This document shows, piece after piece, positions 1 to 64,000 of a DNA stretch of 64,000 nt. Each line of letters begins with the position of its first letter. Position 1 is the stretch's first letter. The notes beneath the pieces were generated by a model. The model made no database searches. It was not told the DNA's origin and saw nothing but the letters and a program-made list of their open reading frames with translations. Source of the stretch: Acidobacteriota bacterium. Its GTDB lineage: Bacteria > Acidobacteriota > Thermoanaerobaculia > Multivoradales > Multivoraceae. A program made the translations under genes and the position numbers. Location: NCBI GenBank assembly GCA_029263415.1, contig JAJCXN010000058.1, forward strand, positions 51,724-115,723. The letters are read 5' to 3'.

Positions 1-1052
1 ACTACGCGCCGTCGATCGAGCGCGTCCCGCCTCTACTCCTCGAGGTGAAGCCCACGGTCTTGTGCTCGGTGCCGCGCTTGTACGAACGCGCCTACTTGAA
101 GGTGTCTTCAAACATTCTCAAGGAGTCGCCAGGCAAGCAGAAGATCTTTCGGTGGGCGATCCGCGTCGGTAAACGTTACGCCGTCGCCAGCCTCGATCGA
201 TTCATCGGGCCTTGGCTGGCGATCCAAAGACGGATCGCGGACCGCTTGGTCTACCAGAAGATCACCGAGCGCTTCGGCGGGCGGCTCCGGTTCGCCATCG
301 CCGGCGGAGCGCCTCTTGGCGACGCGGTAGCCGAGTTCTTTGACGCGGTCGGCCTCGCGCTGTACCAGGGCTATGGCCTCACCGAGACGGCGCCAGTACT
401 CGCGGTCAACTGCGCCGGCGCCAGCCGGCGCGGCTCGGTGGGCAAGTCGCCACCAGGAATCACTCTTGCAATTGCTGACGACGGAGAGATCCTGGCCAAG
501 ACACCCGGAATCATGCGTGGCTACTGGGAGAATCCCGAGGCCAGTGCCGAAGTGATCGACAACGACGGCTGGTTTCACACTGGAGACATTGGCGAGATCG
601 ATCAAGACGGCTTCGTCTATATTACTGACCGCAAGAAGGATCTGCTGATCACTAGCGGCGGCAAGAACGTGGCGCCACAGCCGATCGAGCAACACCTCAC
701 CTCGCAGCCGCTGATCTCGCAGGCGGTTGTCTTCGGTGATCGCTACCCCTATTTGACGGCTCTGATTGTTCCTCAGCTGGAGGATCTACCGGATTCGCTG
801 GCTAAGCTTTCGCCAGCCGAGTTGGTCACCAACGAGACGCTGCTCGCGGACGTGCAGGAGGTCGTCAAAGGTGTCAACAGCCGACTGGCACCGCACGAGC
901 ACATCCGCAAGTTCAAACTGCTCGGGCGCGAATTCACGATCGAAGGTGGGGAGATTACTCCGACACTCAAGGTACGCCGAAAGATTGTTGCCGAAAAGCA
1001 CGCGGAGCTGATCGCGTCGATGTATCTGAAGACTCAGCGAATCGCCGAGTGA
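1..1052 (+). CDS. Long-chain fatty-acid--CoA ligase (AMP-dependent synthetase), C-terminal part; the 5' end lies upstream of the window
   Basis: The frame is open from base 3 to the stop at 1050-1052. The translation carries AMP-binding C-terminal motifs (YRGYWENPEAT-like, GWFHTGDIGEIDQDGF, ITDRKKDLLITSGGKN). Confidence 0.8.
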   Translation, partial: YAPSIERVPPLLLEVKPTVLCSVPRLYERAYLKVSSNILKESPGKQKIFRWAIRVGKRYAVASLDRFIGPWLAIQRRIADRLVYQKITERFGGRLRFAIAGGAPLGDAVAEFFDAVGLALYQGYGLTETAPVLAVNCAGASRRGSVGKSPPGITLAIADDGEILAKTPGIMRGYWENPEASAEVIDNDGWFHTGDIGEIDQDGFVYITDRKKDLLITSGGKNVAPQPIEQHLTSQPLISQAVVFGDRYPYLTALIVPQLEDLPDSLAKLSPAELVTNETLLADVQEVVKGVNSRLAPHEHIRKFKLLGREFTIEGGEITPTLKVRRKIVAEKHAELIASMYLKTQRIAE

Positions 1053-1102
1053 CCGAGGCTCCCGCGTCGGGACAGTCCAACCCAAACTCGAAAGGCCCGA
1101 AT

Positions 1103-1609
1103 ATGACTGCCTCGCCCCGGACTGCGTCGCCTCTGACTGCATCTCGAACCGCACGCACCGTGCAGTGGATCGTTGTGGCCCTGGTTCTCTGGGTCGCTAC
1201 AGTCGGCGCATTCGCTGGTGCCGGCAAGACGCAGAGCCGACCTGCGGAACAGCCCACCCCCACTGAAGAGCCGTGGGTCGAAGGCAAGAAGGGCCTCAAG
1301 ATCCGAGACTTGGTGGTCGGTACCGGCTCCGAGGCCAAGCGCGGCAAGCGCGCGTCGGTGCGCTACGCCGGCTGGCTTGAAGACGGCACTCTGTTCGACA
1401 CCAATCGATCCAAGGATCTTTTGGTCTTCGAAGTCGGCGCCGGAAGGGTAGTCAAAGGCTGGGACCTTGGCGTGGTTGGCATGAAGGTTGGCGGCACCCG
1501 CCAACTGTTGATCCCAGCCAAGCTTGCCTACGGCAAGCGCGGCGTTCCCGGCCGCATTCCACCCGACGCGGCCTTGCTCTTCGAGATCAGTCTGCGCGGC
1601 GCGTCCTAG
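1103..1609 (+). CDS. FKBP-type peptidyl-prolyl cis-trans isomerase with an N-terminal signal/TM segment
   Basis: An FKBP domain is present (VRYAGWLEDGTLFDTN...VVKGWDLGVVGMKVGGTRQLLIP...LLFEISL). ATG 1103 follows AAAGG. The listed ORF starts at GTG 1049, which overlaps the upstream stop. Confidence 0.85.
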   Translation: MTASPRTASPLTASRTARTVQWIVVALVLWVATVGAFAGAGKTQSRPAEQPTPTEEPWVEGKKGLKIRDLVVGTGSEAKRGKRASVRYAGWLEDGTLFDTNRSKDLLVFEVGAGRVVKGWDLGVVGMKVGGTRQLLIPAKLAYGKRGVPGRIPPDAALLFEISLRGAS

Positions 1610-1758
1610 CCCAGTTAGGTCAGCCATCGGGGTGGCTCGGCGCCTCCACTCGACGCGGGACCGTGAACCCGGCGACGACGTCGCACAGCAACGCCCTCGT
1701 CCGGGCGGAGCCCTCTATGGCACAGTTGCCATACAGCTATGAAACTTGTACACTAGCC

Positions 1759-2460
1759 ATGGCTCGCCAAACGGTAAGCCCGCAACCGCGCTTCAAGGAG
1801 CTCACCGCCATGGCGCTCGACAACGTTCTACTCGGCCTGCTCAAAGAGCCACAAAGTGGCTACAGCCTCAAGCAATCCTTCGACCTGGTCTTCAGCCACT
1901 TCTGGGCCGCCGAGATCAGCCAGATCTACCGGAACCTGAAAGGCCTGGAACAACGGGGGCTGCTCAAAAGCTGGGAAGAGGCGTCGAACCGGGGGCCTGT
2001 TCGTCGTATGTATCAGCGAACAAGCGCAGGCCTTGAACATCTTCGTGACTGGCTCAGAGCTGGGCCTGACTTCGCGAATCGACGTGTTCCTTATGTCGCG
2101 CAGACCTGCTTCCTCCACGAACTCAGCAGCGAGTCGGAGCTCCTCGCCTTCTTCGAGCGCGTCCGCGAGCACTTTGCTGCCCGCCTACAAATGCTACGGG
2201 ACATCGACGCCGACGTGCGCGCCGAGCACGCGCGACACTTCCCAGACGGCCTGCCTCTGGACGAAATCTGCGCCCACCTGACCGTTAACCACGGCCTGTA
2301 CCGCGCCAAAGCGCTGCTCGACTGGAGTGAAGAGACACTGGAAGTGCTCAAGGAGCGGCAGCGTTCGAGCCGCGACAGCGCGCTCAGCAAGCCGCTGCCA
2401 CTTCCCTCCTTCTTGCGTGCCGAGCTAGATCTTGCAACCCCTGAGGGAGAACCGTCATGA
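1759..2460 (+). CDS. PadR-family transcriptional regulator (long form)
   Basis: A winged-helix PadR core is present (LDNVLLGLLKEPQSGYSLKQ...IYRNLKGLEQRGLL...RRMYQRT). Several in-frame starts exist; 1759 or 1810 is most plausible. Confidence 0.7.
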   Translation: MARQTVSPQPRFKELTAMALDNVLLGLLKEPQSGYSLKQSFDLVFSHFWAAEISQIYRNLKGLEQRGLLKSWEEASNRGPVRRMYQRTSAGLEHLRDWLRAGPDFANRRVPYVAQTCFLHELSSESELLAFFERVREHFAARLQMLRDIDADVRAEHARHFPDGLPLDEICAHLTVNHGLYRAKALLDWSEETLEVLKERQRSSRDSALSKPLPLPSFLRAELDLATPEGEPS

Positions 2461-3158
2461 CCGAACCCGAGCTCTACCATCTTTTCCGCAACTGTCACAT
2501 GGTGGCTGGAGCCGCTGCGCTCATCATGTTCTGGGCCCAGATCGCGAGACGCAAGGGAGGGAGCTCCCACATCCGGTGGGGCTGGGCCTACAACATCTCA
2601 ATGATCGGGGTGTTGGCAACCGCTCTCCCAATGATCGTCATCACCTGGCGCAACGAGCAACCGCAGATCGCCCTCTTCCTTGGCTTCTTGAGCGTGATCA
2701 CGCTAACAGCGGGAACCGAGGGGTTCTTGGCCTCCCGCAATCGGCAATCGGGAGCCTGGGTTTCGGGCCCGCTCATGACCAGCGTCACGATGCTGATCGC
2801 CGCTTATTCGGTCCTGCTCATCGTGCTGTTCTTTCAAACGGGAGCGTTCATCCTGCTGGTGATGGCGGGAGTTGGTTTGCACGCGACGTTCGACCACTTC
2901 CGCAAACTCCGTAGCGGCAAGCCCTACTCTTGGATCGGGTCGCATATCAACGGCATGCTCGGGACTGGCATCGCTGTTCACATCGCGTTTCTAGCCTTCG
3001 GGCTACGCAACATTGTTGAGGGCGGTGGCGCCTTCACCATCTTTGCGTTCGTCGCCCCGTTGATCGGCTTTCAGTTTCTCGGCGCGTACTTTCACCGCCG
3101 CTTTCCACGACGCAGCGAGACGACCTCGAGCGTCGCGCTCGAAGAAGTCGCCGGCTAG
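2457..3158 (+). CDS. Integral membrane protein, probably co-transcribed with the PadR regulator
   Basis: There are 5-6 hydrophobic helices. The ATGA start/stop overlap with the PadR gene suggests translational coupling. Confidence 0.6.
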   Translation: MTEPELYHLFRNCHMVAGAAALIMFWAQIARRKGGSSHIRWGWAYNISMIGVLATALPMIVITWRNEQPQIALFLGFLSVITLTAGTEGFLASRNRQSGAWVSGPLMTSVTMLIAAYSVLLIVLFFQTGAFILLVMAGVGLHATFDHFRKLRSGKPYSWIGSHINGMLGTGIAVHIAFLAFGLRNIVEGGGAFTIFAFVAPLIGFQFLGAYFHRRFPRRSETTSSVALEEVAG

Positions 3159-3273
3159 GACCGCTCGCTGAACGAGTCCCGCGGTTGCTCGCGCGGGACC
3201 TGTGGTTTCGGGCAAGGAGTCGCCGACGCGGGCAACGCCCCCAAGCGCACGGAGCGCACGGGAGCCACAGGCC

Positions 3274-5145
3274 CTAGCCGTCGATCAGTTCCGCCAACTG
3301 GTCGATCCGTTCTTCAGCGATGGCGAAGCCGCCTCGCCAAAAGTCACGATCGCTCATGTCGACACCCACTTCTTCCAGAATGCGGCGGGGCCGCTCGGAG
3401 CCGCCATGCGCGAGCAAGCGCAGATAGCCTGGCTTGAAGGAATCGCCCTCTTCTCTGAATCGCCGGTAGAGCGCCAAGACCAGGAGCTGACCAAAACTGT
3501 AGGCGTAGCAATAGAAGGGCATCGCGTAGATGTGCGGGATTGCCATCCACTCTTCAGCAAAGATTTCGGGTACATCTACCGCGTCGCCAAACTGCAGCGT
3601 CAGGTTCTCTCGGTATATCTTGGTCAAATCGGGGATCGACGCACCAGCTGCGACCGCGTCGTGAGCAGCTCTCTCAAAGCGAACAAAGAAGGCCTGGCGC
3701 ATCACCGTTGCGTAGATATCGTCGATCGAAGACGCTAAGAGCTCCATGCGTGCTCGAGGCTCTTCGCACTCACCGATCAGTCGCTCGCTAACCAGGATCT
3801 CGCTGAAAACCGACGCCGTCTCGGCCAACGGCAAACACGGGTGCTGAGTGAGGATCGAGTGCTTCTCGGCCATCATGCTGTGCACCGCATGCCCGAGCTC
3901 GTGAGCGAGAGTGGCTACGTCGCGCAACTTGCCTGAATAGTTCAACAAGACCCAAGGCGTCTGACTGGGCAGCAGGGTGGCACAGAACGCACCGCCCTTC
4001 TTGCCGGGTCTCGGCAACGCGTCAATGTGGTCATCGGTGAATACCCGCAGTGCCTGCTGGCCGAAGCCCTCGTCGAATCTTGAAAAGGTCTGCAGGACGA
4101 GCTCAGCCGCGTCTGAGTACTCAACCCGATCGGCGACTACCGGCGGGCCTTCGCCCTGAGGAAGAATTGGTGCATATAGGTCATAGCGAGACAAGCGCTC
4201 CTGACCTAGTGCCTTGGCCTTCAGCCGGAAGTACCGATGAAAGACCCCTGCCTTCTCTGCAACCACGTCGAGTAAGGCGTCGACCGCGCCGTCTGGAACG
4301 TCGTTGGCCACGTTTCGAACGGAGATGGGCGATTCAAAGCCACGCAACTCAACGTTTTCGTTACTCCAATCGCGCAGTCGATGGACATACATCTGGCCAA
4401 GGACCTGAGAGTGCTCGTTGTATTTCAGCATCAGCGCGTCGTAGGCGCTGCGTCGATGAGAAGGATTGGGCGAGAAGGCGTACGCCATCAACTGGTCACG
4501 CGTCATCGTTGATGGTTCGACACCTTCGATGTCTGCGGTGTAGGTGAACCCATTCGTCAGAATCGAATAGAGGCCAACCACAGCGCCGACGCCGTCGGTG
4601 TCTTTGGTGTTGATCAGTTTCTCGGACTCTTCTGTCAGCCGGTAGCGCGCCTCGCGACGCCACTGGTGCAGTTGGAAGACATAGTCGGCAATGGAGTCGC
4701 CCTCGGTGGTCGCCACCTCGTTGAGCAACCCTTGAGCGCCGGCATCGTCGAGCTGTTGCCACCAGAGCTCGAAGAACAGCAACCGGTTCTGGCACCGCGA
4801 CAACATTGCCTCGGCCTGGTTGCTCTGCGCAAGGGCTTCGGGGGACTGTGTGTCTGCAGAAAACTGTAGCGACACAAACCCACCAAGGCGGGTCGCTGCC
4901 TCAAGCAGTGCTTCATACTCGCTCAACAGCTCCACCAACTGGCAACCATCGCATTCGTCGAGCGCCGCGCGATGAGCAGAGAAGTCTTGGCTTGCTCGAT
5001 CGAACGCTTTCAAGCCCCGCTCGAGAGAATCTTGAATGGGCTCCGAGATCAACTCGTTGAGCGACCATTCGCGGGCTTCGAAAAGCCGTTCAGGGGCCAG
5101 GCCCGTGGCTGGAATCAAGTCGGTTTTGTGGTCGGACACAGTCAT
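3274..5145 (-). CDS. pepF: Oligoendopeptidase F (M3 family metallopeptidase)
   Basis: The 623-aa product carries a HEXXH zinc motif (HELGHAVHSM) and M3B-like architecture. Confidence 0.85.
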   Translation of the reverse strand: MTVSDHKTDLIPATGLAPERLFEAREWSLNELISEPIQDSLERGLKAFDRASQDFSAHRAALDECDGCQLVELLSEYEALLEAATRLGGFVSLQFSADTQSPEALAQSNQAEAMLSRCQNRLLFFELWWQQLDDAGAQGLLNEVATTEGDSIADYVFQLHQWRREARYRLTEESEKLINTKDTDGVGAVVGLYSILTNGFTYTADIEGVEPSTMTRDQLMAYAFSPNPSHRRSAYDALMLKYNEHSQVLGQMYVHRLRDWSNENVELRGFESPISVRNVANDVPDGAVDALLDVVAEKAGVFHRYFRLKAKALGQERLSRYDLYAPILPQGEGPPVVADRVEYSDAAELVLQTFSRFDEGFGQQALRVFTDDHIDALPRPGKKGGAFCATLLPSQTPWVLLNYSGKLRDVATLAHELGHAVHSMMAEKHSILTQHPCLPLAETASVFSEILVSERLIGECEEPRARMELLASSIDDIYATVMRQAFFVRFERAAHDAVAAGASIPDLTKIYRENLTLQFGDAVDVPEIFAEEWMAIPHIYAMPFYCYAYSFGQLLVLALYRRFREEGDSFKPGYLRLLAHGGSERPRRILEEVGVDMSDRDFWRGGFAIAEERIDQLAELIDG

Positions 5146-5149
5146 CGGG

Positions 5150-5464
5150 CTAGTTCACTTCCCCGCTCGGATCCGGGGCTTCTTTGACCGGGCCGTGCGC
5201 GGCCTCGTAGCGCTGAAGGTTGACCTGCAAAGCCTGGACAATCCGTTTGACGTGACCCGGGCTGGTGACCACGCGTGACGTCACGATTCCCTGCGGCGGC
5301 GCCATGTTGATGAAGTCCAAAATGAACTCTTCGCTGGTGTGGGTGATGCGCAGCAGGTTTGCGTAGTTGCCGCGCAGCTCCTTATCCTCGATCTTGATGT
5401 TGACGCTCTGTGCGGTGTCCCCTGAAGGGTTGGCTCCAGAGTCAGAATGCTGTTCGTCGCTCAT
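5150..5464 (-). CDS. DUF3467-family small protein
   Basis: A conserved core (NYANLLRITHTSEEFILDFINMAP) is present. A GGGAGGA ribosome-binding site precedes ATG 5464. Confidence 0.6.
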   Translation of the reverse strand: MSDEQHSDSGANPSGDTAQSVNIKIEDKELRGNYANLLRITHTSEEFILDFINMAPPQGIVTSRVVTSPGHVKRIVQALQVNLQRYEAAHGPVKEAPDPSGEVN

Positions 5465-5502
5465 TGAAAAGTGTCCTCCCGAAAAATAGTGCGGCCTTAA
5501 GC

Positions 5503-6861
5503 CTATGCCTTGTCTCGCCATTCGACGTCGCCCTCAAACGTCCAAACGTGGTCCGGTCGATAGACCCCGACTCCACCTTCGTCCGATTGCACAACAAAGC
5601 TCAACACCCGTCTGCGGTAGTCGTACGCGACGCCATCGCGCGAATGGACCGCCAAGTCAACTTCGTACTCTCCAGCGGCGAGCCGGAGGTCGCGGCAGGC
5701 TATCCGCACCGTCGCTCGATTCCCTAGTCGCAGCGGCTCGAATCCAGCGATATCTGTGTTGGTTCCCCAACACTCGACTCCACGCGGCGTCGAGATGGCG
5801 ACCCCAAATGCGAAGTCGTCGAGCGCTTCGGCAGTCTCGATCTCGAGTTCGATCTCGAGGTCGCCACCGCTCCTGAGCAAGTAGCTCTCAACGCCATCAA
5901 CCAGCATGCGGGTGCGATGGATGTGCGCCAACCCAGAGCCCCAACGATCAGTGTTCTCTGTGGTCGCGTCGGCGCCGGCCACGGCTTCACCCGCAGGCTC
6001 CTGCTCAGCTGACGTGGCATTCTCTTCATTCTGTTGGTGCTGGTCGAGACGCTCTCGGGCCTCATCAGCGGCGACTGCTTGCCGGTAAGCATCGATCACC
6101 TTGCGAGGTTCGCCGAGGGCGCGCGGAACTCCGCGATCGAGCCACAGCACTCGATCGCACAGCTTTTCCACCAGATCCAGACTGTGGCTCACGAACAGCA
6201 ACGTGCCACCGTCGTGCAAATGCTGCTCTATCCGGTGAATACACTTGTGCGCGAACGCTTCATCCCCTACCGCCAACACCTCATCAACCAGCAAGACCTG
6301 CGGGTCGGTGTGAACAGCCACCGCAAATCCAAGCCGCACGTACATCCCTGAAGAGTAATTCTTGACCGGCTCGTCGATGAACTCGTCGAGGCCCGAGAAC
6401 GCCACGATGTTATCGAGCCTCGCTTCAATCTCGCGGCGCTTGAGACCCAGCACCGCACCGTTGATGAAGATGTTCTCGAGGCCGGAGATCTCGGGATGAA
6501 AGCCCGCGCCGAGTTCGATCAACGGAGCCACGCGTCCATTGACCTCGATCGACCCGCGCGTTGGCTTCATCAAACGAGCGATCAGCTTCAACAATGTGGA
6601 CTTACCGGACCCGTTTCCACCGATTACGCCGAACGCTTCGCCGCGCTTGACTTCAAAACTCACATCTTGGACTGCCGGGATTAGATCCTCTGCACCAAGA
6701 CCCTCGGTCAGCGAGCGCTGGAGTAACGCGCTCTTAAGTGTACGGAACTGAAAGCCAGCCCTGCTGCGTCGGTACTGCTTGAACACACGATCGACCCGGA
6801 TCGCCACATTCAGCGCACCTTTGTCGTGCTCGCCTTGAAGCACGCTAATCGCCTCCGTCAT
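5503..6861 (-). CDS. ABC transporter ATP-binding protein, Wzt/TagH-like (polysaccharide export), with a C-terminal extension
   Basis: Walker A (GGNGSGKST), signature and Walker B motifs are present. The start at 6861 overlaps the permease stop (ATGA). A C-terminal domain of about 200 aa follows the nucleotide-binding domain, as in O-antigen Wzt proteins. Confidence 0.85.
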   Translation of the reverse strand: MTEAISVLQGEHDKGALNVAIRVDRVFKQYRRSRAGFQFRTLKSALLQRSLTEGLGAEDLIPAVQDVSFEVKRGEAFGVIGGNGSGKSTLLKLIARLMKPTRGSIEVNGRVAPLIELGAGFHPEISGLENIFINGAVLGLKRREIEARLDNIVAFSGLDEFIDEPVKNYSSGMYVRLGFAVAVHTDPQVLLVDEVLAVGDEAFAHKCIHRIEQHLHDGGTLLFVSHSLDLVEKLCDRVLWLDRGVPRALGEPRKVIDAYRQAVAADEARERLDQHQQNEENATSAEQEPAGEAVAGADATTENTDRWGSGLAHIHRTRMLVDGVESYLLRSGGDLEIELEIETAEALDDFAFGVAISTPRGVECWGTNTDIAGFEPLRLGNRATVRIACRDLRLAAGEYEVDLAVHSRDGVAYDYRRRVLSFVVQSDEGGVGVYRPDHVWTFEGDVEWRDKA

Positions 6862-7703
6862 GCTGCCTCCGCGAGGGTGTCCTCGAGGCGACGGAAAAGC
6901 CACAGCCCGATCACCATGGCTGCAATTGCGTAGGCCACCATTTGCGCGGTCACATGCCACGCCGGAAAGCGTGCTTCGAGCAGCAGGCTTTGATAGCCCA
7001 GCACGAACGGCGTCATTGGGTTGAGGCGGATCACCGCGCGCAAGGTGTCCCAAGCCGCGCCACTCTTGTCCTCGAACAGCCACAGCGGGTAAATGATCGG
7101 CGCCAAGAAGAACAAGAGCTGCAACACATTGGCCAGCAGGTCTCGAACATCCTTGAAATGCACGTTCAGCGCCGAGAGACCGAGTCCAAGCCCAACGCAC
7201 ATCAAGAGCTGAAGGCCGACGACCAACACTACGAAGATCGACTCCCAGCCGAGGACCGACTGGCCGTTGAAACGGCCGATTGCCATCGCGCCCACCAGGA
7301 TCGGCAGTGCCAAAAGAAAGTGGGTGAAGTTTGACAGTGCGGTGACCGTTGGCAGAACGTTGGCTGGAAACACGGCCTTGCGCAACAGGCCGCCATTGAC
7401 CGACAGGGCCATGGTCGACTCAAGCACCGAGGTTTGAAACCAAACCCAGGGGAACAAACCAGCCACTAGGTAGAGCGGGTAGGACACAGCGCTCTGGCCA
7501 TCATCACCATCCGGCATGAAGCGCCCCCCGCCGTCCAGGACCCACCCAAACACCACCGAGTACACCGTCAACAGGAGCAGCGGGTTGATCAACGACCAGA
7601 AGAAGCCCAGAGCGCTGCCTCGATAGCGTGCTTTGAGCTCGCGGCTGACCAGCGAACCCAGCAGTTCACGAAAGCGCCAGAGGGTTGAAAGAGATGATTC
7701 CAT
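6858..7703 (-). CDS. ABC-2 type transporter permease (Wzm/TagG-like)
   Basis: It has six hydrophobic helices and is translationally coupled to the ATPase gene. Confidence 0.8.
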   Translation of the reverse strand: MESSLSTLWRFRELLGSLVSRELKARYRGSALGFFWSLINPLLLLTVYSVVFGWVLDGGGRFMPDGDDGQSAVSYPLYLVAGLFPWVWFQTSVLESTMALSVNGGLLRKAVFPANVLPTVTALSNFTHFLLALPILVGAMAIGRFNGQSVLGWESIFVVLVVGLQLLMCVGLGLGLSALNVHFKDVRDLLANVLQLLFFLAPIIYPLWLFEDKSGAAWDTLRAVIRLNPMTPFVLGYQSLLLEARFPAWHVTAQMVAYAIAAMVIGLWLFRRLEDTLAEAA

Positions 7704-7852
7704 GCGAGTGGCATCGTAGCGGATTGCCTACTGTTTCAACGCCTTAGCAGCGATCACCATTAGTATCTTGTTACGCCGCCGGTCGCGCGAAGCGCACCGA
7801 GACGACACTACGGCCGGCACGTGATTAGCCGCAAAGGGCCCCAAACAGATCC

Positions 7853-8167
7853 ATGAGCAACAGCGAAGCAAAGACCCTGACCATCCGTTGTCCGGAGTGC
7901 CGGACCAACATGGTCATCGATGCCGCAACGGGAGCCGTGCTCCGCCACGAGGCCGCGGCGCGCAAGAGCGGCAAAGAAGCCGACTTCGACAGTTTGTTCG
8001 CAGCCGTCGAAACCGATCGCGAGCGCGCCGAGGCCGTCTTCGAACAAGAACAGGCGGCCTACGCCGATCGCGATCGCCTACTCGAGCGAAAGTTCGAGGA
8101 CGCGCTTGAACGAGTGGACGCTGCCGACGACGGCAAGCCACCTCCGAGCCCTTTCGATCTTGACTGA
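7853..8167 (+). CDS. Zinc-ribbon domain protein (MJ0042-type), hypothetical
   Basis: The N-terminus carries CPECRT...(zinc ribbon). The tail is charged. Confidence 0.5.
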   Translation: MSNSEAKTLTIRCPECRTNMVIDAATGAVLRHEAAARKSGKEADFDSLFAAVETDRERAEAVFEQEQAAYADRDRLLERKFEDALERVDAADDGKPPPSPFDLD

Positions 8168-8206
8168 CGGAACCCCCCTTCGTCGAATGGCGCGTCGCCA
8201 ACGCGA

Positions 8207-10492
8207 TCACAACCTGAACAGCTGTACCTGGCCCTTGAGCCGCGCTCGAGAGCCGCTTGACGATTCGCTCCACTCGCCATCGAGGCCGCAGGTCTCGCGA
8301 GCCTCGCTCGGCAAGTCGACGGTCGACGGCCCTGGACTACTCCAGCCGGCGATCACCTCGCCGCCACCAGTGGCAAAGCGCAGCAACCACTGCCCCTCGC
8401 CGGCCGTGCCCACGGGACCCAAGTATTGGCTGCCGCTAAGTTCTCGAACCAGTGTTTGCAACGCAATGAACGACGGTCGCCGTCGCAGCTCCAAGTCTCC
8501 ACTTGGGCCTTCCTGCCAATCCACCAGCCCGTAGCCCTTGGCAATCATTTGCCACCAATACACACGCTCGACCGCGCCCGAAGCGAGCACCGAAAGGTAG
8601 TACCGCGCGAGGTAGGCAGCCTGGTCCTCCTCACTGACAGCAACGTCGCGCCCGGCCGGCGAATGAGGCCCTTCCCACAATGGCCAGTTCACCTCCGTCA
8701 CCCAGTTAAGCGGTTGAGACTCCCCAGGAGGGGTGTGCACGCAAGGCGCAGTGTCGGCAATGGCGCGCAGCGCAGCCCCCTTGCCGGCGGCGTCCAATCC
8801 CATCTGCGGATTCTCTGGCGCTCCGCGACGATCCACATATAGCAGGCTTGCCAGCCCATCGAACCGAGGCGCCGAGGGTGATCGATCGAAAACGTAGCCC
8901 ATCGTCTGGTGGAACTCGAAGTCGATCACGGCAGGTCCGAGCAGCCTGATCTCCGGTCGGACTGCTCTAAGTTCCTCTGCCGCGATCTGAAACAGACGCT
9001 TGTACTCGCTCGGCCTCCACACACCCCACTTGCTGCGATTGACCGCCTGCCCAACTTGAAACGTCTGACCCAAAGGAGCGAACAGCTGAGCGAGCCCCGC
9101 GACCCGACGGCGCCAGAGTTCGGGATCTCGGACCAAGCTGCGATCTTGAGGCAAAGAGAAGGCCAAGTCTGCACCTGAAGCGACAAGAGCCTGAGCAAGT
9201 TCGAGTTCGTCGGTATGCTCTTCTTGCCAAGGGTGCAACCGCAACAACACATGGCGCACCCCGAGATCTTGCACTGCCGTGACCACGGCCCCTGGATCCT
9301 TCGGCCACGGCCGGACACCGACACCAAAACCATCCATCGGCACCTGCTGCGTGCCCAAGCGCTCTCGCGACCTAGCTTGGTACTGCCTCTTAACCTGGGG
9401 GTAGGCGCGCGCTGCGCGGAAAAGAAAACCCACATGCTCCGGCGCATCCACCAAGCGCACGCGCAACTTCTCCCACTTCGAGGCGTGCTGGTGCGGCTGG
9501 TCCGACAGCTGGTCCCAAACGATCTTCTCGCGCGCGCTCGATTCGCTCGTCGCTGGAATGTGGGCGTGCGGCTTGCGACGGGGCAGCACCATGTCAGCCA
9601 GCCGGCGACCGACACCGCGTACGCTACGTTTCGACCGATTGCGGAATAGAAACGCTGCGGCATACGCGTTGCGCAGGGCAGGACCCAGCGACCGAGAAGG
9701 CCCGTTCTCACCGCTCGCAAAGTAGCCACTCCACAGCGCCGGCAGCAACGACTTAGGCACCTCAAGGCGACACAGGTCACGCATACGCTCGGACAGCGTC
9801 AATCGCCTTCTCGTCCGTGCTCGGTTGAGATCAAGCAGCAACAAACCTTCATGGCTTGCAGCTTCGCGCTGCGCTCCGAGCTCAAACGCCAAGGGATCGA
9901 TCAACAGATTCCCACAGGTGAGATCCCGATGCCAGATGCGCCCGTCATGCATTGAGCGCACCATCAAACCAAAAGCTAAGAACACCGCCTCGCAGTCGAG
10001 CGATGGATAGTCGTCGGCTTCAGTTCCAGCACTCAATGAGCGCAGCAGGTAGCGCGATTCCAAGAGTCCCGTCTTATGCTCGGACAAGAAGAATGACGGC
10101 CCGTCTGAGGCCACACTGTCGGCAAACAACACTGGTTCAGGCGTACCAACACCGAGCCCCTGAAGTTCTTGCGCTACACGAAACGACCGCGCAGCCTTAG
10201 TCCCGCGCATCTTGCGCCGCCATTGTGCCTTGAACCCCGCGTTGCGGAACTGCTTAACCACCACCGCCAGCCGTTCACCCTCGACGCCCACACTAGCTGG
10301 CACCTGCCAAGGTGCCGCGTACAAGTAGTTCCGTCCCCAATGGATTGACTCCGTCGCCGACCCTGGATCCGTCACATGCCGCAACAGCGCCTCATCAACC
10401 GGCGAAAAGCCCTCGCCAGCCTCACCCACCAGATCACCAAAGTCGAACGGCACGGGCGAGGGTTGGGCGGCGGTATTCGTTGTCTCTTTCAT
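8207..10492 (-). CDS. Fusion protein: an N-terminal Kdo/LPS-kinase-like (RIO/InaA-type) domain plus a C-terminal TIM-barrel glycoside-hydrolase-like domain
   Basis: The N-terminal part carries a kinase catalytic-loop-like segment (HRDLTCGNLLID...LLLLDLNRA). The C-terminal part carries GH-like segments (RLHPWQEEH..., NWVTEVNWPLWEG, VYWWQM). The protein is 761 aa. Confidence 0.6.
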   Translation of the reverse strand: MKETTNTAAQPSPVPFDFGDLVGEAGEGFSPVDEALLRHVTDPGSATESIHWGRNYLYAAPWQVPASVGVEGERLAVVVKQFRNAGFKAQWRRKMRGTKAARSFRVAQELQGLGVGTPEPVLFADSVASDGPSFFLSEHKTGLLESRYLLRSLSAGTEADDYPSLDCEAVFLAFGLMVRSMHDGRIWHRDLTCGNLLIDPLAFELGAQREAASHEGLLLLDLNRARTRRRLTLSERMRDLCRLEVPKSLLPALWSGYFASGENGPSRSLGPALRNAYAAAFLFRNRSKRSVRGVGRRLADMVLPRRKPHAHIPATSESSAREKIVWDQLSDQPHQHASKWEKLRVRLVDAPEHVGFLFRAARAYPQVKRQYQARSRERLGTQQVPMDGFGVGVRPWPKDPGAVVTAVQDLGVRHVLLRLHPWQEEHTDELELAQALVASGADLAFSLPQDRSLVRDPELWRRRVAGLAQLFAPLGQTFQVGQAVNRSKWGVWRPSEYKRLFQIAAEELRAVRPEIRLLGPAVIDFEFHQTMGYVFDRSPSAPRFDGLASLLYVDRRGAPENPQMGLDAAGKGAALRAIADTAPCVHTPPGESQPLNWVTEVNWPLWEGPHSPAGRDVAVSEEDQAAYLARYYLSVLASGAVERVYWWQMIAKGYGLVDWQEGPSGDLELRRRPSFIALQTLVRELSGSQYLGPVGTAGEGQWLLRFATGGGEVIAGWSSPGPSTVDLPSEARETCGLDGEWSESSSGSRARLKGQVQLFRL

Positions 10493-10906
10493 CGATGAGC
10501 TAAGGGGGGTTCTGCGCAGTCAACAAGCCGAGATCGCGAGCCGGAGGGCCGCCGCCTAAGCCGCGATAGCTCCAGCCTGTCAGTCACCTTAGATCCTAAG
10601 CCCGTTTCACCCAAGCCAGCCCATGAACTCTAGTCAGGAACGGGCGAATCGGCACGCCCATACCGACCTCGTCCTCCTTCTCCTCCCCACATCCAGCGAG
10701 CGGCTCTACATACCGAAGGCGCCTAGGGTCTCACGAGATGCAAGCCACCTGCCTCCATGTCAGGCCGAGATTTCCTTCTGAGCGATCGACCTCTCCTCCT
10801 CGCAACGTCCAACACAGCGGCCTTAGCAATTGGCGCCTTCTCCTCGCGACGGGCCGAAGGTGCTTGGAGTCCCACGGGATGCACGCTACGAGCATCAACA
10901 CCGGCT

Positions 10907-10933
10907 GAGAGCCGTGATTTCATCACGGCTCTC
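10907..10933 (-). terminator. Perfect 12-bp-stem hairpin immediately 3' of rng
   Basis: GAGAGCCGTGAT-ttc-ATCACGGCTCTC. There is no strong U-tract. Confidence 0.35.
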
Positions 10934-10947
10934 ACGCATCAGGGCCT

Positions 10948-12507
10948 TCAGACATCCGTCATGTCGAACCTCTCATGGTGGAGCTCTGAATCACTCTGCA
11001 GCAACAGCCTGATCCCCATCGACTCCAGCTCCTCCACGATCGCCCTCTCCGATCCCTGCAGTGCCCCGGCCACCTCTGGATGAACGCGCAGCAAAAGGTC
11101 TCGTTCCCCAGTTCGATCGTTCATCAGCGACAGCGCCGCTCGCCGTACATTCAGACAAATTGAGGTGATGTTCTTAATGCGGCCGCTCCCGTGGCAATAG
11201 GGGCAACGCGTGGTCAGGATTCGTTCAAGGTTGGCGTGGCTGCGCTTGCGGGTGAGTTCAACCAGCCCAAACTCCGAGATGTTCAGCAGCTTAGTCTTCG
11301 CGCGATCCTTCTCGAGTTCTCGCGCGAGCGCTAAGAACACCTCGTTGCGGTTCGACTCCTCATTCATGTCGATGAGATCGATGATGATGATGCCAGACAA
11401 GTCCCTTAGTCGGATCTGTCGCACGATCTCTCGCACCGCTTCCAAATTCGTCTTGCGCACCGTATCTTCGAGCGAGTGCTGCCCGACGTAGCGGCCAGTG
11501 TTGACGTCGATCGCCACCAGCGCTTCGGTCTGGTTGATCACTAGGTAGCCACCCGACTTGAGCCACACCTTGCTTTTGAGCGCGGCCTCGATCTCTTGTT
11601 CTATCTTGAACCGCTCGAACAGGCCGGAGCCGCGCTGATCGAGCTTCACTCTGCCCGCGAGGTTCGGCTGCACATGGCCTAGGAACTCAACCACTCGCTC
11701 AAAGAGCTCCGGCGAGTCGACCCACAAAACCGAGTACTCTTCGTTGAAGAAATCGCGAACGATGCGCAGGGCGAGATCTAGGTCTTGGTGAATCAACGTC
11801 GGTGCGCCAACTTTGGCCGCCGCTGATGTGATGCGTGCCCAAACTCCGCGCAGATAGAGCAGGTCGGGCGCCAATTGTTCTGCGACCAGACCCTCGCCAG
11901 CAGTGCGGACGATCAACCCATCCTGGCCACCACTCAATTCTTCAAGCACCGTCTTGAGGCGCTCGCGTTCGGTCTCATCCTCGATCCGGCGTGACACGCC
12001 CAGATGATCCACAGTCGGAAGCAGCACCACGTACCGGTTGGGTAGCGTGATGTTGGTGGTGACTCGAGCACCCTTGTTGCTGAGCGCGTCCTTGGTGACC
12101 TGCACCATGATCTCTTGTCCACGCTGGAGTAGGTCTTCGATTGATGCCTCTTCGGCGCCTTGAGCGCCCTGCGGCTCCAATTCGGCTTGCTCGTCTGGAG
12201 CGTCGCGGTCACCTTCCGGTAGCAGTTCCGCTACCGAGCGTAAAAGGCGACCGGTCTCAGCGAGAGCGGTCAGATCGGCCGGCACGACGTCGCTGACGTA
12301 GAGAAAGGCATCGCGCTCTAGGCCGATATCAACGAAGGCGGCCTGCATGCCCGGTAGCACCCGCGATACCCGGCCCTTGTACACATTGCCGACCGCGCCC
12401 TGTCGGCCGTGCCGCTCTACGAACGTCTCGGTGAGCCTGTCGTCTTCGAGGACTGCAATCCGCACCTGGTGAGGATCGCTCTCGATGAGCATCTTTCTAG
12501 CGGGCAT
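10948..12507 (-). CDS. rng: Ribonuclease G (RNase E/G family)
   Basis: The N-terminus carries an S1 domain (NVYKGRVSRVLPGMQAAFVDIG) followed by an RNase E/G catalytic domain. It sits downstream of the mre cluster, as in many proteobacteria. Confidence 0.85.
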   Translation of the reverse strand: MPARKMLIESDPHQVRIAVLEDDRLTETFVERHGRQGAVGNVYKGRVSRVLPGMQAAFVDIGLERDAFLYVSDVVPADLTALAETGRLLRSVAELLPEGDRDAPDEQAELEPQGAQGAEEASIEDLLQRGQEIMVQVTKDALSNKGARVTTNITLPNRYVVLLPTVDHLGVSRRIEDETERERLKTVLEELSGGQDGLIVRTAGEGLVAEQLAPDLLYLRGVWARITSAAAKVGAPTLIHQDLDLALRIVRDFFNEEYSVLWVDSPELFERVVEFLGHVQPNLAGRVKLDQRGSGLFERFKIEQEIEAALKSKVWLKSGGYLVINQTEALVAIDVNTGRYVGQHSLEDTVRKTNLEAVREIVRQIRLRDLSGIIIIDLIDMNEESNRNEVFLALARELEKDRAKTKLLNISEFGLVELTRKRSHANLERILTTRCPYCHGSGRIKNITSICLNVRRAALSLMNDRTGERDLLLRVHPEVAGALQGSERAIVEELESMGIRLLLQSDSELHHERFDMTDV

Positions 12508-12635
12508 CGTTCTCGCCTAAACAGGGGTTCGGATCACGTCACATCAACCATTCAAATCAGCAAACCGCGACCTTCGACGCTACCAGGAAATGCGCTCCGC
12601 AGCGCCCACGGCGGGGCTGGATTGGCGTCGAGTCT

Positions 12636-13781
12636 TCAGGCGAAGGCCGACTGGTTCACGTACCGCCGCGAGTCGATCCCCAGCAGCACGCCGGTGGCAA
12701 AGAAACAAAACAGCGTGAACGAGCCGCCGTAGCTCATGAAGGGGATCGGAATGCCTGTGACCGGCAAGAAGCCAATCACCATGGCAGTGTTATAGAGAAT
12801 GTGCACCGCCAGCGCGGCGAGTAACCCGGCCGCGAGCAGCAACCCGCTCCGGTCCCGAGCTCGCAATGCGATACGGACCCCTCCTCCTAGGTAGAGCGCA
12901 TAGAGCGCAAGGATCGACAGCACGCCGAGGAACCCCCATTCCTCGGCGAGCACTGCGAACACAAAGTCCGTGTGACGCGCCGGCAAGAAGCGCAACCGGC
13001 TCTGGGTGCCCTGGCGATAGCCGCGGCCGACCATGGCGCCAGACCCGACCGCAATCTTGCTCTGCCTCACCTGATAGCCAGAACCGAGCGGATCGCGCTC
13101 CGCGTCGACAAAATTGAGCACACGCTCTTTCTGGTAGTCCTTCATCGCAAAGGTCCACAAACCGGCGCCAACCACCAGCGCGATGACGGCGACCCCCAGA
13201 ATCAATCGTGCTCGGACCCCGGCCACCCACAGCATGCCGCCGAGCAACGGCATGAACATGGCAGCACCGCCATAGTCGGGCTGCAAAGCGATCAGCACTA
13301 CTGGGCCCATTGCGATCGCACAGGCCGCTGCGATGTGCCGTAGGCCCAAGAACTCATAGCGGACACCACCGAGGTAGCGTGCGAGCAAGAACGCCGTCGC
13401 CAGTTTCGCCACGTCCGATGGCTGACCGCCGAACCCGCCAATACCGATCCAGCTGCGCGCACCACCAGCCTCATGGCCAAAGAGCATGATGAACCCTAAA
13501 GCCACCAGGCTCAAGCCGTAGAGCCACACAGACATGCGCAGAAACACGTGGTAGTCGAGGAGAAAGCCGATCGCCATAGCGACCATCCCCAAGCCGATCC
13601 AGACCAGCTGGCGCGGCAGGTAGCGCACTGTCATCTCGCTTGAAGCGCTGTGGATGGTCAACACGCCCACCAGAGCCAGCATCATGGCGCTCATCGCCAT
13701 GCCCATCGCGGCCGGCCGCAGGGTGCCACCAACCCGCCTGGGGTTAGGAATCCCGACGGCGTTCGCGAAAGTACTTTTCAT
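12636..13781 (-). CDS. mrdB: Rod-shape-determining protein RodA (SEDS family)
   Basis: A multi-TM FtsW/RodA/SpoVE-family sequence. The start is uncertain: ATG 13781 overlaps mrdA, and 13706 is an alternative. Confidence 0.8.
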   Translation of the reverse strand: MKSTFANAVGIPNPRRVGGTLRPAAMGMAMSAMMLALVGVLTIHSASSEMTVRYLPRQLVWIGLGMVAMAIGFLLDYHVFLRMSVWLYGLSLVALGFIMLFGHEAGGARSWIGIGGFGGQPSDVAKLATAFLLARYLGGVRYEFLGLRHIAAACAIAMGPVVLIALQPDYGGAAMFMPLLGGMLWVAGVRARLILGVAVIALVVGAGLWTFAMKDYQKERVLNFVDAERDPLGSGYQVRQSKIAVGSGAMVGRGYRQGTQSRLRFLPARHTDFVFAVLAEEWGFLGVLSILALYALYLGGGVRIALRARDRSGLLLAAGLLAALAVHILYNTAMVIGFLPVTGIPIPFMSYGGSFTLFCFFATGVLLGIDSRRYVNQSAFA

Positions 13782-15480
13782 AAATCCTTCGTGCGATCGG
13801 TGCGGCGTTGCCACCACCAGAGCCGCCATGTTCGAGAAACACCACCACCACCAGCTCGGGTTGCTCGTACGGCGCATACGAAGCGAACCAAGCATGATCT
13901 CGGTGCTTGAATGGTAGGTCGGCCGAGTCGGTCCAGGTGCGCTGTTCGATGACCTGTGAGGTGCCGGTCTTGCCGGCGATCTTCACTCCATTGACCGCTG
14001 CTGCAATGCCTGAACCATCCTCGACCACATTCAGTAGCGCTAGACGAACTCGCTCGAGGTCAGCGGGAATGATCTGCTGACGTTCAGCGACTGGTTCTTG
14101 CCCTAGGATCACATGCGGTACCACCACGCTGCCGCCGTTGGCCACCGCTGATAGCAATACCGCAGTCTGCAAAGGGCTGACTAGGAGGGGGCCCTGACCA
14201 ATCGCGACCGAGATGGTCTCGCCCGCGTACCAGCGAACCCCTCGGGCCTCACGACTCCATTGCGGATCTGGAACCAAGCCTGCCTTCTCACCGCGCACAC
14301 CAATGCCAGTCGCTCGACCGAGACCGAGTTTGCGTGCATAGTCAGCGATCGGTTGAATGCCGATCTCTTGTCCCTTGACGTAGAAGTAGATGTCACACGA
14401 GTGCGTGATCGCCTCGTGCAGATTGACCCAACCGTGCCCGGATGGCTTCCAGCACCGCTGATTACGATCGTAAATCCGCTTGCTACCACCGCAGTACACC
14501 TTGTCGCTCGGATCCATCGTGTTCTCTTCGAGACCGGCCAAGGCAACCACGATCTTGAACACCGACCCTGGCGGATAGGTCGCGCCTAAGGTCCGGTTCT
14601 GAAGAACGTTGTGAGGTCGGCCGATGATCGCCTGCCACGCCTCCTCCTCGAGACGACCAGCAAAGAGATTGGGGTCAAACGACGGCGCCGAGACCAGCGC
14701 GCGGACCGCGCCCGAACGCGGGTCCATTGCCACCACAGCGCCCACCGAGTCGCCCATCAACTCGACGATCTCTTGCTGCAAATCGAGGTCCACGGTCAAA
14801 CGGACGGTTTTCCCTGGGCGGGTCGGATCACGCCTGATTTCGTCACGCACACGGTTACGGCTGTCGACAACCAACTCGCGCTCTCCATCTCGACCGCGCA
14901 ACTCGCCGTCCATCGCCAGCTCGACGCCTTCCTTGCCGACCAAATCTCCACCCTGAATGCGCCCGGCCCCCCTTACAAGGTCCTCCTCAGACGCCTCGCC
15001 CAGGTAGCCCAATAGGTGCGCGGTCTGCTCTCCATGTCGATAGAGACGGCGCTGTTCGACTTCGATTTGAAACTCCGGGTGCTCCAGGACCACCGCCTCG
15101 AAGCGTGCGACCTGTGACAAGTCTAGGTCTTCGGCCAGCAAGACGCGGCGACTGCGACCCTGCGACCGGAGCGTTGCCTGGAGTTGCGCAAGTCCGACGT
15201 TCAGTACCGGCGCAGCGAATGCGAGGCTCCCGTCGATGTCATTGACCACGCTACGATCCAAAATGAGGCCGTAGCTCGGTACGTTCTCGACCAAAATGCG
15301 GCCGTAGCGATCTTCGATGATCCCTCGTGGTGCTTGAATCGCGACCTGGCGCAAGCGATTCTTGGCCGCCAGCGATTGGTAGTGATTGGCCTGCACTACC
15401 TGGAGGTACCAGTAGCCGCTGCCGATCCCAACCATCAACAACAGCACAAAGGCGGCCAGCCGATAAAGTCGCGTCGCCAT
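13744..15480 (-). CDS. mrdA: Penicillin-binding protein 2 (elongasome transpeptidase)
   Basis: An N-terminal TM segment is followed by a PBP dimerisation domain and a transpeptidase domain (KTGT motif: IAGKTGTSQ). ATG 15480 gives a 38-nt gap to mreD; the longer ORF would overlap mreD. Confidence 0.85.
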   Translation of the reverse strand: MATRLYRLAAFVLLLMVGIGSGYWYLQVVQANHYQSLAAKNRLRQVAIQAPRGIIEDRYGRILVENVPSYGLILDRSVVNDIDGSLAFAAPVLNVGLAQLQATLRSQGRSRRVLLAEDLDLSQVARFEAVVLEHPEFQIEVEQRRLYRHGEQTAHLLGYLGEASEEDLVRGAGRIQGGDLVGKEGVELAMDGELRGRDGERELVVDSRNRVRDEIRRDPTRPGKTVRLTVDLDLQQEIVELMGDSVGAVVAMDPRSGAVRALVSAPSFDPNLFAGRLEEEAWQAIIGRPHNVLQNRTLGATYPPGSVFKIVVALAGLEENTMDPSDKVYCGGSKRIYDRNQRCWKPSGHGWVNLHEAITHSCDIYFYVKGQEIGIQPIADYARKLGLGRATGIGVRGEKAGLVPDPQWSREARGVRWYAGETISVAIGQGPLLVSPLQTAVLLSAVANGGSVVVPHVILGQEPVAERQQIIPADLERVRLALLNVVEDGSGIAAAVNGVKIAGKTGTSQVIEQRTWTDSADLPFKHRDHAWFASYAPYEQPELVVVVFLEHGGSGGGNAAPIARRIYEKYFRERRRDS

Positions 15481-15518
15481 GGTCTCGAGATAGACACCGG
15501 TAGGCTGGTCGTAGATGG

Positions 15519-16046
15519 TCACGCGCGCCGCCCCTGGAACCGAATCTTGGGTCGACGCACTCGGCGGTAGCGGCGCCACCGCGTCTCTACGCGCCTCAAC
15601 CCAAGCACGAAGACCCCGCCCACCAACGCGGTCGAAACCGCGCTCAGAAGCGCCCACATCGGGTCCGGCGCGGGCGGGTCAGGAAACAAGAGCCGCATTA
15701 GGCTCGCGACCACGACCTCTTGAAAGACCACCGCTACAGCGAACATCGTGGTCAGCAACGCGGGTTGCCGAAAACTCACCTGCTGTGCGGCCCTCGCACA
15801 GACCGCGCCCGCAAGCGTGCCCGCAATCCCGTGCAGGCCGTAAAGAGAGCCCGCCAAAGCGTCGTTGGCCCAGCCCAGACTGCCGCCAAAAAGCGCCGCG
15901 CCCAACACCGAGGACTTGCGCGCGAAGAGCACCAAGACGATCGTCGGGAAATTGATCACCGAGCCCGTGCTTGGAAACAGCCTAACCAAGAGCATGTGAG
16001 CGCCATAGGCAAGCACCACCGCCAGTGCAAAACGCAGTAGCTTCAT
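15519..16046 (-). CDS. mreD: Rod-shape-determining protein MreD
   Basis: A small polytopic membrane protein in the conserved position between mreC and mrdA. Confidence 0.8.
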   Translation of the reverse strand: MKLLRFALAVVLAYGAHMLLVRLFPSTGSVINFPTIVLVLFARKSSVLGAALFGGSLGWANDALAGSLYGLHGIAGTLAGAVCARAAQQVSFRQPALLTTMFAVAVVFQEVVVASLMRLLFPDPPAPDPMWALLSAVSTALVGGVFVLGLRRVETRWRRYRRVRRPKIRFQGRRA

Positions 16047-16954
16047 TGGCCTGCGCCGCCCTCGCGGTCGGTGGTTGAAGCAGTTGAGCCAGGGCCTTGG
16101 GTGATCTCCAACTCGCCGTCCATCAGCTCTTGCGGTGGAGCCTCGTTGCCCAATAGGAACACCTGATCCAGCCGCCCGAAATCCACTGCGGGAGCCACCA
16201 CGACTTCATGGAATAGCTCAGGGCCGGCACGGACCGATATGACCGTGCCCACCGTCACCCCGCGCGGGTAAACACCATCGATACCCGCCGTGACGATGCG
16301 GTCGCCTTCGCGCACGTCGGCCTGCATCGGCAGGTAGTCGAGCAACAACGCATCGCCGGCCCCACGCAGCAGACCCTGCCGCCTGGTTCGCGCCACCATG
16401 ACCCCTACGCTTGAGCTGCGATCGGTCACCAGCTGAACACGTGCGTTGGGGGGCAACCAGGTGATGACGCGACCAACCAAGCCATCTTCGGTCACCACCG
16501 CGGACCCCGGACTTCGCTTAGCAAACTCGGTATCCCCTTCGTCTAGCAAGCGCACCACCAACCGGCGCAGCAGCGCTCGATGGTTGGCAAACACCACTCG
16601 TGCAACGCGCACCTCTTGCTCCAAAGGAGGTTGATAGCCGAGCGACTCTTGCAAGCGGCTTAGTTCAACGAGCGCATCCTGGTGCTCAGCCGTCCGCTTT
16701 TGCAGCAGCTCGATCTGAGCGTGCAGCGCCTCGTTCTCGCGCTTGAGGCTCGCGCGATCGCGCAGCCCCAACAGCACTCCTTCGCCGGCGCGCACCGCTC
16801 CATCGATACCACTGGCCACTGGTGTCGTGAGGCCAATGGCCGCCCGGTCGAGCAGGGTGTCTTGGTTGTCCGGATCTTGGATCTGCGCGGCAAGGAAGAT
16901 GAGCTGGCCCAGCAGTAGCGCGGCAACGAGGATCAGTTCGCCTCGATTCCCCAT
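16043..16954 (-). CDS. mreC: Rod-shape-determining protein MreC
   Basis: An N-terminal TM segment is followed by a coiled coil and a beta domain. Its stop overlaps the mreD start. Confidence 0.85.
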   Translation of the reverse strand: MGNRGELILVAALLLGQLIFLAAQIQDPDNQDTLLDRAAIGLTTPVASGIDGAVRAGEGVLLGLRDRASLKRENEALHAQIELLQKRTAEHQDALVELSRLQESLGYQPPLEQEVRVARVVFANHRALLRRLVVRLLDEGDTEFAKRSPGSAVVTEDGLVGRVITWLPPNARVQLVTDRSSSVGVMVARTRRQGLLRGAGDALLLDYLPMQADVREGDRIVTAGIDGVYPRGVTVGTVISVRAGPELFHEVVVAPAVDFGRLDQVFLLGNEAPPQELMDGELEITQGPGSTASTTDREGGAGQ

Positions 16955-16962
16955 CTGGTCTC

Positions 16963-17985
16963 TTACCGGATCTGAACTTTGCGCAGCAGGTCGATGTCCT
17001 GCAGCAACTGGCCGGTTCCGAGCACCACCGAGGCGAGCGGATCTTCCGCCGGCACCACCGGCAGCCCCGTTTCTTCTCGAAGCCGCTGATCTAATCCGCG
17101 CAACAAGGCGCCACCGCCTGAAAGCACGATGCCCTTGTCCATGATGTCCGCGGAAAGCTCGGGCGGGGTGCGTTCGAGCGCCATGCGGACCACCTCGACG
17201 ATAGTGGCCACTGGCTCAGCCAAGGCGTCGCGAATTTCTTCATCGGAGATCACCAGTTCGCGCGGCACACCTTCGACCAAATCGCGGCCCTTGATTTCGA
17301 TTCGCATCTCTTCTTTGAGCGGAAAGGCCGAACCCAAGGCGATCTTAATCTGTTCGGCCGAGCGCTCACCGATGAGCAAGTTGTACTTGCGCTTGAGGTG
17401 CTGGATGATGGCGGAGTCCATCTCGTTGCCAGCGACCCTCACTGATTTGCTGTAGACCGTGCCCGACAGCGAGATCACCGCGACGTCGGTGGTGCCGCCA
17501 CCGATATCCACGACCATGTTGCCTGACGGCTCGGTGATCGGAAGCCCCGCACCGATCGCCGCCATCATTGCCTGCTCCACCAAGAACACCTCTGAGGCGC
17601 CAGCCGACATCGCCGACTCCTTGACCGCTCGTTTCTCGACAGGAGTGATCTCAGAGGGCACCCCGATGACGATGCGCGGTCGTGCGGGAAACCTTCGACC
17701 ACCGTGAGCCTGGCGGATGAAGTAGCTGAGCATCTGCTCGGTCACTTCGAAGTCGGCGATGACGCCGTCCTTCATGGGGCGCACGGAGATCACGTTGCCC
17801 GGGGTCCGGCCGAGCATTTCCTTGGCCTCGCGACCGACCGCTTCGATGCGATTGGTGAGCTTGTTGATCACCACCATGGACGGCTCGCGTACCACGATGC
17901 CGCCGTTGCGGGTGAACACTAGGGTGTTGGCCGTACCGAGGTCGATGGCCAGGTCATTTGAAAACCAGTTGAGAAAGCGGCGCAT
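16963..17985 (-). CDS. mreB: Rod-shape-determining protein MreB (actin homologue)
   Basis: The N-terminus carries the canonical MreB motif (IDLGTANTLVF...). Length is 340 aa. Confidence 0.95.
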   Translation of the reverse strand: MRRFLNWFSNDLAIDLGTANTLVFTRNGGIVVREPSMVVINKLTNRIEAVGREAKEMLGRTPGNVISVRPMKDGVIADFEVTEQMLSYFIRQAHGGRRFPARPRIVIGVPSEITPVEKRAVKESAMSAGASEVFLVEQAMMAAIGAGLPITEPSGNMVVDIGGGTTDVAVISLSGTVYSKSVRVAGNEMDSAIIQHLKRKYNLLIGERSAEQIKIALGSAFPLKEEMRIEIKGRDLVEGVPRELVISDEEIRDALAEPVATIVEVVRMALERTPPELSADIMDKGIVLSGGGALLRGLDQRLREETGLPVVPAEDPLASVVLGTGQLLQDIDLLRKVQIR

Positions 17986-18160
17986 TCTGTCTTGAGTCTC
18001 TTTGAAAAGGAAGGCAGCCAGATGACCCTCGGCGCAGGCTACCGGCTCGGGTCTCCTAGCAGAGCTTGCGTGAGGTCGGAGTCTGCGGAGTGTGGGTCTT
18101 AGGGCAACTTAGGGTAAATACGTTGGAAGGCAATGGTTATCGCAATGAATGGGGCTGAAG

Positions 18161-19612
18161 CTAGGACTCGTCGATCCACACCTCGCGGCGCTCGGTGGCG
18201 GTGTTGCCTGACAAGTCGGTCGCTTCGAAAATGAGTGCCCGCTTTCCCGAACCGGAGACGACGTAGGTGGTCGAGAACGTGCCGTCGGCAAAGGTGGGAA
18301 CGACCTCCCCGTTGAGGGTGAGAACTGCTCCAGGCTCGGTCTGCCCTTTCAGCATGGCAAAGGTGCCAGTCATACGCACCTCGATCTGGATCGACGGCGG
18401 ATCCTCATCTGGCTCGATGGCCAGACTGCGATACGACTCGACTCGAAGCCGGCGCTCCTCGCTCCAAGCACCGCGACGACCGGCCATATCCACCGCCGCG
18501 ACTCGCCAGCGGAAGCGGCCCTCTTCATCGAGCGCCAAGGTGGCGCTGGCTTGCGCGCGCTGCTGGTCGACCAGATTCTGAGAGAACAAACGGCCTCGGG
18601 TCACCTGCAGCGCATAACCCTTAGCGCCTCTCACGGCGTTCCAGTCGAGCCGAACCTGCCCGGTGGTATCTATGTTGACACTGGTGCCGTCGGCCGGACT
18701 CTCCAACACCGGTGCCTCTAGCAGCAACACGGTTTCGCCAAAGCTGCCGCCAGACTGGACCACCTCTTGGCGTTCCTCCAGATCGCGCGTCTCGCCTGAG
18801 GAGAGCGCTGTTGCCGTTGCGTGACCCTCTCGAACGCGCACCACTGAACGAATCGAGCCGCGTTCCACCGTCACCGACGCGCGGCTGTGCTGGCCCGCGA
18901 CAACGTGGTTGAGTCCGGTGCTGATCCCGCTTGGTTCCGCGGCGGTGTCAAGAGCCACCCAACCGTACTCCATCTCACCCAATGTCTTGACTGCACCGGC
19001 TTGGCCGCGACTCAGCTTCATCAGTGAGTCCGGCGACAGGGTGAAGACGGTGTCCTCGTTTTGAAAATGAATCTCTGCTGTTGCATCCGCACCGGCCATC
19101 ACGTAGTCGCCTTCGTGCAGTTCCGTGCGCGCGAACGCTCGGACAAAATCGCCGCTCTCGCCACGCCTAAAGCGAACGTCGCCACGAACACTCCGGAACC
19201 AGGCGATGCTCGATCCCAGCCGCACCTCGTCCAGCAGGCCCGCTAGAGCACCGTGCCCAGCCCGGGCCGACAGGACAGCGTCTGCGTAGCGTTCATCAGC
19301 AATCGCGGCCTTGGCGTCCACCACCAAACTCTTCGATCGGTCCATCACCGATCGAAACCCGGCGACCTTTGTAGCAGGTTGCGACTCGAGCTGCATGATC
19401 AACCCGTCGGCTCGTGAAACCCATTCGTAGGCACCCTGCTCATTCCAGTACGCCTGCCAGCCGCCGTAGCCGTGGAACAGAATAAGGCCGACAATCGAGA
19501 GAACGGCCAAGGCCGTCCAAAAACGCACCGTGTCTGTGGACACGCTGTACCAGTCGCCAATCCTGCTGCGACCGCCCTCGTTTTCTGTACCTTCATAGAC
19601 CTGCGACGACAC
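18161..19612 (-). CDS. Membrane-anchored protein with a FecR-like domain and Ig/FN3-like repeats, hypothetical
   Basis: One N-terminal TM segment (FWTALAVLSIVGLILF) is followed by a FecR-like segment. No catalytic motifs were seen. Confidence 0.5.
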   Translation of the reverse strand: MSSQVYEGTENEGGRSRIGDWYSVSTDTVRFWTALAVLSIVGLILFHGYGGWQAYWNEQGAYEWVSRADGLIMQLESQPATKVAGFRSVMDRSKSLVVDAKAAIADERYADAVLSARAGHGALAGLLDEVRLGSSIAWFRSVRGDVRFRRGESGDFVRAFARTELHEGDYVMAGADATAEIHFQNEDTVFTLSPDSLMKLSRGQAGAVKTLGEMEYGWVALDTAAEPSGISTGLNHVVAGQHSRASVTVERGSIRSVVRVREGHATATALSSGETRDLEERQEVVQSGGSFGETVLLLEAPVLESPADGTSVNIDTTGQVRLDWNAVRGAKGYALQVTRGRLFSQNLVDQQRAQASATLALDEEGRFRWRVAAVDMAGRRGAWSEERRLRVESYRSLAIEPDEDPPSIQIEVRMTGTFAMLKGQTEPGAVLTLNGEVVPTFADGTFSTTYVVSGSGKRALIFEATDLSGNTATERREVWIDES

Positions 19613-20258
19613 GATCTCGTTCTTCCTTCGAATGAGCTCAATCTGACCCTCAACGACCCGAGAAGGCCTCTACCACGCTGCGGCTGCTTGGATCCTCTAA
19701 GGGGCGGCTCCGTTTCCTTCCAGAACCGCGACCGACACCTTAGGACAGGCGGCGACCGAGGCTGTCAATCCGGCCCCTCAGATGGGCTCTACAACGAGCC
19801 CGCCGGGAGTGCTCTTCTTCACGTTGGTGAACGAGCTTTCCGTTCAGCGCCGATCCCGCCCCCACAGAACCCGGAATCTATCACGCAAACCCTTGGTTTT
19901 ACGGGCGTTATCGGCCGCCCGCAGGATCCGCGCACCGCTCCCAGGGTTCGACCCCCAACCCCTCCCCCGGCGCCCGCCCATTACTGTTCGGTGGAAGCCT
20001 GCGCCCAATCCGTTTTCGCCGGGGCCCAAAAGCCAGCTACACCTTTTGCGCCTCGGGCCCCCACTGGTACACTCGCCCGTTCACCGGTGGCCTGATCCTG
20101 TGCCCGGCGGGCAAACATGCCAGAGTCCAACCGGAGCTGAAACCAGCCACCAACGCATCGGCGCCCTCAAACTACTCCAGGGCCGTCCATAGTCACGGCA
20201 CCAGCCGCTGCGCTCTTCACAGGCGTCAACGCCCTCGAAGGCCGCCAAGGAAAATCAC

Positions 20259-22208
20259 ATGCTGAAAGTCTTTCGCGACAATCTAAGAAATCTCGCCCCT
20301 GTCCTCTGGGTCGTCATCGCCGTCTTCGTACTCTTGATGTTTGCCTATCCAGGAGACAGTGGCTCCGCCGGTTCGTCCGCAGCGGCAACGGTGAACGGCA
20401 CCGACATCTCGTACGCCTCGTACCAACAGGCTTATCGCAATCTCGAAGATCGCTTCCGTCAGATCTACGGCGAGTCCTACACCCCCGATTTGGCGAAGCA
20501 AATCGGCCTGCCCATGCAAGCCATCAACTCGCTAGTAGCGCAAGAGATCCTTCTCGAAGAAGCTAAAGATTTGGGGCTTGCGGCCACCGACGAAGAGGTG
20601 CGCAAGACCATTCTTGAGTTTCCCGCATTCCAGAACGAACGCGGCAACTTCGACAACGAGCTCTATGCCCGCACCCTGCGTAGCAACAGGCTTACGGTGG
20701 ACGGCTTCGAGAAAGACACCCGCCGTCAACTGCTCTTGCAGAAGTTCAACCGAGTGCTCGCCGATTCGGTCTGGATCTCGGACGCCGAAGCCGAACGATC
20801 GGCCCGAGAAGAGACTGAGTCGGCCCAGATTCGGTACGTCAAGCTGACCGCAGCCGACATCACCGAAGACCTGCCCGTCTCGCAGCCCGAACTCGAAACT
20901 TACTTCGCCGACCACCGTGACGAGTTCTCGATCGAAGAGCAGCGTGCACTGACCTACCTGAGCATCAACAACAACGTGGTGCGCGCTTCGCTTGAGATCT
21001 CAGACGAGGATCTGCAGGCCTACTACGACGCAAACCCTGACGAGTTCACTCGTGAAGAGCAGGTGCGAGCACGGCACATCCTTTTGTTCGTTTCCGAAGA
21101 ACGCACCGCAGAACAAGCGACGTCTGAGCTCGAAGCGCTCAAGGCTCGTATCGAAGGCGGTGAAACGTTCGACGATCTGGCGCGGCAATACTCTGAGGAC
21201 GAAGAGACCAAAGAGCGGGGCGGCAACCTCGGCTTTTTCGGTCGCAACCGCATGACGCCGCAGTTCGAGCAAGCCGCGTTCGCAGCAGACGCGGGCTCGC
21301 TGGTCGGCCCGGTAGAGAATCAACTTGGGCCGCGCACCGGATATCACCTGATCCAGGTCGAGAACAAGCGCGAGGGTGGCTTGCAACCCTTCGAAGAGGT
21401 TAAGAACCGCATTCGCGTGCGCCAACAGACCGACCAGGCGCGAGTGCGCACCGAGGCTGTCTCCAAGGAGATCCAAAGCGAGATCGGTGGTCGCATTTTC
21501 GGTTCGCTCGCAGAGCTCGAGGAGTACGCCAGCGGCAACGATTTGATCGGTGTTGAGTCCACCGCGCTGGTCACTCGCGACGCCAATATCCCCGGCATCG
21601 GGCGCAACGCGGCTTTCAACCAGGCAGCCTTTGCAACCACCGAAGGCATCCTCTCCGAGCCCGTTCGGATCGGCGCCGGTTGGGCGCTGGTGACCTCGTT
21701 CGAGATCCAACCGCCACGGCTCCCAGAGCTTACCGAGGTAGAAGCTGACGTCCGAGCTGCTTTGCAACAAGAGAAGAAAGACGCCGAGGCCAATCTGCGA
21801 CTCGCCGAAGCCAGCCGCGCGGCCGGCCCCGACGCAACCATCGACGCCATTGCTGAAGCGCTCGGCAAAACAGTCACCGAATCACCGCTGATTCGGACCA
21901 CCGGCGCGGTCGCTGGAATCAGTTCTGATAACTCTTTCAATCGCTCCGTTCTCGATCTCAACGAGGGCGACTTCGGTGGCCCGGTGGAGACCAACGACGG
22001 CGCCGTGCTCTATCAAGTTGCCATTCGCAATCGCTTTGATCTTGAGTCATTCGCCGCTGAGAAAGAGTCGACCCTGGAACGATTGCGCGAACAGCGCGCC
22101 ACCGCGATGATGCAGTCCTTGATTGAGCAACGACGTGCTGAGATCAAGCTGTCCATCGACCCGCAGCTGCAGGAGAGCTTCGCACTCCCCACCGCTGGCA
22201 CGGGCTAG
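20259..22208 (+). CDS. ppiD: Periplasmic chaperone PpiD-like (SurA-N plus parvulin rotamase domain), membrane-anchored
   Basis: An N-terminal TM segment and a parvulin domain (RARHILLFVSEE...GGNLGFFGRNRMTPQFEQAAF) are present. Length is 649 aa. Confidence 0.8.
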   Translation: MLKVFRDNLRNLAPVLWVVIAVFVLLMFAYPGDSGSAGSSAAATVNGTDISYASYQQAYRNLEDRFRQIYGESYTPDLAKQIGLPMQAINSLVAQEILLEEAKDLGLAATDEEVRKTILEFPAFQNERGNFDNELYARTLRSNRLTVDGFEKDTRRQLLLQKFNRVLADSVWISDAEAERSAREETESAQIRYVKLTAADITEDLPVSQPELETYFADHRDEFSIEEQRALTYLSINNNVVRASLEISDEDLQAYYDANPDEFTREEQVRARHILLFVSEERTAEQATSELEALKARIEGGETFDDLARQYSEDEETKERGGNLGFFGRNRMTPQFEQAAFAADAGSLVGPVENQLGPRTGYHLIQVENKREGGLQPFEEVKNRIRVRQQTDQARVRTEAVSKEIQSEIGGRIFGSLAELEEYASGNDLIGVESTALVTRDANIPGIGRNAAFNQAAFATTEGILSEPVRIGAGWALVTSFEIQPPRLPELTEVEADVRAALQQEKKDAEANLRLAEASRAAGPDATIDAIAEALGKTVTESPLIRTTGAVAGISSDNSFNRSVLDLNEGDFGGPVETNDGAVLYQVAIRNRFDLESFAAEKESTLERLREQRATAMMQSLIEQRRAEIKLSIDPQLQESFALPTAGTG

Positions 22209-22237
22209 CGCTTGATTGCCTCGCCGCCTCCTAGGGG

Positions 22238-22855
22238 TTGCGCGTGATTAGCTATCTGCGCGGGGCGCTGCATACCCTGGACGTTAGCGAAGTGGTGCTC
22301 GACGTCCAGGGCGTAGGCTACGGAGTCCGCGTGCCAGTCTCGACCTTCTACGAGTTGGAAGAGCATGGATCAGGAGCAACTGTCGAGCTCTTGATCCACA
22401 CTCAAGTCCGCGAAGATGCGCTTGAACTTTACGGCTTTCTCACCGCCCAGGAGAAGGGGCTGTTCGAGCGGCTGATTAGCGTCTCGGGTATCGGGCCCAA
22501 ACTGGCCTTGAGCATCCTTTCTGGGATGGCGCCTAACGATCTGGTGGGTGCGCTGGCATCAAAAGATGTCGGCAAGCTGGTGCGCATTCCTGGTGTCGGC
22601 AAGAAGACCGCGGAGCGCCTGGTGCTCGAACTCAAAGACCGTGCCCGCGAGATGGTCGACACTGCGGGCACCGATGTCGTCGTCGAACGCGGCTTGATGG
22701 AGGACCTGGCCGAGGCGTTGGTCGGGCTCGGCTATCGCGAGCGCGAAGCGGAGAAGGCGGCGCGCGAAGTGGTGCGCACCAGCGGCAGCGAGAACAGCGA
22801 GCTCGGTCTCGCCGAGGGTCTAAGACAAGCGCTACGGAAGCTGTCGCGAGCCTAA
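22238..22855 (+). CDS. ruvA: Holliday junction branch-migration protein RuvA
   Basis: An OB fold is followed by HhH motifs (ISVSGIGPKLAL, IPGVGKKTAERLVLEL) and a C-terminal RuvB-binding domain. Confidence 0.9.
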   Translation: MRVISYLRGALHTLDVSEVVLDVQGVGYGVRVPVSTFYELEEHGSGATVELLIHTQVREDALELYGFLTAQEKGLFERLISVSGIGPKLALSILSGMAPNDLVGALASKDVGKLVRIPGVGKKTAERLVLELKDRAREMVDTAGTDVVVERGLMEDLAEALVGLGYREREAEKAAREVVRTSGSENSELGLAEGLRQALRKLSRA

Positions 22856-22869
22856 GCCTGGCTTTTTGA

Positions 22870-23895
22870 CTAGTCGGCGAAGAGCTGCTGGTTCACGCCT
22901 CGCTGCATGATGCCAAGGTGCTCATACGCGCGACGCGTAGCAACCCGACCACGCCGCGTGCGCTGCAAAAAGCCTTCTTGAATGAGGTAGGGCTCGACCA
23001 AATCTTCAATGGTGCCTTCGTCCTCACCAACTGCGGCCGCTAGTGCCTTTACTCCAGCAGGGCCACCATCATAGTGCTCGATCAAAACCTTCAGTATCTT
23101 GCGGTCCAGCTCATCAAAACCGCGAGCATCGACCTCCAGTTGATCGAGAGCGCCTTCAGCGACCGGGCCATCGATCACTTCTGAACCGGCCACCTGTGCG
23201 AAATCACGCACCCGCCGAATCAGTCGGTTAGCGATACGCGGAGTTCCGCGACTGCGACGGGCGATCTCGTTAGCACCCTCAGTGTCGACCTTGATGTCGA
23301 GCAGTCGCGACGATCGATCGACAATCGTGGTGAGCGCGTCGACCGAGTAGAAATCGAGGCGGCTGGTGATGCCGAATCGCGCTCGCAACGGCGCGGTGAT
23401 CAACCCCGCCCTCGTGGTCGCGCCTACCAGCGTGAAGCGCGGCAGATCGATCTTGACTGTTCGAGCGGCAGGTCCTTGCCCTAGGACCAAGTCGAGGTGA
23501 TAGTCCTCAAGCGCGGGGTACAAGATCTCTTCGACCACCGCACTAAGCCGGTGAATCTCGTCGATAAAGAGAATCTCGCCCGGTTCGAGGTTGGTCAAGA
23601 TCGCCGCAAGATCACCCGCACGCTCTAGAACCGGACCCGACGTCGTGCGCAGCGGCGCTCCCATCTCACGCGCGATGATGTGGGACATCGTGGTCTTGCC
23701 CAAGCCGGGTGGCCCAAACAGCAGAACGTGATCCAAAGCTTCGCCGCGCTCGAGGGCTGCGCGCACGAAAACCCGTAGGTTCTCCACCAACTTCTCTTGC
23801 CCGATGTACTCGTCGAACGAGTTCGGACGCAACGAGGGCTCGACGCCAAGATCGTCGAAGTCCGGTTCGGGAGAAAGAATGTCGCGATCAGGCAT
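22870..23895 (-). CDS. ruvB: Holliday junction ATP-dependent DNA helicase RuvB
   Basis: An AAA+ Walker A motif (GPPGLGKTT), sensor motifs and a winged-helix C-terminus are present. Confidence 0.95.
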
Positions 23896-24074
23896 AGGAG
23901 ACCCGCGGCTCTAAGGCGAAGGCTGGTTCAAGAAAGGAGCGTCGCTCAACACAGTCGCACCCTAGCCGACGGGGGCTTAAGGCGCGACGGCCATTCTCGG
24001 ATTGTACGCGCCTTGCACGGTGATGAGCCGGGCGCCAACACCGGCTCGACGCCAGGGGCTCGGTTCCAGGGGGC

Positions 24075-24104
24075 GGATTGAGCGTGAGCAATCCGGCTCA
24101 CTCC
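24075..24104 (+). promoter_or_regulatory. Hairpin plus T-run upstream of thrA (possible attenuator or terminator-like element)
   Basis: GTGAGC-aatccg-GCTCAC is followed by tccTTTTgtgtg. No Thr/Ile-rich leader ORF was found. Confidence 0.3.
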
Positions 24105-24204
24105 TTTTGTGTGCATGTAGTACTGTCCGCGCTCGCCGCACGGCCCGCAGAGCTTACGGCCAGCACCTTCGAATCGACCTCGCAACCCCGCGCCACCACC
24201 CGTT

Positions 24205-26784
24205 GTGAACAACGACCTTCCAACACCCGGTTCCGCACCGAACACGCCCGCCACCACCTGGCGCGTGCTCAAGTTCGGCGGTACCTCTGTGCGCGACCCT
24301 GGTCGCATGGCTACCGTTGCCGAAATCGTCAAAGGGGCACACGAGCGCGCGGATCGCATCGCGGTCGTGGTCTCCGCTCTCGGCGGCGCGACCGATCAGC
24401 TGGTTGAACTGGTCGAAAGTAGAGCTCGCGAGCACGCACTCAGCGAACTCGAACTGCGTCACCGTGCCGCCGCTCTAAGCTTGTCCGACCTCGCCGCTAC
24501 GACTGCGGTTGAGGAGCTGCTCGCACAGCTTCAAGCCTTCGCGCATGCCCTGCCCGATGATCCTGCGGCCGTCACCTTGGAGCAACGCGATCTCGCCATG
24601 AGTTTCGGCGAACGACTGTCGGTCCCGCTCGTAGCAGCCGCGCTCAGGCGCCACGGGATCGATGCCGCCACCTGTGACACACGCGACTTAATCACCACCT
24701 CCGACCGGTTCGGCTCCGCCGAAGTGGATCACGACGCAAGCTTCAAGAAGATCTCCGAACGGTTTAACCAAAGCGCTGCTCTGTTGGTCACCACAGGATT
24801 TCTCGGCAGCACGGTCGACGGGCGCACCACCACCCTCGGGCGCGGCGGCTCGGACCTCACGGCGGCATTGTTGGGCGCCGCGCTCAACGCAGCTGAGATC
24901 GAGATTTGGACGGATGTCGACGGCGTCTTGAACGCAGATCCGCGAGTGGTCGACGATGCCTTCTCGATCCCAAATCTGTCCTATGAAGAAGTGATGGAGT
25001 TAGCGCACTTCGGCGCGGAGGTCCTCTATCCACCAACCGTCACTCCAGCGCGAGCGCGGAAGATTCCTATTCGGATTCTCAATACCCTGAACCCAAGCTT
25101 TGAGGGCACACTGATCTGTAGCGCATCGAGCCTGCGCGAGCCCGCTCAGGATTCCAGTTGTACGAGTCCGTTTGCTGGCATCACCGCAATCGCTGATGTG
25201 TCTCTTCTGACTCTTGGCGGGAGCGGCTTGCTCGGCGTTACCGGAACAGCACATCGGTTCTTCGGCGCACTAGCCAATGTCAACTGCAACGTGATCTTGA
25301 TCTCGCAAGCATCCAGTGAACACTCGATTTGCTGTGCGGTACCACCCGAGCAGGCGCAGAGCGCCCGGGTAGCCGTCGATCTCGAATTTGCAGCTGAACG
25401 AGCCCGCGGCCGCGTGCAGGCCGTGCGCATCGAGCCGTCGTTGAGCGTGGTTGCTGCAGTGGGCGCGGGAATGCGCGAACGCCCTGGAATTGCCGGCTTA
25501 GTCTTTTCCATCCTTGGCGAGAACCGGATCAACGTGCGCGCGATCGCGCAAGGCTCGAGCGAACTCAACATCTCGGTTGTGGTGCGCGCGGGCGACCGTG
25601 AAGCCGCGGTGCGCGCTCTACATCGGGCAATGTTCGGAGCGCCACCCGCGCCCGCGACGATTCCACTCAACGTGGTCGTTGCCGGAGTCGGTGGCGTGGG
25701 CGCGGAGGTGCTCAAGATGGTGCAGGGCCAGCCTGAGCGACTGCGTCTCAGTGGCATCATCGCCTCGCAACATCAGCTGCTCGCTGACATCGATGCCGTC
25801 ACCACAGCAACCGACGCACCTACCGATTCTGGCGGCTGGCGCGCGCTCATGAAGGAACAAGGTGAAGCCAACGACCCTGAAGGCCTAGTGGCCTGGTTCC
25901 ACGAGCGTGCGAACAAGCCTGGCCGAACTGCGTGTGCGCTCGTCGACTGCACGGCGAGCTCGAGCGTCACTGAGCTTTACCCACAGCTCGTGGACGCGGG
26001 CATCGCGATCGTGGCCGCCAACAAGCTTGGGGTCGCCGCCGACCTAAGCGCTGACACCAGCCTTCAATGGAGGTCGACTGGCCGCGCGCACGAACCCGCA
26101 GGGCAGTTCGGCTTCGAGGCAACCGTCGGCGCCGGCCTGCCAGTGATCTCTACCCTGCGTTCCCTGCTTGAGAGCGGCGATCGCATCCTCGAGATCAGCG
26201 GTGTGTTCTCAGGCACCCTCGGATTTCTACTCGACCAAGTGCGCAGTGGCGCTTCGGCCAGCGAAGCGATCAAGACCGCATACGACAACGGCTTCACCGA
26301 ACCGGATCCGCGTGACGATCTGTCGGGCACCGACGTCGCGCGCAAGCTCTTGATCTTGGCGCGTGTGTGCGGAGTCAGTGGCAGCATCGACGATGTCGCG
26401 GTCGAACCGCTCATCCCACTCGATGCCGCCGCCTCAATTGAGGACTTCTGGCAGACGCTCGACTCCGCCAACGAAGCCATCGACGCCCGCTTGCGCTCCG
26501 CGACTGATAGCGGAGACAGCCTGGCCTATCTCGCGCGAGCCCAGTTCGCTGAAGACGGCGAAGTGACCGCGGGCGTGGAACTTTCGGTCGGCCTGCGGCA
26601 GCTCCCATCGTCGCACCCAGCTTGCCAACTCCGCGGCAGCGACAACCTCTTTCTCTTCCGCACCGAACGCTATCGTGAGCAACCGTTGATCATTCGCGGC
26701 CCGGGCGCTGGCACCACCGTGACAGCAGCAGGCGTGATGACCGACCTACTGGCCATTGCCGCGCACGCGGGAGAAGGTTCATGA
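24205..26784 (+). CDS. thrA: Bifunctional aspartokinase I / homoserine dehydrogenase I
   Basis: The N-terminal aspartokinase (LKFGGTSV) has two ACT regions. The C-terminal homoserine dehydrogenase carries a Rossmann motif (VVVAGVGGVGAEVL). Length is 859 aa. Confidence 0.9.
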   Translation: MNNDLPTPGSAPNTPATTWRVLKFGGTSVRDPGRMATVAEIVKGAHERADRIAVVVSALGGATDQLVELVESRAREHALSELELRHRAAALSLSDLAATTAVEELLAQLQAFAHALPDDPAAVTLEQRDLAMSFGERLSVPLVAAALRRHGIDAATCDTRDLITTSDRFGSAEVDHDASFKKISERFNQSAALLVTTGFLGSTVDGRTTTLGRGGSDLTAALLGAALNAAEIEIWTDVDGVLNADPRVVDDAFSIPNLSYEEVMELAHFGAEVLYPPTVTPARARKIPIRILNTLNPSFEGTLICSASSLREPAQDSSCTSPFAGITAIADVSLLTLGGSGLLGVTGTAHRFFGALANVNCNVILISQASSEHSICCAVPPEQAQSARVAVDLEFAAERARGRVQAVRIEPSLSVVAAVGAGMRERPGIAGLVFSILGENRINVRAIAQGSSELNISVVVRAGDREAAVRALHRAMFGAPPAPATIPLNVVVAGVGGVGAEVLKMVQGQPERLRLSGIIASQHQLLADIDAVTTATDAPTDSGGWRALMKEQGEANDPEGLVAWFHERANKPGRTACALVDCTASSSVTELYPQLVDAGIAIVAANKLGVAADLSADTSLQWRSTGRAHEPAGQFGFEATVGAGLPVISTLRSLLESGDRILEISGVFSGTLGFLLDQVRSGASASEAIKTAYDNGFTEPDPRDDLSGTDVARKLLILARVCGVSGSIDDVAVEPLIPLDAAASIEDFWQTLDSANEAIDARLRSATDSGDSLAYLARAQFAEDGEVTAGVELSVGLRQLPSSHPACQLRGSDNLFLFRTERYREQPLIIRGPGAGTTVTAAGVMTDLLAIAAHAGEGS

Positions 26785-27830
26785 GCAGACTGCAGATTTT
26801 CGCACCCGCGTCGGTGTCCAACGTTGCTTGCGGCTTTGACACCTTGGGCTTTGCCGTCGGCGAGGATGAATCGCTCGGCGACCTGATCACGGTGTCTCTC
26901 AAAAACATCGGCGAGCAAACCCCTGGCAAACCGGGCCCGGGTGAACCGGCCGCAGGTGGACCGGTCGCAGGCGAAGCGAAGGGCAGCCGCATCACGCTTA
27001 GCGCAATCACCGGCGAGGGCGGTCGCTTGCCGAGGGACCCACGCCGCAACACCGCAACAGTGGCGGCCCAAGTGGTCCTCAACTTGTTTGCCCAAAAGGG
27101 CGGAACCGACATCGCCATCGACATGGCGATTGAAAAGCGCATGCCGCTATGCAGCGGATTGGGGTCGAGTGCCGCGAGCGCGGTTGCGGGTTCTGTCGCG
27201 GCCTATGAGATCTTGCGTCGGGAGTTTGGTTTCATCTTGAGCGAACCCGAACTCCTTGAGTGCGCCCTGGCCGGGGAACTGGTCGCTAGCGGTGGCCGGC
27301 ACGCAGACAATGTGGCTCCGTGCATGCTGGGCGGCTTTGTCTTGGTGCGCTCCTTGGACGACCAACCGGACGTGGTGCAGCTGCCAGACTGTGACGACTG
27401 GCTTTGGTGTGCATTAGCACGACCATCGATCGCGATCGACACCCTGAGTTCGCGACAACGACTCGGCACCACCATCCCGCTCGCCACGGCAACGCGTCAG
27501 TGGGCCAACGTCGGCGCACTGGTGGCGGCGCTTTATGAGCGCGACGACGACCTCCTTGCCAGGGCTTTGTGCGACCACGTCGCTGAGCCTGCGCGCAAGA
27601 ACGATGTCGCCGGATTCGATGACGCCGTGGCCGCTGCGATCGAGGCCGGCGCTTTAGGCGGCAGCCTCTCGGGTAGCGGGCCGACCTTGTTCGCGCTCGC
27701 AACATCGGCTGAACGGGCGTCGGACGCTGCGTCTGCGATGGCCGACGCTCTGCTCGCTGCAGGCCACCCCGGTTGCGACGCGCAGACCTCACCCGTGGGC
27801 ACGCGCGGTGCGCGCGTCATCGAGCCGTGA
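26781..27830 (+). CDS. thrB: Homoserine kinase (GHMP kinase)
   Basis: A GHMP motif is present (PLCSGLGSSAASAVAG). ATGA overlap with thrA. Confidence 0.9.
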   Translation: MSRLQIFAPASVSNVACGFDTLGFAVGEDESLGDLITVSLKNIGEQTPGKPGPGEPAAGGPVAGEAKGSRITLSAITGEGGRLPRDPRRNTATVAAQVVLNLFAQKGGTDIAIDMAIEKRMPLCSGLGSSAASAVAGSVAAYEILRREFGFILSEPELLECALAGELVASGGRHADNVAPCMLGGFVLVRSLDDQPDVVQLPDCDDWLWCALARPSIAIDTLSSRQRLGTTIPLATATRQWANVGALVAALYERDDDLLARALCDHVAEPARKNDVAGFDDAVAAAIEAGALGGSLSGSGPTLFALATSAERASDAASAMADALLAAGHPGCDAQTSPVGTRGARVIEP

Positions 27831-29227
27831 CCCTGATCTTGACGCAGATCGCTCCACCCGACTTCCGCCAGCGCTTCGGAAGCACACGAGCTCAAGCTGA
27901 ACCGGTCAATCTCGCCACGGCCGTCTTGACCGGGCCTGCCACCGACGGAGGCCTTTGGGTCCCCGAGACCATCGTTCCCTTCACCAAGGACGAACTCGAC
28001 TGGCTTGAGACGCTCCCTTTCGTAGAGCTCGCTGCGTTGGTCGCCCATCGACTTATTGGCAACGACCTGGATCACGCGGAACTCTCCGCACTGGTTCACG
28101 ATGCCTTCGACTTCGAGATGCCGCTGCAATCATTCACCTCAGATAGCGGCACTGACCCAACATTCGATGTGCGCGCTTTGGAGTTGTTCCACGGGCCAAC
28201 TCTTGCCTTTAAGGACGTCGGCGCGCGCTTCATGGCGCGCCTGCTGCGCTGGGCGCGGACACAACAACCAAGCACCGAAACCCAGCGCGACTTGACCATC
28301 TTGGCTGCGACCAGCGGTGACACGGGCAGCGCTGTCGCTCAGGCGTTCTTGGGCCTCGAAGGCTTCCGTGTCGCGGTCCTTTTCCCTCGCGGCCAGGTGA
28401 GCGAGGCTCAACGCAAGCTGTTCACAACACTCGGCCAGAACACCTGCTCGTTCTCCATTGACGGCTCGTTCGACGACTGTCAGCGCCTGGTCAAACAAGC
28501 TTTCGCCGACTCGGATCTGCGCCAACGACTGCCGTTGGGTTCCGCCAACTCGATCAACATCGCGCGCTTGTTGCCGCAGACCCTCTACTACTTTTGGATC
28601 CGCAATCAGCTGAGCCCCTCTGACCGGGCAAGGCCGCTGCGCATCTGCGTTCCCAGCGGCAACTTCGGCAATCTCACCGCTGGCTTGTTGGCTCGCAGAC
28701 TCGGTCTCAGGGTTGACACCTTCATCGCCGCCACCAACGCCAATGACATTGTGCCGCAGTTTCTTAGCGGCAAGAAGTACTCACCCCGCCCGTCGGTATG
28801 CACGGTAGCCAACGCGATGGATGTCGGCGACCCGAGCAACTTTGAGAGAATCCAATGGCTCTTCGAGGGCCGAGACGACGCGATTCGCCAGGCCGTCACC
28901 GGCACCGCATACACCGACGCCGAGGTCGCAGCTGCGATGCGACAGGTGCACGAAACCCTTGGCCTGTTGCTCGACCCGCACTCAACCATCGGCTACCTCG
29001 GCGCGCGGGATCACCATCGTGCCAACCGTCGTCCGGATGCACCTGCTCCGATCTACGCCTTCCTCGCAACCGCGCACCCCGCCAAGTTCGCAGAGGTTGT
29101 GCACACAACCACCGATCGCGAGGTCGAAATTCCGCCCGCCCTGGTCAAAGCGCTCGCTGGGCGCGAGCAGGTCACCGATCTGGCCCCAGACTACGCGCAG
29201 TTTCGCGCGGCGTTAGAACACATCTAG
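27827..29227 (+). CDS. thrC: Threonine synthase (PLP-dependent)
   Basis: ThrC-like N-terminus (LWVPETIVPF...) and a PLP-lysine region (FKDVGARFMARLL). GTG 27827 overlaps the thrB stop (GTGA). The longer listed ORF start is probably spurious. Confidence 0.85.
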   Translation: MTLILTQIAPPDFRQRFGSTRAQAEPVNLATAVLTGPATDGGLWVPETIVPFTKDELDWLETLPFVELAALVAHRLIGNDLDHAELSALVHDAFDFEMPLQSFTSDSGTDPTFDVRALELFHGPTLAFKDVGARFMARLLRWARTQQPSTETQRDLTILAATSGDTGSAVAQAFLGLEGFRVAVLFPRGQVSEAQRKLFTTLGQNTCSFSIDGSFDDCQRLVKQAFADSDLRQRLPLGSANSINIARLLPQTLYYFWIRNQLSPSDRARPLRICVPSGNFGNLTAGLLARRLGLRVDTFIAATNANDIVPQFLSGKKYSPRPSVCTVANAMDVGDPSNFERIQWLFEGRDDAIRQAVTGTAYTDAEVAAAMRQVHETLGLLLDPHSTIGYLGARDHHRANRRPDAPAPIYAFLATAHPAKFAEVVHTTTDREVEIPPALVKALAGREQVTDLAPDYAQFRAALEHI

Positions 29228-30444
29228 GCGCGCCGCCCGAGCGCCATCCGTGCGCCCAGCTCCAATGCAATTCGCGCTACTGCTCGGTCCGGCACCGCCC
29301 GCGCGTGCAATGCCAGCAGCGAGTCGAACAAAGCCGGCTTGCGTTCAAGAGAACGCAAGAAGCGACGGCGCAAGCCGGGTCGTCGCGACAATACCAACGC
29401 ACCTTCGACCAAGGCATTCGGTAATCGGCGGCGCGCCTGCGCGGTGCGGCGATAGCGAGTCAAGGCACTGGCGGCGTCCTGAGTCTCATCGGCCAACTCT
29501 CCCGCTAGTAGGGTCGCCTCCGCGAACGCGATGGCCATGCCTTCACCAGTGATCGCGTCGATGTAGCCACCGGCGTCGCCCACTAAGGCGACATTGCCCG
29601 CCGCTAGGGCGCGGGATGCCACCCGCAACGGACCCACTCCTCGCACCGACGTAGCAGGCTCTGCCTGAGCTACACGCTCGCGAAGCTCGGGGAACTTGCG
29701 TAGCTGCTGCTCAAAAGCAGTGCCTCGACTTGCTCCGCTCGCGACTGCAAACTGTCTCGCTGCTTTGGTTGGCGAAAACAGAAAAGCCAGGCCGAACATG
29801 CCGTTCGCGAGCGGGGTCAGATACCCCTCGACACCGTCGGCCCAAAAGACCTCAACGCGGTCGCGCGCAGGTTGTGTCTCCGTACCCCTGAAGTGGCGGC
29901 GAATGCCCACCCGCACAGGGCATCGTCGAGCACGGTGAGTCAGCGTTGGCTGATCGAGGCCCGCCAGCTTGCGCACCAGCGAGCGCGATCCATCGGCGCC
30001 AACGATCGCGCGCGGCCGCCACTCGCCGCTTTGACTCGTGGTCACAAACGACAGCGCGCCCGCCTGCTCAACGTCAACCAAGCCATCCCCCGTGCGCACC
30101 TCAACCCCAAGTTCAAGAGCACGCTCAAAGAGCGCCTTCGACAGTTCCGTACGCCGCACACCGAGACCACGCCGGCCTTCTGCGAACGAGCCGGACACGG
30201 TATGGCCATCGCCCTCATACCGAATGCCTGCGATCTCACCGCCTTCGGGGTCAACCCCGAGCTGCAAGAGCACCTCGACCGCATCTGGCATCAAGCCTTC
30301 GCCGCAGGCCTTGTCGATCGGCATCGTTGCGTGCCGCTCGAGGACCACGACCTTGAGCCCGCGAACGGCGCAGGCAACTGCGCAACACAGTCCCGCCGGC
30401 CCAGCACCAACAATGAGCACTTGAGGTGAACGACTCCCACTCAC
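29224..30444 (-). CDS. FAD-dependent oxidoreductase, geranylgeranyl-reductase / aromatic-hydroxylase family (SrsC-like tailoring enzyme)
   Basis: GxGxxG motif (VLIVGAGPAGLCCA) and an NAD/FAD-binding fold. Its stop overlaps the thrC stop region, and its start overlaps the FAAL gene end (ATGA). Confidence 0.75.
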   Translation of the reverse strand: MSGSRSPQVLIVGAGPAGLCCAVACAVRGLKVVVLERHATMPIDKACGEGLMPDAVEVLLQLGVDPEGGEIAGIRYEGDGHTVSGSFAEGRRGLGVRRTELSKALFERALELGVEVRTGDGLVDVEQAGALSFVTTSQSGEWRPRAIVGADGSRSLVRKLAGLDQPTLTHRARRCPVRVGIRRHFRGTETQPARDRVEVFWADGVEGYLTPLANGMFGLAFLFSPTKAARQFAVASGASRGTAFEQQLRKFPELRERVAQAEPATSVRGVGPLRVASRALAAGNVALVGDAGGYIDAITGEGMAIAFAEATLLAGELADETQDAASALTRYRRTAQARRRLPNALVEGALVLSRRPGLRRRFLRSLERKPALFDSLLALHARAVPDRAVARIALELGARMALGRRA

Positions 30445-32387
30445 TCCTGCTCTTCCCCATCATCCTCGATTGCTGACCGTTGCTTGCTGCTCCTTTTGCG
30501 ATGCGAGTGCAGTAGGGCAAGGCCCGCAGCTACAGCAGGACGCCGTTTCAGTCGTTCCTTTAGCCCGGCACTTCCCGCCGGCTTCAATCGTCCTGCTTCA
30601 CCGAGTCCTCGAGCCGCTGCCCGGCGCAGCTTGCCGGACGAGGTACGAGGGATCTCTCCTGCTTCAACCAAGTCAAGCCGCGCCACCTTCAGGCCCAAGT
30701 TTGCGAGCACAGCGGCCTTGCAGGCTTCACCCAAAGCGCCGAGCTGTTCGCTTGCGACCCGAGTCTCGGCGATCACCCAAAGTCCCTCGCCGGTAGCGCG
30801 GCCTTTGTCGTGCACGGCGAGCGCGCTCACGGCGACGACGCATCCGGTGCGCACGCCAGCTACTCCTGAGACTAGTTCTTCAATCGGGATCGCCGACCAG
30901 TTGCGGCCTCGCAAGACCAGCGTGTCCTTCTTGCGGCCGGTCAAATAGAGAGCGCCGTCGTGAACAAAGCCGAGGTCGCCAGTGGCCAGCCAGCCACCGT
31001 TGAGCGTTCGATCGGTCAAGGCCGCGTGACCAAGGTACGCGGTCAACAACGAGGGGCCGCTGGTGAACACCTCGCCTTCCTCGTCTTGGTTGACCACGGC
31101 ACCGCTTGGGTCTCGAACCTCGACCGCGAATCCAGGAACCGGTTGCCCGACCGAAACCAGTTCACTCGACGGAGGCGACCCGTCGGCGTTCGCTTGCCGG
31201 TCTCCCGAAGCAACGGCCCGACCCTCACTCAGCGCGTCCAGGTCAAACCAAGCCGACTGCGGTCGAGACTCAAGGTCTGAGAACGTCACCGCCAAAGCCG
31301 CCTCCGCCAACCCATACACCGGAGTCATCGCTTCGGGTCTGAAACCCACCGGCTGAAAGCGTTCGTTGAAGGCGCGAACGGTATCCATCGACACGGCTTC
31401 GGCACCGTTGAGTGCGGCACGCCACCGCGAGAGATCAACACCCTCGAGGTCGCGCTCGCGAACGCGATCCACACACAAGCTGTAGGCGAAGTTGGGTGCT
31501 GGAGAAATGGTCGCTCGCGTGCGCGACAGCGTTCGCAGCCAGATCGCGGGTCGCGCCAAGAACACCTCGGGTGGGATCAACCACAGGTTCGCTACGCGCA
31601 GCAGCGCGGGCAGCACACAGCCGATTAGCCCCATGTCGTGGTAAAGCGGCAACCAGGAGACGCCCGCTTGTTCCTGCTCGTCGGTGTCAGGCCAGTGGCC
31701 GGCCAGGATCGCCGCTTGGTGAAGTAAGGCGCGGTGCGACAAGGCGACCGGCTTAGGTGCCACTGTGGTTCCCGATGAAAACTGGACCAGCGCCAGATCT
31801 TCTGGACTCGCGCTGTAGTCCACGTCGGCAACGCAGACGACAGCGCTCTCTTGCCCCTTTTTCAATGATCGCAGCGATTCCAAGGTGTGCATTCCCAGCG
31901 GCGCGCGATACAGCGCTTCAACGCCTCCGAGCAAGCGAGCTACTCTCGGCTCCGCAACCACAATCCTCGCCGCGGCTGCTGCAAGCATTTCGGCGGTGCG
32001 CTGGTCATACTGGTCCATCTTTCCCAAGCGCACGGGTGGGTAAAGGGGGGTCGGCACCGCGCCGATCATCAAGGCGCCGAAGAAGCCATCGAAGAACTCA
32101 GGCGTGGTGCTGAACACCAAGGCCACTCGTTCGCCCGCGACCACCCCGGCTGCTCGCAGAACGCTGGCTGTCTCGCTGGCACGTTCGATGACCACCGCCC
32201 AAGGCACCAGGGTTTCCTTTTCGCGCAGATCCACGAACCGCAACCCTCGAGTCGCTGCGCGTGGCGACTCGGCCGCGCGGGCCAAAGCCTCGAGCACCGT
32301 CGGTGGCACCCCCGGCATCGCCACCGCCGGGGTCTCGAGCCGCGCCGGCTGAGCGCTGCTCATATCTACTCTCCTGTGCTCGACCAT
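30441..32387 (-). CDS. Fatty acyl-AMP ligase (FAAL) / AMP-dependent synthetase
   Basis: Adenylate-forming motifs (FSSGTTVAPKPVALSHRAL, GDLGF) and a FAAL-type insertion. It is adjacent to ACP and the type III PKS. Confidence 0.8.
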   Translation of the reverse strand: MVEHRRVDMSSAQPARLETPAVAMPGVPPTVLEALARAAESPRAATRGLRFVDLREKETLVPWAVVIERASETASVLRAAGVVAGERVALVFSTTPEFFDGFFGALMIGAVPTPLYPPVRLGKMDQYDQRTAEMLAAAAARIVVAEPRVARLLGGVEALYRAPLGMHTLESLRSLKKGQESAVVCVADVDYSASPEDLALVQFSSGTTVAPKPVALSHRALLHQAAILAGHWPDTDEQEQAGVSWLPLYHDMGLIGCVLPALLRVANLWLIPPEVFLARPAIWLRTLSRTRATISPAPNFAYSLCVDRVRERDLEGVDLSRWRAALNGAEAVSMDTVRAFNERFQPVGFRPEAMTPVYGLAEAALAVTFSDLESRPQSAWFDLDALSEGRAVASGDRQANADGSPPSSELVSVGQPVPGFAVEVRDPSGAVVNQDEEGEVFTSGPSLLTAYLGHAALTDRTLNGGWLATGDLGFVHDGALYLTGRKKDTLVLRGRNWSAIPIEELVSGVAGVRTGCVVAVSALAVHDKGRATGEGLWVIAETRVASEQLGALGEACKAAVLANLGLKVARLDLVEAGEIPRTSSGKLRRAAARGLGEAGRLKPAGSAGLKERLKRRPAVAAGLALLHSHRKRSSKQRSAIEDDGEEQE

Positions 32388-32704
32388 CAGGCCTTCTTGC
32401 GGCCGATCAACTCGACCAAGCTGCCGAGGGTTTCGATCGACAGGGGAGCAGCAGGGCCCTCGGCATCCTCGATTGGGGCACCCGGATCGAACTCATCGAG
32501 AACCACTTCGAAGTGGTTCTCTACTTCGACCGCAAGAGTGAGCAGCTGGATCGAATCCAGGCCGAGGTCCTCTACCAGACGCAGGTCCAAGAAGGCTCTC
32601 TGGTCGAGCTCTAGCAGGGTCGGGTCTGAGAGCTCTAGATGCTCGCGCGCCACACTAACGATGCCCGAGACGATCGCGTCTTGGCTACTCATGGTCAGTC
32701 CCAT
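32387..32704 (-). CDS. Acyl carrier protein
   Basis: A phosphopantetheine attachment motif is present (LGLDSIQLLTL). Length is 105 aa. Confidence 0.7.
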   Translation of the reverse strand: MGLTMSSQDAIVSGIVSVAREHLELSDPTLLELDQRAFLDLRLVEDLGLDSIQLLTLAVEVENHFEVVLDEFDPGAPIEDAEGPAAPLSIETLGSLVELIGRKKA

Positions 32705-33308
32705 AGACGGCTTGCTCCTCGACTCGGATCCGGTGACGCAGCAACACAGCGTTGGCCACAGTCACGGCGACCGCCGTTCGCCACGCGCCGTGGATCAGGG
32801 GAAGTGCAAACAGCTCTACCACCACCGCAACGTAGTTCGGGTGGCGTAGCCATCGATAGGGGCCGCGCGCGACCGCCGGCCGGCCAGGTTCAGAAACCAC
32901 TCGCGTATTCCATCTGTCACCCAGGCTGAGGATGGCCCAATAGCGCAGGCTCATCGACAACGCTACGGCACCCACCGACACCAACGTTAGCCAGCCCTGC
33001 GGCCAGGTGGGAAGCAGCCAGACCTCAAGCACCAGCGCAACGAAGAAGCCCGTATGCAGCAAAACCATCACCGGATAGTGGCCCGCGCCAACCTCACGGC
33101 CTCCGCGCGCGAGCACTCGCCGTGTGTTGCGTCGCGATAGCCACACCTCGAACAACCGCTCTAGGGCCACCGCCGCAACGATCATCAAGAACGCGGAGCG
33201 TGTGCTTTGCGACGCCGCCGCGATCGGTTGCAGAACATCCCCGAGATTCCCTACCGCCGCTGCTGTGCTCGTTGGCACTACCAACGCAACAGGACCAACT
33301 CGGAACAA
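32685..33308 (-). CDS. ICMT/PEMT-family membrane methyltransferase (SrsB-like)
   Basis: Multi-TM protein with a C-terminal motif (RWLRHPNYVAVVVELFALPL...EE) typical of the isoprenylcysteine carboxyl methyltransferase fold. Confidence 0.75.
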   Translation of the reverse strand: MFRVGPVALVVPTSTAAAVGNLGDVLQPIAAASQSTRSAFLMIVAAVALERLFEVWLSRRNTRRVLARGGREVGAGHYPVMVLLHTGFFVALVLEVWLLPTWPQGWLTLVSVGAVALSMSLRYWAILSLGDRWNTRVVSEPGRPAVARGPYRWLRHPNYVAVVVELFALPLIHGAWRTAVAVTVANAVLLRHRIRVEEQAVYGTDHE

Positions 33309-34339
33309 AAGCCCGGACCCATCGCCAACATCAGTCCCAAGGATCCCGACGTCGGTCGACGCTCAGCCATGGTCTGTTCCAGCACCATTAACACTGAGGT
33401 TGAAGAGAGGTTGCCGACTTCGCGCAAGCTACGCCAAGTCAACTCAAGCGCCTCCTCCTCGAGATCGAGCGCTTGTTGCATGGCCATCAGAACCTTCGGT
33501 CCACCAGGATGGCAAACGAAGCTCTCGATGTCCTCGAGAGTCAGTCGTTGGTCTGCAAGAAAGGCGTCGGTATCGTGCCGTAGATGCTCTCGCACGACCT
33601 CAGGCACCGTTGCTGAAAGCACGATGCCAAAACCACGCTCGGTGATGTCCCACCCCATCACCCGCTCAGAATCTGGATAGGTCACCGACGCCGACGCCAC
33701 CACCTCAGGGCCCGGTGCGCTGATCTCTTGAGCTAAGGTCTCGCCGCAAATCACCAAGGCGGCAGCTCCATCGCCAAACAGACCAGATGCGATCAAGTTC
33801 GGAATCGACAGGTCTTCGCGCTGCAAAGTGAGCGAGCACAACTCGACTGACAGCAGAATCGCCGCCTGGTCCGGATACGCCTTGACGTAGTCAGCTGCCC
33901 GCGCGGTGCCAGCGGCGCCCGCCACGCAGCCCAGCCCAAAGATCGGCACCCGCTTGATCGATCGCGGCAGGTCGATGCGGTTCATCAAGCGCGCGTCGAT
34001 CGACGGCACTGCGAGGCCGGTCACCGACACCGTGAATAGCGCGCCGATCCGGTCACGCGGCACCCGGGCAGTTTCGATCGCGTCGTTGATCGCTTGGCCG
34101 CCCAGATCAAGCGCGGTCCCAATCCACGCATCATTGCTCTTGCCAAAACTGTCGAGCGACGCGTACTCCTCGATCGGCAGCGCGAGATGGCGCCCACCCA
34201 CCAACACGTTCTCGTGCAACTTGCGTAGTCGAGCACTGTTGAAATGCCTGACCTTCCACTCCTCCTCAAGCCGCGCCACAAGCGTCTCTTGGTCGTAGAA
34301 GTGCGGCGGCAAAGCGGAGCGAACCGCGGCGATTTTCAT
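33278..34339 (-). CDS. Type III polyketide synthase (chalcone/stilbene-synthase family; alkylresorcinol/alkylpyrone type)
   Basis: The active-site Cys region (GLGCVAGAAG) and CHS-like C-terminus are present. The start is taken at MKIAAVRS (ATG 34339). Confidence 0.9.
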   Translation of the reverse strand: MKIAAVRSALPPHFYDQETLVARLEEEWKVRHFNSARLRKLHENVLVGGRHLALPIEEYASLDSFGKSNDAWIGTALDLGGQAINDAIETARVPRDRIGALFTVSVTGLAVPSIDARLMNRIDLPRSIKRVPIFGLGCVAGAAGTARAADYVKAYPDQAAILLSVELCSLTLQREDLSIPNLIASGLFGDGAAALVICGETLAQEISAPGPEVVASASVTYPDSERVMGWDITERGFGIVLSATVPEVVREHLRHDTDAFLADQRLTLEDIESFVCHPGGPKVLMAMQQALDLEEEALELTWRSLREVGNLSSTSVLMVLEQTMAERRPTSGSLGLMLAMGPGFCSELVLLRW

Positions 34340-34674
34340 GGAGTGTCCAAGTCGAGGTCGAGCCCATTCCGAGCGGGGAACCGAGCAGCGAAGCACGCGA
34401 AGTTGCGCGCGGAAAGCTCACTCAGTCTAGCCGCAGACTCAGACCTTCGGGCATCGGTTCGAGAGGCCGGTGACACGAACGTTCGGCATTTCTCAAGCCC
34501 GCGAGGGGACACCGGCATTCGACAAAGGATTTACCTCAGCGCAACCTGCGCGGCAACCGGCGGATCAGCGATCCTTTCGCACCGCTAGCTCGTATAGATT
34601 CTGGTTGAGTTCGACGCACCCCTCGCTCATCGCGGCGCCCCTCCAACGACCTCCAACGATTAGTCCCCCCGCTT

Positions 34675-35598
34675 ATGACGACTCCTTCCGCGACGCCCTC
34701 GTTGCCCATCACCTACTCGCCCGCCGCGGGCCGAGCCCCAAAGGTCGAACTTCGTAGCCTCGACACGCTCTGGTTCCAGGTCGCGGGCACCGTGTGCAAT
34801 CTCGCCTGCAACCACTGTTTCATCTCGTGCTCCCCCACCAACCACACCCATGAGTTCATGAGCCTTGTGGAGATCGAGCCCTACTTGAGCGAAGCAATCG
34901 GGCTGGGCGTCAAGGAGTACTACTTCACCGGTGGCGAGCCGTTCTTGAACCCGGAGATGGAGGAGATCCTCGAAGCCACCTTGCGCCAAGGGCCGGCGAG
35001 CGTTCTGACCAATGGCCTGTTGCTCGATCAAGAGCGTTGCGAGCGCTTAGCAGCGTTGTCCGGGAGCTCGTGTTATTCGCTCGACCTGCGTGTTTCACTC
35101 GACGGCTACGACGCCACAACCAACGATCCGATCCGGGGCGAAGGCACCTTCGAGCGAGCTTTTGACGGCATCCTCAGGCTAAACGGTGCAGGGCTCAACC
35201 CCGTGGTAACCGTAACCGAGGCCGACCCGGAGATGGGATCGGCGGGCGGACGGCAACGCTTCCTCGATCTCTTGCGCAGTAGCGGCATCGCTCATCCCAG
35301 GCTCAAGATCCTCCCAGTGTTCAACATCGGCGCTGAGGCCGAGCGCACTAGCTCGTATGAAAGCTGGCAGCGGCTGCGTGAAGAGGACGCGACGGTCGAA
35401 GGCCCCGAGGCCTGGGACCATCTGCAGTGCAGCGCCTGCCGCATGGTCACCGACCAAGGCGTGTGGGTGTGCCCGATCTTGGTCAACGAACCCACAGCAC
35501 GAATGGGAGAGACCATCGCCGACACGCTCGCGCCTTTCAAGCTCGATCACCCTGCCTGTTGGACCTGTCACGTCTATGGGGTTAGCTGCCGCACCTAG
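34675..35598 (+). CDS. Radical SAM protein with a Cys-rich C-terminal (SPASM/twitch-like) region
   Basis: CNLACNHC (CxxxCxxC) motif, plus additional Cys clusters near the C-terminus (CSAC...CPIL...CWTCHVYGVSC). Confidence 0.75.
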   Translation: MTTPSATPSLPITYSPAAGRAPKVELRSLDTLWFQVAGTVCNLACNHCFISCSPTNHTHEFMSLVEIEPYLSEAIGLGVKEYYFTGGEPFLNPEMEEILEATLRQGPASVLTNGLLLDQERCERLAALSGSSCYSLDLRVSLDGYDATTNDPIRGEGTFERAFDGILRLNGAGLNPVVTVTEADPEMGSAGGRQRFLDLLRSSGIAHPRLKILPVFNIGAEAERTSSYESWQRLREEDATVEGPEAWDHLQCSACRMVTDQGVWVCPILVNEPTARMGETIADTLAPFKLDHPACWTCHVYGVSCRT

Positions 35599-35635
35599 CG
35601 TGTCGCAACGATTCAACCCCACGACCCATCATTCA

Positions 35636-36712
35636 ATGCCCACAGATCACCCACCTCGCTCTGCAGAACTCTCAGCAGAAGCAGCCAAGAGCACCCTTAA
35701 GGAGGGCGACGCTAGCCGCGAGCTATCGGAGAAGGAGCGCCTGGTTCGCCACCGTGGCCTTGCCACCTGGGGGGAACGGCTGGTGCCGTTGGACCGCTTC
35801 CGCGACGCGGCGGCCCAACGCGGCACGGAACTCGACGCCACCCAACGCGCGGCTGCCGAACAAGCGTTCGTCGCAACACAAGACGACGGTGTAGTAGCCG
35901 AGGGGCCGTTTGAGCGCATCGTGGTCTTCGGCGGGATCTACAACAACCACATAGCACTGGATGCGCTGATCGACGACGCCAACGCTTGGGGCGCAGACGC
36001 GGTTTACTGCCTGGGCGATTTCGGCGGTTTCGGCCCCTCGCCCGACAAAGTCTGGCCTCTGTTAGAGCGCGGCGGCATTCGGTCGATCCAAGGCAACTAC
36101 GAACAGTCTTTGTCCTCTGGCGCCGAAGACTGTAACTGCGGCTACGCCGACCCGCGCGATAACCACTTCGCCGAGTTGTCCTACCTCTACACCGCGCAGA
36201 ACTCAAGCGACGCCTTCAAGCAAGCCATGGGCGAACTGCCCTTGCGCCGGAGAGTGAAGCTGAGCAACCCCAGCAACAGCAACTCGCCGTTCGAGTTGCT
36301 GTTGATTCACGGCTCGCCGCGCCGCATTAACGAGTTCCTCTTCGAATCGGCAACCCCAGACCCCTACCTCGAGGTTCTGCTCGATCAAGAACGGGCCGAT
36401 GCGATCCTCTGCACTCACACCGGTCTTCAGTGGCAACGCCAGCTCGCCTCCGGCCGCAGCTTGATCAACGTCGGCGTAATCGGCAGACCCGCGAACGACG
36501 GCGCACGCAATGTCTGGAGCACTCGCATCGAAGTGCGCGAGGGCGCGTTGCACGCCGAGCACGTGCCGCTCCACTACGACAGCGAAGCCTTAGCCGCAGA
36601 GATGCGTCGAGAACAGCTTCCCGACGAGTTCGTTGACACCATCCTGAGTGGATGGTGGACCACCTGTCTCGAGATCTTGCCTGCCAAGGAACGTGCGGCT
36701 TCGCGCTTCTAG
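35636..36712 (+). CDS. Metallophosphoesterase (calcineurin-like phosphoesterase)
   Basis: Motifs GDxxG-like (LGDFGGFG) and GNYE...(GNHE-like). Start ATG 35636 lies after the radical SAM stop. The longer listed ORF overlaps and is probably spurious at its 5' end. Confidence 0.7.
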   Translation: MPTDHPPRSAELSAEAAKSTLKEGDASRELSEKERLVRHRGLATWGERLVPLDRFRDAAAQRGTELDATQRAAAEQAFVATQDDGVVAEGPFERIVVFGGIYNNHIALDALIDDANAWGADAVYCLGDFGGFGPSPDKVWPLLERGGIRSIQGNYEQSLSSGAEDCNCGYADPRDNHFAELSYLYTAQNSSDAFKQAMGELPLRRRVKLSNPSNSNSPFELLLIHGSPRRINEFLFESATPDPYLEVLLDQERADAILCTHTGLQWQRQLASGRSLINVGVIGRPANDGARNVWSTRIEVREGALHAEHVPLHYDSEALAAEMRREQLPDEFVDTILSGWWTTCLEILPAKERAASRF

Positions 36713-36734
36713 CGGGGGGCAGAGTTCTCCTGAC

Positions 36735-38012
36735 ATGACAACAGCTCCATCCTTGGCGAAGCTCTTGCCAGAACACACCGACGTCGCCATCTTGGGCGCG
36801 GGTCCGATCGGGCTGGACGCTGCCTTGGCGATGGCAGAGGCGGGCAGGCCGTTCGTCTTGCTTGAAAGCGGCGCTCGGCCCGCCGCAGGGATTAGGTCCT
36901 GGGGGGCGGTTCGTTTGTTCACGCCATGGTCGATGAACCTGTCGCAGCGCATGCGCGAGGCTCTTGACCACAAAGCGCCAGACACGGACGCCTGCCCCAC
37001 CGGCGACGAACTGTGTGATCAAGCTCTCAACAGGATCGCTAGTTGCCCCGCGATCGCGCCGCGCTGCTTTACTGAAACAAGAGCGCTCGCGGTCGGTCGC
37101 GATGGTCTGCTCAAGCGCGAGGAGATCGGCACCGAGCGGCGAGCCGAGCGGCTCTTCCGCCTCCTGCTGCAAACACCAAACGGCGAACGTGTGCTCTACG
37201 CCACAACAGTTCTGGATTGCACCGGCTCGCATCACACCCCTAACTGGTTCGGCCATGGAGGTATCCCAGCAGCTGGCGAGCGCCTGCTTGCCGAGCAAGA
37301 CGACGGCAGGCTCATTCGAACCATTGGTCAATTTCTCGAGGTCCGGGACTGGCAAGGCCAGCGCGTATTGCTGGTCGGTGCCGGCCATTCCGCTCAAACC
37401 GCCGCCGTGACACTCGCCGGTTCCGCTGACCGCGTTCACTGGGTCTTGCGTGGCAACGGCGAGAACCTCGCGGCGATCGAAGGCGACCCCCTCCCCGAAC
37501 GCTCGGCCCTGCACCTGCGTGCGCGGCAGTTTCTCGACGGCGCTAACACCAATGTCACCGCTCACCGCAACACCTCCGTTGAAAGCCTGCACTCGAACAA
37601 CGACGACGGCAGCATCACGGTCCGTCTGCGCTCATCAGCCGCGCGCCCGGCCAGTGCGCACAACGGGGGCGCGCACAGCGAGTACGCCCAAGAATGCACT
37701 GTCAACCGGATCGTCGCCTTGGTCGGTTCCATTGGCGATCAGCAGCTCTATCGCGAACTTCAAGTCCAAGAATGCTACGCCACCGGCGGCCCTATGCGCC
37801 TCGCCGCAGCCCTCCTGGGCGAGGGTGAGCGAACTGGCGGGGACCATGCGAGCAACACCGACTGCCTCGCTCAAGTGAGTCAAGGTCCCGAAACCTTGTT
37901 GACCCCAGAGCCTGGCTACTTCATCCTCGGCAATAAATCCTACGGTCGCAACAACGCCTTCCTGCTGCGCATCGGCTATCAACAGGTCGATGACGTGCTC
38001 ACATTGATCTAA
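36735..38012 (+). CDS. FAD/NAD(P)-binding oxidoreductase (two Rossmann motifs; flavin monooxygenase / disulfide-reductase-like)
   Basis: GAGPIG near the N-terminus and GAGHSA mid-protein. Start ATG 36735. Confidence 0.7.
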   Translation: MTTAPSLAKLLPEHTDVAILGAGPIGLDAALAMAEAGRPFVLLESGARPAAGIRSWGAVRLFTPWSMNLSQRMREALDHKAPDTDACPTGDELCDQALNRIASCPAIAPRCFTETRALAVGRDGLLKREEIGTERRAERLFRLLLQTPNGERVLYATTVLDCTGSHHTPNWFGHGGIPAAGERLLAEQDDGRLIRTIGQFLEVRDWQGQRVLLVGAGHSAQTAAVTLAGSADRVHWVLRGNGENLAAIEGDPLPERSALHLRARQFLDGANTNVTAHRNTSVESLHSNNDDGSITVRLRSSAARPASAHNGGAHSEYAQECTVNRIVALVGSIGDQQLYRELQVQECYATGGPMRLAAALLGEGERTGGDHASNTDCLAQVSQGPETLLTPEPGYFILGNKSYGRNNAFLLRIGYQQVDDVLTLI

Positions 38013-38069
38013 CCTTTGATCCAATGGGCGACTGTCACCGCTTAGAGCCATCGAAAACGAGGACCCTCA

Positions 38070-39779
38070 ATGCACCGTCTCCGCCATGTCCTGTCCGCAT
38101 TCCCCGCGCGCCCCAACTCTCGCCCTCTATTGGCGCTTGCGCTCCTCGCGCTGGCTGCGCTGAGTGCTTGTACTGGCGAACCGTTCGGAATCCTCCCGCC
38201 CGACCGCACCGCACCCGTCGTCACCAACTCGGGCACGGTGGTTGGCGAGCACATTCCGGCGACTGAGAGCGCTCAAGCGATAGATGTCTTCCGTGGCGTT
38301 CCCTATGCCGCACCTCCGGTGGGCGACCTGCGCTGGCAAGCGCCGCAAGACCCAGCGTCTTGGGCCGAGACTCGCGAGATGGTCGACTTCGGTGCGCGGT
38401 GCCCGCAACCGGTGCGTACCGAAGAAGAGGGCGTTCACTACGACGAAGACTGTCTAACGCTCAACATCTGGACGAGGTCTGATCGCAGCGGCAAGCGGCC
38501 CAACCCGACCGTCGTCCGCGAGCAGCGCCCGGTCTTCGTCTGGATCCACGGCGGCGGCTTTCGCACCGGCTCAGGTTCTGCGGCCTATTCGAACGGGACA
38601 CGCTTCGTCGAAGACGGGGCGGTGCTGGTATCGATCAACTATCGGCTCGGAGCACTCGGCTTTCTCGCTCATCCAACGTTGCTCGCCGAGCAGCCCAACG
38701 CGAACTTCGCACTGCTCGACATGCGCAAGGCGCTCGAGTGGGTGAATCGCAACATCAGCGAGTTCGGCGGCGACAACGGCAACGTCACGATCTTTGGCGA
38801 ATCCGCCGGAGGCATGGCTGTACAACTGCTGATGTCCCAGCGCAAGGTGCGCTTTCAACAAGCGATCTCGATGAGCGGCTACGGCACCTGGCCACTGCCC
38901 CGCGTGCCTACGATGTTACCCAAGGGCAAACCGAGCGCTGGCGCCAACCCCTTCGGCAACCGCGCCGAAGCTCCTCTCTTGAGCGCAACCGCGATGGGCG
39001 AAGCGATCATTCAAAGCGCGCTCGAAGCGGCTTCAATGGAACCAGGCACCGACCCGCGAACGATCCCAGTCGATGCTTTGACCGGCGCTGTCGCCAGCCT
39101 GCACCTGCCGATCGTCGACGGAACAAGCCTGCCAGACGAACCTGCTCTCGTCTTTGCTCGCGGCGGCCAGGCTCCGGTGCCCTACATGGCGGGCGGCAAT
39201 AGTTACGACGGCGCAGTCATGGCCATGGCCGGTCTTGATCCAGCAGACTTCATGGGCAGCTGGGGTGAGTGGCAAGACGAGCTACGCGCACTCTACGCGT
39301 CGGACTTCGCCGTCAGCGACGGCCTTGGCGCCTCGCGCTTGTTCGGCGACGGCCGCTACCTGCTCGCCGCTCGCCTGACCGCGCGCAGCATGCGCACCGT
39401 CAATCAACCCGGCTTCCTCTATTACTACGACTTCGTGCCGCAAGCCAATCGCGATCAATGGCCCGGAACCCCTCATGCCTCCGAGCTCGGCACGCTCTTT
39501 GACGCGCCGGTCTCAGGCGACGCAACGACAGCGACGGACCCGGGCGTCGAGGAAGCACGAGCCCTCGGCGCCTCGTTAAGGCGCGCGTTCATCGAGTTTG
39601 GTCGAACCCGCAAGCCCAAGGGCGACGACTGGCCGCCATACGACGAGATGTCGGACCAATGGTTCGTGATCGGCCGGGAGGGCGTGCTGGCTACCGAGGT
39701 CGGCGTGCTTAAGGACAAACTCGACTTCTTAGAGGATCACTACCAGCAGCGCATCGCGGCCCAAGGCGTCGGCGGCTAG
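38070..39779 (+). CDS. Carboxylesterase type B (para-nitrobenzyl esterase-like), lipoprotein
   Basis: GESAGG active-site motif, and a lipobox-like signal (LALAALSACTGEP). Confidence 0.85.
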   Translation: MHRLRHVLSAFPARPNSRPLLALALLALAALSACTGEPFGILPPDRTAPVVTNSGTVVGEHIPATESAQAIDVFRGVPYAAPPVGDLRWQAPQDPASWAETREMVDFGARCPQPVRTEEEGVHYDEDCLTLNIWTRSDRSGKRPNPTVVREQRPVFVWIHGGGFRTGSGSAAYSNGTRFVEDGAVLVSINYRLGALGFLAHPTLLAEQPNANFALLDMRKALEWVNRNISEFGGDNGNVTIFGESAGGMAVQLLMSQRKVRFQQAISMSGYGTWPLPRVPTMLPKGKPSAGANPFGNRAEAPLLSATAMGEAIIQSALEAASMEPGTDPRTIPVDALTGAVASLHLPIVDGTSLPDEPALVFARGGQAPVPYMAGGNSYDGAVMAMAGLDPADFMGSWGEWQDELRALYASDFAVSDGLGASRLFGDGRYLLAARLTARSMRTVNQPGFLYYYDFVPQANRDQWPGTPHASELGTLFDAPVSGDATTATDPGVEEARALGASLRRAFIEFGRTRKPKGDDWPPYDEMSDQWFVIGREGVLATEVGVLKDKLDFLEDHYQQRIAAQGVGG

Positions 39780-41254
39780 CCTTCGAGGTTCAGCACACGC
39801 ACCGAGGCGCCGCCGAGTGCGGCTTCCACCCGCGCGCTAGCCTCGGTCGCGCTCGTATCCGGCACGCTGGCCTCAGACGCGCAGGCCTCAGATGTGCGGG
39901 CCTCAGACCCTCTGGCTCCAGAGGTGCCGCGCACCACGATCACCGATCGTCGCTGCTCAACACGATGGCGAGCCAGGGCCTCGAACCGGTCGAGATCGGC
40001 CGAACCTTCTCGTCCAGCATCGTTGTTCTCTCCGCTGTGACCGCCACCGAAGCAGAGCGCCACCACATCGAACTGATCCAACTGCTCGAAGGTCTCTTGT
40101 GTCGTCTTGGTATCAACACCCTGCTCGAGCCAAGCAAACGAGCGACCGGCAGCGATCGTCGCGTGGCCCAGTTCAATCGCCAGCGACCGTCGCTCACTCG
40201 CTTCGAACCCGTCGAGCACCAGACTCTCGCCCTCTTGCAGCGGTCGGCCACGTCGATAGCTCTTGACCAGCTTGCGCAGTACAACCGGCAGTTGCGCCGT
40301 CGGAGTTGCTGGAGCCGGTAAACCGGAGCGTTTGCGCCAGCGTTCCTTGGTCGAGTCCCAGCGATAGCGCTTGATCCTGATCCAGCGTTCGTGAACCCAG
40401 AACCAAAGCTCTGGTCGTGCCCTGATCCGCTCCTCGACCACCGCGTTGTAGCGACGGGTCATCTCCCTCACAGCCTCGGGGCCCTTGCCCAGCTCGGGGT
40501 CAGGCTCAATCGGTTCGAGATAGCTGATTCGGTAGCGGTCCTTGCCCAACGGCTCAGCGAAGTGGGGCAACACCGGGACACCGGTACGGATCGACATCGC
40601 CGCCATCATCGGCGACGTCCACGCGGGCACCCCCAGAAACGGCAGCAGAATCCCGTTCTCGGGCTGAACCCGTTGATCGGCAATAAACCCTGCGCGATCG
40701 CCTCGCTTGAGAGTCTTGAAAATCTTCAACGTCGCACCGCCGCTGAGCACCTGGATGAAACCGCGCTGCTCCCGCCAGGCGTCGGCTTCGGCCTGCATCA
40801 ACGGATTGGTGGTGCGCTTGGCAATCACTGTGACCGGCCGCAGGGCATCCTCATAGGGCATGAGGCCGGTCTCCCAAACACCATAGTGCGCTCCTAAGAT
40901 GATGAAACCCTTGCCTGAGGCGAGCACGCCTTCGATGTGCTCGCGTCCCTCGATCTCGAAGCAGTCTTGATGACGACTGGTATCGCGTGTCGACCACACC
41001 GCCGATTCGAGCAACGTCGCCCCGGTCCGTCGGTAGGCCTTGCGCGCCAGCCGGTGCTTCTCGCGACGACTCAACTCCGGAAACACGAGACCAAGATTGC
41101 GCAAAGCGTAGTGTCTGCGACGTAAGAAGCTGTAGTAGCTGAGTACCCCGCTGAAAGCGCCAAGCTTGCGAGCGGTTCCGATCGACAGCCGGCGCACGCA
41201 GGCCCTGATCAAGACGAAGAACCACAGTTCGATGCGATGAGTATTGAAGCGCAT
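39776..41254 (-). CDS. Lipid A biosynthesis lauroyl/myristoyl acyltransferase (LpxL/HtrB family) with a C-terminal extension of about 200 aa
   Basis: The N-terminal 290 aa show LpxL-like membrane anchor and HX4D-region architecture. The C-terminal extension is unassigned. Confidence 0.7.
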   Translation of the reverse strand: MRFNTHRIELWFFVLIRACVRRLSIGTARKLGAFSGVLSYYSFLRRRHYALRNLGLVFPELSRREKHRLARKAYRRTGATLLESAVWSTRDTSRHQDCFEIEGREHIEGVLASGKGFIILGAHYGVWETGLMPYEDALRPVTVIAKRTTNPLMQAEADAWREQRGFIQVLSGGATLKIFKTLKRGDRAGFIADQRVQPENGILLPFLGVPAWTSPMMAAMSIRTGVPVLPHFAEPLGKDRYRISYLEPIEPDPELGKGPEAVREMTRRYNAVVEERIRARPELWFWVHERWIRIKRYRWDSTKERWRKRSGLPAPATPTAQLPVVLRKLVKSYRRGRPLQEGESLVLDGFEASERRSLAIELGHATIAAGRSFAWLEQGVDTKTTQETFEQLDQFDVVALCFGGGHSGENNDAGREGSADLDRFEALARHRVEQRRSVIVVRGTSGARGSEARTSEACASEASVPDTSATEASARVEAALGGASVRVLNLEG

Positions 41255-41274
41255 ATTGGTCGGATCTAGGAGCG

Positions 41275-42300
41275 TTAGAGCGCGGGGCCCAGGCTGACGA
41301 TCTCACCCTCACTGGCGACCCTGAAACCGGCTGCCTCGAGCGTGCGACGCGCCTCGCTGTCTGGGCGCTGCGCGGGGTTGGTGTGGTTGAGGTGAATGAA
41401 GCGCACCCGCTCGCGCAGTGGCCGTGGCGCATCAGCTAAACGCTGCATGGTGTGAGAGATGAACGGGTGCGGGAAGCCTGACATGTCTCTACCGCCCACC
41501 TCACCGTCGGAGTAGAAGGTGGCGTCCACATAAGCAACATCGACACTGCCGAGCACCTGCTCTAAATCAACGCCCTGCGCTTCCCACTCATGCCATGAGT
41601 CGATGTCGGGCAAGAACAACACCGAGCGCGTAGGGCCTTCAATCCGGTAGCCGACCACTTCGCTGTACTCCTGGCGGTGCGGTACTACGAAGGGCACAAC
41701 GCGCAAGGTTGGCGTGAGCGCAACCGGCTGGTCGGCAGTCAATTCTTGAAGCCGGATGTTTTCGTAACGCACCAACTGATCCCATGGGCCATTGGTCTCG
41801 AGATAGTTGCGAAAGCGAGGCATGGCAAAGACGTCGACTCCGTTAGCACCCATCACCTCGTGCCCTAAGAATGCCAATCCTGAATAGTGGCCGAGGTGGG
41901 CATGGGTCAAGAAGATTCCGGTCAAGCCACCGTTGGGTGCGGCGCTTGCATCAGGCGAGAGCTGTCGCAATACCGGCAACTGCGTGCGCAGATCGGGGGT
42001 GGCATCGAACAGCCATCGCTTGCCGCTCTCGGGATCGATCAGACCAAGTGAAGTCACTTTGCGTGCCTGCGACGCGTCCTGCCAGGCCGGATGATCCCAC
42101 CCTCCGATCTGGGGAATGCCGCCATCCTGCGCGATCCCCAGCACCGCGATGTAGGGTGCCTGGTCGATTGTCACCGGGCCCGTCTCGCTCACCGACGCCT
42201 GCTCAACCTTCCCCCCTAGCTCAGAGGCTTCAGGCGACGCACACGCGGCGAACACCAGGGCCCCGGCAACAAGAAAACCGCGAAGCAACCATCTCGACAT
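41275..42300 (-). CDS. MBL-fold metallo-hydrolase (PqqB-like), lipoprotein
   Basis: HxHxDH-like motif (FLTHAHLGHYSG) and a lipobox (FAACAS). The start is taken at MSRWLLRGF (ATG 42300). The longer ORF 5' extension would overlap the divergent phoH-like promoter region. Confidence 0.7.
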   Translation of the reverse strand: MSRWLLRGFLVAGALVFAACASPEASELGGKVEQASVSETGPVTIDQAPYIAVLGIAQDGGIPQIGGWDHPAWQDASQARKVTSLGLIDPESGKRWLFDATPDLRTQLPVLRQLSPDASAAPNGGLTGIFLTHAHLGHYSGLAFLGHEVMGANGVDVFAMPRFRNYLETNGPWDQLVRYENIRLQELTADQPVALTPTLRVVPFVVPHRQEYSEVVGYRIEGPTRSVLFLPDIDSWHEWEAQGVDLEQVLGSVDVAYVDATFYSDGEVGGRDMSGFPHPFISHTMQRLADAPRPLRERVRFIHLNHTNPAQRPDSEARRTLEAAGFRVASEGEIVSLGPAL

Positions 42301-42325
42301 ACCGTTCCTCAATCCTTCCGCTACG

Positions 42326-43810
42326 ATGAACGTCTTGAGTGACGCACCCGTCCCCTTCGATACCGATTCTCTTGTTGGCCCTATGGAGAGCCCCTCGCAC
42401 TCCGCTGAGCACAACCGCGCGGGCGCTGCTGCCGCCAGCGCCGATTCGAACGCCGCGGAACCCTCCGCAGCGAAGAAGATCTTCGTTCTAGACACGTCTG
42501 TCATTCTGTACGACGTTGGCGTTCTGGATCGATTGCAAGAGCACGATGTTGCCTTACCAATCACTGTGCTCGAAGAGCTCGATGGGTTCAAGAAGGGCAA
42601 CAATGTGCTCTCGCACAACGCCCGCGAGTTCGTTCGCCGGCTCGACGTCATCTCCGGCAACCACGACCTGCGCGGTTGGTTGCCGCTTAACGGACCGGAG
42701 CGCGGCAGCCTGTGCGTGGTCTCGGACCACGGCGCATCCGAGCAGCAGCTGACCGGTCTCACTGCGCGCAGCAACGATCACCGAATCCTAGGTGCAGCAC
42801 TCGGGCTCAGCGAGCGCTATCCCGAGCGCCCGGTGATTCTGATCACAAAAGACATCAACCTACGGGTCAAGGCTCGAGCGCTTGGCCTGAAGGCCGAGGA
42901 CTACGAGAGCGTCCAGGTCAAGAATGTCGACAACCTTTACTCCGGCGTTTCCACGCGCAAGGTCAGCGAGGAGCTGCTCAGCCGGCTCTATGCTGACCAC
43001 TCCTTCCCGCGCAATGCGCTGCCGCCCACCGAGGCCGACCCAGACGGCAGCGAGGCCGAGGAATTCCCAGCCAACCACTTCCTGATTCTCAAATCACGCT
43101 CGGGATCGGCGCTCGCTGCGTGCGGGCGCAACGGCCAGGTTGAGCTGCTGCACAAGCAACCGGCCTACGGCATCATGCCGCGCAACGCCGAGCAAGTGTT
43201 TGCACTTCAAGCCGTGCTCGACGACGCACTCCCGCTGGTTACCCTCACTGGCAGCGCAGGCACCGGCAAGACCCTGTTGGCCCTTGCAGGTGCTCTGGAG
43301 CGGCGCAGCACCTATCGGCAGATTCTTTTAGCCCGCCCAGTCGTGCCGCTGTCCAATCGCGACTTGGGCTACCTACCAGGAGACGTGGACTCCAAAATCT
43401 CGCCATACATGCAGCCACTGTGGGACAACCTTGGAGTGATTCGTGGCGCTTTCAAGGAGGACGCTCGCGAAGCTCGTCGCCTGGACGAGATGACCGAGCT
43501 CGGCAAACTCCTGATCACACCACTCGCCTACATCCGTGGTCGTTCATTGTCGCGATCGTTGTTCATCGTCGATGAAGCGCAGAACCTTACGCCTCACGAG
43601 ATCAAGACCGTGATCACCCGCGCGGGCGAAGGCACCAAAGTGATTTTCACTGGCGACATCTTCCAGATCGACTCGCCCTACCTCGACGCACAGAGCAACG
43701 GACTGTCCTACCTGGTCGATCGCATGAAGGGCAACGCGCTCTATGCTCACGTCAATCTGACCAAAGGCGAGCGATCTGAACTGGCAAACCTCGCGAGCGA
43801 TCTGCTCTAA
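42326..43810 (+). CDS. PhoH-like ATPase with an N-terminal PIN domain (PhoH2/YlaK type)
   Basis: PIN domain (FVLDTSVILYD...) followed by a PhoH P-loop (LTGSAGTGKT). Confidence 0.85.
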   Translation: MNVLSDAPVPFDTDSLVGPMESPSHSAEHNRAGAAAASADSNAAEPSAAKKIFVLDTSVILYDVGVLDRLQEHDVALPITVLEELDGFKKGNNVLSHNAREFVRRLDVISGNHDLRGWLPLNGPERGSLCVVSDHGASEQQLTGLTARSNDHRILGAALGLSERYPERPVILITKDINLRVKARALGLKAEDYESVQVKNVDNLYSGVSTRKVSEELLSRLYADHSFPRNALPPTEADPDGSEAEEFPANHFLILKSRSGSALAACGRNGQVELLHKQPAYGIMPRNAEQVFALQAVLDDALPLVTLTGSAGTGKTLLALAGALERRSTYRQILLARPVVPLSNRDLGYLPGDVDSKISPYMQPLWDNLGVIRGAFKEDAREARRLDEMTELGKLLITPLAYIRGRSLSRSLFIVDEAQNLTPHEIKTVITRAGEGTKVIFTGDIFQIDSPYLDAQSNGLSYLVDRMKGNALYAHVNLTKGERSELANLASDLL

Positions 43811-43961
43811 GCTTTTCGGCTCGATTCAGTCGTTGGCACATTGCAGCGCAGGCAGGTTGAAGCTAGCCCCTGGCCCGTCGCGGATAAACTCCCAGCACTT
43901 AAGCCCTCGCGGGCTCCTTGTGGAGGACCTGCTTCACTGACACAACTCGAGAGACACCGCT

Positions 43962-44447
43962 ATGCCTTCGTTCGATATCGCAATGGAAACCGACCTTCAA
44001 GAGGCGGACAACGCCATCAATCAAGCACGCAAGGAAATCGCCCAACGTTTCGACTTCCGCGGCAGCAAGTCAGAAATCGACTGGGACAAAAAGGAGTCCA
44101 TCGGCCTCTTGAGTGAAGAGGACAAGCTCGACGCGCTATTCGATGTGGTCCAAAGCAAACTGATCAAGCGCGGCGTCTCCATTCGCAACTTGGAGGTGGG
44201 TACCAAGACGCCGGCCGCGGACGGCATGTTCCGCAAAGCGATCACGCTCAAGACCGGGATCCCCAAGGAAACCGCCAAGGAGATCGTCAAGGCAATCAAA
44301 CAGGCCAAGCTCAAAGTGCAAGCTCAGATTCAAGAAGAGCAGGTGCGCGTGACCGGCAAGAAGCGTGACGACCTGCAACAGGTCATCACCTTGGTCAAAG
44401 GTGGCAAGTTCGACTACGACTTCAAGTACACCAACTTCCGCGACTAG
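43962..44447 (+). CDS. yajQ: YajQ-family (UPF0234) nucleotide / c-di-GMP-binding protein
   Basis: 161-aa product with YajQ-type sequence (MPSFDIAMETDLQEADNAINQARKEI...). Confidence 0.85.
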   Translation: MPSFDIAMETDLQEADNAINQARKEIAQRFDFRGSKSEIDWDKKESIGLLSEEDKLDALFDVVQSKLIKRGVSIRNLEVGTKTPAADGMFRKAITLKTGIPKETAKEIVKAIKQAKLKVQAQIQEEQVRVTGKKRDDLQQVITLVKGGKFDYDFKYTNFRD

Positions 44448-44601
44448 GTCGACGGCCCTACGCTCTCGGTAGGTTTGGTGTCGGCTTGGTGGCTTTCGGC
44501 TGGGCGGTTTACGGCTGGGCGGTTACCACTGCCCGGCTTTCGGCAGGGCCACCCTCGGCTGGCAGCTCTCCGCGGAGTGCGGCCTCAGCCGACGCCACCC
44601 A

Positions 44602-45207
44602 CTAGCGCGCAAGTACCGGGCACGCGACGCTCGGACCTTCCCTCCACAGACCTAGATCGCGCTCCTGAGCGCGCTCTTGCATGCGCTTGAGGTGTTCGAA
44701 GGTCATGCCTGGAGCAGGGCAGTAGCGCGCGAGGCCGCGCTTCACCAGTTCGACCCCGACCTGCGAGAACGCTCTGTGAAGTGGTCGCGCGGTATCCGGA
44801 AGCACGCCCTGAGACCCAGGCTTCCCCTCGCGCTTGTGCTCGCGACTGTGCTCGCGAAACGCGAACTGCACCTTGCGGCCTACCAAGGACCTCAGATAGC
44901 GGCGTGCGTTGGCCCCAACGATCGAGCCTTCACCCGGGATCGCCAGTGGCCAGAGTTCGATGGTGCGCTGGCCCTCTTCGGTCTCGACCAAGAGCGACGC
45001 ATCTGCACCAACGTCAAGGATGTACCACGAGTACACCGTCTCGGCGATGTTGAGCGGCCCGAAGGCGAGATCGAGCGGACGATTGGTGCTCAGGTCGGTT
45101 GGCGACTGTCTATTCTGCTGAGCGTGTGCCAACGACGGCATCCAAAGCACGGCGGCCAACAGCATCGCCGCCAACAGCCTGGCGACCAACAGCAACGCCG
45201 TGTGCAT
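44602..45207 (-). CDS. Secreted hypothetical protein (signal peptide; possible SNase-like fold)
   Basis: An N-terminal signal (LLLVARLLAAMLLAAVLWMPSLAHA) is present. No confident family assignment. Confidence 0.45.
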   Translation of the reverse strand: MHTALLLVARLLAAMLLAAVLWMPSLAHAQQNRQSPTDLSTNRPLDLAFGPLNIAETVYSWYILDVGADASLLVETEEGQRTIELWPLAIPGEGSIVGANARRYLRSLVGRKVQFAFREHSREHKREGKPGSQGVLPDTARPLHRAFSQVGVELVKRGLARYCPAPGMTFEHLKRMQERAQERDLGLWREGPSVACPVLAR

Positions 45208-45239
45208 GAGGCCTCGCTCGCGCTCAACGGAGGCAGCCA

Positions 45240-45734
45240 TCAGAAGTCGTAGGGGCCAGCTTCAAGGATCGCCCGAGGCAACCAGGTCTCATGAATGTGC
45301 AGCCAACTGAGCGGTTCGGTGTCTTCGAACAGAACCGTTGCAACCCGGCCATTGTCAGGCGGCTCGGAGGCAAGAGCGTTGCGCTGCCATTCCTCATAAG
45401 TCGCGAGAATCACATCGGGACCTTGCCGTTGCTGCAAGATGCGTTGCACGTCGACGTTACGGATCGCCACCCTAAAAGAGGGATTGCTGTCATGCGCACC
45501 AAGAACCCCGCTGGTGAACGCCTCCTTGGTGAGGGTCGCGCCTGACGGCGGAATCAAGAGCGCGCCTGAATCGAATCGCTCCAAGAAATCCGGGCCAAAC
45601 GCCGTCTGCTTGAGCGCCCCCGTGAACCACCCCACTAAGAACTCATGAAGCCGTTCGATCTCTGTACGCACCCTTGCGGTCGTGGCGTCGCTCACTGTTC
45701 CACCTTCGTGTTCGCCATCAGCTGCGCGACTCAA
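45240..45734 (-). CDS. Hypothetical protein (NTF2/SnoaL-like size and composition)
   Basis: 164-aa ORF co-oriented with, and overlapping by 4 nt, the upstream small ORF. Confidence 0.45.
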   Translation of the reverse strand: MSRAADGEHEGGTVSDATTARVRTEIERLHEFLVGWFTGALKQTAFGPDFLERFDSGALLIPPSGATLTKEAFTSGVLGAHDSNPSFRVAIRNVDVQRILQQRQGPDVILATYEEWQRNALASEPPDNGRVATVLFEDTEPLSWLHIHETWLPRAILEAGPYDF

Positions 45735-45991
45735 AAGAGGCTCGTGGCAATCTCTTCATCGGACGGCTCATAGGACTCCACCTCGCGTTCGCCGTCGGTC
45801 ACTTTCAGTCGCGCCTCTTCGGCCGCGACTTTCTCTTCGTCGGTGCGAACTGCAAGAACACGCGCGGCCAAAGCACGTTCTTCCCGTTCGGCTTTCATCG
45901 CCCGCACTAGTTCTTCAGGACCACCCGCCCACAGGCCGCTAGTAGCTGGCGCGAGCGGTTTCTGGATTGTTCTACCGGTGTCTTGATCCAA
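45731..45991 (-). CDS. Small acidic hypothetical protein
   Basis: 86 aa. ATGA overlap with the downstream gene. Confidence 0.35.
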   Translation of the reverse strand: MDQDTGRTIQKPLAPATSGLWAGGPEELVRAMKAEREERALAARVLAVRTDEEKVAAEEARLKVTDGEREVESYEPSDEEIATSLF

Positions 45992-46016
45992 CAGGGAGGG
46001 CCTTTCGTTCTTTCAG

Positions 46017-46835
46017 TCAGTCTCTCACCAGGGTATCGCCCTTTGGGTTATGCGCAATACAGCAACACACGCGCGACACCGGTTGATGGTCGAGGTTTAC
46101 CAAACAGTCTAGAAACTCTGCGCGGACGCGATCGAACTTGCTGCCTAGAAACTCCTGCAAAGAGGTCAAGCGCTCGAAGCGGCGGCGCCAGGCTCTCACT
46201 ACACCTTCTCTAGCAGGTCCGGCAAACGAGAACTCGCCATCGTTCAGATCGAACTCGGCAAAGATGTCCAGACCCGCCGAGCGCGCGTGCCGCCCGAGTT
46301 TCCGGCCCATGCGAAAGTCATAGCGTCCGGCGGCGACTGCCTCTTCGATGTACCCATCCAGCAGCGCGATCGTCTCCACGCCAAGCGGACGATGGCCAAA
46401 CAAGTCGTCCACCTCGACCAGCGCGAGCCAACCAGCGGGTGCGAGGCAAGCACGCCACGCGGCAAGTACGGGAGCAAGATCTGGAGCGTAGGCGGCGGAA
46501 AAACCCGACCAGACTCCATCCACCGACGCCCCTCCGTTGGTAGCGACCTCGATCACTCGGTCGAGATCGTCCCGATCACGGAAGTCTGCCGCCTGGAACG
46601 TTGCGCGCGGGATCCGTTTGGCGCGAGCAACCTCCAACAACTCCGTATTCGAGTCAACGCCTACCACCCTTGCGCCTCGGCGCGCCAGCTCTTCTGCAAC
46701 ATCACCAGCTCCGCATCCGAGGTCGAGCACGGTCGCGCCTTCCATCGAGGGCAGCGCATCCATCGCGGCGCTCCAGTCGCGCCATTGCACCTGTAGGCGA
46801 TATTCCTCCGCAAGAGCAATCAACGCGACTTGAAC
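46017..46835 (-). CDS. Class I SAM-dependent methyltransferase
   Basis: Motif I is present (VLDLGCGAGDVAEELARRGARVVGVD). The start is uncertain because the long ORF overlaps the upstream membrane-protein gene. Confidence 0.65.
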   Translation of the reverse strand, partial: VQVALIALAEEYRLQVQWRDWSAAMDALPSMEGATVLDLGCGAGDVAEELARRGARVVGVDSNTELLEVARAKRIPRATFQAADFRDRDDLDRVIEVATNGGASVDGVWSGFSAAYAPDLAPVLAAWRACLAPAGWLALVEVDDLFGHRPLGVETIALLDGYIEEAVAAGRYDFRMGRKLGRHARSAGLDIFAEFDLNDGEFSFAGPAREGVVRAWRRRFERLTSLQEFLGSKFDRVRAEFLDCLVNLDHQPVSRVCCCIAHNPKGDTLVRD

Positions 46836-47200
46836 CAAGCTACCAGCGCGAACGCCAGGCCCGCCAACTCCGCTGCATGAAGCATCAATCCAACGGTCGA
46901 CGGCACGCCCGAGACAACGACGCTCACACAACGCGCGAACGCCAAACCGCCGTATAGAGCGATCGCTCCAACTAAGCCGATCCGAGCCAGATCCGGTCGC
47001 CACGCCGCGGCTACCAGCAACCCCCCGCACCCCAATTGAAGACCTCCGTACACCGCTCGAACATCAGCGAACGCGGTGGCGTCGGCGAGCGACAGGCCCA
47101 CCAGTCCGGCCGAAGTTTCCGGCGCCACCATGAACGCAACGCCCACTCCTAGAAACGGAAGTGCCAGGATAACGAGAACCCAACGGCTCAAGGACCCCAT
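46820..47200 (-). CDS. Small membrane protein (3-4 TM)
   Basis: MGSLSRWVLVILALPFLGVGVAFMV... is hydrophobic throughout. Confidence 0.5.
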   Translation of the reverse strand: MGSLSRWVLVILALPFLGVGVAFMVAPETSAGLVGLSLADATAFADVRAVYGGLQLGCGGLLVAAAWRPDLARIGLVGAIALYGGLAFARCVSVVVSGVPSTVGLMLHAAELAGLAFALVAWFKSR

Positions 47201-47240
47201 TGCAGCGCCGCGTGTCCGTGCAGCCTTGCCACTCACAGCG

Positions 47241-47564
47241 CTAGCCGGTCTGCCAAAGGTTGAAGCGCACCCCGAACGGGTCCCCGACCACACACGCCCT
47301 GCCTGCACCCTCCCACAGAATGACTCCGCAAGCACGTTCCTCTAGATACACACGCGCCGCTTCAACGTCTTCGACCTCAAGCTCCAAGACAAGCCCTTCG
47401 CCCACCTTGCGCTCATCCACATACATCATCAACGGCGACGCATCGAGCCAACCCACACCGTCGCGCTTGATCTCGGCAAACCCCAGCACGTCTCGATAGA
47501 ACGTCACCGCCTGCTTTCGGTCCGCTGACTGCACGGCGACCTGATGGCTTAGCTTGAAATGCAT
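47241..47564 (-). CDS. VOC-family (glyoxalase/bleomycin-resistance fold) protein
   Basis: The VOC beta-alpha-beta-beta-beta pattern is present (HQVAVQSADRKQAVTFYRDVLGF...). Confidence 0.7.
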   Translation of the reverse strand: MHFKLSHQVAVQSADRKQAVTFYRDVLGFAEIKRDGVGWLDASPLMMYVDERKVGEGLVLELEVEDVEAARVYLEERACGVILWEGAGRACVVGDPFGVRFNLWQTG

Positions 47565-47595
47565 CGACGGGCTCCCACAAGCATGCTCGGTGGAT

Positions 47596-49137
47596 CTACT
47601 GACAGGTGAACGACTCCGGATCGTTGGCATCTTGACCAGTGAAGACGGCGTTGGTCGGCCAAGCACACAAGCGGCGAGCGCGGTCCTTGGTGAACGACGC
47701 CTTCAACTGTACGGGGGCCTTGCCGGTGGTGTGCCACTGATCGAGCGCATCGAGCCAATCGACTTGGCTCGGCCCCTTACCGCCAGCGCAATGCAAGACC
47801 CCCGGCATCAAGAACAGTTGGACATCGTCCATCGCTTGTGGAGACCGCGCCTTCACTGCTTCGACGTAGTCGATGGTGGCGTTCGCGCTCAAGGCCGCAT
47901 CTGACCAGCCGTGGTACATCAAAAGCTTGCCGCCTTGCGACCTGAACGCGTCAAGGTCCGGATTGTCAGCGTCGAGGATTGCACTGACGAAAGCTGAATC
48001 CTCGCGGTAGGTTGAGAAGTCGTAGTCGTTGTAGGACCAGTCGGCGTCGTGGTAGATGAAGTAGCGCATCATGCCGACGCCAAAGCCATAGGCCGCATTG
48101 GGCACGCCCTTACCCGCGCCATTCTCTCGGCCAACTAGCCACGAGCCCCACCCGTTCGAACCGATGTCTTCCGCACCAAACGGAAAACCCACGTAGAGCG
48201 GCTCTCCTGCAGCGTCAATCGGCCCACCGTAGATCGCCTGCACCGCCGACAGGTCGAACTTCGACAAGCAGCCTTCGGTCGCACCATCTCGGCACGCGAG
48301 CACTGCCGGGTCGAACTTGCAGCTCGGCGGATCATTCAAAATGCCATCAACGATCCCGTCTTCCGCGTCGCATTGCTCTTCGATTGCGGCACGCAACAAC
48401 TTGCGATCGTCCATCGACAGCGCGGGCTGACGGAGGTCGTTCGAGTCTGGGTACATGCGCTGCGTGATGTAGGTGAAACTCGAGCCGATGCCGCCGAAAC
48501 TCAAAGCGGGAGCGCCAGCAAGAATCGCGTCGAAGTCGTTTGGATAACGCTGCGCTTCTTGCAGAGCCTGGCGGCCTCCGTTCGAGCAGCCAGCAAAATA
48601 GTTCGCGTCTGCAGGTCGACCGTAGTGCTCCCGCACCAACGCCTTCGACACCACGGTGGTGCGGTGGATAGCGACGTGTGCGTAGTTGACAATCGCCTCT
48701 AGGTCATTCAGTGCCCAACTCCCGTCCAGGCCGTTGGCTTGGTGACCGGTGTCGGTCGCGGCGGTGGCGTACCCTTTCTGCAGCGCTCCGAGCGTCATCG
48801 CTTGGTTCGCGATCGCACCAGCGAAGCCTCCGCCCCCGCCCATTACGAACTTTCCGTTCCAAGCCTCGGGCAGCCACAAGCGGAAGTTGATGGTGCGGCC
48901 GATGAGGCCATCAACGACACAGTGCGCTGCGGGAGCAGTTGCGACCCGCGGATTCGACAGCACTACATCCGGCAGCTGGACCTTGCTCAGCGCAGCACAC
49001 ACATCGAGATCAGCGCTTGCTTTCTCACTGACAGCCGTCGCTACAGAAGAGAATGAAACCAACGCAAGTAGAGCGACCAGCCCGACCGACCTTCTCCATC
49101 TCACGGACCGCAGGTTCTTCGGCAGTTGACTGAGCAT
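47596..49137 (-). CDS. Tannase / feruloyl-esterase family hydrolase, secreted
   Basis: Signal peptide, a GCSxGG nucleophile motif (FAGCSNGGRQAL), and a Cys-rich lid. Confidence 0.8.
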   Translation of the reverse strand: MLSQLPKNLRSVRWRRSVGLVALLALVSFSSVATAVSEKASADLDVCAALSKVQLPDVVLSNPRVATAPAAHCVVDGLIGRTINFRLWLPEAWNGKFVMGGGGGFAGAIANQAMTLGALQKGYATAATDTGHQANGLDGSWALNDLEAIVNYAHVAIHRTTVVSKALVREHYGRPADANYFAGCSNGGRQALQEAQRYPNDFDAILAGAPALSFGGIGSSFTYITQRMYPDSNDLRQPALSMDDRKLLRAAIEEQCDAEDGIVDGILNDPPSCKFDPAVLACRDGATEGCLSKFDLSAVQAIYGGPIDAAGEPLYVGFPFGAEDIGSNGWGSWLVGRENGAGKGVPNAAYGFGVGMMRYFIYHDADWSYNDYDFSTYREDSAFVSAILDADNPDLDAFRSQGGKLLMYHGWSDAALSANATIDYVEAVKARSPQAMDDVQLFLMPGVLHCAGGKGPSQVDWLDALDQWHTTGKAPVQLKASFTKDRARRLCAWPTNAVFTGQDANDPESFTCQ

Positions 49138-49167
49138 CCTCTATCTCCTCCAGAGCGTTGTTTGGTC

Positions 49168-49518
49168 CTATCGCGCGGGTTGTGCCTGCGCAATGCTGGA
49201 CTTCATAGCCAATGCGGCCATGCCCACCGGGAGCAGTGAAATCAGGCCAAAAGCGAGCTGTCCCGAAGCAACCAACATCATCGCCGATCCGAGGAACAGT
49301 GTCGCCACCACCCCCGCTCCGACGATCCTTGTACGGCGTACCAGCAACAGGATACCTCCAAGGAGCTGCGCGAAGCCAAACACCACAACGGCCTTCTCGC
49401 CAAGACCAAGGTCAGCAAAGAACCCGACCTCCTGGGGTGTGCGCATGAGTTTCGGGATGCCAGCGGTAAGCCCGAGCAGGGCCACCAAGACGAAGTTGAG
49501 CGTTTGTAGCGTTTTCAT
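49168..49518 (-). CDS. DoxX-family membrane protein
   Basis: 116 aa with 4 TM helices. DoxX-like. Confidence 0.7.
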   Translation of the reverse strand: MKTLQTLNFVLVALLGLTAGIPKLMRTPQEVGFFADLGLGEKAVVVFGFAQLLGGILLLVRRTRIVGAGVVATLFLGSAMMLVASGQLAFGLISLLPVGMAALAMKSSIAQAQPAR

Positions 49519-49563
49519 TGCCGGTAAGAGTCCCTTCGATTCAAAATCCTCTTCTGTTGTACG

Positions 49564-49577
49564 GATGACGCGTCATC
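49564..49577. promoter_or_regulatory. Perfect 14-bp palindrome GATGACGCGTCATC, 46 bp upstream of the doxX-like start
   Basis: A perfect dyad in the promoter region. Candidate dimeric-regulator operator. Confidence 0.3.
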
Positions 49578-50037
49578 ATCGTCGCTCGTTTCGATGCCGG
49601 AACCCAACACCGACGAAATCTCAGTAGCTCAGGAATCTGTGGCCAGCGGTTCCAAGCGCATCATCCTCCAAATGAGGGACCATCCGCCGTTGGTATCACC
49701 AGTGGTATCGACCGTTGGGCTCGCGACCTCCCTGGCGGTCTTGGGGTCCAGACGTTCATCCCGAGATACGAAAACTCTCCATGTCGTGAGCCAGCGCACC
49801 CTTAGCCCCAGCGCATCTCCTTCATGGGTCCGCGTCGCCGGGTTACGAGCCCGGCTCTCATGTTGAGAGAATGGTGTGGCCCATCACGACTCCTTGGACC
49901 CTGCACCCCGCGCGTGTCCGACCGGGCCTTTCGATATCGGTGACATAGGGTCCCTTTTGAGAACCCGGCTACCTTTGGTTCATGCCATCCCATCCCACAG
50001 GCGGTGCCGCCGTCTAGCAAACCGGAGATGACTGTTC

Positions 50038-50727
50038 GTGCCTGAAGCAGACCTCTACCAACCGATCAAGCGCTTCTTGGAGGCGCAGGGATATGCGGTG
50101 AAAGGCGAGATCGGCCACTGCGACATCGTTGCGGTCCGAGCCGCAGAAGAGCCGGTGATCGTCGAGCTCAAGCTGGATCTCAACTTCGCATTGGTGCTCC
50201 AAGCCGTTGATCGTCTTTCTGCTTCCGGCAAGGTCTATCTCGCCTTCCGCCTGGGCAAAGGCCGAAGCGCAACCTGGCGCAAAAAGCGCAAGCAAGTGAC
50301 CAGCATGCTACGCCGCCTTGGCCTTGGCTTGCTTACGGTGTCGGCCACAGACGAGGTAGTCGCGGTCTTAGACCCTGCGCCCTACCGACCGCGACTAGGC
50401 AAGCACCGCCAGAACCGGCTGCTCAAGGAGTTCGCCGACCGGGTTGGCGACCCCGAAACCGGTGGATCTGCGTCGCGTCAACGCCTTACGGCCTACCGAC
50501 AGGATGCGCTGAGATGCGGCCGCGAGCTGGCTCACGAGGGCGTTCTCAAAGCAGCTACTCTCAAGAAGCGAACCGGCGTCGAACGCGCCGGGCGCATCCT
50601 CATGGACAATCACTACGGTTGGTTTGAGCGGGTGAGCCTCGGCCACTACCAGCTCTCCCCTAAGGGCGAGCGCGAGCTCGCGCAGTGGGAACTTGACGGC
50701 GCGGCGGCGGGCGGACCCGACGCCTAG
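50038..50727 (+). CDS. DUF2161-like protein with a PD-(D/E)XK nuclease-fold signature
   Basis: D...ExK arrangement (GHCDIVAV ... PVIVELKL). GTG start. Confidence 0.6.
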   Translation: MPEADLYQPIKRFLEAQGYAVKGEIGHCDIVAVRAAEEPVIVELKLDLNFALVLQAVDRLSASGKVYLAFRLGKGRSATWRKKRKQVTSMLRRLGLGLLTVSATDEVVAVLDPAPYRPRLGKHRQNRLLKEFADRVGDPETGGSASRQRLTAYRQDALRCGRELAHEGVLKAATLKKRTGVERAGRILMDNHYGWFERVSLGHYQLSPKGERELAQWELDGAAAGGPDA

Positions 50728-51480
50728 GGTTTCGTCGTCACCAGCCGAAGCGAGCGAGGTCGGGCGTCGCGCGCTTAGAGCTTGACTCACTCAGCAGCAC
50801 CACCGGTCCTTGCTTGACGAGTACCAACGCGCGACCGGCATTCTCAACCACCACCGGGTCGTTGGACCGAAGCGCTACAGCACGCTTCAACAGCTTGGCT
50901 GCTTGAGACCAATCGTGCGCCGGCGGCAATGAGCGTTGAAACCGTTTCGACGCGAGGCCTCCGTTCCTACCCTTACCTCGTATTTGCTGGGGTCACTTCA
51001 GGCCGGCTCCGAAGGCGGTCGCAGTGCTCGTTGCGCACGAGCCACAGCCGGGCTGAGCAGCGAACAAGGAGGCTAGGCTTCCAAAAGAGAATGAAAAAGT
51101 TCTTGACTTGGCATGTCGCTCGCCGCTAACCTGCGCGACCCTTCGGGTTCGGGCGTTCTTAAACCGCTCGCCTTCAACTACCGACACCGAAAACCGACCA
51201 ACACTTCTCTTGACCGATACCACCATGTTGTTCAACACCAACAGTCCGCGCAAGCCGCTAAGCAATCGGCACCAAGACCAGGCGTTTCTGCGTCAGATGA
51301 CCTTGTGCGCGTCGCACCAATTCGCGCCGACAAACTTGCACAACCACACCTTTGGTCAAGACGACGGAAGATCACGTCGCAAAGCAACGGCGCCCTCGAA
51401 CGCGATCGAGGAGTTCGGCAACCGGTAGTTAGCTCTCAAGAGTTCTCGTGGAATTCGAAAGAATCCCACACCTTCTCTTT

Positions 51481-51518
51481 GGCCTTCCGGTGACGTCTCG
51501 TCTCGGAAGGCCTTTTTT
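51481..51518 (+). terminator. Rho-independent terminator
   Basis: GGCCTTCCG-(14-nt loop)-CGGAAGGCC followed by TTTTTT. Confidence 0.6.
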
Positions 51519-51691
51519 CGTTCTGGTGTCTTTTGTCGATCGAGCAATGTCTCATTCGAAGATTCACCGAAACTCAGAAACAAATTCACTACTTTCAACC
51601 CGCCGGGGCCAAGCGGCGCTCTTTGGAGCGTTCCGTTCTGGCATCGGACGAAGGTGAGTTGGAAACCACTGGCGTTTACCGCCCTCCACAT

Positions 51692-51764
51692 TAATGGATA
51701 GCTCAACTGGTAGAGCACTGAACCAGGGATTCAGCTGTTGCGGGTTCGATTCCTGCTCCAACCG
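51692..51764 (+). pseudogene. Degenerate tRNA-like sequence (tRNA pseudogene or att-site remnant)
   Basis: Canonical D-arm (TAGCTCAACTGGTAGAGCA), a 5-bp anticodon stem, and a T-arm (GCGGG-TTCGATT-CCTGC). However, only 4 of 7 acceptor-stem base pairs form, the anticodon loop CCAGGGA lacks U33, and no CCA is encoded. Confidence 0.4.
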
Positions 51765-52220
51765 CGCCGCAAGGCGCACCAAAACCAAAACCGGCGGGGA
51801 CCCCGCTCAACAACAATGTTCTCGCGTTCTTTGACTTCGCAAGATGGATGGCAAGACGCGTGGCGAGACAAGTAGTGCCTTGCAACGAGGCCTCCGCTTT
51901 TCGGCAGAGCTGCAAACGCAGTCTTGAAATCTCAATGTGCGCTACGGCGCTTGACGAGCCCTAGAGATTGCGGCGCAGCAACACCGCCCAGCGAACCTCT
52001 CGTTCCGTGCTCTTGCTCCGTAGCGTTTGAGTTGGACGGGCCCCCAACGGACTTGGCATCCATTCATTAGTTCCATCTCAACACCGTCGTTTCCCACGCG
52101 GATCATCAGCTCAGCGTCGCGGATTCCCTGCGACCTCAACCGCGGTTCCTCTTTGACTTCTTGCGCAGTGCAAGAAGTTCAGGGCACTGCTCTCACACCA
52201 GCACCAAAAGGAGGTGCACC

Positions 52221-53369
52221 ATGCTTTCGATTTTCATGAGGCTGACCTACATCCAGACCGCCCAGCGCGCGGTCCTCTACCGCAACGGGGATGCCGTGCG
52301 CGTGTTGACCAAGGGCTGGCACTTGCTGCCGGCCTGGCCGTTGCCGTACCGCGTGGAGGTTTTCAACATCGACGCTCCGTGGCTTGATGGATGCACCGAG
52401 GGCTCAAACCTCGCTGCATCCGGTGAAGAGCTTGACCGCTTGCTGCGCCGTGGCGTCCTAGGTGGACACGCAGAGACCGTCGAAATCGGTGACGACGAGC
52501 GTGCTTTGGTTTGGGTGGACGGCCGCTACAGCCAAACACTCGGTCCCGGTCGGTATGCCTACTGGCTTGGTGCCACCGAGGTCCGAGTGGAGCGTTGTGA
52601 ACTTTCCGCAGGGCGCATTGCGCACCGGCAGATCGCAATCGTTCTTGAAGTCGAGAGCGGCCGGCGAGGTCTCATTCAAGTGGCGGATGTTCCGTCCGAG
52701 AATCTGGCTTTGGTCTACCGTAACGGTGAACTGCTCGAGACCTTGACCGCTGGCCGTTATGGCTACTGGCTCGGTCTCGGCCGGCTCTCCGTTCGGTTGG
52801 TCGATCTGCGCGAGCAGGTGCTGGATATCGCAGGTCAGGAACTGATGACGGCCGACAAGGTCACTCTTCGGTTGAACGCAACGCTCGGCTACCGCGTCTC
52901 GAACGCGGAGCTTGCGCAGCAAGTCACCCAGGAACCCGACCAGGCTCTCTACCGTGAGGCGCAGCTCGCGCTGCGTGCGGTGGTCGGCTCCAAGGACCTC
53001 GAGACCCTGCTTGCTGACCGTGAATCGGTGGCCGAAGAGCTCGCCTCTTTGGTCGCTGATCGCGCTAACTCAATGGGCCTTACGGTCACCACCCTCGGCA
53101 TCCGCGATGTCGTCCTTCCCGGAGAGATGAAGACCATCCTCAACCGGGTCATGGAGGCCAAGCGGGCCGCCGAAGCCAACCTGATTACCCGGCGTGAAGA
53201 AACTGCAGCCATGCGCTCGCAGGCGAACACGGCAAGGATGCTCGAGTCCAACCCCACGCTCATGCGTTTGCGTGAACTGGAAGTTCTCGAGAAGGTCGCC
53301 GACAAGGCCAACCTTCAGGTTGTGCTTTCAGAAGGCGGTCTCACCGACCGTCTGATGAAGTTGGTTTGA
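52221..53369 (+). CDS. SPFH/band-7 (stomatin/prohibitin-like) domain protein with a duplicated N-terminal module
   Basis: Strong ribosome-binding site (AAAGGAGGTG, 5 nt spacer, ATG). Two N-terminal repeats (GPGRYAYWLGATEVRVE / AGRYGYWLGLGRLSVRL). C-terminal SPFH domain plus coiled coil. Confidence 0.8.
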   Translation: MLSIFMRLTYIQTAQRAVLYRNGDAVRVLTKGWHLLPAWPLPYRVEVFNIDAPWLDGCTEGSNLAASGEELDRLLRRGVLGGHAETVEIGDDERALVWVDGRYSQTLGPGRYAYWLGATEVRVERCELSAGRIAHRQIAIVLEVESGRRGLIQVADVPSENLALVYRNGELLETLTAGRYGYWLGLGRLSVRLVDLREQVLDIAGQELMTADKVTLRLNATLGYRVSNAELAQQVTQEPDQALYREAQLALRAVVGSKDLETLLADRESVAEELASLVADRANSMGLTVTTLGIRDVVLPGEMKTILNRVMEAKRAAEANLITRREETAAMRSQANTARMLESNPTLMRLRELEVLEKVADKANLQVVLSEGGLTDRLMKLV

Positions 53370-53433
53370 TGCGCCGGGTCGTCACCCTCGCTGGTGGCGA
53401 CCCGGTTGCTTCTTGGCTGCTATCACTGCAGCG

Positions 53434-53796
53434 TCAAGGCAATTGCCAAAGGCCCTGCTCAACCCCCCCAAGAAGAACGATCGCGATCGTGCCCCGGCCG
53501 GCGATCTCCATCGATTCGATCGCCACAGTCGCCCCTCTACCTGCGGCCTCCCTTACCGCACGGTCTAGGTCCGCGACCCGCAGGTACGGTCGAGTGGTTG
53601 GCGTTTCTTGATCATGCATGGGGGCACGGATACCGCACAACGAGCCATCCGGTAACGCCGCGACTCGCGCGTTGCCCAGCTCGGGCGCCTCGGCGTCGAA
53701 GTGCCAACCGTGGACGTTCGAGTAGTAGTCGGCTACGGCCTGCACCTCTTTGGTGATGATCTCTAGGTAGTAGATCGCGTTCTCAGCGACAGCCAT
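53434..53796 (-). CDS. VOC-family (glyoxalase-fold) protein
   Basis: 120 aa. VOC-like (YYLEIITKEVQAVADYYSNVHGW...). Confidence 0.7.
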   Translation of the reverse strand: MAVAENAIYYLEIITKEVQAVADYYSNVHGWHFDAEAPELGNARVAALPDGSLCGIRAPMHDQETPTTRPYLRVADLDRAVREAAGRGATVAIESMEIAGRGTIAIVLLGGVEQGLWQLP

Positions 53797-53961
53797 ATGT
53801 CTCCCTCCTGAGTCTGTGAATCGCGCCCTGTACTCTCGGCGCCACTCAGCGCGGAGACTGAACGGTCACGCCGCCTAGGACCGTGTTTCGAAAACACCTT
53901 GAGCGCCGAGTTCGAGGCAACTTGTTGATCCCGGGCCATTCTATCGACCCTGCCTGTGCGC

Positions 53962-54050
53962 CGTTGCCTCGCGCTGTGCCGCGCTGTGCCGTGCCGTGCC
54001 GTGCCGTGCCGAGCCGTGTTGTGCCGTGTTGTGCTGTGATGTGCTGTGCA
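53962..54050. repeat. Tandem repeat: GCGCTGTGCC x2, then about 12 pentamer units (GTGCC/GTGTT/GTGCT...)
   Basis: Seen directly in the sequence. Lies in a non-coding stretch of about 1.4 kb (53.8-55.26 kb). Confidence 0.8.
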
Positions 54051-55267
54051 TGACGACCCAGCTATCGCCCTACCGTTTGAGAATGGAAAGGAGAGTGGCC
54101 CGTCAACAAGGATCGCCATCCTGAAGGCTTGTCGGTCATGGCAAGGGAGTGTCGGCCGAAACCCACTCGTGGTCGCCGTGGTCTCACATCTCCTCGGGAA
54201 CTCGCGTTCGCAATCGGTATTCGGATCGCAGGCGGTTGCAGCAGGCGCCAACTCTCTTTGTCCTCTCGGCCGGCACCCGAACCGGAGAACTGCGGCGGCG
54301 ACGATCAGAACTCTCGCGTGCGGCGGGCCCCTGCCGCGGTGGCTTCTATCCAGTTTCCGAACCGCTGCCGACCGCTCGCTCATCGTTGTTAATGCCGAGC
54401 CTTGGTTTCTAAGGCAGCGATATGCGCCTCACTAGAAATTGAAGGCCAATGACTAGAGATTGTTCCATCGATGTCTCCTCCAAGGATCCGGGCGTGCAAC
54501 GTCTTGCGGGCTTGAGTCAAGCAACCGTCGCTAGCCCGTGGCGGCGGAAGCTCTGCCCGATTGGTAGCAGGCCAGAGGCTGCATAGCCGGACGTCTGCTG
54601 CACATGGTTCGGCATCTACCAAGGGAGGGCCCGCGCTCAACGGGACAGCCGGAGTCACGTTTCCTAGCGATCGGAGCCGGACGCCGCCGCCCGGAACGCG
54701 ACAACCCGAAGCGCTCGAATATTTTCGTGAAACTCTTTGGCTGGCCAGCGGGATTTGGGGTGAGCTACTAAGCCCAAAGAGTCATCGTTGCGAGCACCAC
54801 CATGCACCCGAGCGCACCCAAACAGCAGGGGGAGGCAACGAGCGAGCGCGCGACAAGCAACGCGTGCCCGGCGCTTGTGAAAGGCGCGTCAAACTCAGCG
54901 CCCAATAGGCCTGGTCTTGGCACAGGACTGATCGGTGAACAGGGAGTTGTTGCCGAGCTACTTGGTGTGCGTCAGCGCTCGCGAATGCCGCTTCCGATGC
55001 GATGAGGAGAGATGAAGGCACGCGCGAGAGCTGCCTGTAACAAGCAGTTTGGACCTTGGGCGTCGTCGCTCGCATGACTTCGCACGTAGACAGCCGAGCT
55101 CGCCTGCACTACTCTTAAATTGAGACGGTAAATTTCAGAAGGGCTACTTGAACGTTTTTGGGGCCCTGTGAAACTGCTGCGGCCTTGAGCAGCGGCTGAA
55201 ACTGAGGCCCAAGACCTCGGACATCGAGGTCACCAAGTCCAGAAGGACGAACCCGGGGGAGCAGGTT

Positions 55268-57676
55268 ATGAGAGAGGCAACGAGTCCAAATCTGAATGAC
55301 GCCATCAGCGAGATCGCGCACGACCCCGTCTTTACTCAAGGTAGCTTCGAGGACGTCGTCAAGCTTATCGTTGAACACACCGGCCGCGCGCTCGGTTGTG
55401 CGCGGGTCAGCGCTTGGGAGTACCACCACGCAGACCACAAGCATATTCAGTGCATGACGCTTTGGGACGAGGAGAGCGGCGGTTATAGCGGCAACGGTGC
55501 GGTCTTGGATGAAGACGACGCTCACTCCTACTTGAATGCGTTACGGAAGGATACGGTGCTGGCGATGGACGACGTCAGTACGGATCCACGGTGCGCAGAG
55601 CTCATGAAGGAATACCTACCTGCGCACAAGATTCGGTCAATGCTGGATGCCCCTTTCCAATACGACGGAAAGTTGGCCGGCGTCATTTGCGCCGAGCACG
55701 TTGGAGCGAGAAGACGCTGGACCCGAAAGGAACAATCCTTTAGCGCCAACATAGCGAGCCTGCTTTCCATCGCAATGGAGAGAGATCAGCGGCATAAGGC
55801 TGAGCAGGCCCTCTTGCAGGAGAAGGAACGCTACCGGCAACTCGCTCACACGTCCCCCGCGGGCATTGTCATTACAGTGAATGGCGTTATCGAGTTTGCC
55901 AATCCGGCGCTAAACAAGATCGTCGCAGCAGAGGACACCGACGACCTCCGGGGCCTACGCTTCAGTCGTTTCTTTTCGCCGCCTGAAGCTGCACGAGCCC
56001 ACGACCGTCAGCAACCCATCCTTGCTTCCAAATCGGCCCTGTCGCCCACAGAGTACAGAGTGCCGCAGAAGGACGGCTCGAGCCTCTACCTGGCCGTGTC
56101 CTCGAGCTTCATTCAATGGAATGGGCAGGACGCAATTCAATCCCATGTTCGGGATGTGACTGGGGCGGTCATCGATCGCCAGGGATTGGAGCGTTTTGCA
56201 GAACAGTTGCGCATTCTGTCCCACTCGTTTCCGGGCGGCTTCACCTATACCGACGGCGATCTGGTTTACCGAAATGTCAACAGCACATTTGCGAGGTGGT
56301 GCAACACCAGTAACGACTTGATCGTGGGGCAGAATGTCCGCGAGTTCCTTGGAGAAGATCTCTATGGTGAATTCATGCCAGACATTGAGACCCTCCTTGC
56401 CGGTCAAACCGTCACCTTCGAGTTCACTTTTCGCCACTCTGAGCAGGCGGCGCGCGAAGTCCGAATTTCCCATGTCCCTGACACGGATGTGGAGGGAAAG
56501 GTGCGGGGCTTCTTTACTCTGATCACCAACCTGACCGAAGCCAAGGAGACTGAAAGGGCGCTCCGACATGCTCAGAAGATGGAGGCGGTTGGTCAGCTCA
56601 CGGGCGGACTGGCCCACGACTTCAACAATCTGTTGATGATTGTGATGGGCAGTCTGGAACTCATCCAGGATGAGCTACCCGAAACATTGAAGCCGAATCC
56701 GTTTCTGGAAAGTGCCCTGTCGGCATCGCAGCGCGGGGCAGACCTGACCCGCAAGCTGATGGCCTTCTCCAGGAAGAACCCCCTCCAGTCCGAGACGGTT
56801 AACATCAATAGCACTCTCAAGAAGCTACTTAGTTTGCTCAACAGGACACTCACTGCCTCGGTCCTAATAAGAATGGAACTTGAGCCCGAGCTGGCGACCG
56901 TCTACGTCAACGAAGGCGATCTGGAGAATGCCATTCTGAATCTTTCTCTCAACGCCCGCGATGCCATGCAAGGCGCCGGAACACTGACTATCACCACCCA
57001 GAATGTTGAGGTCGACGACCAGCACTATGCCCTCTTGTCGGTGCAAGATGACGGTGGCGGCATCGCCGAATCGATCAGGGACAGGGTCTTTGAGCCTTTC
57101 TACACGACCAAATCCGTCGACAAGGGCTCTGGGCTCGGCTTGAGCATGGTGTACGGGTTTGTTAAGCGCTCAAACGGCATGATCGATCTCGAGTCTGAAG
57201 AGGGCACGGGAACGACTTTCAACATCCACCTTCCCCGTTTCACCGCCGGGGCCAGGCCAACATCAGACCAACAGCGAGAGTGCGCTCCGCTACCCAGGGG
57301 CAGCGAAACCATCCTGGTGGTCGACGACGAGATCCAACTGTTGCAAACGGTGACTCGCATGCTGGGGGAACTTGGTTATCAGACCATTACTGCCGAGTCA
57401 GGAACGGCTGCCCTTGAGAAGCTCCGGACGCATCCCGGTATCCAGCTGGTCCTCACCGATGTCGTGTTGGGCGGCGATATGGACGGCTATGACCTTGCAT
57501 TCCGAGCCTGTGAAGAGTTGCCCGGCGTCAAGATCCTGCTCTCGAGCGGCCACAGCAAGCTAGACCTGGCAAGTCTTGACAAGGCCTTGCCCGAGTACCG
57601 GCATTTGCCCAAGCCCTACAAAATGGCTGAGCTGGCCAAGTCGATTCGCAGCGTGCTGGAGGATAGCCTGGCGTGA
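55268..57676 (+). CDS. Hybrid sensor histidine kinase (GAF - PAS - PAS - HisKA - HATPase_c - REC)
   Basis: H-box (LAHDFNNLLMIV), N/G boxes, and a C-terminal receiver domain (ILVVDDE...D). A GGGGGAG ribosome-binding site precedes the ATG. Confidence 0.85.
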   Translation: MREATSPNLNDAISEIAHDPVFTQGSFEDVVKLIVEHTGRALGCARVSAWEYHHADHKHIQCMTLWDEESGGYSGNGAVLDEDDAHSYLNALRKDTVLAMDDVSTDPRCAELMKEYLPAHKIRSMLDAPFQYDGKLAGVICAEHVGARRRWTRKEQSFSANIASLLSIAMERDQRHKAEQALLQEKERYRQLAHTSPAGIVITVNGVIEFANPALNKIVAAEDTDDLRGLRFSRFFSPPEAARAHDRQQPILASKSALSPTEYRVPQKDGSSLYLAVSSSFIQWNGQDAIQSHVRDVTGAVIDRQGLERFAEQLRILSHSFPGGFTYTDGDLVYRNVNSTFARWCNTSNDLIVGQNVREFLGEDLYGEFMPDIETLLAGQTVTFEFTFRHSEQAAREVRISHVPDTDVEGKVRGFFTLITNLTEAKETERALRHAQKMEAVGQLTGGLAHDFNNLLMIVMGSLELIQDELPETLKPNPFLESALSASQRGADLTRKLMAFSRKNPLQSETVNINSTLKKLLSLLNRTLTASVLIRMELEPELATVYVNEGDLENAILNLSLNARDAMQGAGTLTITTQNVEVDDQHYALLSVQDDGGGIAESIRDRVFEPFYTTKSVDKGSGLGLSMVYGFVKRSNGMIDLESEEGTGTTFNIHLPRFTAGARPTSDQQRECAPLPRGSETILVVDDEIQLLQTVTRMLGELGYQTITAESGTAALEKLRTHPGIQLVLTDVVLGGDMDGYDLAFRACEELPGVKILLSSGHSKLDLASLDKALPEYRHLPKPYKMAELAKSIRSVLEDSLA

Positions 57677-57719
57677 GGCCGACACCCTTTCCGCCAAAGG
57701 TCATCTACCTTGCAAAGCG

Positions 57720-57930
57720 TCTAACGGACTCTAGTGCCGCGGCACGGCCGAACGGCGCGCGGCAACACTGGAAGCGTCGCAACAGCAACGGATCTCGTGG
57801 CCAGCTGCCCCGGAAAACGGCACCTCTCCGAACGGCCGGTCGCTGCCGAAGAGCCCAGATAGTTGGCCACTGGGAGATCGACACGGTGGTCGGTGCTGCT
57901 GCGTCAACAGAGAGTACAGAGGGCTCATAG
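57720..57930 (+). pseudogene. IS30-family transposase fragment (central DDE-domain entry segment), 5'- and 3'-truncated
   Basis: The translation ...WKRRNSNGSRGQLPRKTAPLRTAGRCRRAQIVGHWEIDTVVG matches the IS30-family consensus ...RG.lP..i.eRP..v..R...GHWEgDli.G. There is no N-terminal HTH region and no downstream catalytic core. Confidence 0.5.
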
Positions 57931-57976
57931 GCGTAGTCCTTGTCCTACCGCAGGGGTCTACTAGTGAGCCTGTGCT

Positions 57977-58052
57977 GCATAACGGCTGGAATTCAGCGCC
58001 AATGCCGGCCGCGAAGCGGACGGTGGTTGTCCGCCGCAATGATTTGTTAGGC
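57977..58052 (-). repeat. attC-like site H (76 bp)
   Basis: Ends GCATAAC...GTTAGGC. Confidence 0.45.
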
Positions 58053-58062
58053 GGCGCACAAT

Positions 58063-58443
58063 TCAACCCGTCATAGTGGGTTTTTGCAATACAGCACCGA
58101 CAATATGCGCCACTGCGGCCACAGCCAGGAGAAGCTCACCCACGAAAGGTCCCACGAAGACGAGCAGCAATACGGCATCGGCCGCGACCACGGCGGATGA
58201 CAATGCAAGCACGATTCTTGACAGGCGTGATGGCAACCATGCTGCTACCACCGCGACCACAGCTATGAACAGCCAGTGGAGGGAAGCGTACAGCCACAGT
58301 CCCTTGGCCGCAGATTGGAGGAACTCGGAAACACCCTCGGCTGAGGTGTCCCGGACGACGATGGCATACCCCGTCGCATGGAAGGCCGAGGTAGCTGCCA
58401 GGACCACCGAGCCGAACAAGACAGAGATTTGAGAGCGCTTCAT
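58063..58443 (-). CDS. Cassette ORF: small membrane protein (126 aa, 4 TM)
   Basis: Hydrophobic throughout. Followed 3' by attC H. Confidence 0.5.
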   Translation of the reverse strand: MKRSQISVLFGSVVLAATSAFHATGYAIVVRDTSAEGVSEFLQSAAKGLWLYASLHWLFIAVVAVVAAWLPSRLSRIVLALSSAVVAADAVLLLVFVGPFVGELLLAVAAVAHIVGAVLQKPTMTG

Positions 58444-58467
58444 CTACCACATACCATTGTGCGCGAC

Positions 58468-58593
58468 GCCTAACGGACTTAGCTCAGCTGCGCCGCTGGT
58501 TGGCGTGCTTAGCTTGAAATAGCGTTTCCTCATCTCCGACACTATAGTGGATTGCGCAAGCGCGGGCGGTTTCTACTGGGGCGTGTAGATATG
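58468..58593 (-). repeat. attC-like site A (about 126 bp; its 3' core is degenerate)
   Basis: Starts GCCTAAC-GGACTTAGCTCAGCTGCGCCGCTG. The 3' end reads GTGTAGA rather than a clean GTTRRRY. Confidence 0.5.
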
Positions 58594-58600
58594 CAGTCGC

Positions 58601-58804
58601 TCACGAGGCACCCAGACTCCTAAGAGCCGGGAAAGCCAACCCGGCGACAACAATGACGCCGAAGACGAGACCCTTGACTGCAAGCGACCGCAGCGATGAT
58701 CGCCAAACCTCGCCGTCATCGACCGGATTGCTCCAGCCCTCAGGCTCATCATCGTCGAGGGTGACGAGGCGTCCTATAAAGACCCAGCCCACGAGCCCAG
58801 CCAT
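58601..58804 (-). CDS. Cassette ORF: small hypothetical protein (67 aa)
   Basis: The only ORF of reasonable composition between attC A and attC B. An overlapping alternative frame exists. Confidence 0.3.
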   Translation of the reverse strand: MAGLVGWVFIGRLVTLDDDEPEGWSNPVDDGEVWRSSLRSLAVKGLVFGVIVVAGLAFPALRSLGAS

Positions 58805-58908
58805 CTACCAGATGTAAGGTAAGGCCAGCAAAGCAAGACAACGCCACCCCGACAGCGATGACTCTTCCTACTGTCCAAGACGAGAGAGCCTCATCTTCGA
58901 TCGCCGCT

Positions 58909-58974
58909 GTACAACGGACACTTAGCTCAGCTGACTGCGCCTTGGCGCCGGACTGCAGCAATTGGTTGTTGGGC
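58909..58974 (-). repeat. attC-like site B (66 bp, short class)
   Basis: Ends GTACAAC...GTTGGGC. Confidence 0.5.
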
Positions 58975-58984
58975 TGCAAACACG

Positions 58985-59245
58985 CTACTTGCGATGAACA
59001 ATCTTGTCGTATTGCCCGTGGGTTCCGATCCAGAACCATAGAAGGGTCTCGGAATCACGGACGGCCAACGAACCGGTAACGCATGCCCACGCGGACAGAC
59101 CAGAATCGACGGACTCTTTCAAGTGCAGTGAGGGATGTCTTGGGTTGGCCTTGAGCAATTCGAAGTCTGCATCTGCGAGCGAGCGCACCGACTCGGGCAA
59201 ACTGTCGTACGACGACCTGAACTCCGCGGTGGCCTGATGGTTCAA
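58985..59245 (-). CDS. Cassette ORF: RelE/StbE-family toxin
   Basis: The C-terminal segment (...LLWFWIGTHGQYDKI) is typical of RelE/YafQ/HigB-type mRNA interferases. Its start overlaps the antitoxin stop; the exact start codon is uncertain. Confidence 0.55.
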   Translation of the reverse strand: MNHQATAEFRSSYDSLPESVRSLADADFELLKANPRHPSLHLKESVDSGLSAWACVTGSLAVRDSETLLWFWIGTHGQYDKIVHRK

Positions 59246-59442
59246 AGAGGTCGGGTATCGCCCCGGCGATGGGCCGCCAAAGCGGTATCGGCGAGCCCAT
59301 CGAGCTTCCCTGCCACTACATCCCGCTCGAACCGCTCGTCCCACGCGAGCGCGTCGAATTCCTGAAACCAGTCGCGAAACCGCGAAAGTTCTCCAGGCCC
59401 CAGATTCTGCACAGCTTGGTCGATCTCTTCGATCCCACTCAT
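59242..59442 (-). CDS. Cassette ORF: small antitoxin-like addiction-module component (66 aa)
   Basis: MSGIEEIDQAVQNLGPGELSRFRDWFQEFDA...; the position and size fit a cognate antitoxin immediately upstream of the toxin. Confidence 0.5.
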   Translation of the reverse strand: MSGIEEIDQAVQNLGPGELSRFRDWFQEFDALAWDERFERDVVAGKLDGLADTALAAHRRGDTRPL

Positions 59443-59473
59443 GCCTCGATCAGACGAGATGACTGGCGCAGCA

Positions 59474-59565
59474 GCCCAACGTCTCGCGATTCTGCTGCGC
59501 CGCCCGCATGCCCGCATGCGTGTACCGACCACTTCTTCGACGTCAGTAGCAATCGTTTGTTGGAT
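59474..59565 (-). repeat. attC-like site K (92 bp)
   Basis: Ends GCCCAAC...GTTGGAT. Its arms are related (AAC..GATT.CT / AGCAATCGTTTGTT). Confidence 0.45.
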
Positions 59566-59707
59566 GGCACGGAGGCAACGCAAACCCAAGTGTTCTAACG
59601 GGGCCTGCATGGGATAATCCTGCACGTCTGGAGCAGCCGCCAGCCGCTCCGCCCAGAACGGGACGGCGGCTGGGTAGAGTGATAACGCCGCTTGCTATGG
59701 TTAGCAC

Positions 59708-60106
59708 ATGATATCGACGATTCGATCGACCTTGCGCAGCATCGGAGCCGTGCTGGCGGGTTTTGCTGTGATCGCACTGGGAACGGTCTTCACCTTCACG
59801 GTTCTGGTTGGCGACTTTGGCTACGCCACGTCCAGTCCAACCGAGCTGGTGATTGGAACTCTCGGCGCCCTGGCCTCCGGCCTCGCGGGCGGACTCGTTG
59901 CAGCCCGGCTCGCGGCAACACATCCGCTGAGGCACGCAGCCGCGCTAGTCGTGCCTATCGCGCTCGACACGGCCAGCATCGTCGCTTCGGCGGGCCAGGA
60001 ATCCGATCCGTTGTGGTTTGACCTCGGCGGCAGCGCGATCCTGCTGCTCGGCGCCTTTGTCGGGGGCTACCTGGTTGTTAAGAGACACCGCGAGCCGGCG
60101 TCCTGA
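59708..60106 (+). CDS. Cassette ORF in reverse orientation: small membrane protein (132 aa, 4 TM)
   Basis: Good hydrophobic periodicity. It is the only protein-like ORF between attC K and attC C. Confidence 0.35.
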   Translation: MISTIRSTLRSIGAVLAGFAVIALGTVFTFTVLVGDFGYATSSPTELVIGTLGALASGLAGGLVAARLAATHPLRHAAALVVPIALDTASIVASAGQESDPLWFDLGGSAILLLGAFVGGYLVVKRHREPAS

Positions 60107-60213
60107 ACTGACGCAAGGCCGGACTGGCGTACCCCACGATCTCAGTGAGGTCAGACCTGTTCAGCAACAGCTTGGTCGGCTGCTCTCGGCCAGTGGACAA
60201 GCCCGGTAATGCC

Positions 60214-60339
60214 ATCTAACGGACTTAGCTCAGCAGCGCCGATGTCGGGCGCGCTGAAGTTGAAAGTGGATGGCACATCTTCAAGAGGATAGCTGAACGC
60301 GCGAGCACGAGCGGCGACTGCTGCCGTGAGTAGTTGGGC
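60214..60339 (-). repeat. attC-like site C (126 bp)
   Basis: Ends ATCTAAC...GTTGGGC. Confidence 0.6.
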
Positions 60340-60656
60340 TGACGCCGAATCGGCGGGCACTCCAATACTGCGGCTTTTCGACTCTGCCTGGCGACCGCAA
60401 CAACTTCCACTTGGCCTTGTCCGAGAAGGCGATACACCAAGGGGTATGGGTACTGGTTGGGAAACACAAACTCGTGACAGCCGGACGGTCCGCGACGGTA
60501 TCTTCCCGGGTGCCTCGAAACCGACACCAGGCCGCGCTCTAAAGCCTGCAGGACACCGCGTGCAGCAGACAAACTGCGTTCCGCGTACCAGTCACGAGCA
60601 TCCGTGGCCTCAGCAAGAGCGGCCGGATGCCAGCGCAACTCACTCGAAGCCATCAA
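60225..60656 (-). CDS. Cassette ORF: ParE-family toxin, with no cognate antitoxin gene adjacent. The ORF reads through into attC C, so the stop has probably been lost.
   Basis: The first 95 aa or so are ParE-like (...CHEFVFPNQYPYPLVYRLLGQGQVEVVAVARQSRK). The last 40 aa or so are encoded by the conserved repeat. Confidence 0.5.
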   Translation of the reverse strand: MMASSELRWHPAALAEATDARDWYAERSLSAARGVLQALERGLVSVSRHPGRYRRGPSGCHEFVFPNQYPYPLVYRLLGQGQVEVVAVARQSRKAAVLECPPIRRQPNYSRQQSPLVLARSAILLKMCHPLSTSARPTSALLS

Positions 60657-60674
60657 ACAGCGCCGACCTCACAC

Positions 60675-60775
60675 CGCTGACACAAAGAGAATGTGACGGG
60701 CTTGCCAGTATCCTCAACGACCGACCGCGAAAGAGACTCGGATTTCGAACACCACGGGAGTGCTTTTATGGCTAG
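60675..60775 (+). pseudogene. IS30-family transposase C-terminal fragment
   Basis: ...LTQRECDGLASILNDRPRKRLGFRTPRECF* matches the IS30-family C-terminal consensus LN.RPRK.LG..TP.E.F. It sits where a ParE antitoxin gene would be expected. Confidence 0.5.
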
Positions 60776-60815
60776 CTACCGATGTTGCGCTTCAAACTTG
60801 AAGTCAGACTGCAAC

Positions 60816-61439
60816 TCAAACGAGAGCGACCGCATCGAACCCGGTTCCGACGACGTGAGAGCCACCGAAGAGAAGTGCCTTGGGTAGACACTCCTCCTTC
60901 TGGGTCGACACTGCGGCCGCAGATGCTGCTGGCTCTGCACTCAGCATCCTTGGCCGCATCTCGTGATCCAGGAGAACCTGGAAATACTTCTCGCAAACGC
61001 GCTTCGGCGCCGTCGCCAGTTGGCCGTGGCCGGCTTCAAGCAAGCTAACGATGGGCAAGCCTGTATTGACAAAACGACGAAAACGGAACCAACCTTTTGT
61101 AATGTCCTCATGCGCATTCAGGAGCCCTGCTACAACCGCGGCGGGGTCTGCCGGGGCCTGCGAAAAGTACAACGCCTTGGATGGTTCGGAGTACGGCCAG
61201 AGCAGTGGATGGGAGCTGACTAGAGAAATCCAGTCATCCCACGGACGCTCCACTGAGTAGCACAGGGCCTGCTCGCAGCTAACGCACCACATCTCATCCT
61301 GGTCGCCTCGATCTGGCCGTCTAACCATCAGCTTTAGCTCGAGCCCATCACCCTTCAAATCTAGGGAACGGAGCCGGATCCAGCCGTTGTCTTCAAACTC
61401 GTCTGACTCAACTACTGCGGCTAGATCGGAGAACGGCAT
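60816..61439 (-). CDS. Cassette ORF: hypothetical protein (207 aa)
   Basis: Unique, Trp-rich sequence (WISLVSSHPLLWPYSEP...). No family recognised. Confidence 0.45.
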   Translation of the reverse strand: MPFSDLAAVVESDEFEDNGWIRLRSLDLKGDGLELKLMVRRPDRGDQDEMWCVSCEQALCYSVERPWDDWISLVSSHPLLWPYSEPSKALYFSQAPADPAAVVAGLLNAHEDITKGWFRFRRFVNTGLPIVSLLEAGHGQLATAPKRVCEKYFQVLLDHEMRPRMLSAEPAASAAAVSTQKEECLPKALLFGGSHVVGTGFDAVALV

Positions 61440-61447
61440 CGTACGCA

Positions 61448-61530
61448 GCCCAACGGACTTTCATCACTGGCACAAACCGTAGCGAGCGCAGCGCGTGAGG
61501 GTTTGTGTCCAGTGCATGATGTTGTTAGGT
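61448..61530 (-). repeat. attC-like site G (83 bp; central hairpin CACAAACC/GGTTTGTG)
   Basis: Ends GCCCAAC...GTTAGGT. The GNAT stop codon lies within the 3' core. Confidence 0.55.
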
Positions 61531-62019
61531 GCCGCCGGCGCGGATCGCACCGTTAAGAAGAGTTCGACCGTCTTGGAACTCAACCAGCCCGAAGTCACGA
61601 TAGAGATCGAGAGCTGGCACGTTACCTTCGCCGACCTCGACGTACAGGGACTTGCAGTTCCGTTGTTCGCACTCACGGACCACCTTCTCGACCAGGGAGC
61701 GTGCGATTCCTCGGCGCCGAGACTCCGGCCTGACGTATAGGTCGTCGATGTACCCACTGAGCGCTCCATGTTCCATCGTGTAGCGCACAGTAAGTACAGC
61801 ATGCCCGGCAGGTACACCGTCTCGTTCGGCAATCCAAACGCAACCTAGCCCAGCGTCCTCCAACAACCTGACGAAGGAGGCCTTGGCCCATTCGGGGTCG
61901 AGCGCGAACTCCGATTCGGCATAGAAGTCGCGCATGAGGTCGACAAGAGCCGCGACGTCTGTACTCCCAGCTCTCCGAACAGCGAACTCGTTGACCGACA
62001 TGTTCTTTCGCGAACTCAC
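61525..62019 (-). CDS. Cassette ORF: GNAT-family N-acetyltransferase
   Basis: Acetyl-CoA binding motif A is present (YVRPESRRRGIARSLV). Confidence 0.8.
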   Translation of the reverse strand: MSSRKNMSVNEFAVRRAGSTDVAALVDLMRDFYAESEFALDPEWAKASFVRLLEDAGLGCVWIAERDGVPAGHAVLTVRYTMEHGALSGYIDDLYVRPESRRRGIARSLVEKVVRECEQRNCKSLYVEVGEGNVPALDLYRDFGLVEFQDGRTLLNGAIRAGGT

Positions 62020-62024
62020 AAGGA

Positions 62025-62150
62025 ACCTAACGGACTTAGCTCAGCTGCGCCGCTGACAGGCGCGCTGCGGCTGCAATTGAAAAGTGCATCTTCAAAAGGA
62101 TAACCGAACGCGCGAGCACCAGCGGCAACTGCTGCGGCGGATTGTTATGC
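62025..62150 (-). repeat. attC-like site D (126 bp)
   Basis: Ends ACCTAAC...GTTATGC. Confidence 0.6.
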
Positions 62151-62160
62151 GGCGCGTCGA

Positions 62161-62622
62161 TCAGAGCCAGCTCCAAACGAAGCCGAACGCGGTAACGCAA
62201 CCGACAAGCGCGAGCACCACACTGAAACGTGCCACGGAACCCAACCTTCCCGAGAGCCCCTCGAACCCTGCGTCGCGGTGAACGAGAGGAACAACGATCG
62301 CGTTGGTGCTCAGTAGAGCGATGAGCGGCCAGATCGGAAGGAAGGTGAAGGTAGAAGGAGACAAAGGAAGAGGACCGTGGCTCACGGTGAAGCGGGACAT
62401 GGCGCCGATCACCAGCGCAAGAGTCGTGAGAGACCAAATGAAGATCGGTATGCACCACGCCGATCTCGGCAGGCTGGTACCTCGCTGCCTGTAGCGCCGT
62501 AACGCCACGAAGACAACCACGGCCTCAGCCACCAGTGTGGGCCAAAAGAACTTGAGTCCCTCTAGGGAAAAACTCTCGTAAAAGGAGTCGACGATGACGC
62601 CGTACTGGTTCAACCCTCGCAA
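62161..62622 (-). CDS. Cassette ORF: membrane protein (about 150 aa). The start codon is non-ATG and uncertain.
   Basis: 4 TM helices. The nearest upstream candidate start is TTG. Confidence 0.5.
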   Translation of the reverse strand: MRGLNQYGVIVDSFYESFSLEGLKFFWPTLVAEAVVVFVALRRYRQRGTSLPRSAWCIPIFIWSLTTLALVIGAMSRFTVSHGPLPLSPSTFTFLPIWPLIALLSTNAIVVPLVHRDAGFEGLSGRLGSVARFSVVLALVGCVTAFGFVWSWL

Positions 62623-62626
62623 CGCC

Positions 62627-62752
62627 GCATAACGGACTTAGCTCAGCTGCGCCGTTGACCGGCGCGCTGCGGATGAAACTGAGATCTTCATGTCCAACAG
62701 GTTAGCGGATTGCGCCAGCACGAGCGGTGTCTGCTGCTGCGAGTTGTTGGGC
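62627..62752 (-). repeat. attC-like site E (126 bp)
   Basis: Ends GCATAAC...GTTGGGC. Confidence 0.6.
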
Positions 62753-62768
62753 CGCCGGAGCAGGAACA

Positions 62769-63086
62769 CTACACCCACGCCACAGCGAACGAGAACAGGC
62801 AGAACGAGGCGACGAACACGACTAGCCAAGCGTGATCGGCCGGCCGGAGCCTCTTCCGATAGAGCTCGTAGAGATAGAACGGGAAGCCGGAAAATCCGAC
62901 CAGCAAGAAGAGAAGAAGCGGCACCACCAACCAGCCCCCGGGCCATATCGGAGCCAAGAACGGAGGCGCTTCCCTCCCGACCCTCAACGAGAAGCCGACG
63001 GCGGCCTCGACCCAGCATGCGATGGAGCCCCAGAAAAAGAAGAGCCAGGACAACGACTGATCTTCAAGGTGCTCTTCGCGGCCCAA
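62769..63086 (-). CDS. Cassette ORF: small membrane protein (about 100 aa). The start is uncertain and may lie inside attC F.
   Basis: 2-3 TM helices. It has no ATG. Confidence 0.45.
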   Translation of the reverse strand: MGREEHLEDQSLSWLFFFWGSIACWVEAAVGFSLRVGREAPPFLAPIWPGGWLVVPLLLFLLVGFSGFPFYLYELYRKRLRPADHAWLVVFVASFCLFSFAVAWV

Positions 63087-63206
63087 CGGACTTAGCTCAG
63101 CTGCGCCGCTGACAGGCGCGCTGAAGTTGCAATTGAGTTCTTCATCGACAAAAGACTAGCTGATTGCGCGAGCACCGGCGGCGACTGCTGGGGCGAGTTG
63201 TTGGGC
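63081..63206 (-). repeat. attC-like site F (126 bp)
   Basis: Ends GCCCAAC...GTTGGGC. The heptamers are exact reverse complements. Confidence 0.6.
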
Positions 63207-63211
63207 AGCTT

Positions 63212-63562
63212 CTAGACATCGGCAAGCTCTTGCTTCCGAGGTGGGCGAATGTCTTTCAGGTTGCGCTCAGCACAGGCACCGACACGCCGATAGTTTGCCC
63301 TCGCGGTACTCAGGCTCAGTCCTCCGTTCGGACCACCTCGAACTACGTCGGCCTCGTGTTCATCCTGGCCATCGTCCTCCCAGAAGCAAACCGGACAGAT
63401 CTCGTACGCCGCGCGCTCGTCCAGAGTACGGCACATGCAACAAGGGCACCGAAGGGGCAGATTGCGCGGCGTCTCCTCCAAGCTTGTCGCGTACGCCCTA
63501 AACCAATCTCTACGACGCGCCAGTTCAGCAGCATCCTTCGAATCGCCGCCACGGCTAACCAT
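63212..63562 (-). CDS. Cassette ORF: CPCC-family cysteine-rich protein
   Basis: CPCCMCRTLDERAAYEICPVCFWEDDGQDE matches the CPCC/DUF4262-like small-protein signature. Confidence 0.65.
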   Translation of the reverse strand: MVSRGGDSKDAAELARRRDWFRAYATSLEETPRNLPLRCPCCMCRTLDERAAYEICPVCFWEDDGQDEHEADVVRGGPNGGLSLSTARANYRRVGACAERNLKDIRPPRKQELADV

Positions 63563-64000
63563 GAGCTTGCTGGTGACTGCCCAACTACTTACTCACTTGC
63601 AGGATAACGAACACTCCTGTTTTCGATCACTGCGCCTTTTCCGCAGCGATTACTTTCTCGGCCCGGCTACAAACCGCGCGTCCACCCTTTGGCAGTAGGG
63701 GTTATCGCGTTCTCCGGTATCTTGCCATACCGCACTACACTGCGTGAATCGCAGCGTAGTGTGAGGAGGAAGATCACGCAGTCCTTTCGTTTTCATTATT
63801 CGTCGAGTGGGCTCCGGATACCGGTGGCGCCCAGGCCGGCAACATGGGTGTAGACCATCGTTGAACGAAACCGCTGACGCGGTAGCTCCTGCTTCTCCTC
63901 CTTCTTCCTGACAGTTCCTCGAGCGCTGGCCATAGCGGTGGCGGCTACGGTGGGAGTTTGTCTCGCGCAATGGAGCGCGTTTCAAACGAGAGGAGTCCCA

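What the first reader, a model, noticed from the sequence alone, without database searches (positions are those of the whole stretch)
57977..63206. Integron-type gene-cassette array (nine or more attC-like sites) in a high-GC chromosome
Between about 58.0 and 63.2 kb there are at least nine imperfect-palindrome repeats, 66-126 bp long. They separate small ORFs that are mostly on one strand.

- Conservation: four copies (C, D, E, F) are exactly 126 bp. They share a conserved 5' block (AACGGACTTAGCTCAGCTGCGCCGCTGACAGGCGCG) and 3' block (GCGAGCAC.GGCGGCGACTGCTG...GAGTTGTTGGGC), with a variable centre.
- Boundaries: every copy is bounded by RYYYAAC at one end and GTTRRRY at the other. The two arms are reverse-complementary, with bulges. 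This is the architecture of integron attC recombination sites, not of CRISPR, REP or IS inverted repeats.
- Cargo: typical cassette contents, namely toxin-antitoxin modules, a GNAT, a CPCC protein and small membrane proteins. Several cassette ORFs lack canonical ATG starts.

Integron arrays are well known in Vibrio, Xanthomonas and Pseudomonas, but they are uncommon in high-GC delta/myxobacteria-like genomes. This attC family is visibly distinct.
Basis: partly seen in the sequence, partly recalled or inferred. Interest (0 to 1): 0.85.

Follow-up and report, generated by a model that had tools for sequence, protein, structure and literature searches.

The report
Chromosomal integron cassette array, Acidobacteria-type
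This is a real integron gene-cassette array: about ten small genes, each followed by a hairpin recombination site, next to the stump of an integron integrase gene in an Acidobacteria-like chromosome; it is a well-known kind of element and its sites match a published Acidobacteria model, so it is ordinary.

Summary
Nine imperfect-palindrome sites of 66-127 bp lie at 57977-63206, four of them exactly 126 bp. A tenth, truncated site lies at 57716-57727.

They are integron attC sites.
- The outer 7 bases at the high-coordinate end of each site pair perfectly with the low-coordinate end of the next site up, not with their own site (7 of 8, against 1 of 8). That offset is the footprint of IntI crossover at AA|C.
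- Seven of the nine fold with two unpaired bases at positions 16 and 23 of the 3' arm, as in canonical attC sites.
- The sequence profile of a published Acidobacteria attC model aligns end to end with five sites, on the predicted strand.
- The last 21-30 codons of an integron integrase lie about 210 bp from the first cassette, on the cassette strand (the known "inverted" layout). Nothing further upstream in the window resembles the integrase, so it is truncated or disrupted.

- The recombining bottom strand is the + strand.
- The host looks like Acidobacteriota (Thermoanaerobaculia-like), not myxobacteria.
- Chromosomal attC sites are already described for that phylum.

The array shows decay: one dead site, IS30 fragments and an orphan ParE. 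It is a new member of a known kind, and interest is low.

The parts
63799..63888 (-). 3' remnant of an integron integrase gene (intI). The last 21-30 codons read ...STMVYTHVAGLGATGIRSPLDE, followed by a TAA stop at 63798-63796. There is an in-frame stop at 63984-63982, and 63889-64000 shows no IntI similarity in any frame.
   Evidence: NCBIfam TIGR02249 'integron integrase', model positions 285-313 of 315, E 1.9e-4; the second hit is also an integron integrase. The best PDB match is VchIntIA 2a3v residues 288-318. In a tblastn of IntI1 against the whole window, the best hit is IntI1 308-328 against 63864-63802, 62% identity, E 2.5e-4. Codon map.
63585..63798 (-). Region between the intI stop codon and the first cassette boundary: the putative attI. 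The crossover point lies between 63585 and 63584 (GCCCAA|C on the + strand at 63579-63585).
   Evidence: GCCCAAC at 63579-63585 is perfectly complementary to GTTGGGC of site I, as expected for the start of the first cassette. The region does not fold as an attC hairpin. That it functions as attI is inferred, not tested.
63081..63206 (+). attC site I, 126 bp. The + strand is the recombining bottom strand. It belongs to cassette 1 (63087-63584).
   Evidence: (12 of 13 geometry pairs). Acidobacteria attC profile hit covers model 1-106 at exactly 63206-63081 on the minus strand, 8.3 bits.
62627..62752 (+). attC site H, 126 bp. It belongs to cassette 2 (62633-63086).
   Evidence: (11 of 13). Profile hit at 62752-62627 on the minus strand, 6.4 bits.
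62025..62150 (+). attC site G, 126 bp. It belongs to cassette 3 (62031-62632).
   Evidence: (11 of 13). Profile hit at 62150-62025 on the minus strand, 10.7 bits, E 0.035.
61448..61530 (+). attC site F, 83 bp. Its helix sequence differs from the 126-bp family but its geometry is the same. It belongs to cassette 4 (61454-62030).
   Evidence: 13 of 13 geometry pairs, unpaired C at position 16 and T at position 23..
60214..60339 (+). attC site E, 126 bp. It belongs to the composite cassette 5 (60220-61453).
   Evidence: (12 of 13). Profile hit at 60339-60214 on the minus strand, 2.9 bits.
59474..59565 (+). attC site D, 92 bp. It belongs to cassette 6 (59480-60219).
   Evidence: 12 of 13, unpaired C at 16 and T at 23..
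58909..58974 (+). attC site C, 66 bp, a short and irregular hairpin. It belongs to cassette 7 (58915-59479).
   Evidence: Hairpin. Its GTTGGGC is perfectly complementary to GCCCAAC of site D. It did not pass the geometric descriptor.
58468..58594 (+). attC site B, of the 126-bp family. The 5' arm is intact. The 3' arm has diverged and the GTT core has mutated to GAT, so the site is probably dead. It belongs to cassette 8 (58474-58914).
   Evidence: (families D2, D4).
57977..58052 (+). attC site A, 76 bp. It belongs to cassette 9 (57983-58473).
   Evidence: 11 of 13, unpaired C at 16 and T at 23. GTTAGGC pairs with GCCTAAC of site B. Profile hit at 58052-57977 on the minus strand, 5.1 bits.
57716..57727 (+). 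Truncated terminal attC ('Z'). Only GTCTAAC plus GGACT is left, fused to an IS30 fragment. This is the distal end of the array, 40 bp after the stop codon of the flanking histidine-kinase gene (57676).
63212..63562 (-). Cassette 1 ORF, 116 aa, cysteine-rich CPCC protein.
   Evidence: Pfam PF14206, E 8e-27.
62769..63086 (-). Cassette 2 ORF, up to 105 aa, hydrophobic, no family match. Only TTG start codons are available.
62161..62622 (-). Cassette 3 ORF, 153 aa, hydrophobic, no family match.
61525..62019 (-). Cassette 4 ORF, GNAT acetyltransferase (called as 158 aa from the ATG at 62001 in the Logan assembly). Its stop codon lies inside attC F.
   Evidence: Pfam PF00583, E 6e-21.
60816..61439 (-). 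Cassette 5 first ORF, 207 aa, no family match.
60225..60656 (-). Cassette 5 second ORF, ParE-like toxin domain (residues 7-94). It has no antitoxin gene upstream and reads on through attC E, so it is probably decayed.
   Evidence: Pfam PF05016, E 3e-11.
59708..60106 (+). Cassette 6 ORF, 132 aa membrane-like protein. It is the only ORF on the opposite strand.
   Evidence: (called in the Logan assembly).
58985..59442 (-). Cassette 7: two small ORFs overlapping by 4 nt (66 aa at 59242-59442, 86 aa at 58985-59245). The layout resembles a toxin-antitoxin pair, but neither matches a family.
58601..58804 (-). Cassette 8 ORF, 67 aa, no family match.
58063..58443 (-). Cassette 9 ORF, 126 aa, hydrophobic, no family match.
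57730..57904 (+). Fragment from the middle of an IS30-family transposase gene, in the decayed distal end of the array.
   Evidence: NCBIfam NF033563, model positions 90-146 of 267, E 5e-4.
60668..60775 (+). C-terminal fragment of an IS30-family transposase gene, between the 207-aa ORF and the ParE-like ORF. It sits where the 207-aa cassette's own attC should be.
   Evidence: tblastn hits genes annotated as IS30 family transposase on plasmids, best E 1e-5, 1905 records. The Logan contig L088 ends at about 60784.

Best explanation
Positions 57716-63888 hold a sedentary chromosomal integron of the 'inverted integrase' layout, in an Acidobacteriota-like genome.

**Layout, read on the minus strand.** The order is: the 3' end of intI, about 210 bp of putative attI, nine cassettes, and a decayed tenth. 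Each cassette is a short and mostly promoterless-looking ORF followed 5-16 nt later by an attC site.

**Mechanism (established integron biology).**
- The bottom strand of an attC, here the window's + strand, folds into an imperfect hairpin.
- The hairpin has a 7-bp R box, an unpaired spacer, an L box with two extrahelical bases on the arm opposite the AAC, and a variable loop.
- The tyrosine recombinase IntI binds that hairpin and cuts between A and C of 5'-AAC-3'.
- IntI then exchanges strands with attI (insertion) or with another attC (excision).

**Shown here.** The hairpins and their geometry, the crossover footprint at every cassette boundary, the match to a published attC profile, and the integrase remnant.

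**Inferred.** That these cassettes were moved by an IntI, that 63585-63798 is attI, and that expression comes from upstream of the array.

**Present state.** Within the window, only the last 21-30 codons of the local integrase survive. One attC has lost its GTT core. IS30 fragments interrupt two sites. So the array is probably no longer mobilised by its own integrase. By IntegronFinder's definitions it would be called a CALIN with an intI pseudogene. It could still be acted on in trans if the genome has another IntI.
For: 1. **Cassette register.** For 8 sites, the GTTRRRY end pairs with the RYYYAAC of the next-higher site in 7 of 8 cases perfectly, and in the eighth with one G.T. It pairs perfectly with its own RYYYAAC in only 1 of 8. 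Permutation p is about 1e-4.
2. **Geometry taken from the literature** (PMC5027507): unpaired bases at positions 16 and 23/24 of the 3' arm of the bottom strand, 6 bp apart.
   - A descriptor of this geometry hits 7 of 9 sites on the + strand and none on the minus strand of the region.
   - It gives 11 scattered hits in the other ~123 kb of strand, so about 0.5 would be expected in the region.
   - It finds 8 of 11 known class 1 attC sites, all on the bottom strand.
3. **Consensus fold.** RNAalifold on the 126-bp family gives the same hairpin, with unpaired columns equal to positions 16 and 23.
4. **Pair counts on the arm alignment.** 91.3% of cells are paired and 13 of 20 pairs show changes on both sides. 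None of 500 shuffles reaches this, and slid controls give 24-48%.
5. **Published model.** I used the profile HMM inside the Acidobacteria attC covariance model of Ghaly et al. 2021.
   - Its top four hits in the window are full-length and coincide to the base with sites G, I, H and A, on the minus (top) strand; site E also hits.
   - 200 shuffled windows give 0.26 hits of at least 5.1 bits and none of at least 10.7 bits.
   - The same profile hits class 1 attC sites on their top strand.
6. **Integrase remnant.**
7. **Layout is known.** The inverted layout is described in PMC3607928 and PMC3575428.
8. **Cassette content.** The cassette ORFs are unrelated to each other. Cassette sizes are 441-1234 bp, and GC content matches the host.
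9. **Strand stability.** The + strand folds more stably than the minus strand in 7 of 9 sites.
Against: - The official IntegronFinder attC covariance model and the full Ghaly model could not be run. Only the sequence profile was used, and its individual E-values are weak (0.035 to 10).
- A small covariance model that I built from five class 1 attC sites found nothing significant in the window. It also missed 4 of 6 known sites it was not trained on, so this says little.
- Sites B and C do not fit the geometry.
- My descriptor and the arm alignment were set up after I had seen the sites.
- The integrase evidence is about 30 residues at the edge of the window. Whether a full gene lies beyond 64000 is unknown.
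- No sigma-70-like promoter was found near the putative attI. This is uninformative for this phylum.
Confidence: 0.88

Rival explanations
1. A complete, currently active integron. On this view the integrase is intact, and either it is interrupted by an insertion whose end lies near 63889, or the break is an assembly error, and the rest of the gene lies beyond the window end.
For: - The cassette-end complementarity is almost perfectly preserved, which argues against long neglect.
- Only 112 nt upstream of the remnant are visible.
- Short-read assemblies of the same sample break at these repeats, so misassembly near repeats is conceivable.
Against: - None of the three frames of 63889-64000 matches the integron-integrase model or IntI1. 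This stretch should hold the most conserved part of the enzyme, HxLRHxFAT...LLGH.
- There is an in-frame stop at 63984-63982.
- LGH reads LPR in the aligned part.
- Other decay is present in the array: a dead attC B, IS30 fragments, and an orphan ParE.
Confidence: 0.15
2. A REP- or MITE-like family of palindromic intergenic repeats that happens to be locally clustered and is unrelated to integrase recombination.
For: The units are imperfect palindromes that lie between genes. One orphan 12-mer, CCCAACGGACTT, lies 5.7 kb away at 52043.
Against: - Outside the array, the 24-mer has no copy in the other 58 kb of the window.
- REP or MITE copies would not show end complementarity offset by exactly one unit.
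- They would not show strand-specific unpaired bases at positions 16 and 23.
- They would not match an attC profile end to end.
- They would not sit next to an integrase remnant.
- There were no exact 24-mer hits in 185,579 species-representative genomes or in the JGI metagenomes.
Confidence: 0.02
3. A CRISPR array, a tandem gene duplication, or a chance cluster of hairpin terminators.
For: The repeats are regularly interspersed.
Against: - The repeats are 66-127 bp and only 74-80% alike. The segments between them are 300-1100 bp and carry ORFs.
- The ORFs share no similarity with each other.
- Rfam finds no CRISPR repeat family.
Confidence: 0.01

Closest known systems
Chromosomal attC sites and integrons of Acidobacteria, as modelled by Ghaly et al. 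2021 (PMC8352920, taxon-specific covariance model from 120 attC sites)
   Same: - The top-strand consensus starts GCCUAAC-AACUC and ends GC.GCU.A.CU...CGUU.GGC, and the window's sites share both.
- Model length is about 106 positions.
- The model has an unpaired g/c at top-strand position 16, which is C/G on the bottom strand, as in the window's sites.
- Five window sites align end to end with the model.
   Different: - The L-box helix sequence differs: GCC.CAGCAG here against GUU.AAGCG in the consensus.
- The spacer on the other arm is 7 nt rather than 6.
- Profile scores are low, 3-11 bits.
- The paper reports only 30% sensitivity for this heterogeneous phylum model.
Integrons of the 'inverted integrase' group, for example Treponema denticola (PMC3607928, PMC3575428)
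   Same: [quoted passage not shown] The element is chromosomal and sedentary, and its cargo is mostly of unknown function.
   Different: Here the integrase is only a 3' stump within the window, and the host phylum is different.
CALIN elements, meaning clusters of attC sites lacking an integron integrase (Cury et al. 2016, PMC4889954)
   Same: There are at least two attC sites on one strand and no intact intI nearby. That paper found intI pseudogenes next to 15 of 279 CALIN, and IS elements in a quarter of integrons.
   Different: An attI-side junction and an integrase remnant are still recognisable, so this is a degraded complete integron. It is not a set of cassettes inserted at a secondary site.
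Vibrio cholerae superintegron repeats (VCRs)
   Same: The attC sites are long (about 126-133 bp) and mutually similar, with a long variable loop. Toxin-antitoxin-type cassettes are present.
   Different: - This array has about ten cassettes rather than well over a hundred.
- attC identity is 74-80%, and four sites are unrelated to the main family.
- Orientation relative to intI is the opposite.
- The unpaired bases are C/G and A/T rather than G and T.

Membership tests
Integron attC site | R boxes: 5'-RYYYAAC-3' at one end and 5'-GTTRRRY-3' at the other, with the AAC/GTT core conserved | tested here: met
   AAC is present in 9 of 9 sites and GTT in 8 of 9; site B has GAT. The full degenerate motif is met in 6 of 9 (RYYYAAC) and 7 of 9 (GTTRRRY).
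Integron attC site | Length of 57-141 bp and an imperfect hairpin with an unpaired central spacer and a variable terminal structure | tested here: met
   Lengths are 66-127 bp. Hairpins appear. The spacer is 7-8 nt on the 5' arm and 5 nt on the 3' arm.
Integron attC site | Extrahelical bases on the bottom-strand arm opposite the AAC, at about positions 16 and 23/24, separated by a 6-bp stem (PMC5027507) | tested here: met
   Seven of nine sites fit on the + strand only, and decayed site B fits weakly by hand. As a positive control, 8 of 11 class 1 sites fit. The base identities differ from the usual G and T: C, G or T at position 16, and T or A at position 23.
Integron attC site | A hit by a curated attC covariance model (IntegronFinder attC_4, or the Ghaly 2021 taxon models) | tested here: inconclusive
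   Only the profile-HMM half of the published Acidobacteria model could be run. It hit five of nine sites end to end on the expected strand at 2.9-10.7 bits, above the shuffled background. The structure-aware models themselves could not be run.
Integron cassette array | Each cassette's first bases (after the G|TT crossover) complement its own attC inverse core, so complementarity is offset by one unit in the array | tested here: met
   7 of 8 are perfect and 1 has a G.T in the cassette register, against 1 of 8 in the same-site register; p about 1e-4. Four R-box pairs show changes on both sides across cassette boundaries.
Integron cassette array | At least two attC sites within 4 kb on one strand, with ORFs co-oriented and placed upstream of their attC | tested here: met
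   Nine sites lie within 5.2 kb, all with the same polarity. Ten of eleven ORFs are on the top strand and end 5-16 nt before their attC.
Complete integron (IntegronFinder definition) | A nearby intI gene: a tyrosine recombinase (PF00589) with the IntI-specific additional domain | tested here: not met
   Only the last 21-30 residues match. No PF00589 hit was found. The window ends 112 nt upstream of the remnant, so an interrupted gene cannot be excluded.
Complete integron | A functional attI site and Pc promoter | not testable with these tools
   attI sequences are not conserved between integron classes. A junction with the right crossover sequence is present at 63579-63585. No sigma-70 consensus was found.
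Integron | IntI-dependent excision and insertion of cassettes | not testable with these tools
   This needs reads or experiments.
REP / MITE repeats | Many copies dispersed in intergenic regions across the genome | tested here: not met
   There are no copies of the 24-mer outside the array in this 64-kb window. The rest of the genome is not available.
CRISPR array | Near-identical direct repeats of 21-48 bp separated by unique spacers of similar size | tested here: not met
   The repeats are 66-127 bp, palindromic and 74-80% alike. The segments between them are 300-1100 bp and coding.

The most novel reading that the evidence does not exclude
The most novel reading still open concerns the main attC family here. 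It has a C-type rather than G-type first extrahelical base, an A rather than T as the second in three sites, a conserved GGACTT spacer, and a T.T mismatch inside the 6-bp stem. This family could mark a lineage-specific IntI in deep-branching Thermoanaerobaculia-like Acidobacteriota whose strand-selection contacts differ from those of the studied enzymes. Separately, the IS30-family elements may specifically target folded attC sites in this lineage.
Probability: 0.12. Interest if true: 0.4.

Novelty: new member of a known kind. Interest (0 to 1): 0.22.

Why it matters
The finding adds one more sedentary integron to a poorly sampled lineage. The nearest species-representative genome shares only 65% RNase G identity.

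It is also a clean textbook example. The one-unit offset in end complementarity can be read directly from the sequence, and the integrase decay can be seen alongside it.

The cargo is a GNAT, a CPCC protein, small membrane proteins and toxin-like genes. That is typical of such arrays and mostly of unknown function.

It does not open a new question. Chromosomal integrons are reported in roughly 17% of bacterial genomes (PMC5027507, as quoted), and Acidobacteria attC sites already have a published model.

Tried and rejected
1. **Extending past 64000.**
   - Exact-product look-ups failed for the CPCC protein (two start choices), the 45-aa intI stump and a 111-aa ORF.
   - The two look-ups that did return contigs gave only short Logan contigs from SRR15505518 that break at the repeats.
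   - One search used wrong coordinates and was repeated.
2. **Homology search** with the 61-aa integrase fragment found no candidates.
3. **Looking for the attC family elsewhere.**
   - The 24-mer has 0 hits in genome contigs and in metagenome contigs.
   - A 16-mer plus gap plus GTTRRRY gave 2 hits. Both are the same non-palindromic coding-like sequence, so they are chance matches.
4. **My own covariance model.** A model from five class 1 attC sites gave a best E of about 1 in the window. It misses four of six known sites it was not trained on, including all the long ones it was tested on, so the result is uninformative. MAFFT alignments of 7-11 known attC sites were mis-registered and were not used.
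5. **A tenth attC at 63579-63706?** It scored 11 of 13 with a loosened descriptor but does not fold as a hairpin, so I rejected it. I treat this region as the attI side.
6. **Other frames of 63889-64000** for IntI motifs: none found.
7. **Similarity of the window end** to the rest of the window, looking for IS ends: none found.
8. **Family searches** for the two-ORF pair in cassette 7 and for the small membrane ORFs: nothing found.
9. **Promoter scan** near the putative attI: nothing found.
10. **GTTGGCC at 57862** is not an attC end. It is part of the IS30 coding sequence (IVGHWE).

Full report
**1. What is in the sequence**

On the + strand each begins with a RYYYAAC-like heptamer and ends with a GTTRRRY-like heptamer:
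- A 57977-58052 (76 bp)
- B 58468-58594 (127 bp)
- C 58909-58974 (66 bp)
- D 59474-59565 (92 bp)
- E 60214-60339 (126 bp)
- F 61448-61530 (83 bp)
- G 62025-62150 (126 bp)
- H 62627-62752 (126 bp)
- I 63081-63206 (126 bp)

E, G, H and I form one family at 74-80% identity. B is a decayed member of the same family. A, C, D and F have different sequences.

The shared 24-mer occurs five times in the window and never in shuffles. YAACGGACT occurs nine times against 0.74 expected. One of those extra copies, at 57722, belongs to a truncated tenth site: GTCTAACGGACT at 57716-57727.

The segments between sites carry eleven ORFs, ten of them on the minus strand. The ORFs are unrelated to one another. Pfam recognises a CPCC protein, a GNAT acetyltransferase and a ParE-like domain. 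The rest match nothing.

**2. The footprint of integrase recombination**

An integron integrase cuts between A and C of AAC. As a result, in an array the outer six bases of each attC belong to the neighbouring cassette. A cassette's own two ends should therefore be complementary to each other, while the two ends of one site in the array need not be.

That is what the sequence shows. The GTTRRRY end of a site pairs with the RYYYAAC of the next-higher site perfectly in 7 of 8 cases, and with one G.T in the eighth. It pairs perfectly with its own RYYYAAC in only 1 of 8 (permutation p about 1e-4).

The last partner, for site I, is a lone GCCCAAC at 63579-63585. That marks the boundary between the first cassette and the attI side. 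A REP, MITE, CRISPR or terminator family would not produce this one-unit offset.

**3. Hairpin geometry and strand**

Nivina et al. 2016 (PMC5027507) define the recombining bottom strand as follows. The AAC is on the 5' arm. The extrahelical bases are on the opposite arm, near positions 16 and 23/24 counted from the 3' end. A 6-bp stem separates them, and the spacer is 5-6 nt.

I wrote a descriptor of exactly this geometry, requiring at least 11 of 13 pairs.
- It hits seven of the nine sites on the + strand and none on the minus strand of the region.
- It gives 11 scattered hits in the remaining ~123 kb of strand, so about 0.5 would be expected in the region.
- As a positive control I fetched four class 1 integrons from plasmids. 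The descriptor finds 8 of their 11 known attC sites, always on the bottom strand as defined by gene orientation.

Two further checks agree.
- RNAalifold on the 126-bp family independently returns the same hairpin, with unpaired columns at positions 16 and 23.
- On an arm-only alignment in the cassette register, 91.3% of cells pair and 13 of 20 pairs show changes on both sides. No shuffle reaches this, and slid controls give 24-48%. I built that alignment to fit the structure, so this is corroboration, not independent proof.

The + strand is also the more stable fold in 7 of 9 sites.

The + strand is therefore the bottom strand, and the minus strand is the top strand carrying the ORFs.

**4. 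Test with a published attC model**

IntegronFinder's model is not available here. However, supplementary file 3 of Ghaly et al. 2021 (PMC8352920) contains the text of their taxon-specific covariance models. One of them was built from 120 chromosomal attC sites of Acidobacteria.

I transcribed the profile-HMM part of that model and ran nhmmer on the window.
- The four best hits are full-length alignments whose envelopes coincide to the base with sites G (10.7 bits, E 0.035), I (8.3), H (6.4) and A (5.1). All are on the minus strand. Site E also appears.
- In 200 composition-preserving shuffles of the window there were 0.26 hits per window of at least 5.1 bits, and none of at least 10.7 bits.
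- The same profile hits the class 1 attC sites on their top strand, so the orientation call is meaningful.

The alignments show what is shared: GCCYAAC-AACTC-G...AGC.G.CG.CGC at the start, and G.CGC.GCT.A.CT...CGTT.GGC at the end. The model's unpaired position 16 is g/c on the top strand. That corresponds to C/G on the bottom strand, which is what these sites have. So the odd-looking C at position 16 is a phylum trait, not a novelty.

This is a sequence-only test. The structure-aware score could not be computed.

**5. The integrase**

The minus strand from 63864 to 63799 reads STMVYTHVAGLGATGIRSPLDE, followed by a stop codon.
- Among 18,950 NCBIfam models, the best two matches are both integron integrase: TIGR02249 positions 285-313 of 315, E 1.9e-4.
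- The best PDB match is VchIntIA.
- IntI1 translated from a plasmid locus finds this as its best hit in the whole window, at 62% identity and E 2.5e-4.

The remnant lies about 210 bp from the first cassette boundary and on the cassette strand. This is the layout of the 'inverted integrase' group known from Treponema and others.

Upstream of about 63889, none of the three frames matches an integrase, although the most conserved motifs should be there. There is also an in-frame stop at 63984-63982.

Within the window the gene is therefore a stump. The window ends 112 nt further on, so I cannot say whether the rest was deleted or displaced by an insertion. All attempts to extend the sequence failed.

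**6. Host and prior knowledge**

The window is ordinary chromosome. It carries RNase G, PBP2, a SurA/PpiD-like protein, aspartokinase-homoserine dehydrogenase and lipid A acyltransferase, at an even 58-65% GC.

RNase G is closest to Acidobacteriota / Thermoanaerobaculia MAGs at 64-65% identity. Delta-type lineages are at about 45%. This rests on one marker gene.

Chromosomal attC sites in Acidobacteria, CALIN elements with intI pseudogenes, and IS elements within integrons are all documented.

**7. State of the array**

Signs of decay:
- the integrase stump;
- site B, with GAT in place of GTT;
- the truncated site Z, fused to a mid-gene IS30 fragment;
- a C-terminal IS30 fragment sitting where the attC of the 207-aa cassette should be;
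- a ParE-like ORF with no antitoxin gene that reads on through attC E.

Against long neglect, the cassette-end complementarity is nearly perfect.

My reading is a sedentary integron that lost its own integrase fairly recently. Confidence that this is an integron array is 0.88. Confidence that the integrase is truly dead, rather than interrupted with the rest just out of view, is about 0.65.

**8. Verdict**

The strand label, the host guess and the claim of rarity are wrong.

This is a new member of a known kind, and interest is low. No copy of the attC 24-mer exists in the species-representative genomes or in the JGI metagenomes. That fits an under-sampled lineage rather than a new type of element.

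Noticed in passing
57730-57904 (+) and 60668-60775 (+): Two fragments of IS30-family transposase genes lie inside the array, in the same orientation and 2.8 kb apart. One is from the middle of the gene and one is the C-terminus. Each sits where the body of an attC should be, which suggests IS30 insertion into attC hairpins followed by deletions. GTTGCGC at 60789-60795 may be the leftover end of the attC of the 207-aa cassette.
   Followed up: partly
60225-60656 (-): The ParE-like toxin ORF has no antitoxin gene upstream. It continues about 45 codons past the domain and through attC E, so it is probably a decayed toxin-antitoxin cassette.
   Followed up: partly
51695-51760 (+): A tRNA-like sequence scores 43 bits with Rfam RF00005 (model positions 4-67 of 71) but is not called by ARAGORN. 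It may be a truncated or pseudo tRNA, about 6 kb from the distal end of the array.
   Followed up: no
52043-52054 (+): An orphan CCCAACGGACTT is identical to the RYYYAAC-plus-spacer start of attC sites F and I. It has no matching 3' arm nearby. It could be a relic site or chance.
   Followed up: partly
53950-54050: A tandem run with a period of 5 or 10 nt (GCCGT/GTGCC-type), about ten units long, lies inside or next to a 206-aa minus-strand ORF.
   Followed up: no
L001 and L088 (Logan contigs from SRR15505518): Short-read contigs from the same sample carry identical genes. They end at the 126-bp attC repeats, at about window 60240 and 62057, and also at about 60784 next to the IS30 fragment. 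This implies that these sequences are repeated, or at least unresolvable, in that assembly.
   Followed up: partly
59708-60106 (+): The ORF of cassette 6 is on the strand opposite to all the other cassette ORFs, although its attC (site D) has the same polarity as the rest. It would need its own promoter.
   Followed up: no

What the first reader, a model, noticed from the sequence alone, without database searches (positions are those of the whole stretch)
58046..63087. Neighbouring attC sites obey the cassette-boundary rule (the GTTRRRY of one site is the reverse complement of the RYYYAAC of the next)
Take each site's (+)-strand 5' heptamer and the 3' heptamer of its left-hand neighbour:
- A GCCTAAC / H GTTAGGC: exact
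- K GCCCAAC / B GTTGGGC: exact
- G GCCCAAC / C GTTGGGC: exact
- D ACCTAAC / G GTTAGGT: exact
- E GCATAAC / D GTTATGC: exact
- F GCCCAAC / E GTTGGGC: exact
- C ATCTAAC / K GTTGGAT: one mismatch
- B GTACAAC / A: degenerate

This is what integrase-mediated crossover at G|TT predicts. The six bases after the crossover point belong to the next cassette and match that cassette's own inverse core. Random palindromic repeats would not show this cross-boundary linkage.
Basis: seen in the sequence. Interest (0 to 1): 0.8.

Follow-up and report, generated by a model that had tools for sequence, protein, structure and literature searches.

The report
Integron cassette array obeying boundary rule
The repeats are the recombination sites of an ordinary chromosomal integron, a bacterial gene-capture array, and the heptamer linkage across each cassette is real, but it is the textbook footprint of how integron cassettes are cut and pasted.

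Summary
All heptamers sit at the stated coordinates. Adding the next core to the right (GCCCAAC, 63579) gives nine cassette-flanking pairs. Seven are exact reverse complements, one (K/C) has a single G·T wobble, and one (A/B) has decayed. The two heptamers of the same site differ by 2-3 bases in seven of eight sites. Joining each cassette's ends in silico restores a 9-10 bp terminal stem in seven of eight sites.

It is an integron cassette array of nine cassettes (421-1234 bp). Eight attC sites (66-126 nt) are fully delimited. Of the ninth (H), only the 3' arm is secure. Five sites belong to one ~126-nt family. The array lies in a chromosome that looks Acidobacteriota/Thermoanaerobaculia-like. 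An integron-integrase 3' end (probably decayed) lies at 63797-63890 on the minus strand, pointing the same way as the cassettes. This is the known "inverted integrase" layout.

One correction: the cassettes read on the minus strand, and the plus strand is the recombining bottom strand.

The mechanism has been known since the 1990s. This is a new member of a known kind, and interest is low.

The parts
63797..64000 (-). 3' end of an integron integrase gene (intI), running off the window. Only the last ~30 codons (63797-63890) are recognisable, and the gene is probably decayed.
   Evidence: The translation ...STMVYTHVAGLGATGIRSPLDE* matches TIGR02249 'integron integrase' at profile positions 285-313 of 315 (E = 2e-4). 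It also matches PDB 2A3V IntI4 residues 288-318. The ~37 codons upstream match no integrase profile in any frame, the expected LGH motif reads PRQ, and an in-frame stop lies near 63983.
63579..63796 (-). attI-like region. It runs from the intI stop codon to the first core site (GCCCAAC on +, which is GTTGGGC on -, at 63579-63585).
   Evidence: The core is an exact complement of F3, and the match extends to 9 nt. The region does not fold as an attC-type hairpin, and the covariance model does not hit it. This is what an attI would show. Function not tested.
63087..63584 (-). Cassette 1 (498 bp): attC F (63081-63206) plus ORF 63212-63562, a CPCC cysteine-rich protein.
   Evidence: Pfam PF14206, E = 8e-27. 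attC F scores 152 bits with model R1. Both flanking heptamers are GCCCAAC/GTTGGGC.
62633..63086 (-). Cassette 2 (454 bp): attC E (62627-62752) plus ORF 62769-63086, a small hydrophobic protein.
   Evidence: E3 GTTGGGC and F5 GCCCAAC are exact complements, and the match runs to 10 nt. The ORF has no family hit.
62031..62632 (-). Cassette 3 (602 bp): attC D (62025-62150) plus ORF 62161-62622, a membrane-like protein.
   Evidence: D3 GTTATGC and E5 GCATAAC are both non-consensus yet exactly complementary, and the match runs to 11 nt.
61454..62030 (-). Cassette 4 (577 bp): attC G (61448-61530, 83 nt) plus a GNAT acetyltransferase ORF at 61525-62019.
   Evidence: PF00583, E = 6e-21. G folds as a long hairpin with z = -4.3 and has two bulged bases on its 3' arm. 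G3 GTTAGGT and D5 ACCTAAC are exact complements.
60220..61453 (-). Cassette 5 (1234 bp, oversized): attC C (60214-60339), a ParE toxin ORF (60225-60656), an IS30 transposase remnant (60665-60766, + strand) and a 207-aa ORF (60816-61439).
   Evidence: ParE_toxin PF05016, E = 3e-11. The IS30 C-terminal match has E = 1e-7. C3 GTTGGGC and G5 GCCCAAC are exact complements.
59480..60219 (-). Cassette 6 (740 bp): attC K (59474-59565, 92 nt) plus ORF 59708-60106, the only cassette ORF on the + strand.
   Evidence: K3 GTTGGAT and C5 ATCTAAC differ by one base, which forms a G·T wobble on the + strand. The match is 12 nt with that one mismatch.
58915..59479 (-). Cassette 7 (565 bp): attC B (58909-58974, 66 nt) plus two ORFs that overlap by 4 nt (59242-59443 and 58985-59245).
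   Evidence: B3 GTTGGGC and K5 GCCCAAC are exact complements, and the match runs to 10 nt. Gene calls on Logan contigs give the 66-aa and 86-aa ORFs. Neither has a family hit.
58474..58914 (-). Cassette 8 (441 bp): attC A (58468-58591, decayed 3' arm) plus a doubtful 67-aa ORF at 58601-58804.
   Evidence: A3 is GATATGC and B5 is GTACAAC, giving 3 mismatches. This is the one broken pair. A still scores 115 bits with R1.
58053..58473 (-). Cassette 9, the last one (421 bp to the H3 core): ORF 58063-58443, a membrane-like protein.
   Evidence: H3 GTTAGGC and A5 GCCTAAC are exact complements. The same sequence appears in two independent Logan assemblies.
57719..58052 (-). Terminal site H. The 3' arm and core at 58018-58052 are secure. 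A possible 5' arm lies at 57719-57765, with an IS30 transposase remnant (57796-57897, + strand) in between.
   Evidence: The motif AACGGACT(C)TAG at 57723 aligns to the 5' arm of the repeat family, but the score only equals the background maximum. The IS30 match is NF033563 E = 5e-4 and tblastn E = 0.018. A shorter alternative site (57978-58052) does not fold as a hairpin.

Best explanation
This is the cassette array of a chromosomal integron.

Each repeat is an attC site, an imperfect palindrome bounded by RYYYAAC and GTTRRRY. Its bottom strand (here the + strand) folds into a hairpin that an integron integrase recognises. [quoted passage not shown] Cassettes leave the array as circles by attC x attC recombination and enter at attI.

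Because the cut lies one base inside the 7-bp core, six core bases stay with the neighbouring cassette. In the array, each attC is therefore a chimera. The two cores that flank one cassette are the true pairing partners.

Shown here:
- the across-cassette complementarity and its statistics;
- restoration of a complete attC on in-silico circularisation;
- hairpin anatomy and strand polarity;
- an integron-integrase 3' end next to the array.

Inferred:
- that an integrase produced the pattern;
- that the array reads from the attI-like core at 63579-63585 leftwards on the - strand, downstream of and co-directional with intI;
- that the local intI is now defective, so the pattern may be a preserved historical footprint.
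For: - The heptamer pairs are confirmed, and the observed pairing is the optimum of 362,880 permutations (P = 1.3e-4).
- Within-site pairs mismatch by 2-3 bases.
- Complementarity extends to 8-11 nt; flank-only P = 0.002.
- Circularised cassettes regain 9-10 terminal base pairs in 7 of 8 sites, and the folding energy improves by 1.7-8.3 kcal/mol.
- Five sites form a ~126-nt family with 74-81% identity to the reference copy. In the structure given to the model, 88% of cells are paired, with compensatory changes in the terminal stem.
[quoted passage not shown] That is the published hallmark of the bottom strand (PMC5027507).
- Nine of the ten cassette ORFs are on the - strand.
- The integron-integrase C-terminus is recognised by TIGR02249 (E = 2e-4) and by PDB 2A3V.
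- Cassette sizes (421-1234 bp) and contents (GNAT, ParE, CPCC, small membrane proteins) are typical.
- Array G+C of 59.7% is within the host range.
- Two independent assemblies are 100% identical over 53740-60241.
Against: - No intact integrase is visible. Only ~30 codons match, the upstream 37 codons do not, and there is an in-frame stop.
- No sigma-70-type cassette promoter was found.
- One boundary (A/B) violates the rule, and site H lacks a clear 5' half.
- The energy and G·T difference between the strands is small: -172.7 versus -167.7 kcal/mol in total, and 15 versus 10 G·T pairs.
- No related attC arrays were recovered elsewhere, so there is no comparative evidence that these cassettes move.
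Confidence: 0.93

Rival explanations
1. The heptamer matches come from a strong consensus. GCCCAAC/GTTGGGC dominates the sites, so neighbours match by chance and there is no real cross-boundary linkage.
For: Four of the nine 3' cores are GTTGGGC and four of the nine 5' cores are GCCCAAC. Random pairing therefore already gives 2.1 exact matches on average. Among those four cassettes, the flanking bases do not single out the observed pairing; it ranks 2nd to 4th of 24.
Against: All four rarer core types also pair correctly or nearly so: GTTAGGC, GTTAGGT, GTTATGC and GTTGGAT. The observed arrangement is the global optimum (P = 1.3e-4). Within-site pairs built from the same heptamer pool mismatch by 2-3 bases. 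The eighth position covaries in 7 of 9 pairs (P = 0.004).
Confidence: 0.02
2. The repeats are a non-integron family of palindromic elements (REP/BIME-like, MITE-like or terminator-like). They happen to sit between genes, and the short inverted repeats flanking each gene are terminal repeats of small transposable units.
For: Each unit is bounded by 7-11 nt inverted repeats. Transposase remnants lie in the region. No intact integrase is visible.
Against: The boundaries are the canonical integron cores RYYYAAC/GTTRRRY. The sites have attC anatomy: a terminal stem, an unpaired spacer, a second stem with bulged bases on one arm, and a variable loop. An integron-integrase C-terminus abuts the array. 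The repeats occur nowhere else in the 64 kb, whereas dispersed REP or MITE families would.
Confidence: 0.03
3. The array is a genuine integron array but a fossil. It is either a cluster of attC sites beside a dead integrase, or a block displaced by rearrangement from a functional integron elsewhere. The heptamer rule records past events and nothing recombines now, except perhaps through an integrase supplied in trans.
For: The integrase remnant is decayed: an in-frame stop, loss of the LGH motif, and only 30 matching codons. It points toward the array rather than away from it. Sites A and H are degraded. IS30 remnants and an oversized fused-looking cassette are present. Arrays without a working integrase are common (PMC4889954).
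Against: Seven of nine boundaries are still perfect, and most attC hairpins are intact. That argues against long neutral decay. Only 204 bases of the integrase lie in the window, so its state cannot be judged. The co-directional layout is also a known functional architecture (PMC3607928).
Confidence: 0.45
4. The array has the opposite polarity. The + strand is the top strand, the cassettes read left to right, and the insertion site is at the left end near 57719-58046.
For: The complementarity rule cannot distinguish the two polarities. The difference in folding energy between the strands is small.
Against: Nine of ten ORFs are on the - strand. The bulged bases sit on the 3' arm of the + strand, which is the bottom-strand signature (PMC5027507). 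The integrase remnant and a non-hairpin core lie at the right end. The left end abuts a histidine-kinase gene and has no integrase.
Confidence: 0.04

Closest known systems
Sedentary chromosomal integrons (e.g. the Vibrio cholerae superintegron with its VCR repeats, Xanthomonas integrons, and the taxon-specific attC families described for Acidobacteria and other phyla in PMC8352920)
   Same: - It has a chromosomal location.
- The array has a homogeneous attC family: five sites of ~126 nt at 74-81% identity to the reference copy.
- Cassettes mostly carry one small gene of unknown function, plus toxin and acetyltransferase cassettes.
- Cassette G+C is host-like.
- Cassette boundaries follow the G|TT crossover rule.
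   Different: - The array is short (nine cassettes).
- Three sites (B, K, G) are shorter and differ from the family through the centre (B keeps family-like arms).
- The integrase is co-directional and apparently decayed.
- No close relatives of this attC family were found with the exact-word scans available.
Integrons of the 'inverted integron-integrase' group (Treponema denticola and relatives; PMC3607928, PMC4889954)
   Same: [quoted passage not shown]
   Different: The host looks like Acidobacteriota/Thermoanaerobaculia rather than a spirochaete. Only the last ~30 codons of the integrase are visible. Its phylogenetic position therefore cannot be tested, and neither can the alternative that the layout arose by a local inversion.
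CALIN (clusters of attC sites lacking an integron integrase; PMC4889954)
   Same: It is an array of attC-bounded cassettes with no demonstrably functional integrase next to it. That study reports intI pseudogenes near a minority of CALIN.
   Different: A recognisable integrase remnant and an attI-like core directly abut the array. It is better described as a complete integron with a damaged integrase, or one that is only partly in view.
Class 1 mobile integron cassettes, in which the crossover point and the chimeric nature of integrated attC (59-base element) sites were first worked out (Hall, Stokes and colleagues, 1990s; cited from my own knowledge)
   Same: The core sequences, the crossover position and the boundary rule are identical.
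   Different: There are no resistance genes and no Tn402/Tn21 context. The attC sites are longer and homogeneous, and the setting is chromosomal.

Membership tests
Integron cassette array | attC sites bounded by an inverse core RYYYAAC and a core GTTRRRY | tested here: met
   All eight delimited sites carry RYYYAAC/GTTRRRY or a close variant at both ends (GCATAAC, GTACAAC, GTTATGC and the decayed GATATGC depart from the strict consensus). H3 and the attI-like core add two more canonical cores.
Integron cassette array | [quoted passage not shown] | tested here: met
   The circularised forms of B, K, C, G, D, E and F fold this way. The bulged A, T or C bases lie on the 3' arm of the + strand. 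In the family alignment, 88% of cells are paired. Site A is decayed.
Integron cassette array | Cores flanking one cassette are complementary, and a complete attC is regenerated on circularisation | tested here: met
   Seven of nine pairs are exact and one more is a wobble (P = 1.3e-4). Seven of eight circular forms regain a 9-10 bp stem.
Integron cassette array | Unit structure of one (rarely two) promoterless ORF followed by an attC, about 0.4-1.2 kb, with ORFs co-oriented with the attC top strand | tested here: met
   There are nine units of 421-1234 bp, and nine of ten ORFs are on the - strand.
Complete integron | An adjacent intI gene: a tyrosine recombinase carrying the integron-specific additional domain | tested here: inconclusive
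   Only 204 bases are in the window. The last ~30 codons match the integron-integrase profile TIGR02249 (E = 2e-4). The upstream 37 codons do not match, and there is an in-frame stop. The specific domain lies beyond the window, and the source contig could not be retrieved.
Complete integron | [quoted passage not shown] | tested here: inconclusive
   A core lies at 63579-63585, 211 bp from the intI stop. It is complementary to the first cassette's R'' and is not part of a hairpin. Integrase binding sites cannot be identified from sequence.
Complete integron | A cassette promoter (Pc) upstream of the array | tested here: inconclusive
   The sigma-70 consensus scan found no candidate on the - strand between intI and cassette 1. 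The host's promoter type may not be covered.
Inverted integron-integrase group | [quoted passage not shown] | tested here: met
   The integrase remnant is on the - strand with its stop at 63797. The cassettes are on the - strand downstream of it.
Inverted integron-integrase group | Phylogenetic placement of the IntI protein with that group | not testable with these tools
   Too little of the protein lies in the window.
CALIN | [quoted passage not shown] | tested here: not met
   An integrase remnant lies 211 bp from the first core. If it is a pseudogene, the locus would count as a CALIN with a neighbouring intI pseudogene.

The most novel reading that the evidence does not exclude
This locus could represent a distinct integron lineage in Thermoanaerobaculia-like Acidobacteriota. 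It would combine a co-directional integrase with a private ~126-nt attC family whose terminal stem is effectively 8-11 bp rather than 7. That would imply an integrase that reads a longer core than the canonical enzymes.

A second possibility concerns the two IS30-family remnants. One lies within the proposed span of attC H (if its 5' arm is at 57719), and the other lies in the oversized cassette 5. They could mean that IS30 elements target attC hairpins and moved or fused cassette blocks.
Probability: 0.12. Interest if true: 0.35.

Novelty: new member of a known kind. Interest (0 to 1): 0.15.

Why it matters
- It confirms that the right-hand 6 kb of the window is an integron cassette array and fixes the cassette boundaries to the base.
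- This allows correct annotation. Several automatic ORF calls that run through attC sites are wrong.
- It adds one chromosomal integron, with nine cassettes of mostly unknown function, to a poorly sampled Acidobacteriota-like lineage.
- It gives no new insight into mechanism. The boundary rule is the established consequence of the G|TT crossover.

Tried and rejected
1. Extending past position 64000 to see the whole integrase failed.
   - Exact-protein look-ups for the CPCC cassette protein and for the 100%-identical ThrA (P0001) found nothing.
   - Look-ups for the histidine kinase and the 126-aa cassette protein returned only short Logan contigs that break inside attC C.
   - The cluster look-up gave no accession or name.
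   - The source is an NCBI contig of 115,723 bp that these tools could not fetch.

2. Looking for related attC arrays found none.
   - The 17-mer AACGGACTTAGCTCAGC gave 17 single-copy hits in genomes and 19 in metagenomes.
   - The 24-mer gave no hits.
   - None of the loci matched the covariance model R1, so those hits are chance.

3. Rfam has no matching family; the only hit in the window is a tRNA-like match.

4. RNAalifold on the sites as they stand in the array did not return the attC fold. The two cores of one site are not partners, which is the finding itself. I therefore used circularised sequences.

5. CPCC homologues (60-70% identity) in Planctomycetota sit in ordinary chromosomal contexts with no attC. 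This gives no evidence that the cassette moves.

6. A short alternative for site H (57978-58052, starting at GCATAAC) does not fold as a hairpin.

7. The similarity at 52043 (CCCAACGGACTTGGC) is not an attC.

8. The putative toxin-antitoxin pair in cassette 7 has no Pfam or NCBIfam hit.

Full report
**Observation**

I read 57000-64000 and extracted every RYYYAAC and GTTRRRY match. In + strand order the sites are:

| Site | Coordinates | Length |
|---|---|---|
| H | 3' core at 58046 | 5' end uncertain |
| A | 58468-58591 | 124 nt |
| B | 58909-58974 | 66 nt |
| K | 59474-59565 | 92 nt |
| C | 60214-60339 | 126 nt |
| G | 61448-61530 | 83 nt |
| D | 62025-62150 | 126 nt |
| E | 62627-62752 | 126 nt |
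| F | 63081-63206 | 126 nt |

I compared the 3' heptamer on the left of each cassette with the 5' heptamer on its right. This gives 0, 3, 0, 1, 0, 0, 0, 0 and 0 mismatches over nine cassettes. The two heptamers of a single site differ by 2, 2, 2, 3, 2, 2, 2 and 0.

**Is it more than chance?**

The consensus is strong, because GCCCAAC/GTTGGGC accounts for four of nine cores on each side. I therefore enumerated all 362,880 ways of pairing the 3' cores with the 5' cores.

- Random pairing gives 2.1 exact matches and 14.2 mismatches on average.
- The observed 7 exact matches and 4 mismatches are the global optimum. Only the 48 permutations that swap identical heptamers reach it (P = 1.3e-4).

The rarer cores all find their partner or a near-partner. 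These are GTTAGGC, GTTAGGT, the non-consensus GTTATGC with GCATAAC, and GTTGGAT with ATCTAAC.

The linkage also reaches beyond the heptamer. Contiguous complementarity is 8-11 nt in six pairs, exactly 7 in one, and 12 nt with one mismatch for K/C. The eighth position is complementary in 7 of 9 pairs with varied bases (P = 0.004). The four outside bases alone give P = 0.002.

**Circular cassettes**

- In seven of eight sites, the regenerated site has 9-10 of 10 possible terminal base pairs.
- It is 1.7-8.3 kcal/mol more stable than the same site as it stands in the array, where 0-9 terminal pairs form.
- Site A, whose 3' arm has drifted (GATATGC), is the exception.
- The K/C mismatch is a G·T wobble on the + strand, so pairing is kept on that strand.

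**What the sites are**

Five sites (A, C, D, E, F) are one ~126-nt family with 74-81% identity to the reference copy. On the circularised alignment, the structure I imposed has 88% of cells paired, against 23-58% when the partners are slid. It comprises a terminal stem, a 2x1 spacer, a short stem, an internal loop and a second stem with a bulge. It shows compensatory changes in the terminal stem.

A covariance model built from this alignment finds the five sites (115-152 bits) and B weakly. It finds no convincing match anywhere else in the 64 kb; its one other hit, 16477-16592 on the - strand, has E = 0.32. B, K and G are shorter sites with the same ends. G is a very stable hairpin (z = -4.3) with two bulged bases.

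**Polarity**

The complementarity rule is symmetric, so it cannot give the direction. Three other features do.

1. Nine of ten cassette ORFs are on the - strand.
2. On the + strand, the bulged bases lie on the 3' arm, opposite the 5'-AAC. This is the published signature of the recombined bottom strand (PMC5027507).
3. An integrase remnant and a non-hairpin core lie at the right end.

The energy and G·T differences between the strands point the same way but are small. The cassettes therefore read right to left on the - strand. The crossover is between A and C of the + strand RYYYAAC heptamers. Cassette limits in + coordinates are:

| Cassette | Coordinates |
|---|---|
| 1 | 63087-63584 |
| 2 | 62633-63086 |
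| 3 | 62031-62632 |
| 4 | 61454-62030 |
| 5 | 60220-61453 |
| 6 | 59480-60219 |
| 7 | 58915-59479 |
| 8 | 58474-58914 |
| 9 | 58053-58473 |

**Integrase and insertion site**

On the - strand, the window ends with ...STMVYTHVAGLGATGIRSPLDE followed by a stop at 63797. This matches only integron integrases: TIGR02249 at positions 285-313 of 315 (E = 2e-4), NF011946, and PDB 2A3V IntI4 residues 288-318.

The 37 codons upstream match nothing in any frame. The expected LGH reads PRQ, and there is an in-frame stop near 63983. The gene is therefore probably damaged, though only 204 bases are visible.

It is transcribed toward the array. This is the "inverted integrase" layout known from Treponema and others (PMC3607928, PMC4889954). 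The 211 bp between its stop and the core at 63579-63585 do not fold as an attC and are not hit by the model. That fits an attI. No sigma-70-type promoter was found there.

**Cassette contents**

- Cassette 1: a CPCC cysteine-rich protein.
- Cassettes 2, 3 and 9: small hydrophobic or membrane-like proteins.
- Cassette 4: a GNAT acetyltransferase.
- Cassette 5: a 207-aa unknown protein, an IS30 remnant and an orphan ParE toxin.
- Cassette 6: a membrane-like protein on the + strand.
- Cassette 7: two overlapping small ORFs arranged like a toxin-antitoxin pair, with no family hit.
- Cassette 8: a doubtful 67-aa ORF.

Array G+C (59.7%) is within the host range of 58.9-64%.

**Host and provenance**

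The other 57 kb carry housekeeping genes, including RNase G, PBP2, thrA and ppiD; ORFs in the positions and sizes expected of mreBCD and rodA flank PBP2 (inferred, not scanned).

- MreB is 84-92% identical to proteins named Thermoanaerobaculia or Acidobacteriota.
- ThrA has no non-self relative above 55%.
- The source is an NCBI contig of 115,723 bp that I could not retrieve.
- Two Logan assemblies (SRR15505518 and SRR15505517) are 100% identical over 53740-60241 and 57548-59905. The first breaks in the repeated 5' arm of attC C. This supports the assembly of the left half of the array.

Chromosomal integrons with taxon-specific attC sites are already described for Acidobacteria (PMC8352920).

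**Comparison and verdict**

The crossover between the first and second base of the core is established (PMC12901181, PMC5027507). That integrated attC sites are consequently chimeric has been textbook since the work of Hall, Stokes and colleagues in the 1990s (cited from my own knowledge).

The object is a new, unremarkable member of a known kind. Points that remain open:

- whether the integrase is intact;
- whether the array is active;
- what the two IS30 remnants did;
- whether the 8-11 bp terminal stems mean anything.

Noticed in passing
window 57796-57897 (+) and 60665-60766 (+): Two short remnants of an IS30-family transposase lie on the same strand. They correspond to residues ~154-187 and 288-321 of a 336-aa reference. 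The first lies between the two possible arms of terminal site H. The second lies inside the oversized cassette 5, between an orphan ParE toxin ORF and a 207-aa ORF. Together they bracket cassettes 6-9. Possible readings are IS insertion into attC sites, or an IS-mediated deletion that fused two cassettes.
   Followed up: partly
window 60225-60656 (-): A ParE toxin ORF (PF05016 over residues 7-94) has no antitoxin gene upstream. Its reading frame continues ~49 codons through attC C.
   Followed up: partly
window 59242-59625 (-) and 58985-59344 (-): The longest-ORF calls here run through attC K or overlap heavily. Starting at the ATG at 59443 gives a 66-aa ORF that overlaps an 86-aa ORF (58985-59245) by 4 nt. 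The arrangement resembles a toxin-antitoxin pair, but neither ORF has a Pfam or NCBIfam hit.
   Followed up: partly
window 51695-51760 (+): Rfam calls a tRNA here (43 bits, model positions 4-67 of 71), but ARAGORN finds no tRNA in 50000-53000. It may be a truncated tRNA gene.
   Followed up: partly
window 53950-54050: A run of short tandem repeats (units CGTGC and GCCGTGCCGT, seven overlapping copies at 10-nt spacing) lies inside the ORF 53763-54383 on the - strand.
   Followed up: no
window 63733-63763: A 12-bp stem-loop (CACTACACTGCG...CGCAGCGTAGTG; the 101-nt segment 63700-63800 that contains it folds with z = -2.8) lies between the integrase stop codon and the attI-like core. It has no T-run, and its role is unknown.
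   Followed up: no
window 24205-26784 (+): The bifunctional aspartokinase/homoserine dehydrogenase has no relative above 55% identity among 5.8 billion proteins, apart from its own record. MreB, by contrast, is ~90% identical to Thermoanaerobaculia proteins. The host lineage appears to be sparsely sampled.
   Followed up: partly

Follow-up and report, generated by a model that had tools for sequence, protein, structure and literature searches.

The right-hand 6 kb of the window, the whole 64-kb chromosomal stretch analysed here (60% G+C), carries a cassette array that probably represents the integrase-proximal end of a sedentary chromosomal integron with a decayed integrase gene. On the minus strand, from right to left, the proposed layout would begin with an intI-derived 3' end (tail at 63,864-63,799, stop codons at 63,798-63,793), followed by a unique spacer of ~207 nt with a strong double hairpin, the first cassette boundary (between G and TTGGGC, at 63,585), the CPCC cassette with its 126-nt attC, and then eight or nine cassettes as far as ~57,7xx. 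The integrase relic would thus be co-oriented with the cassettes, an inverted layout that a simple inversion of intI can produce. Such an integrase copy would supply no active recombinase, and hence the array would behave as a CALIN (a cluster of attC sites lacking an integrase), with its cassettes fixed in cis and mobilisable only by an integrase acting in trans. The locus is best classified as CALIN-like, with a relic of intI beside the array, and elements of this kind are known.

Housekeeping genes in the window include those for RodA, PBP2, RNase G, PpiD, ThrA, RuvB and a lipid A acyltransferase, and the genomic context has a proteobacterial look. From run SRR15505518, independent short-read contigs agree with the window over 7.8 kb at 100% identity with no indels, the stretch 63,210-64,000 lying outside their coverage, and the block upstream of the integrase-like tail recurs in the same reading on another NCBI contig; an assembly error is therefore an unlikely source of the in-frame TGA and the odd sequence described below. 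The independent Logan contigs from this run are two in number, short, and both broken at repeats. An exact 50-mer of 63,931-63,980 had no matches among genome contigs or metagenome contigs, and neither had an attC 24-mer of the array.

The array consists of minus-strand cassettes with nine or ten attC sites between 57,7xx and 63,206, and hence has the two or more attC sites in one orientation by which a CALIN is recognised. Its sites, the cassette ORFs with family support and the right-hand boundary are as follows.
57719-57868: attC, doubtful
57977-58052: attC
58468-58594: attC, degenerate core GATATGC
58909-58974: attC
59474-59565: attC
60214-60339: attC
60225-60656, minus strand: ParE-family toxin cassette ORF (Pfam, E = 3e-11)
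61448-61530: attC
61525-62019, minus strand: GNAT cassette ORF (Pfam)
62025-62150: attC
62627-62752: attC
63081-63206: attC of the first cassette, 126 nt, GCCCAAC...GTTGGGC, 127.6 bits to the family profile
63212-63562, minus strand: Cys_rich_CPCC, first cassette ORF, 116 aa (PF14206, E = 8e-27)
63579-63585, minus strand: core site GTTGGGC (plus strand GCCCAAC), first cassette boundary and end of the array

Five of the attC sites, starting at 58468, 60214, 62025, 62627 and 63081, form a family of ~126-nt repeats with 74-81% identity. The copies have YAACGGACTTAGCTCAGC at the start and GTTRRRY at the end, their consensus folds into an imperfect hairpin, and a profile of the family recovers all five members at E <= 1e-33. 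Interspersed with them are four shorter attC sites that are unrelated to the 126-nt family, with RYYYAAC...GTTRRRY ends and hairpin folds of their own. In most cassettes the 7-bp cores on the two flanks are perfect complements (GCATAAC/GTTATGC, ACCTAAC/GTTAGGT, GCCTAAC/GTTAGGC), whereas the two cores within one attC often are not. Complementary cassette-flanking cores are the classical footprint of exchange within the core. Note that this complementarity test is symmetric: it validates cassette boundaries and carries no strand information.

By the same rule, the rightmost cassette boundary falls at 63579-63585, since the core there is perfectly complementary to the R'' core in the first cassette's attC (63200-63206). 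The CPCC ORF starts 16 nt downstream of this boundary core, with its ATG at 63562. The attC-family profile has no match between 63,206 and 64,000. We conclude that the array ends at this core, inside the window, with no continuation to the right.

The cassettes are read from right to left, because all family-supported ORFs lie on the minus strand with an attC after each; cassette ORFs overall are mostly on this strand. The bulge pattern of the attC sites fits the plus strand as bottom strand, although this is not decisive for orientation. According to an earlier reading made from the sequence alone, the cassette ORFs are minus-strand and the array has its integrase-proximal end on the right. 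Both claims hold: the CPCC, GNAT and ParE ORFs are all on the minus strand by Pfam, and integrase-derived sequence is found at the right edge. Cassette functions are unknown or accessory (CPCC, GNAT, ParE toxin, small membrane proteins), with no resistance genes.

The region to the right of the boundary contains the following features.
63586-63792, minus strand: unique spacer of ~207 nt, from the integrase-like stop to the first cassette boundary
63602-63707: GGATAAC...GTTATCG feature of the sequence-only reading; terminal 7-mers only, not an attC-like hairpin
63714-63761: two adjacent hairpins, CCGGTAT...ATACCG(G) and a 12-bp stem CACTACACTGCG / CGCAGCGTAGTG
63793-63798, minus strand: tandem stop codons TAA TGA (plus strand TCATTA at 63793) ending the integrase-like frame
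63799-63864, minus strand: integron-integrase C-terminal tail STMVYTHVAGLGATGIRSPLDE, last 21-22 codons
63865-64000, minus strand: continuation upstream of the tail and off the window, not demonstrably IntI-like
63970-64000, plus strand: ATG-initiated frame MERVSNERSP..., still open at the right edge; GGGAG lies 13 nt upstream

The central observation is the tail. A minus-strand frame reads ...KQELPRQRFRSTMVYTHVAGLGATGIRSPLDE and then TAA TGA at 63798-63793; it carries the catalytic-Tyr motif YTHV and the IntI-typical ending G..G(V/I)RSPLD, so that the C-terminal motif expected of an IntI (..TT.IYTHV.. then G..GV.SPL) is present. An ending of the STMVYTHVAGLGATGIRSPLDE type is the signature C-terminus of integron integrases. 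In a tblastn comparison with IntI1 (a query validated by its score of 799 bits to PRK15417 of NCBIfam), the only significant match in the 64-kb window is 63864..63802 on the minus strand, with an E-value of 2e-4 that is already corrected for the whole 64 kb. The match covers IntI1 residues 308-328, with 13 of 21 identical (62%); the other matches are noise (E ~0.06 or worse), and this search found no resemblance to a tyrosine recombinase elsewhere in the window.

Profile and structure databases point the same way. Against 18,950 NCBIfam models, the tail alone matches only TIGR02249 and PRK15417 (for TIGR02249, 20.1 bits, E = 3e-4, profile positions 294-313 of 315), and a 61-residue fragment likewise matches only these two integron-integrase models, at profile positions 285-313 of 315. 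Among 177,635 PDB sequences the sole match is 2a3v, the Vibrio cholerae integron integrase IntI4/VchIntIA, at residues 288-318 of 320. The match is specific to integron integrases rather than Xer or phage integrases, it ends one residue before the double stop, as in real IntIs, and the tail lies 214 nt from the end of the attC array. Pfam gave no match to the 61-aa fragment, Phage_integrase included. Judged by these similarities, 63,864-63,799 is very probably of IntI origin.

Upstream of the tail the picture is different. Of the 67 codons of the putative gene that lie in the window, only the last 21-22 are recognisable. The IntI-specific additional domain, which the intI_Cterm profile detects, and the N-terminal catalytic residues R and K would fall to the right of 64,000. 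A TGA at 63984-63982 on the minus strand is in frame with the catalytic Tyr, 43 codons upstream of it, and lies 61 codons before the frame's own stop. An HxxR motif (HCAR) is found in the Tyr frame 40 codons before the Tyr, with the TGA three codons before its His, and LPR stands in place of the invariant LLGH histidine motif in an in-frame alignment with 2a3v. An in-frame box II (HxxR...LLGH) was not found in the 45 codons upstream of the tail, so that no single open frame joins an intact box II to the Tyr. Neither the Phage_integrase nor the IntI models align upstream of the tail, and in frameshift-tolerant alignments of the upstream part 54 of 200 shuffled sequences did as well for IntI1 and 9 of 200 for VchIntIA. 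A 'repaired' translation scores 24.2 bits against TIGR02249, compared with 20.1 for the tail by itself and 18.8-22.6 in nine controls with shuffled upstream sequence, a gain over the tail of only ~4 bits. We also considered a frameshifted box II (PHRSRH..ALEELSG..QEL, in three frames, with approximately the right spacing), which was no better than shuffled controls. The upstream part is either decayed beyond recognition or not integrase-derived. In both cases, this integrase copy has no capacity to encode box II of a tyrosine recombinase, and it looks non-functional.

The statement in the sequence-only reading that the window contains no intI thus has to be amended, since the last 21-22 codons of an IntI-type protein lie within it. 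Its choice between an integrase just beyond the edge and a CALIN resolves to something in between: the array is CALIN-like as proposed there, but with a vestigial intI. We detected no intact integrase gene in the 6 kb to the left or the 415 nt to the right of the array, and an intact integrase farther right of 64,000 is possible. The tail and the Pfam-supported cassette ORFs are all on the minus strand, which is the inverted integron-integrase layout, with intI on the cassette strand.

The block that precedes the tail occurs a second time. An exhaustive HMMER scan of the 61-residue fragment against 1.84 billion representative proteins returned one relevant match, a 342-aa protein (P0002) found only in NCBI, on a 37,586-bp contig. 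Its residues 1-38 match window positions 63933..63817 on the minus strand (77% identity, E = 2e-11). The protein starts with MARARGTVRKKEEKQELPRQRFRSTVYTDPDGLEA..., where 24 of 25 residues are identical to 63933-63859; a diverged version of the tail follows, and then unrelated sequence. A separate homologous-protein search with the 61-aa fragment gave no match, and missed P0002 although the two have many 5-mers in common. The C-terminal ~140 residues of P0002 are a widespread polymorphic-toxin domain that elsewhere is fused to RHS, Hint and PT-TG modules. From this match, the block upstream of the tail is conserved or repeated before a different downstream gene, and we infer that the P0002 contig may carry an orthologue or another copy of the dead platform, there joined to a different first cassette. 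The stretch of P0002 that matches the tail reads VYTDPDGL; the string YTDPDGL is reminiscent of the DPxGL junction of RHS proteins. An RHS reading of the P0002 N-terminus as the origin of the block was rejected, as it leaves the IntI-specific ending in the window unexplained.

Several observations weigh against a decayed intI. Only 67 codons of the putative gene are inside the window, and the assignment depends on 21-22 residues and ~20 bits against the HMM, in a region (63,210-64,000) outside the independent Logan contigs. The block is identical in 24 of 25 residues elsewhere while the tail has diverged, a pattern that suits a recombination boundary or a selected element better than uniform neutral decay, which does not fully account for so abrupt a loss of similarity at the tail. 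In addition, neither attI boxes nor a Pc promoter is recognised, and the context looks proteobacterial. In proteobacteria a divergent intI is the norm, and an inverted one is not.

This last point bears on the alternative expected by the sequence-only reading, a canonical divergent intI on the plus strand at or just past the edge, which we consider unlikely. Under this alternative, 63,817-63,999 would be the attI and promoter platform, and the IntI-like sequence on the minus strand would be a relic or a chance resemblance. A plus-strand gene, conceivably intI, could begin at the ATG at 63,970, which has GGGAG upstream and whose frame is still open at the window's end, and the preservation of 63,933-63,817 on another contig before a different gene, that for P0002, is as expected for a platform with a different first cassette; a proteobacterial context also favours a divergent layout. 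However, the ten codons inside the window have no recognisable IntI N-terminal features, and the sole integrase-like signal of the window is on the minus strand, where it starts inside the window rather than beyond its edge. The absence of a long plus-strand ORF from 63,563-64,000, as reported before, is borne out: the plus-strand frames that are open at the edge span 41, 21 and 38 codons. Moreover, the cassette boundary is 385 nt from the ATG at 63,970, whereas the usual distance from intI to the attI crossover point is ~100-200 nt, and no promoter-like sites were found.

In the spacer, 63,586-63,792, no attC is recognised by profile, no L box or direct repeats by eye, and no sigma-70-like promoter on either strand. 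The GTTGGGC core at 63585-63579 acts as a cassette boundary. attI sequences are integrase-specific; an attI, if one survives, would lie within 63,586-63,792. The strongest structure here is the tandem hairpin, 35-80 nt downstream of the integrase-like stop and unique in the window. It combines a near-palindrome at 63,733-63,761, with 12-nt arms that are 92% complementary, and an adjacent hairpin at 63,714-63,732 with a 6-bp stem. The near-palindrome had been noted before at 63,733-63,766 and is real, with a fold far better than shuffles: for the tandem hairpin, z is -3.5 for the plus strand and -5.5 for the minus strand, where the energy is -17.5 kcal/mol, and the RNA fold has a z of -3.7. The tandem hairpin has no T-run and gave no terminator call, and Rfam assigned no family within 63,200-64,000.

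A motif, ACTGCGTGA / TCACGCAGT, occurs three times around the large hairpin (63739-63747, 63750-63756 and 63774-63782), and allows two mutually exclusive pairings, of 63733-63744 with 63750-63761 or of 63739-63747 with 63774-63782. Its role might be that of a repeat bound by a protein, or of part of an alternative fold.

An intact inverted intI of divergent sequence might instead extend to the right, with the 45 odd codons due to an assembly error or an atypical C-terminal domain. The tail with its catalytic-Tyr context is well preserved (62% identity to IntI1), the HCAR motif is in the same frame, and the stretch is outside the independent Logan contigs. We nevertheless regard this as rather improbable, given the in-frame TGA just before the HCAR His, the absence of the LLGH histidine and the failure of the Phage_integrase and IntI HMMs to align with anything before the tail; moreover, the same reading is replicated on another contig, and the rest of the window is free of indel errors in the Logan comparison.

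To a similarly small degree we credit a pure CALIN, in which the 21-residue tail would be a chance match, or the 5' part of a P0002-like gene, with ordinary genes beyond the edge. The match is indeed short, the HMM E-value of 2e-4 concerns one chosen fragment and not the whole six-frame window, and the same block starts a polymorphic-toxin protein elsewhere, with VYTDPDGL at the corresponding residues. Against this, the tblastn E-value holds after correction for the whole window, and the match distinguishes integron integrases from Xer and phage integrases and ends at a stop codon like those of real IntIs. It is also located ~215 nt from the proximal end of the array, and a joint coincidence of this kind is very unlikely.

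The P0002 match raises the further possibility that 63,817-64,000 is a repeated, integrase-less 'landing pad', which would be an attI-like acceptor for cassettes with the integrase supplied in trans. The basis for this is the ~110-nt block, with its 24 of 25 identical residues, before an orphan gene for a polymorphic-toxin C-terminal domain (P0002), and the breakdown of homology exactly at the old integrase tail. We hold it to be a long shot; if true, the vestigial intI 3' end and the hairpin region would together be a duplicated or conserved platform.

Least probable is a continuation of the array off the right edge through further degenerate attC sites, as the sequence-only reading had supposed: GTTGAAC at 63,860 and the 7-mers GGATAAC and GTTATCG are core-like, and 63,579-63,707 (129 nt) has the length of the local attC family, but the attC profile has no match here, the segment does not pair from end to end, shuffled sequences reach the same fold energy, and GTTGAAC lies inside IntI-like codons. 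The hairpin proposed at 63,590-63,705 comes down to the 7-mers GGATAAC (63,602) and GTTATCG (63,701), which are complementary at six of seven positions; these ends are unpaired in the minimum free energy fold, and the plus-strand z-scores against shuffles are -0.15 and -0.6. Similarly, the 'degenerate attC start' at ~63,858 includes GTTGAAC at 63,860, a string that is part of codons R-S-T of the integrase-like tail. Neither candidate has inverted R'' and R' cores that close an imperfect hairpin of ~55-140 nt. The segment 63,579-63,707 was also considered as a decayed 128-nt attC; its left arm is family-like by eye, and the profile and fold tests are against it (no attC-like fold or end-to-end hairpin in 63,580-63,707, plus-strand z of -0.15).

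An array beside a decayed intI has precedents. In the IntegronFinder classification, intI pseudogenes were found near 15 of 279 CALINs (Cury et al. 2016; PMC4889954). As in those cases, the present locus combines at least two cassettes bounded by attC sites with an adjoining intI fragment that can be recognised but is defective; no functional integrase is seen, and the cassettes are of unknown or accessory function rather than resistance genes. It differs in that only the last ~21 codons of intI are recognisable. Integrases in inverted orientation are documented in Treponema and scattered other genomes (PMC4889954, PMC3575428), and the inverted integron-integrase group is attributed to Boucher et al. 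2007 as cited in these two papers. The group is paraphyletic, and in at least one case, the class 1 integron of A. baumannii 1656-2, the inversion is in a normally divergent lineage (PMC4889954). The present locus resembles the inverted integrons of Treponema spp. and others in having the intI frame on the cassette strand with its 3' end toward the first cassette. It differs in that their integrases are intact and in that its host looks proteobacterial, not spirochaetal; by analogy, its inverted layout may be a secondary inversion.

The sedentary chromosomal integrons of Gammaproteobacteria offer another comparison. Like the Vibrio cholerae superintegron with its VCR attC sites, the array is chromosomal, lies among housekeeping genes, and has a homogeneous family of ~126-nt attC sites (74-81% identity), toxin-antitoxin cassettes and complementary cassette-flanking cores. 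In contrast to the superintegron, it is small (~10 cassettes), several of its attC sites are heterogeneous and short, and no intact divergent intI, attI or Pc is recognised in the window.

For annotation, these results fix the proximal end of the array at 63,585 and put the integrase signal on the unexpected strand, where a search limited to a divergent plus-strand intI would misclassify the locus. With a decayed intI, the locus would join the known cases in which an integron platform decays to a CALIN; here the relic of the integrase is inverted and the chromosome probably proteobacterial. Its cassettes (for CPCC, GNAT, ParE toxin and small membrane proteins) are probably immobile as long as no integrase acts in trans. 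Current models of integron function are unchallenged by the locus.

The left part of the array shows some features of its own. In the attC at 58468-58594 the right core is GATATGC instead of GTTRRRY, with loss of the conserved GTT/AAC triplet, and the core complementarity with the neighbouring cassette is broken too; the cassette at this attC is probably immobilised. On the minus strand at 58985-59610, an overlapping pair of genes of 86 and 122 aa has the layout of a toxin-antitoxin module, with no Pfam match to either. Toxin-antitoxin cassettes are typical of sedentary chromosomal integrons. One cassette, flanked by the attC sites at 59474 and 60214, has its only plausible ORF opposite to the array, at 59708-60106 on the plus strand; this ORF encodes a predicted membrane protein of 132 aa and was called in Logan contig L002.

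Within the cassette delimited by the attC sites at 60214 and 61448, the plus-strand translation of 60690-60775 reads ...LNDRPRKRLGFRTPRECFYG. Pfam found no match in the 149-aa ORF around it, and we take LNDRPRKRLGFRTPRECFYG to resemble the C-terminal end of IS30-family transposases, which would suggest an IS remnant within the array. Logan contig L001 breaks at 60784, as expected for a genomic repeat. About 6 kb to the left of the array, 51695-51760 on the plus strand matches a tRNA by Rfam (43.3 bits, model positions 4-67 of 71) and is not called as a tRNA by ARAGORN; it looks like a truncated tRNA or a tRNA pseudogene.
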